Positions 1-15,445 of a DNA stretch of 15,445 nt are shown here, in pieces (the first letter of the stretch is position 1; every line of letters begins with the position of its first letter). Source of the DNA: Synechococcus sp. (GTDB taxonomy: Bacteria; Cyanobacteriota; Cyanobacteriia; Thermostichales; PCC-7336). The notes below the pieces were generated by a model. That model saw only the letters and a program-made list of their open reading frames with translations. It made no database searches and was not told where the DNA came from. Location: the NCBI GenBank assembly GCA_051439425.1, contig JBFRWD010000091.1, forward strand, positions 1-15,445, read 5' to 3'. Both the position numbers and the translations under genes were made by a program.

Positions 1-164
1 GCTCGCAAAGGACTGTCAGCAGGCGAAAACTGAACTAGAGGTTGCATCGAGCGACACCATGCCAAGTACTCTGTTTGCGCAGAATTGAGCCGCAGGCGAT
101 CGCCTTTAGATTAGCTGCAACACACTGCCAGAGAACTCACAGTCCCAGACGTCAGCCCAAACCA

Positions 165-974
165 CTAACTAACATCAAACCTCTGCGCCGTATCCGTATC
201 GGGCAGTTGAAGCTCAACCAGCTCGCTACCCATCTGGCGGTTGAGACTAGTTCGCTCCATAGCCCGTTCCCGCTCTGCCAGATCGCGCAGATTCACCGGA
301 ACAGTAGAGGCAGTCTGAAGACCGCTTTGGAACGAATCGGGACGGACAATACCGCCGGAAATCAGCAATTTAAACGCGTCTTCAACCGGCATCTCCAGTG
401 GGACCGTATCGGCTTCTCGCACAATGGCATACCAACCCGATGTGGGGTTCGGTGTGGTAGGAATGAAGACGCTCAGCCACGCTTCCTGCTGAGTTGTATC
501 GCGCCCGAGCCCTGCCTGAAAATCACCGGTCACAAATCCAATGGACCATGCATCCTTGCGCGGATATTCCACCAATACCACTCGGCTAAACTGCTTACCG
601 CGATCGGCAAACACAGTTGTCAACAACTGCTTGAGCGTCTTATAAATCGAGCCTGCAATCGGGATCGCATGCAGGAGGCGCTCGCTAATGTTGAGCAGCC
701 ATTGCCCCACAATATTGCGAGCCATAAAGCCGATCAGCAACAAGAATAGGATGGGGGCAACCAAACCTACCGATATTTCGATCAGATTGCCGAGAATGGG
801 GTGGATACCCTGGATCGGATTGATCTGCTTGGGGATCGTGGTCAGGAAGCGAATGCTGCGAGTTGCAACCTCAACCATCAACCAGATGGTTGTAGCCAAA
901 GGGATAACGGTTAACAGACCAGCAACAAGATAATTCTTGAGGCGATGCTGAATCCTTTCCCTAATCGACGACAT
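165..974 (-). CDS. DUF502 family membrane protein (COG2928)
   Basis: Motifs LKNYLVAGLLTVIPLATTIW, IPIAGSIYKTLKQL, FSRVVLVEYPR, VFIPTTPNPTSGW and EDAFKLLISGG, with two hydrophobic N-terminal helices. ATG at 974 (MSSIRERI) preferred over the track start at 1013. Confidence 0.9.
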   Translation of the reverse strand: MSSIRERIQHRLKNYLVAGLLTVIPLATTIWLMVEVATRSIRFLTTIPKQINPIQGIHPILGNLIEISVGLVAPILFLLLIGFMARNIVGQWLLNISERLLHAIPIAGSIYKTLKQLLTTVFADRGKQFSRVVLVEYPRKDAWSIGFVTGDFQAGLGRDTTQQEAWLSVFIPTTPNPTSGWYAIVREADTVPLEMPVEDAFKLLISGGIVRPDSFQSGLQTASTVPVNLRDLAERERAMERTSLNRQMGSELVELQLPDTDTAQRFDVS

Positions 975-1422
975 GTGGCGACCTAGACGCATGTTGTATG
1001 TATACCCTGCCACAAAATGAACGTGCCACTAATACCCACTATCACCTTCGAAGGTGACAAAACGAACGAAATTTAGTTGCAATTCAGCGGCTGTTACAGT
1101 AAAGGCCATTTTAGGGACAGAGCCCTGAAGCTAAGAACTTTGGTGGTGCCTGAACCGGCAAAGTCAAGCTGAAAGTAGACCGTGTAGTTCTATTCTAATC
1201 TTGAATGATTTTTTGTAAAGAAGCATGAAGGCAGGCGGATTGATTACAACCATCTCAGACTGGATTGCAGTCTAATTTATTGGTTTTCTCTCCAGATTTA
1301 CACTCATCTTGTTACATTTGCACATCATGCGCCTGGGATGGCTTCGCAATTTCTGTCTGTTTACATCGGCGAGATCGGCTTGCTCTCCGTCCGTCGATCG
1401 CTCTTCTGAGTGGGGCCGTCCT

Positions 1423-2019
1423 TTATTGAGTGTGAGCAGCCATCAAGAATCCACGGGCAGCGATGTGGGCGACATCAACCAGCTCGGCATGGGATGCTCC
1501 ATCTTTAGCGGCAGCCGACAGTCCCTTCAACACAACGAACGCGAAATTTGCCAGAACGTCTGCCCTGTCTGCATAGTCTTCTGCAATCCGGCTCCTCAAG
1601 AGTTCTCGGGTTGCTTGTTGATATTGAGAGCTGAGTGCGCAGGCTTCAGCATCGGTACAGTTACGAGTCCCCTCCAGCACTAAGCAGCCTCGGAGTAAGG
1701 CCTGTGAGCTATAGACCTCTGCTGCTTTTAGGAAAAAATTCGAGATCGCAATATCCACTGTTTCGCCGCTCCGTACAGCCTCCGACAACCACTGCCCATC
1801 GAACTGGGTGTATCGCTGCAAAACGCGACTGAATAGCTGGCGTTTACTACCAAACGCACTGTAAAGACTGGGCGGAGTAATACCCATTGTGCGACTCAGC
1901 TCTGCGACTCCGACGCCATCGTAGCCCCGCTGATGAAACAGGCGCTGAGCGGCGGAAATTGCCTCATCGACATCAAATTGCCTCGGACGCCCGCGTCCAG
2001 ATATTTTTTTAGCGACCAC
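1423..2019 (-). CDS. bdcR: TetR/AcrR family transcriptional regulator, BdcR(YjgJ)-like
   Basis: TetR HTH GRPRQFD...LFHQRGYDGVGVAEL...GITPPSLYSAFGSKRQLF; C-terminal GCLVLEG and GLSAAAKDG resemble E. coli BdcR as I recall it. The track ORF (to 2151) overlaps the divergent SDR, so the in-frame GTG at 2019 is the likely start. Confidence 0.85.
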   Translation of the reverse strand: MVAKKISGRGRPRQFDVDEAISAAQRLFHQRGYDGVGVAELSRTMGITPPSLYSAFGSKRQLFSRVLQRYTQFDGQWLSEAVRSGETVDIAISNFFLKAAEVYSSQALLRGCLVLEGTRNCTDAEACALSSQYQQATRELLRSRIAEDYADRADVLANFAFVVLKGLSAAAKDGASHAELVDVAHIAARGFLMAAHTQ

Positions 2020-2049
2020 TAGATTATTCGATAGAACCCTGCTACTTTG

Positions 2050-2075
2050 ATTTATATAGTAGTCGATACATAAAT
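2050..2075. promoter_or_regulatory. Inverted repeat, putative TetR/BdcR operator
   Basis: ATTTATaTA-N8-TAcATAAAT (8 of 9 positions pair) in the 67-bp gap between the divergent TetR and SDR starts. Confidence 0.65.
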
Positions 2076-2086
2076 GGATGGGGCAT

Positions 2087-2800
2087 ATGTCAGTTCTTGC
2101 GGGCAAAAAAGCATTGGTATTGGGCGGTAGTCGCGGAATCGGTGCCGCCATTGTCGAACGCTTGGCGGCGGACGGGGCCGATACTGCGTTTACCTACGGT
2201 CGCTCGGCCGAAGCGGCGACCCAGTTAGCTAGCAAGACTCGCACCACCGCATTTCAGGCGGATAGTGCCGATCGCGTTGCCGTTAGCCGGCTCATTGCCG
2301 AGCAAGGAGCACTCGATATTTTAGTGATTAATGCGGGCGTGTTGGTGATGGGTGACCCGCTAGATATTGACCCGGACGATGTGGATCGCATGATCGATAT
2401 CAACGTGCGTGGTCCTTACCATGCTGCTGTGGATGGAGCACGACAGATGAATGATGGCGGACGGGTGGTGATTGTGGGCTCTGTGAATGGCGATCGCATG
2501 CCCTTTCCTGGAGGTGCCGCATATGCGCTGACCAAATCAGCCATTCAGGGCATGGTGCGTGGCTTGGCCCGAGATTTTGGCCCTCGCGGAATTACAGTGA
2601 ATAGCGTTCAACCTGGCCCCGTAAACACAGAGATGAACCCCGAAGATGGGCCCATGAAAGATGCGATGCATTCGTTTATGGCGATTAAGCGACATGCTCA
2701 ACCGGCTGAAATTGCAGGTATGGTGGCTTATCTGGTCGGGCCTGAGGCTGGTATCGTTACCGGTGCCCAGCACACCATCGACGGCGGCTTTGGTGCGTAA
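2087..2800 (+). CDS. bdcA: Short-chain dehydrogenase/reductase, BdcA(YjgI)-like
   Basis: Rossmann LGGSRGIG, INAG, catalytic YALTK (YxxxK). GSVNGDRMP, RGLARDFGPRGIT, MAIKRH and terminal HTIDGGFGA closely follow E. coli BdcA as I recall it. 237 aa from ATG 2087. Confidence 0.88.
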   Translation: MSVLAGKKALVLGGSRGIGAAIVERLAADGADTAFTYGRSAEAATQLASKTRTTAFQADSADRVAVSRLIAEQGALDILVINAGVLVMGDPLDIDPDDVDRMIDINVRGPYHAAVDGARQMNDGGRVVIVGSVNGDRMPFPGGAAYALTKSAIQGMVRGLARDFGPRGITVNSVQPGPVNTEMNPEDGPMKDAMHSFMAIKRHAQPAEIAGMVAYLVGPEAGIVTGAQHTIDGGFGA

Positions 2801-2838
2801 GCGGAATTCAACCTGTCGCTTCAGCTTGAATACTTCGC
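2801..2838. terminator. Stem-loop between convergent SDR and LysR genes, possible bidirectional terminator
   Basis: GCGGA-ATTCAAcCTG-tcgctt-CAGcTTGAAT-ac-TTCGC imperfect hairpin directly after the SDR stop codon. Confidence 0.45.
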
Positions 2839-2859
2839 AAACGAAGGAGCGCGATATCT

Positions 2860-3765
2860 CTATTGGGCTGTGGCTGTCACTTGCTGCTGCAGGAATGACA
2901 GCACGGCTTTGACCTTTTGCGGGAGAAAATTTTGACTGGGGTAAACCATCCACGCCGCTGTCCTAAACTCGGTAGCGGTGACATCGTAAGCGGGAAACAC
3001 ATCTTGCAAGCGGCCAGCATTAAGATCGTCCCCAATCGCCCAATCTGCCAATAACACGGGGCCTAGTCCCGCTAGCGCACAGTCTCTTAAGGCTAAAGCG
3101 CTAGAGGTAACGATGTCTCCGTCTACATGGATGTCTTGTCGCTCTCCGATGGTGGAGCGAAACCGCCAAAGGGAGCGATAACCCGGCAAATCGAATAGCA
3201 GGCAGCGGTGTCGCTCCAAATCCCTCGGATCGTTCAATGCTGATGTTTGCTTGAGATACTCGGGGCTGGCACAGACGCGATACCGCGTATCAAACAGCTT
3301 GATGCGTTCTAGGTCGGCGGTAATGCGCGGGGCCAAGCGAATGGCGAGATCGATGCGCTCGGAAACGAGGTCGAGATTGGTGTCGCTCAGTATGAGTTCC
3401 AGCTTGAGCTGGGGGAACTGGCGACGCAATTGAGGGAGTAATGGAACTAGCCAGAGCTGGCCCAATGCGACTGATGTTGTCAGACGTAGGGTTCCTGCTG
3501 GATTCCCTTTGGCTGCCAAAATCTCTTCGCGAGCGCGGTTTAGCTCTTCCAGCGCATTGGCAATTCGACCGAGATACTGCTCCCCTGCCGCCGTCAGAGC
3601 CATACGCCGAGTGGTCCGTTGAAATAGCCGAAACCCCAGACTGTCCTCCAGAGACGAGATACTGCGAGAGATCGAAGAAGGATCGACATTGCGATCGCGT
3701 GCAACGGCAGCAAAGCTGCCTCTACGAGCAACTTCAACAAAAATCTGCAAGCTAGCGACATCCAT
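2860..3765 (-). CDS. LysR family transcriptional regulator (CrgA/DmlR-like)
   Basis: HTH IFVEVARRGSFAAVAR...SISRSISSLEDSLGFRLFQRTTRRMALT; substrate domain DLVSERIDLAIR, VCASPEYL, DLERHRCL. Confidence 0.93.
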   Translation of the reverse strand: MDVASLQIFVEVARRGSFAAVARDRNVDPSSISRSISSLEDSLGFRLFQRTTRRMALTAAGEQYLGRIANALEELNRAREEILAAKGNPAGTLRLTTSVALGQLWLVPLLPQLRRQFPQLKLELILSDTNLDLVSERIDLAIRLAPRITADLERIKLFDTRYRVCASPEYLKQTSALNDPRDLERHRCLLFDLPGYRSLWRFRSTIGERQDIHVDGDIVTSSALALRDCALAGLGPVLLADWAIGDDLNAGRLQDVFPAYDVTATEFRTAAWMVYPSQNFLPQKVKAVLSFLQQQVTATAQ

Positions 3766-3774
3766 TCGTGTTTT

Positions 3775-3791
3775 ATTCGCATGAATGCAAT
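3775..3791. promoter_or_regulatory. Putative LysR recognition box (T-N11-A)
   Basis: ATTCGCATGAATGCAAT, an imperfect dyad with T3777-N11-A3789, about 10 bp upstream of the LysR start in the divergent promoter gap. Confidence 0.5.
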
Positions 3792-3874
3792 GATCTATAT
3801 CCTCTTTATTGTCATAAGCGAACTAGTTAGAGTGACCCCACGATTGTTTGTGACGTAATACAGGTTTGACAAGA

Positions 3875-4756
3875 ATGTTTCATTTAGAGAGAGGGCGAGC
3901 GACTATCGCGGTGTTGGGGGTGGGGGCAATGGGCGCCCGCATGGCGACTCGGCTGTTGAATGCAGGCCATCAGGTTACTGTCTGGAATCGAACTGCGTCC
4001 AAAACGGCACCGCTTGTGGAATTAGGGGCAACAGTAGCCCATACGCCATATGCTGCCGTGACCCAAGCCGATGTTGCAATTACTATGGTGCGGGATGTTG
4101 ATGCGTCCAAGGATGTTTGGTTAAACCCCGAGTATGGTGCCCTGGCAGGGATGAAGCGGGGAGCAATTGCGATTGAAAGCTCCACATTAACGATGGGGTG
4201 GGTGGAGACCTTGGCGCAACAATGCAGCGATCGCCAGGTTTTATTTTTGGATGCCCCTGTCGCTGGCAGTCGTCCTCAAGCAGAAGCAGGCCAGCTCATA
4301 TATATAGTGGGTGGGAACCGCGAGATCGTAGAGCGCGTGACTCCCCTACTTCAGGTGATCGGTCAGGCTGTCCATCACGCAGGTGAGATCGGACACGGCA
4401 CAGCAATTAAGTTAGCTATCAACACTCTATTTAGTGCTCAGATTGCCCTCGTGGCAGAACTGCGAGGCGTGTTTGGGAACAGCGCTGTAAACGAGCAGAA
4501 AGCCTTCGAGATCGTTGCGAAAACGCCGGTTTGTAGTCCGGCAGTAGCAGTTGCAGTCAGAGCAATGGCATCCAGTTCGTTTTCTCCACTGTTTCCCATT
4601 GAGTTAGTTGAGAAAGATTTAGAGTACGCAGCCAGCCTTGCAAAACGAAACAACGCCCGCATTCCAATTAGTACGGTGACCCGGCAAGTTTTCAAGGAAG
4701 CAATACTAAACGGATATGGTGCTGACAACATTACAGGTGTGTCACAGCTTTATTAA
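3875..4756 (+). CDS. NAD(P)-dependent oxidoreductase, beta-hydroxyacid (3-hydroxyisobutyrate) dehydrogenase family
   Basis: IAVLGVGAMGARMA, VWNRT, FLDAPVAGS, GTAIKLAIN (catalytic Lys), VEKDL. Start at ATG 3875 or TTG 3866. Confidence 0.9.
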   Translation: MFHLERGRATIAVLGVGAMGARMATRLLNAGHQVTVWNRTASKTAPLVELGATVAHTPYAAVTQADVAITMVRDVDASKDVWLNPEYGALAGMKRGAIAIESSTLTMGWVETLAQQCSDRQVLFLDAPVAGSRPQAEAGQLIYIVGGNREIVERVTPLLQVIGQAVHHAGEIGHGTAIKLAINTLFSAQIALVAELRGVFGNSAVNEQKAFEIVAKTPVCSPAVAVAVRAMASSSFSPLFPIELVEKDLEYAASLAKRNNARIPISTVTRQVFKEAILNGYGADNITGVSQLY

Positions 4757-5173
4757 CAGAGATAGAGAAACCGTACATATGTTGAGCTGAGGTAGGGGGG
4801 CACTAGATTCCAAGTATCCTTTCCGAGGAGATCTCGAATGTAATAAGTGAAAACTATCCTTTTGATAATTTCATGCTATGGATTGTTCGAGATTGACTGT
4901 GATTGCTTGAAGATCCAATGGTTACCATAGATAAAAATTATGGTTTAGTCTCAACGCTCAATGAATTGCCTTTCAGAAGGCTAAGAAGGCTCAATATTTG
5001 TAGGACTTTCAGCTTCTAATCGGGTACCTGTCAATCGTTTATCCCTAAGGAGGTCTGCTGTCTCTCATAGATTCTTACATTGATAATTTGTAATCTGATG
5101 GTGTTGATTTAGATGGTAAGATTTTGAAAACAAACGAGCTCATTTGTAAGGTCGTTTACCCTCTATCCTCACC

Positions 5174-5584
5174 ATGCTGTTGCGACTTTCTAAGTTTCAT
5201 TTCACCCACGTTTTAAAGGGATTGTTCGGTACTACTGTGTCGTTCGTTCTATTGCTTGTAATGCTTGTACATCCTGTTTCGGCCAAAACACATGTGGTCA
5301 AAATGGGGACAGACCGAGGCATTCTGGCATTTGAGCCCAGTACTTTAACGATTGAAGTGGGTGATACTGTTAAGTGGATTAATAACAAAGCATTTCCCCA
5401 CAACGTCGTCTTCGATCGCCGCGCTCCCGATGCCGTTCGACAGCATTCTCAAAAGCGTTTGCTAGCATCACCGTCGATAGAAATTAGCGAAACATTTGAC
5501 GACGTTCCTCCAGGTGAGTACTCCTACCATTGTTTGCCCCATCGTGGTGGCGGTATGACGGCGACATTAATTGTTCGCGAATAG
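5174..5584 (+). CDS. petE: Plastocyanin / type-1 blue copper protein precursor
   Basis: Signal peptide ending PVSA; mature VKMGTDRGILAFEPSTLTIEVGDTVKWINN; Cu ligands His (PHNVVF) and Cys/His/Met (CLPHRGGGM). Confidence 0.85.
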   Translation: MLLRLSKFHFTHVLKGLFGTTVSFVLLLVMLVHPVSAKTHVVKMGTDRGILAFEPSTLTIEVGDTVKWINNKAFPHNVVFDRRAPDAVRQHSQKRLLASPSIEISETFDDVPPGEYSYHCLPHRGGGMTATLIVRE

Positions 5585-5630
5585 CTGCAGTACCGAGCGA
5601 GTCCATTTCTGCGATCGCCTCTACAGAATT

Positions 5631-5666
5631 TAAACAAGCTCAATCACTCACTATTGAGCTTGTTTA
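5631..5666. terminator. Perfect 14-bp hairpin, probable bidirectional terminator
   Basis: TAAACAAGCTCAAT-cactcact-ATTGAGCTTGTTTA between the convergent plastocyanin and LysR stops, followed by GTTTT. Confidence 0.7.
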
Positions 5667-5692
5667 GTTTTGGATTGATGACTTTAAAGGAT

Positions 5693-6565
5693 TTACGCAA
5701 ATAGCCCAGTTCTTCGCAAAACATCCAGAAATTGATGGGCGGCTGGCGTTAAGTCTGCATTCGCCAATACGGCCACACCGATCGAACGTTCCAGTGGAAT
5801 CGGTAACTGAAACGATTGCACTCCGTCGGGTAGTGGAATCGTTGCCAAATGGGGCAAAATGGCGGCTCCCAATCCCTGCGCCACCATGCTCAAAATCGTT
5901 GAGTCTTCTTTGATTTCGTACGCAACATTAAACGGCTGACCAACCGTTTGCCAGTGATCCCGCAACACTGATGTGCATTCTGCATAGCTGTGGAGGATGA
6001 ACGAGTACTCTCCCAGTTTTTCCCAAGTCAGTTGCTCTCCCGAGTGAACATCTCCATCCGGCAATAACACAACAAATTCGTCCCGAGCGATTTCCCAAGT
6101 CTCGAAGTCTGACGAACGTGGCAGCGGCACCAAGCCTATATCGGCAATACCTTCTCGCAATGCTTGCTCTACATCCAGCGGATCGCTCTCTTTGAGGCTG
6201 ACTTCAATATTTGGAAACCGCTGTGTGAGTTGGGAAATCGCAGGAGGGACAAGGTGCGTTGCCGCACTGCGGAACGAAGCAACCCTGACTCTGCCCCCAT
6301 CAAGCCCGCGTACCACGTTGGCGTCTCGCTCCATCAATGCCCGAGTTTGGACGATCGCCCGAGCGTGGCTCAGCATTTTCTCGCCAATTTCTGTCAGGCG
6401 GGCGCCGAATCGTCCACGTGATAGCAAGACAATGCCTAACTCATCTTCCAAGGACGAGATTGCCCGACTGACTGCCGACTGAGAGATGCCCAGCTTATTC
6501 GCTGTCACGGAAAAGTTTTGTGATTCGGATACATCTAGAAAGATGCCCAGTTGATCCATGTTCAT
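5693..6565 (-). CDS. LysR family transcriptional regulator
   Basis: MNMDQLGIF is the reverse complement of 6539-6565 (CAT at 6563-6565) and the stop is TTA at 5693-5695, so the gene is on the minus strand, contrary to the track. HTH NFSVTANKLGISQSAVSRAISSLEDELGIVLLSRG; MVAQGLGAAILP. Confidence 0.93.
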   Translation of the reverse strand: MNMDQLGIFLDVSESQNFSVTANKLGISQSAVSRAISSLEDELGIVLLSRGRFGARLTEIGEKMLSHARAIVQTRALMERDANVVRGLDGGRVRVASFRSAATHLVPPAISQLTQRFPNIEVSLKESDPLDVEQALREGIADIGLVPLPRSSDFETWEIARDEFVVLLPDGDVHSGEQLTWEKLGEYSFILHSYAECTSVLRDHWQTVGQPFNVAYEIKEDSTILSMVAQGLGAAILPHLATIPLPDGVQSFQLPIPLERSIGVAVLANADLTPAAHQFLDVLRRTGLFA

Positions 6566-6598
6566 GGAGACCTACACGGAGTCAGTAACTATTGGGAC

Positions 6599-6614
6599 TG
6601 TAACCGTCGTTACA
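6599..6614. promoter_or_regulatory. Putative NtcA binding site
   Basis: TGTAACCGTCGTTACA = TGTA-N8-TACA with a 6-bp perfect dyad, 33 bp upstream of the LysR start. Confidence 0.6.
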
Positions 6615-6638
6615 TTTACGCCAATGAAGAGGTTATTG

Positions 6639-6670
6639 ATTCGGTTTTCGCATAGATACGCTTCGCAAAT
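6639..6670. promoter_or_regulatory. Two adjacent putative LysR T-N11-A boxes
   Basis: ATTC-N7-GCAT (6639-6653) and ATAC-N7-AAAT (6656-6670) in the divergent LysR/cupin gap. Confidence 0.4.
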
Positions 6671-6771
6671 TGTGTTGTAGATCGCATTTGGCGGCGATAG
6701 ATTATTTGAAAATTTGGTCACCTTAATAAATATTTATCTCGCATCCGGACGTTACTCCGCAGGTTTACGCC

Positions 6772-7263
6772 ATGTTCGAGCTGATTTCCTACAAAAAGTT
6801 CCGCGATACTCCGCAAGTGCGATTTTTTGATATCACAGTTGCTGATTCTAATGCTCGCGATTTAGTCTGTCACGAAGGCCCCGCCACCAGCCCCAACAAT
6901 ACTCCTGACGGGCACTGGCAGTTCTACCTTCACCCCGGCCAAGAAGATAACTTACTGGCCCTGTCTGGTGGAAGAACGTTTTTCCTCGTGAATTTCTCGT
7001 GGAAGCAACCGTTTCATATCGTTCGTCTGGAAGCCAACGGCGATATCCTGCGCATCCCCCCCGGTACCTTTCACCGTTCTGTTTCCGATCCGCAGGGATC
7101 TGTGGTGATCAACCAAGCAGTTCGGCACGCAAGCGCTACTGTCGAAAGTGAGTTTCGAGTGTACAACAGCGCCGAGATTCCTCGACTCTTGCAGGTAACT
7201 TCGGACAACGCTCCACCTCCCTTGCTGCACCAGTTCAGTCAAGAGCGCCGAAACGCAGCATAG
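6772..7263 (+). CDS. Conserved cyanobacterial cupin-like protein (homologs often annotated 'redox protein')
   Basis: Cupin-type metal motifs WQFYLHPGQEDNL and LRIPPGTFHRS; N-terminus FRDTPQVRFFD resembles a cyanobacterial family I recognise. Confidence 0.75.
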   Translation: MFELISYKKFRDTPQVRFFDITVADSNARDLVCHEGPATSPNNTPDGHWQFYLHPGQEDNLLALSGGRTFFLVNFSWKQPFHIVRLEANGDILRIPPGTFHRSVSDPQGSVVINQAVRHASATVESEFRVYNSAEIPRLLQVTSDNAPPPLLHQFSQERRNAA

Positions 7264-7347
7264 TGTTTTGTCCGCGCGCGCACATCTTGGCAAAGTAGGT
7301 GCGGTCTGAACATGTCAGACATCAAGTGACTCGCAACCCTGTTCGGT

Positions 7348-7839
7348 TTAGTCAACCTGACAGCGATCGCTACATTCATCTATGGCTTGTTGACGCATGC
7401 GTACAATCTCGTTGAGGTTCGGTCGTCCTGTCACCGCCAAGCGGCGATCAGCCCATAACTCATACAGTTTGTCCACCAGCGGTCCGACCACTGGCCACCG
7501 AGTAGCAGCATAAATCCATCCGATCCCAAGTGCGTCGTATACCTGACGAAACACGTCTACCCCCCGGATGATGGCACCATCTGACTTCACCGCATGAATG
7601 ACACCCATCGCCGTTTTAAAGTCAATCCCAGCGTGATTTTGTGGGTTGTAATCCAGTGCCGCAATATCCACGAATGAAATGATGCCTCGTCCCGCATCTT
7701 TGCGACGCAAGAAGTTGACCTCGCGAACGCACAGGGGACAATCTCCGTCGAATAGCAATTCGATTTGCCAAGTTGGACGTTGCTGGGCTGCACTGCGTTC
7801 ATCCCGTTGAGGAGCTGTGGCAGAAGATTGAGTGGTCAT
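7348..7839 (-). CDS. DCC family (DUF393) thiol-disulfide oxidoreductase
   Basis: LLFDGDCPLCVREVNFL (DGxCxxC), FVDIA, AMGVIHA, GVDVFRQVY, YELWADRR. Confidence 0.9.
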   Translation of the reverse strand: MTTQSSATAPQRDERSAAQQRPTWQIELLFDGDCPLCVREVNFLRRKDAGRGIISFVDIAALDYNPQNHAGIDFKTAMGVIHAVKSDGAIIRGVDVFRQVYDALGIGWIYAATRWPVVGPLVDKLYELWADRRLAVTGRPNLNEIVRMRQQAIDECSDRCQVD

Positions 7840-8330
7840 AGAATTCTTCGTGGTGATGCCAAGTCTTGTCTTTCATTATGAGCGCGATCGCCCTTTTGTT
7901 AAGAACGATAAAGATTTTATTGTCAATTACTGACCGGATCTTGAGTGGTCGTGCTGGTGAAAGAGGGCAGCGCTTGAGTGGGTTGTATTTGGACAACCTT
8001 GGTGTATGGCCGGATCGGTGTACTAGTGGTGTGCCCGTACTCGTGCTGTGTTTGCGGAACAGTGATTGGGGCAACCCCTTGCAGTAATGTGTTGTCCGAT
8101 TTGATGGCATTACTTCGTAGCAAGCCTGACAACTGATGAGGTCTTGGTACGGTGATAAATGACGTGCACTTCGGTGACATTAATGTAAACTGTCTGCCTG
8201 ATTTGAATCGGTATGAGGGTCGCCTCTTTACCAACATGCTTCATGACAAAAACGAAAGGTTAGGTAACAGGGCGATCGCCGCAACAGCAATTCTGGGGCA
8301 AGCTGAGTCAAACCCATCCGTTTCCATTTT

Positions 8331-8954
8331 ATGACTGAGGAATTCCAACTCAACACGCTATACCTTTCAGGACATCGTGACTTTAACCACCTCACCTCTA
8401 GTATGTTGCGAGGTCAGTCACTCAACGGCAAAGTTTTACCTGATATTCAATTCAATGGGGCGGAATTGGAGGGGATTGATTTTAGCGAATCCGATTTGTC
8501 GTCAGCCTCTATGCGAGGAGCGTTGCTCAATGGCAGTAACCTCAATTCGACAGGATTAATTGGAGCCAATTTGCGAGAAGCAGAATTGCGAGCAGTTGAC
8601 TTAAGTGACAGTAAACTTGAGCACTGCTGTTTGATTGGTGCCGACCTCACAGTGTCAAATTTAACAGCGGCTGACCTGACCTTTGCTCGACTGATTGGTG
8701 CCTGTTTGCGTGCGGCGAATTTGTCGAAAGCCTGTCTGCATCAAGCTGACTTGCGCGGAGCGAATTTGTGGGGGGCAAATGTTCAAGGGGCGAACCTTCA
8801 ACAAGCAGACTTGGTGGCGACAGATTTAAGTGAAACCAATCTGAATGAGGCCGACGTAGCTGGCGCTATCTACAGTGTTGATACCATTTTTCCGCCAGGG
8901 TTTAACCCCGATACCGCCAGCATGGTTCTAGAAAATAGACCCACCCGTGCTTGA
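8331..8954 (+). CDS. Pentapeptide repeat protein
   Basis: A(D/N)LxX repeats (ANLRE AELRA VDLSD, ADLRG ANLWG ANVQG); caps YLSGHRDF and GAIYSVDTIFPPGFNP. Confidence 0.92.
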   Translation: MTEEFQLNTLYLSGHRDFNHLTSSMLRGQSLNGKVLPDIQFNGAELEGIDFSESDLSSASMRGALLNGSNLNSTGLIGANLREAELRAVDLSDSKLEHCCLIGADLTVSNLTAADLTFARLIGACLRAANLSKACLHQADLRGANLWGANVQGANLQQADLVATDLSETNLNEADVAGAIYSVDTIFPPGFNPDTASMVLENRPTRA

Positions 8955-9315
8955 GGACGAGTTGGACACTATATGAGAGTGCGACTGGTCAGGCGACAAA
9001 CTTAGTCCTAAATGGAAGTTAGCCGCACTGTTTTTTGGCGTTGATGCAGCCAGCTCTCTTTCTAGTCTCTATGGGCAATTCGTTTAACGTTACTGGCTTA
9101 TCTGTCCATTGCTACAACCGTACCTGGCACCTATCCCGATGCTAAGACTGAATCTGCGATCCCGAAATGAGTAGTTTGGCCCGGGCCAAGCAGGACATCC
9201 GAGGATACACTCATACCCAGCATTTTGTGCCTCTCTGACCAAGGCGAGCGTACAAGTGACATCGGAGTGCAGCAATTGTGCTGCCGAAGTGGGGGGTGAA
9301 TTCATTGGGGGATGA

Positions 9316-10125
9316 GTGGTGTTAAACGTCTCAAATCACGAACAGGTTTCTGACGCATCGTCGGAACCTTTAGAGGGAGTTGAAGCTTTGCGACAACTCT
9401 CGGAATCGGAAACAACATCTGGCAGAACCTACTGTCGAGATCGCGCCGCCAAGTTGCTGTTGGAGCGCTATGCGGCAGGGGAGCGCGAATTTCGCAGTTT
9501 ACGACTAATTGGAGCAGACCTGCCCGGTATTCAGCTCTGCCATGCAGATTTGCGGGAGGCTAATCTCAGCCGAGCCAATCTTGAGGAAGCCGACCTAACC
9601 GGAATTGATTTGGCAGGGGCTAAATTAGTCGAAGCAAACTTAGTCCAGTCTCAGCTTAGTAAAGCTGAACTCGGCGAAGCATTTCTGATTGGCACTCAGA
9701 TGTCGGACTCTATTTGCAGCGATGCCGATTTTCGGAAGGCAAATTTGGGTCAAGCTAACCTCACTAACGCCTCGCTACAGGGGGCACAGTTACAAGGAAG
9801 TCGCTTGATTAGCAGTGACCTGAGTGGAGCCAACTTGCAAGGGGCCGATCTACAACAGTCCTATCTGATCGAGACGAGGTTCGATCGCGCCAACCTACAA
9901 TCGGCCCAATTACAGGGGGCTGTGATGCAGGGGGCCAGCCTGCGAGACTGCGATCTGACCAATGCAGATCTGACTGAGGCCATTCTGATGGATGCCGATC
10001 TAAGGGGGGCCAATTTGAACAATGCCAACCTCGATGGCAGCGTTCTTGATGGGGCACAGTATGACGAACGAACTGTGTTTCCCCCTACCTTTAATTCCCA
10101 AGCCATCGGTGCTCCGATTACTTAG
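9316..10125 (+). CDS. Pentapeptide repeat protein
   Basis: LLERYAAGEREF cap, a long A(D/N)LxX array and C-terminal GAQYDERTVFPPTF. GTG start at 9316 is uncertain. Confidence 0.92.
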   Translation: MVLNVSNHEQVSDASSEPLEGVEALRQLSESETTSGRTYCRDRAAKLLLERYAAGEREFRSLRLIGADLPGIQLCHADLREANLSRANLEEADLTGIDLAGAKLVEANLVQSQLSKAELGEAFLIGTQMSDSICSDADFRKANLGQANLTNASLQGAQLQGSRLISSDLSGANLQGADLQQSYLIETRFDRANLQSAQLQGAVMQGASLRDCDLTNADLTEAILMDADLRGANLNNANLDGSVLDGAQYDERTVFPPTFNSQAIGAPIT

Positions 10126-10374
10126 CGCTTTCGCCCCTGGGCCCGTGGCCCGGTTGGATAGTGGATTCTCCGGTAGTTATTGCTGGTCTGTACTGGTTCT
10201 AACGAGCTATTCACGATCGTCACCGCGAGTCAGTAATACGGAGCTGAACGCTTACTGTTTTCGATACCACTGAGTTCGCTTGGCTGGAGATTGGGGAACG
10301 AGAACACAATCCGACAATTGCGGGAACGCTAGCTACATGCTCGCGATGGTTCTGTCCTGTTTTGCTAGAGCCTT

Positions 10375-10641
10375 ATGATTGGCGATATACAACAACGTTT
10401 ACTCGTGCTAGAGCTAGACATCTTGGCTTTGGAAGTTGAGCTACGATTGCGCGCTGCACGATCGCTTCCACTGGCGCCATTTCCAGCCCGTTCGCAGTTA
10501 TGGTTGCTGGGATATTTACCCAGCGTGCTCCCCCATTTATCTACTGTTCTGAAAGACATGGAAAGTCTGACGGAACTATCCGATTTCTGGTCTCCCAGCA
10601 GTAGATTGGTGACATCGGCTCAATCTTCCGTCTCTCCATAA
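10375..10641 (+). CDS. Hypothetical small protein (88 aa)
   Basis: ATG start, fills otherwise empty space, Leu-periodic helical N-terminus (IQQRLLVLELDILALEVELRL). No recognised family. Confidence 0.4.
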   Translation: MIGDIQQRLLVLELDILALEVELRLRAARSLPLAPFPARSQLWLLGYLPSVLPHLSTVLKDMESLTELSDFWSPSSRLVTSAQSSVSP

Positions 10642-10688
10642 AATCGGAGCGCCTTCAAGCTACTGCGGTATTGCGGTTGACTATCGTC

Positions 10689-10973
10689 TTACCAAGCATC
10701 CTCGTCGCCGCTGATTAGCCAAGTGATAGACACACCAAGGGCTTTGGCGATCGCCACCAATTCCCAATCAATCACTCTGCGCTTACCATTTTCAATCTGT
10801 CCTACCTTGACGTAGTCCAAGGTAATTCCGTAGCGGGCCAATTTTCCAGCCAGCTCATCTTGAGTTAGCCGTAACTTTTCTCGCATCCAGCGCACCCTGG
10901 GGCCAATGATATTAGCCGGACGGGGATTACTCTTCCGAGAAATAGGATCTGAAGGCTTGGAATTCTGACTCAA
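10689..10973 (-). CDS. XRE/Cro-C1 family HTH transcriptional regulator
   Basis: NIIGPRVRWMREKLRLTQDELAGKL...VGQIENGKRRVIDWELVAIAKALGVSITWL is a typical HTH_3 domain. TTG start is uncertain. Confidence 0.88.
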   Translation of the reverse strand: MSQNSKPSDPISRKSNPRPANIIGPRVRWMREKLRLTQDELAGKLARYGITLDYVKVGQIENGKRRVIDWELVAIAKALGVSITWLISGDEDAW

Positions 10974-11396
10974 CAGTTTGACCTTCGGGCTGTAAATGCC
11001 TCGAGCTTCGAAAGGTAGAGTAAGGCGCTCGATTCGTGCGAGCTAATTTGATGTGAGATAGACAACATAAGGGGTATGGCAGGATTTTCGATTTTCGATC
11101 TTGAGCCACTGCCTCCTGACACGTTCACCTATAGACACTATGCCGAATCCAAGACTTCTACTTCAAGATCCGATCTATGAGTAAAGCCAATCGTTCGGGT
11201 AATGAGAGCGAATATGTCCGTAATCGTCGCCCGTTTCGACATCTTGGCGAAGTTTTCCAAGCGTTGACTGCCCATCGATAAGAATTTATCTACCCAAAGC
11301 ATAGATGCTCTCAATTCCTAAGGATCGATTTTCGATTACTACCCACTGCGACGTCTTCCTAGACTATGGATGTGCATTAAAACCTCCTTTATAAAC

Positions 11397-12428
11397 ATGA
11401 CTGCTGCAAAAGCCTCTCTCTCCTGGACGGGAGATCCACCTACACCAGCATCCGCTAATCAGGTCTCGTTTGGAAGTGTTGAAGATGCTGTAGATCTCTA
11501 TCTGAACGAAATTGGCCGTGTCGATCGCATCGATCACGCAGATGAAATTCGCCTCTCTCGCGCCGTGCGCAAGTTAGTTGATATTCGCGAGATGCGGGAA
11601 GTCATTGAAGAAGAAGTGGGTCAGCGTCCCTCTGACGTTGACGTTGCCGAGCGCATGGGGACCAGCGAGCTAGAGTTGCGTGGTGACGAGCGTCGCGGCA
11701 AGCGAGCTCAGCAACAGCTAATCAACTCGAATTTGAGGTTGGTGGTTAGCGTCGCTAAAAAGTATGTTAATCGAGGCGTTCCGTTCCTCGATTTAATCCA
11801 AGAAGGGAATATCGGCTTGATTCGCGCCACCGAGCGATTCGACGCGGAGCGCGGATACCGATTTAGTACTTATGCCCACTGGTGGATTCGTCAGGGGGTT
11901 ACCCGTTGTATTGCGAACCAAGCCCGTACGATTCGTCTCCCCGTTCATATGGTTGATAAGGTCCGTCATCTGAAACGGACGATCCGCGATCTCACCAAAG
12001 AAAAGGGACGTCGCCCTAGTGATGAGGAGTTGGCGGAAGCGATGGGTGTCAAGCTGAAAAAGCTGCGCACCATTCAACAGTCGGCGACCTTGCCAATTTC
12101 ACTCGATGTAATGGTTGGTCCTGAGGGCGAAACTCGCTTGGGTGATTTGCTAGAAGATACCCAGTCCGATCGCCCTTTTCAGGAAATTGTGGCAAACTCC
12201 ATGCAAAAGGATGTCCAGTCTGCAATGGGGATTTTGAAGCCGATGGAGCGTGATGTCCTGCGCTTGCGCTATGGCTTCGATGGCGGTAAAGGAAAAACCT
12301 TGCGGGAAGTTGGCGAGCATTTTGATTTGACTCGCGAACGCATTCGTCAGATTGAGAAGGAAGCATTGCGTAAGCTGCGATCGATGAAAACCACCCGCCA
12401 CACCTTGGATGGGTATCTAGCGAATTAA
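11397..12428 (+). CDS. RNA polymerase sigma-70 factor, RpoD-like (probable cyanobacterial group 2)
   Basis: Region 1.2 DAVDLYLNEIGR, region 2 NLRLVVSVAKKY...DLIQEGNIGL...FSTYAHWWIRQ, region 3 TIRLPVH, region 4 TLREVGEHFDLTRERIRQIE; short N-terminus. Start at ATG 11397 or 11370. Confidence 0.92.
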   Translation: MTAAKASLSWTGDPPTPASANQVSFGSVEDAVDLYLNEIGRVDRIDHADEIRLSRAVRKLVDIREMREVIEEEVGQRPSDVDVAERMGTSELELRGDERRGKRAQQQLINSNLRLVVSVAKKYVNRGVPFLDLIQEGNIGLIRATERFDAERGYRFSTYAHWWIRQGVTRCIANQARTIRLPVHMVDKVRHLKRTIRDLTKEKGRRPSDEELAEAMGVKLKKLRTIQQSATLPISLDVMVGPEGETRLGDLLEDTQSDRPFQEIVANSMQKDVQSAMGILKPMERDVLRLRYGFDGGKGKTLREVGEHFDLTRERIRQIEKEALRKLRSMKTTRHTLDGYLAN

Positions 12429-12453
12429 CCCCCTCGGTCTATCCCTTCATTGT

Positions 12454-12487
12454 GCCGGTTAGCTGCTTTCACGCTTACCGGCTTTTT
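12454..12487 (+). terminator. Intrinsic terminator of the sigma gene
   Basis: GCCGGTtAGC-N9-GCTtACCGGC followed by TTTTT, 25 bp after the stop codon. Confidence 0.75.
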
Positions 12488-12956
12488 AGTGGTTGAGTGT
12501 GCAGCCAACCTGGTCACCAACAAAAGGAGATTCATATCGCGCCTGGCAATTCACCATGGAGGGGTCTGTTCTCAAAATCAAGGCTTTGAACAGTCTCCAT
12601 ATCTCTAGGCATTGCAGCGGACTGTCACAGCATATCTTCCAAACTCGTATCATCAAATTCTCATATGTGAGGCACCCGACAGACTTTTTGCGGTGTTAGT
12701 ATTTCGATAAATCTTCAGTTTCTAGAAAATCGAAATGTTACAGTTCGATTTCCCCTTGTAGGGCGTTAACCCTTCTCGGATACATTCATCCATCATCGAC
12801 CAATCCCTGATTAAGAGCGTCGCTTCGTGAGTTGACTACGACGCAATGTAGCTGGATCTTCGCCACAATAGCACTTACTTTAGTATTTAAGTGAATATTT
12901 GACTACGATCTATTGTCCCGAACGACGCTGTTGGCGCGAATATTGGAACCAGTAAG

Positions 12957-14309
12957 ATGCATTCTCCTCATGGTGATCGCAAATCAGCGATTTCACTCTC
13001 TCCTCGTCGTAAAAGATGGGGAGTTGCGGCGGCGGGCCTAATTGTGGTTGGTGGCCTGATAGGCATTAGTACTGCCCGCAATAGTTCTCAATCGCAAGCG
13101 ACGGCCCCACCCCCCGCTCTCTCAGTGCGAGTTCAAGATGTAGCCTCCGAATCCATCTTCAAATCATCAGAATTTGTAGGATCCTTGAATGCTTTGGAGC
13201 GCGTTGCTTTGCGCCCTGAGGCTGAGGGACGAGTGCAGCAAATTTTGGTGAGGGAAGGGGAGCGAGTGATTGTCGGTACCCCTATGGTGCAACTGGAGTT
13301 CGATCGTCCCCAAGCCCAGGTAGATGGAGCCTTGGCCAATGTGATGGTTGCTCGCGCTGCACAGAATAGTGCTCGGGCTCAACTGCTGGCGGCTCAAGCC
13401 GACCGAGATCGAGAAGTGGCGGAAGTCGAGCTGCAGATGGCAGAATTTGAGCGCACCGAGTTACTGGTTGGTGAAGGCGCTATCTCCGTTCAAGAGCTGG
13501 ATCGGGTGCGGCGAGATCGGGATGCTGCTGTTGCCGCCTTAAATGCAGCAGAACGCAGAGTGGCATCGTCGGAAGCCGTATTGGAAGAGGCCGAAGCGGC
13601 GATCGCCCAGGCTAACTCCAATGCAACAGTGGCTCAAGAGGATTTGGACGATTACAACATACTGGCACCGATTGCCGGCGTTGTTGGAGATATTCCGGTA
13701 GACGTTGGAGATTATGTCGAAACCGATACCGTTCTGACCTCCGTTGTCCAGAACGAGACATTGGAGCTGCGGCTGGCTATTCCGATCGAACAAGCCAGAG
13801 GATTGCGACCCGATTTGGAGGTGCAATTAACCCTACCGGGGGAAAATGAGCCCATTGCATCGGGACAGATTGACTTTGTCTCACCCCAAGTGGACCCAAC
13901 TCGTCAGGTGATTTTGGCAAAAGCAAGCTTCGATAACCCCGACGGGTTGTTGCGGGACGAGCAATTTGTTGCGGCCAGCATTATTTGGGAAGAAACATCT
14001 GCGCTGACGGTTCCCACATCTGCCGTCTCGTTTATCGGCAATCAAGCATTTGTCTACGTAGTGGCCCAGATTGCGCATGAAGAGACAGGACTCGGTGACT
14101 CGGCAATGGACGGCTCGGATGCCTCTCAAGCCATTGCTCAACTGCGGCCAGTGCAATTGGGAACTCTGCAGCTCAACACTTACGAGATCGTCTCTGGGTT
14201 GAATGCAGGAGAAACCATCGTCACGTCTGGGTTGCTCAATTTGTTTGACGGTGCGGCAATTTCGCCAGAAACAGATGTAGCCACTTTATCCCCCCCATCC
14301 GAGTCCTGA
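12957..14309 (+). CDS. RND efflux periplasmic adaptor (membrane fusion protein, AcrA-like)
   Basis: N-terminal basic+TM anchor, lipoyl halves (LRPEAEGRVQQILVREGERV; ILAPIAGVVGDIPVDVGDYV), long Ala-rich coiled hairpin, GQIDFVSPQVD, SGLNAGETIVTSG. Confidence 0.93.
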   Translation: MHSPHGDRKSAISLSPRRKRWGVAAAGLIVVGGLIGISTARNSSQSQATAPPPALSVRVQDVASESIFKSSEFVGSLNALERVALRPEAEGRVQQILVREGERVIVGTPMVQLEFDRPQAQVDGALANVMVARAAQNSARAQLLAAQADRDREVAEVELQMAEFERTELLVGEGAISVQELDRVRRDRDAAVAALNAAERRVASSEAVLEEAEAAIAQANSNATVAQEDLDDYNILAPIAGVVGDIPVDVGDYVETDTVLTSVVQNETLELRLAIPIEQARGLRPDLEVQLTLPGENEPIASGQIDFVSPQVDPTRQVILAKASFDNPDGLLRDEQFVAASIIWEETSALTVPTSAVSFIGNQAFVYVVAQIAHEETGLGDSAMDGSDASQAIAQLRPVQLGTLQLNTYEIVSGLNAGETIVTSGLLNLFDGAAISPETDVATLSPPSES

Positions 14310-14341
14310 AGCGTTGTTGGTACTAACGGCATCGACATATT

Positions 14342-14369
14342 TCTGGACAAGAGTATCCGGACAAGAGCA
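14342..14369 (+). repeat. Tandem 14-bp direct repeat
   Basis: TCTGGACAAGAGTA followed by TCCGGACAAGAGCA (12/14 identical) in the MFP-GUN4 gap. Confidence 0.8.
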
Positions 14370-14393
14370 TATTGAACGCAAGGTTTTTGGCAC

Positions 14394-15047
14394 ATGGATT
14401 TAGATAAGCAACTGCCCACCGAGAAACTATCTAACTCGCAGGGAGAGAGTTCGCAGCTAGCAGCGATTGCCGAACAATTGGCCCGTTTGAATGCCCAGGT
14501 GGCAACGGTCCAGCAGCAACTAGACACGCTTCCCGAGTTGACGGACACCGTTCAACAAATCGAGGGTACTCTAGCCCTCGTTTCTGACGTCTATCGCTAC
14601 AAACCCTTACAACAACATCTAGAAGCCGGGAATTGGTGGGATGCCGATCTGGCCACAATCCAGTTAATTGTCGAAATTGCTGGTGCAGTGGATATCGAAG
14701 AACTTACACCCAATAGCATTCGGCACATTCCATGCAACGCGTTGCAAACCATCGATCGATTGTGGCGTGACGCCAGCGATGGCCGATTTGGGTTTTCGGT
14801 ACAGATTCAACTGTATGTCGAAGAGGGCGGCAGCCTGAATACGACTGTGGAGCAGAACTCTGAGGTGATTGCTGCTTGGGGCGATCGCTTGGGCTGGCGG
14901 GAGGGAAATCGCTGGCGAAAATGCAGCGAACTGGATTTTAGTCTCGATGCGCCAGTGGGATGTCATCCGTCGCAATGGTGGAACTCCCCCTACGGCTCTA
15001 AGATGACCAACTTTTTCCTGGCAAGACTCCTAACCTGTAGCTTGTGA
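14394..15047 (+). CDS. GUN4 domain-containing protein with N-terminal coiled coil
   Basis: GUN4 core motifs YKPLQQHLEAGNWWDADLAT, IPCNALQTIDRLWRDASDGRFGFSVQ, LGWR, LDFSLDAPVG; N-terminal Gln/Leu heptad segment. Confidence 0.88.
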   Translation: MDLDKQLPTEKLSNSQGESSQLAAIAEQLARLNAQVATVQQQLDTLPELTDTVQQIEGTLALVSDVYRYKPLQQHLEAGNWWDADLATIQLIVEIAGAVDIEELTPNSIRHIPCNALQTIDRLWRDASDGRFGFSVQIQLYVEEGGSLNTTVEQNSEVIAAWGDRLGWREGNRWRKCSELDFSLDAPVGCHPSQWWNSPYGSKMTNFFLARLLTCSL

Positions 15048-15051
15048 CGCC

Positions 15052-15445
15052 ATGTTTGTTGAAACATTTATTCGGCGACCGGTTCTCACCATCGTTTGTT
15101 CCATTGTTGTGTTGCTTGCCGGTTTGGTTAGTCTTCCGACGTTGCCGGTGGAGCAATATCCAGACATTAGTCCGCCACAAGTGGTCGTGTCGGCTACCTA
15201 TATTGGAGCCAATGCCAGTGTTGTGGAAGAAACGGTCACCACTGTTTTGGAACGGGAGATTAACGGTGTTACCGGCATGCGCTACATGTCATCTATTAGC
15301 TCAGAGGATGGCAATAGCAGCATCACCATTACCTTTGACCAAGGCTATGACATCGATATTGCAGCCGTAGATGTCTTGAATCGAGTTTCGGTTGCAGAAC
15401 CACAATTGCCCTCTCCCGTGCAGCAAACGGGCATCAGTATTACCA
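15052..15445 (+). CDS. RND efflux permease (AcrB/HAE1 family), 5' part, truncated by window end
   Basis: Not in the ORF track (no stop in the window). Manual translation: MFVETFIRRPVLTIVCSIVVLLAGLVSLPTLPVEQYPDISPPQVVVSATYIGANASVVEETVTTVLEREINGVTGMRYMSS..., a classic AcrB N-terminus. Confidence 0.95.
   Translation, partial: MFVETFIRRPVLTIVCSIVVLLAGLVSLPTLPVEQYPDISPPQVVVSATYIGANASVVEETVTTVLEREINGVTGMRYMSSISSEDGNSSITITFDQGYDIDIAAVDVLNRVSVAEPQLPSPVQQTGISIT

Follow-up and report, generated by a model that had tools for sequence, protein, structure and literature searches.

We use the name CC-GUN4 for a GUN4-domain protein with a predicted coiled coil. In one orthologous group of HAE1-type RND pumps its gene is a conserved insertion that separates the adaptor gene from the permease gene, and this conserved linkage points to an undescribed pump accessory. 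A functional tie of CC-GUN4 to the pump is well supported. The protein itself is a soluble cytoplasmic GUN4 paralog and not a Mg-chelatase cofactor. The RND pump is a textbook three-part machine, and the additional parts known so far sit in the membrane or the periplasm. Against that background a conserved soluble protein of the cytoplasm would represent a novel type of RND accessory and offer a new handle on how these pumps are fed or controlled. The large set of unexplained cyanobacterial GUN4 paralogs would gain its first concrete functional context, and active export of free porphyrins, bilins or related aromatics by cyanobacteria becomes a directly testable question.

The RND cluster

The window (the whole stretch of DNA analysed, 15,445 nucleotides) is the entire contig C91. 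By ORF calls the + strand order across 12957-15445 is adaptor, GUN4-domain gene and AcrB-type permease, and the gene order given by the first-pass annotation stands. The RND periplasmic adaptor (membrane fusion protein; 12957..14309, + strand, 450 aa) has an N-terminal hydrophobic membrane anchor at about residues 22-40 and matches TIGR01730 (RND_mfp; 198.5 bits against a cut-off of 94.9, 1.3e-58), HlyD_D23 (2.9e-16) and HlyD_3. It is 84% identical to the adaptor at the equivalent place in L004, the closest relative. A spacer of 84 nt (14310..14393, +) separates the adaptor stop from the CC-GUN4 start, and the CC-GUN4 gene (14394..15047, +, 217 aa) ends in a TGA stop at 15045-15047. The next 4 nt, CGCC (15048..15051, +), are all that lie between this stop and the permease ATG at 15052, the spacing that the first-pass annotation had reported. 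The gap is consistent with translational coupling of CC-GUN4 and the permease, which are probably coupled in the window.

Only the first 131 codons of the permease gene (15052..15445, +) are present before it runs off the contig end. This fragment matches PF00873 (ACR_tran, 2.7e-44), and its top NCBIfam models are RND_permease_1 and TIGR00915 (HAE1). The last 11 bases of C91 overlap the first bases of C124, where the permease resumes from residue 129; over C124:2-2845 it shares 95% identity with residues 129-1074 of its L004 counterpart, which is full-length and reaches 1283.2 bits on TIGR00915 (cut-off 940.35). The permease is thus AcrB-like and of HAE1 type, by PF00873 for the window fragment and TIGR00915 for the L004 ortholog, and the GUN4-like gene is the sole gene between it and the adaptor. 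AcrB-like loci number only four within the 4.8 Mb of the source genome. No TolC-like outer-membrane factor is encoded within the window, and a two-repeat OEP protein (582-aa frame, C85:34154-35398) has the features of such a factor and is a candidate partner for the pump. The window's own cluster lacks a CPA2 antiporter gene, homologs of which are on C172, C5 and C103.

The 528 nt 5' of the adaptor (12429..12956, +) are non-coding, with no ORF of 80 aa or more, and are the presumed promoter or regulatory region of the cluster. One weak sigma-70-like match in this region (12624-12653) does not exceed shuffle expectation, and the 84-nt spacer has one weak promoter-like match at 14344-14373. A simple scan found no + strand terminator-like site between the three genes, and no Rfam family reached its gathering score anywhere across the window. 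Thirteen runs were found for 12957-15445, none of them listed as RNA. An ABC exporter gene lies 3' of the permease continuation on C124, an arrangement seen in L004 and the source genome only. We considered whether this exporter might secrete CC-GUN4 by a type I route and rejected the idea, as a homologous ABC gene was seen near just one other locus (L069).

Fold and ligand pocket of CC-GUN4

A match to PF05419 over residues 66-200 (E 1.6e-36; 126 bits, cut-off 29.2) places CC-GUN4 in the GUN4 superfamily. No NCBIfam model exists for it. There are 444 homologs with E <=0.001, those listed being about 200-280 aa. The AF2 model (mean pLDDT 80.3, >88 over residues 71-190) has long helices at 15-44 and 46-77, and all 14 Foldseek matches with E <=0.001 are GUN4 structures (E 5e-6 to 1e-4), among them porphyrin- and bilin-bound forms, with target-normalised TM values up to 0.78. 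The model and these matches give the cupped-hand all-helical GUN4 fold with its alpha6/alpha7 loop. The first-pass annotation saw no signal peptide and we found neither a signal peptide nor a transmembrane segment. Within the first 60 aa, hydropathy over 12-residue windows peaks at 0.67 (the median of 96 family sequences, 0.71, is equally low), against 2.48 for the anchor of the adaptor, and only six in-frame codons precede the ATG.

Alignment of the 96 family sequences gave an invariant C-terminal signature (P192, W195-W196, P199, Y200, K203 and C215, 96/96). The other cysteines are C114 (94/96), C177 (82/96) and C190 (75/96). A disulfide or metal site among the four cysteines seems less likely in view of their weak co-variation, several sequences having lost C190 but retained C177. 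A predicted complex between CC-GUN4 and residues 205-948 of its own permease (C124 frame; alignments A3 and A2), run without controls, scored 0.00 and weighs neither for nor against contact.

The core fold is common to CC-GUN4 and canonical GUN4/Ycf53 (Synechocystis sll0558, PDB 1Y6I, 4XKB, 4XKC and 7E2T; T. elongatus 1Z3X), and profile comparison gives E values of 2.4e-13 to 3.3e-8. The two differ in that CC-GUN4 has a predicted coiled coil in place of the N-terminal GUN4_N helical domain, an additional helical insert some 10 residues long, a WW insertion, a Cys-containing C-terminus, a lower PF05419 score (canonical orthologs score 206-223 bits) and a gene located in a pump operon. GUN4_N (PF16416) has no match in the entire source genome, and the canonical GUN4 of the closest relative likewise lacks it.

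Residue equivalences are based on a MAFFT alignment of CC-GUN4 to canonical orthologs. The alpha2/alpha3 loop of canonical GUN4 (Trp129-Leu130-Tyr131), which is required for Mg-chelatase stimulation, is two residues shorter in CC-GUN4, which lacks Trp129 and has Thr in place of Tyr131. The position of SynGUN4 Arg214 is Y200 in CC-GUN4 and is Tyr or Phe in 96/96 family sequences. The R214A and R214E substitutions abolished porphyrin binding by SynGUN4 (PMC1084334), and the same authors predicted that the Tyr-bearing Synechocystis paralog, SynGUN4c, binds something else, other metabolites being proposed (PMC1084334). SynGUN4b (sll1380) and SynGUN4c (slr1958) are uncharacterised Synechocystis GUN4 paralogs that we liken to CC-GUN4 from their descriptions. 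The stretch aligned with the bilin-binding motif LxNxLR (PMC10156173) is WWNSPY, of which the Asn alone is kept (79/96, strict subfamily only). R217 is replaced by K203. N211 is kept as N197 in the strict CC-GUN4 subfamily, an uncertain equivalence because it depends on one MAFFT alignment across a two-residue insertion. In this the strict subfamily differs from the paralogs sampled by Rockwell and Lagarias, none of which, according to those authors, keeps Asn211.

The hydrophobic palm positions (V135, L143, I146, W150, F160, V162, V166 and W167) are kept or conservatively replaced, and a planar hydrophobic ligand therefore stays plausible. The first-pass annotation had suggested a porphyrin-like molecule. 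Porphyrin itself is not established, given Arg214 replaced by Tyr or Phe, the deleted loop and LxNxLR reduced to its Asn.

Conservation of the linkage

Lack of conservation of the linkage was among the refuting conditions named by the first-pass annotation, and a gene-neighbourhood survey finds the linkage conserved. The sample was 80 related loci, and adjacency was scored when RND genes lay directly beside the homolog on the same strand. By this measure 38/80 loci, from 35 assemblies, are linked, and 28 of the 80 have the strict order adaptor-GUN4-(CPA2 antiporter)-permease. Dozens of cyanobacteria, most of them marine, share the arrangement, and they represent at least nine named families or orders (Leptolyngbyaceae, Nostocaceae, Hapalosiphonaceae, Rivulariaceae, Calotrichaceae, Elainellaceae, Microcoleaceae, Nodosilineaceae and Pleurocapsales). 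On the CC-GUN4 tree linked loci occupy entire supported clades: all 15 Nostocales are linked, as are all 15 members of a clade with named Leptolyngbyaceae, Elainellaceae, Nodosilineaceae and Microcoleaceae rows, and identity of CC-GUN4 between these two clades is only about 50%. Random adjacency is roughly estimated at well under 1%, and the observed adjacency is thus more than chance. Cultured carriers include Calothrix parasitica NIES-267, Mastigocoleus testarum BC008, Adonisia turfae CCMR0081 and Acaryochloris marina MBIC11017.

Association with RND genes recurs independently with other pumps and in other gene orders. In a distant CC-GUN4 subfamily (40-50% identity) the gene is directly 3' of a different RND pump at 4 of 20 loci sampled, in the order adaptor-permease-GUN4, which is also the order at L017. 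The second paralog of the source genome is convergent with another RND permease on C122, and in G058 a GUN4-like gene is flanked by a permease gene and an adaptor gene. A CPA2 gene is beside or near CC-GUN4 in 18/38 pump-linked loci and in both Acaryochloris loci, where the CPA2-GUN4 pair (40-nt gap) has no adjoining permease.

Where genomes lack strict CC-GUN4, the closest homologs of the pump (62-64% identity) are encoded with adaptor next to permease at 6/6 loci examined. Pump homologs at 59-66% identity are widespread in such cyanobacteria, and hence the pump does not need CC-GUN4. At the remaining 42/80 surveyed loci the homolog has no RND gene as its direct neighbour; an ABM-domain gene accompanies a receiver-fused thioredoxin-reductase-like gene at 17 of them, and at 19 the neighbours are of other kinds. 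In the literature searched we found nothing on a GUN4-RND linkage, nor any characterised RND system with a GUN4-like component, in keeping with the first-pass annotation.

Possible roles of CC-GUN4

Our preferred reading, which we hold tentatively, is that CC-GUN4 serves as a ligand-binding accessory in the RND pump pathway. It would be produced together with the permease, in the window probably by translational coupling, and its conserved hydrophobic palm would hold a planar amphiphilic molecule in the cytoplasm. The leading candidate ligand would be a free tetrapyrrole or a tetrapyrrole breakdown product, bound in some mode other than the canonical Arg214-dependent one. CC-GUN4 may either buffer the ligand pending its removal from the membrane by the pump or signal to the permease, on the cytoplasmic side, that the ligand is present. 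The gene order and its retention across deep lineages, the fold, the conserved palm and the lack of an export signal are observed; we infer the identity of the ligand, any physical contact with the permease and the choice among hand-over, buffering and gating. HAE1 pumps are understood to draw their substrates from the periplasm or outer leaflet; delivery to an RND permease from the cytoplasm would therefore be unprecedented, and we know of no example. E. coli offers a precedent in which a tripartite pump exports protoporphyrin: MacAB-TolC (PMC4263509) exports a free tetrapyrrole across the envelope, the job proposed for the GUN4-linked pump, although MacAB-TolC is ABC-type and has no GUN4-like partner.

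A bolder version, which we regard as unlikely, would make CC-GUN4 the first cytoplasmic RND pump subunit, a coiled-coil oligomer under the permease trimer and often also on the CPA2 antiporter, coupling export and proton cycling to intracellular free tetrapyrrole or to thiol-oxidising photo-damage. If true, marine benthic cyanobacteria would have a dedicated route to shed phototoxic pigment intermediates.

The ligand-binding accessory must be weighed against roles in which nothing is carried. CC-GUN4 might instead dock on cytoplasmic parts of the permease (and CPA2 antiporter) and switch transport on a metabolite or on thiol oxidation of its conserved cysteines, an account that we find doubtful. 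In its favour are the invariant or near-invariant cysteines (C215, C114, C177 and C190) and a motif, FCxFK[DN]xC, located just past the last membrane helix in the cytoplasmic tail of 19/23 GUN4-linked permeases. The motif is absent from 6/6 unlinked close homologs, 4/4 pumps of the other gene order and 2/2 other pumps of the source genome, and a DNA scan of 401 genomes of the class found it at a permease tail in only two, one (L119) in a second adaptor-GUN4-permease cluster and the other at a contig edge. However, the window's own permease and those of L004, L049 and L052 lack the motif, which hence cannot be a general docking site; it marks one pump clade and is inseparable from shared descent, and other residues can take the place of C190 and C177 in some parts of the family. 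The Acaryochloris CPA2-GUN4 pair also fits a switch, as do recurrent redox- or electrophile-flavoured neighbours (VOC/glyoxalase, DJ-1/PfpI, DsbA-like and thioredoxin-reductase-like), and KefF and KefG are cytoplasmic ancillary subunits of CPA2 transporters; against it, we know of no cytoplasmic regulatory subunit of an RND permease. Long relatives give a sensor-like picture too. An exhaustive profile search yielded 15 long proteins for inspection (12 with a match reaching the C-terminal signature and the three highest-scoring long hits), in which the GUN4 domain is fused to caspase, TIR, trypsin-like and STAND/WD40 modules or, in 4/15, consists of GUN4 repeats alone. None of the 15 has a transporter domain, a pattern that fits a general sensor domain rather than a carrier. 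About equally improbable, in our judgement, is a mechanistically independent stress protein that shares the pump promoter and responds to the same stress (light, oxidants, electrophiles or salt) with no common ligand or contact. The half or so of the family encoded elsewhere (the 17 ABM/receiver-thioredoxin-reductase loci and 19 others), the many genomes with the pump and no CC-GUN4 gene, and the adaptor-to-GUN4 gap of 160-660 nt by ORF calls in most Nostocales loci, which leaves room for a separate promoter, would suit such a protein. It accounts poorly for retention of the gene precisely between the adaptor and permease genes by clades with such divergent CC-GUN4 proteins, for recurrence of the linkage with other pumps and gene orders, for a permease-side gap of 3-10 nt by ORF calls in 9/30 related loci with the permease next, and for duplication of the whole cluster within single assemblies (L032/L047 and L076/L082).

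That CC-GUN4 is the working GUN4 of the organism, a Mg-chelatase cofactor placed in a pump operon by chance, we consider highly improbable. We found no canonical GUN4 in the source assembly (96.17% complete, 182 contigs), whose best PF05419 match among three paralogs is 132.7 bits, and canonical orthologs from five other genomes match only these three, at 28-35% identity; together with the missing GUN4_N match, this would leave CC-GUN4 a candidate for the task. Yet 5/5 other carrier genomes, that of the closest relative included, have a separate canonical ortholog within the 206-223 bit range, with GUN4_N in 4/5 and LxNxLR in 5/5 proteins, and CC-GUN4 has lost both the Trp129-Tyr131 loop and Arg214. 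As the assembly is in 182 contigs, the canonical gene may lie in a gap. We give equally little credence to a role apart from efflux, as a free-standing sensor in a conflict or anti-phage system. The PADLOC PD-T4-6 profile matches CC-GUN4 residues 12-215 (4.6e-30), relatives are fused to caspase, TIR and STAND modules, and a TIR-GUN4 protein is encoded elsewhere in the source genome; but the match is limited to positions 254-447 of the 450 in the profile, its non-kinase C-terminal part, CC-GUN4 has no effector domain, no defence genes were recognised in the window, and the conserved neighbours are transporters.

Known systems resemble that of CC-GUN4 in part. CusCFBA of E. coli also has a small substrate-binding protein encoded among core RND genes: cusF encodes a periplasmic Cu/Ag chaperone with a signal peptide that serves an HME-type pump, whereas CC-GUN4 has no export signal and its operon is of HAE1 type. 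AcrZ (with AcrB) and MexG (with MexHI-OpmD, mexG being in the pump operon) are non-core proteins that accompany HAE1 permeases, as CC-GUN4 would; they are small integral membrane proteins, in contrast to the predicted soluble cytoplasmic CC-GUN4. KefF and KefG, flavodoxin-like oxidoreductases acting on the CPA2 transporters KefC and KefB, are soluble cytoplasmic proteins encoded beside them, as at the CPA2-bearing CC-GUN4 loci, although Pfam matched no KTN domain in the CPA2 proteins of those loci and the window's cluster has no CPA2 gene. Given the C-terminal match of its profile to CC-GUN4, the E. coli defence protein PD-T4-6 appears to end in a GUN4-like module; the N-terminal part of the profile, described as a Ser/Thr kinase for a streptococcal hit in PMC11514479, is not matched by CC-GUN4. 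A GUN4-kinase protein and an RND gene were reported as separate phage-resistance loci (PMC10811720). A word-index search for longer forms of the CC-GUN4 domain had a sole match, an 831-aa TPR-GUN4 protein.

Adaptor, GUN4-domain and permease genes at the contig end

The right end of the window carries three consecutive ORFs of the same orientation (+ strand). The first (12957-14309) encodes an RND adaptor of 450 aa that matches TIGR01730 RND_mfp at 198.5 bits (cut-off 94.9) and HlyD_D23. The second (14394-15047) encodes a 217-aa protein with a GUN4 domain (PF05419, 1.6e-36) at residues 66-200, called CC-GUN4 here, that matches no NCBIfam model. The third (15052-15445), open-ended at 131 codons, encodes a permease (PF00873, 2.7e-44) whose top-ranking NCBIfam models describe HAE1-type RND permeases. 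ORF calls and family profiles confirmed the order proposed in the first-pass annotation (MFP, GUN4, permease, all on the + strand), and its 4-nt gap also held: the GUN4-like gene ends with the stop codon 15045-15047 and the permease gene opens with an ATG at 15052. A simple scan found no + strand terminator-like site between the three genes.

The window is one whole contig, and the permease gene is cut by its end. Window bases 15435-15445 are identical to C124:1-11, the start of another contig of the assembly. As this 11-base overlap, with the break directly ahead of eight consecutive G, restores a single reading frame, the organism most likely has an uninterrupted pump gene. On C124 the permease resumes at residue 129, is 95% identical to that of the closest relative (locus L004) and is followed by a gene for an MsbA/HlyB-like ABC exporter. 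The series sigma factor, adaptor, GUN4-like protein, permease and ABC exporter is the same in L004 and in the window's genome; the sigma-70 factor gene (11370-12428) lies upstream of the adaptor gene here and in L004, the only locus checked. A TolC-like outer-membrane factor is encoded away from the window, on contig C85. The window also encodes a plastocyanin/azurin-like protein (5174-5584) and a DCC1-like thiol-disulfide oxidoreductase (7348-7839, - strand). Further genes within 1426-12425 encode a TetR-family regulator, an SDR, two LysR regulators, an NAD-binding dehydrogenase, two pentapeptide-repeat proteins and an HTH protein.

Conservation and recurrence of the pump linkage

Scanning prokaryotic genomes, one for each species, gave 112 relatives, and the best 80 loci were kept. 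Neighbouring ORFs were called and clustered, and cluster representatives were annotated with Pfam. A CC-GUN4 ORF was callable in 77 of the 80 loci; the remaining three had no RND gene by tblastn. Among the 77, which were picked by query similarity so that the shares hold for the query's subfamily and not for all GUN4 paralogs, an RND gene was directly adjacent on the same strand in 38 (35 assemblies) and a pump was close by and non-adjacent in one. Two, both from Acaryochloris, had a CPA2 antiporter gene alone with CC-GUN4, 17 had the ABM-domain setting described below and 19 had other neighbours. The strict order adaptor, GUN4-like, optional CPA2 antiporter, permease was found at 28 of the 38 pump-adjacent loci. 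The neighbourhood survey of GUN4 and RND genes suggested in the first-pass annotation thus found the linkage conserved. Named carriers among the 38 loci include Leptolyngbyaceae, Nostocaceae, Hapalosiphonaceae, Rivulariaceae, Calotrichaceae, Elainellaceae, Microcoleaceae, Nodosilineaceae and Pleurocapsales. Calothrix parasitica NIES-267, Mastigocoleus testarum BC008 and Adonisia turfae CCMR0081 are examples of carriers that are in culture and non-pathogenic.

In a maximum-likelihood tree of CC-GUN4 (from a fast search, with SH-aLRT as the sole support measure and a single distant paralog as root) whole supported clades were pump-linked. These included 15 of 15 Nostocales, a second clade (15/15) whose named rows are Leptolyngbyaceae, Elainellaceae, Nodosilineaceae and Microcoleaceae, and likewise the window with L004. 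One locus titled Candidatus Gracilibacteria bacterium (L023) has the gene context of a Hydrococcus locus (L021), and their CC-GUN4 proteins pair at 100% support; L023 is probably a mis-binned cyanobacterial contig. Mastigocoleus testarum BC008 (G004) carries two complete CPA2-adaptor-GUN4-permease clusters (L032, L047). It is a case of large GUN4 paralog expansion, with 26 PF05419 matches, many in equal-scoring pairs and hence maybe fewer distinct genes.

A cation/proton antiporter gene of the CPA2 family (PF00999, TIGR00932) was in the cluster at 18 of the 38 pump-linked loci, placed before the adaptor gene, between the GUN4 and permease genes or after the permease gene. Loci where a CPA2 gene accompanies CC-GUN4, in one of these arrangements or alone, are those of L030-L067 (Nostocales), L031/L033/L039, L008 and L007/L011. 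The CPA2 proteins of the clusters gave no match to a KTN domain. The ABM setting, mostly of Pleurocapsales with some relatives, has, after CC-GUN4, first a 212-aa protein with an ABM-domain match in two stretches and then a fusion protein that joins a receiver domain to a flavoprotein resembling thioredoxin reductase (TIGR01292, 224 bits, below cut-off). It is a separate conserved context of redox flavour (loci include L015, L016, L018, L025-L027, L034, L038, L044, L057 and L073).

The association with pumps also recurs independently in other settings. A sample of 401 genomes from the phylum contained the strict subfamily (E <1e-60) in four genomes plus the window's own, together with some 30 CC-GUN4-like genes that are more distant and encode about 200 aa. 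In four of the 20 distant loci fetched the GUN4-like gene comes last, after first the adaptor and then the permease gene, and the pump is another paralog (49-53% identity); L017 has this order too, and in genome G058 a GUN4-like gene sits between a permease and an adaptor gene. The window's genome has a second paralog on contig C122, a 184-aa coiled-coil GUN4 protein (L110:2661-3215, - strand) that retains C114 and C215 and lacks C177 and C190. Its gene converges on the 3' end of another RND permease gene (L110:178-1878, + strand), inside which the contig begins; this permease and the window-type pump share 45% identity. A universal stress protein gene is next on C122. Gene order, both conserved and repeatedly re-created, thus gives good support to the view that CC-GUN4 is functionally tied to RND efflux.

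Pump homologs of 59-66% identity are common in cyanobacteria lacking strict CC-GUN4, and their adaptor and permease genes were adjacent in six of six loci examined. Hence, the CC-GUN4 gene looks like an insert into a standard adaptor-permease pair, an optional extra rather than a core part.

Fold and pocket of the CC-GUN4 protein

A word-index search gave 444 homologs at E <=0.001. The 120 best of these (own protein aside) are of 197-283 aa and 52-78% identity, and those named are all cyanobacterial. In an AlphaFold2 model built from a 76-row alignment (mean pLDDT 80.3) the N-terminus forms two long helices, residues 15-44 and 46-77, predicted with modest confidence, which lead into a confidently predicted helical core. 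At E <=0.001 Foldseek matched the model exclusively to GUN4 structures (1Z3X, 7E2R, 4YKB, 7E2T, 4XKC, 4XKB and 1Y6I), the next-best match having E 1.2. By hydropathy the protein has neither a hydrophobic N-terminus nor a membrane segment: within its first 60 aa the highest-scoring 12-residue window reached 0.67, versus 2.48 for the adaptor anchor (median of 96 family sequences, 0.71). Only six in-frame codons precede the ATG. These values agree with the absence of an evident signal peptide claimed previously and, with the model, led us to read CC-GUN4 as a cytoplasmic protein composed of a coiled coil and a GUN4 core.

Five other carrier genomes each encode a separate canonical ortholog besides CC-GUN4 (PF05419, 206-223 bits, GHLPLxNQLRG present), four of them with a GUN4_N domain. 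As the ortholog residues match the Synechocystis GUN4 (SynGUN4) numbering of PMC1084334, we transferred that numbering to CC-GUN4 through an alignment with these five proteins. The canonical palm residues V135, L143, I146, W150, F160, V162, V166 and W167 are kept or conservatively replaced, and R217 becomes K203. In contrast, the Trp129-Leu130-Tyr131 loop is shorter and has lost Trp129, and Arg214 is replaced by Y200. PMC1084334 reports that R214A and R214E abolish porphyrin binding in SynGUN4, and that the Synechocystis paralog slr1958 has Tyr at this position, with other metabolites suggested as ligands. Only the Asn of the LxNxLR bilin motif (PMC10156173) is kept, in an alignment that spans a two-residue WW insertion. 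The 96 family sequences all share P192, W195, W196, P199 and C215; they have Tyr or Phe at position 200 and Lys or Arg at position 203, and 94 of them keep C114. By model and alignment the GUN4 fold and a hydrophobic aromatic-rich pocket are conserved, whereas neither the porphyrin contact of canonical GUN4 nor its loop facing the chelatase is; judged by sequence, CC-GUN4 is not the canonical GUN4.

Possible roles of CC-GUN4

We infer a ligand and a mode of action as follows. CC-GUN4 may be a cytoplasmic ligand-binding accessory in the pump pathway, a reading to which we give a little less than an even chance; it would buffer or report a planar amphiphile. The leading candidate ligand, unproven, would be a tetrapyrrole or a tetrapyrrole breakdown product. 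The interpretation in the first-pass annotation is supported in part: the linkage and a likely accessory role stand, and porphyrin specificity and cytoplasmic hand-off are hypothetical. Neither a literature report tying a GUN4-domain protein to an efflux pump nor, as the annotation had held, a characterised RND system with a GUN4 component was found in the full-text literature searched, which took in few subscription journals.

That CC-GUN4 is instead a sensor or gate seems rather unlikely. Fifteen long GUN4-domain relatives were examined: four consist of GUN4 repeats alone, fusions are to caspase, TIR, trypsin-like, STAND/WD40 or FGE-sulfatase modules, and none has a transporter module. These fusions, and a match of CC-GUN4 to PADLOC PD-T4-6 that is confined to the C-terminal part of that model, fit a sensor-type domain. 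A defence-related sensor is a very improbable identity for CC-GUN4. Recurrent neighbours of CC-GUN4 include VOC/glyoxalase, DJ-1/PfpI and DsbA-like genes. It is unlikely that CC-GUN4 is a stress protein co-regulated with the pump yet independent of it. That CC-GUN4 substitutes for canonical GUN4 in this organism is highly improbable. The idea is favoured by our failure to find a canonical ortholog, or any GUN4_N domain, in the 96.17% complete, 182-contig assembly, where the best PF05419 match scored 132.7 bits and the canonical orthologs of the five other genomes, at 28-35% identity, matched the three paralogs and nothing else. The canonical gene may lie in an assembly gap. The closest relative (L004) has a short canonical GUN4 of 154 aa lacking the N-terminal domain (L088).

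Regarding how an accessory protein might act, the gap to the permease gene was 3-10 nt in nine of 30 loci by our own ORF calls. The two-cysteine motif FCxFK[DN]xC occurs just past the last membrane helix in 19 of 23 GUN4-linked permeases, a site we take from AcrB topology to be the cytoplasmic tail. It was absent from six unlinked close homologs, four pumps of the other gene order, two other pumps of the window's genome and the window's own permease. When 401 genomes of the class were scanned at the DNA level with a degenerate pattern, 19 matches came up, roughly the number obtained with a reversed control pattern. Two were in permease tails (L119, from a second adaptor-GUN4-permease cluster in the same genus, and L120, at a contig edge) and 17 outside permease genes. 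Motif-bearing permeases are those of L008, L031, L032, L037, L045, L047, L048, L051, L054, L055, L058, L061, L062, L064, L066, L067, L071, L076, L080, L119 and L120. As the window's permease lacks the motif, which marks one clade, we consider it a lead rather than evidence of docking.

The window's genome also encodes a 355-aa TIR-GUN4 fusion on contig C74 (L001:943-2010, + strand; TIR_2 4.4e-25, GUN4 6.7e-38). With further matches to TIR-type models of PADLOC and to PD-T4-6, this protein looks like a sensor-effector of the conflict or defence type.
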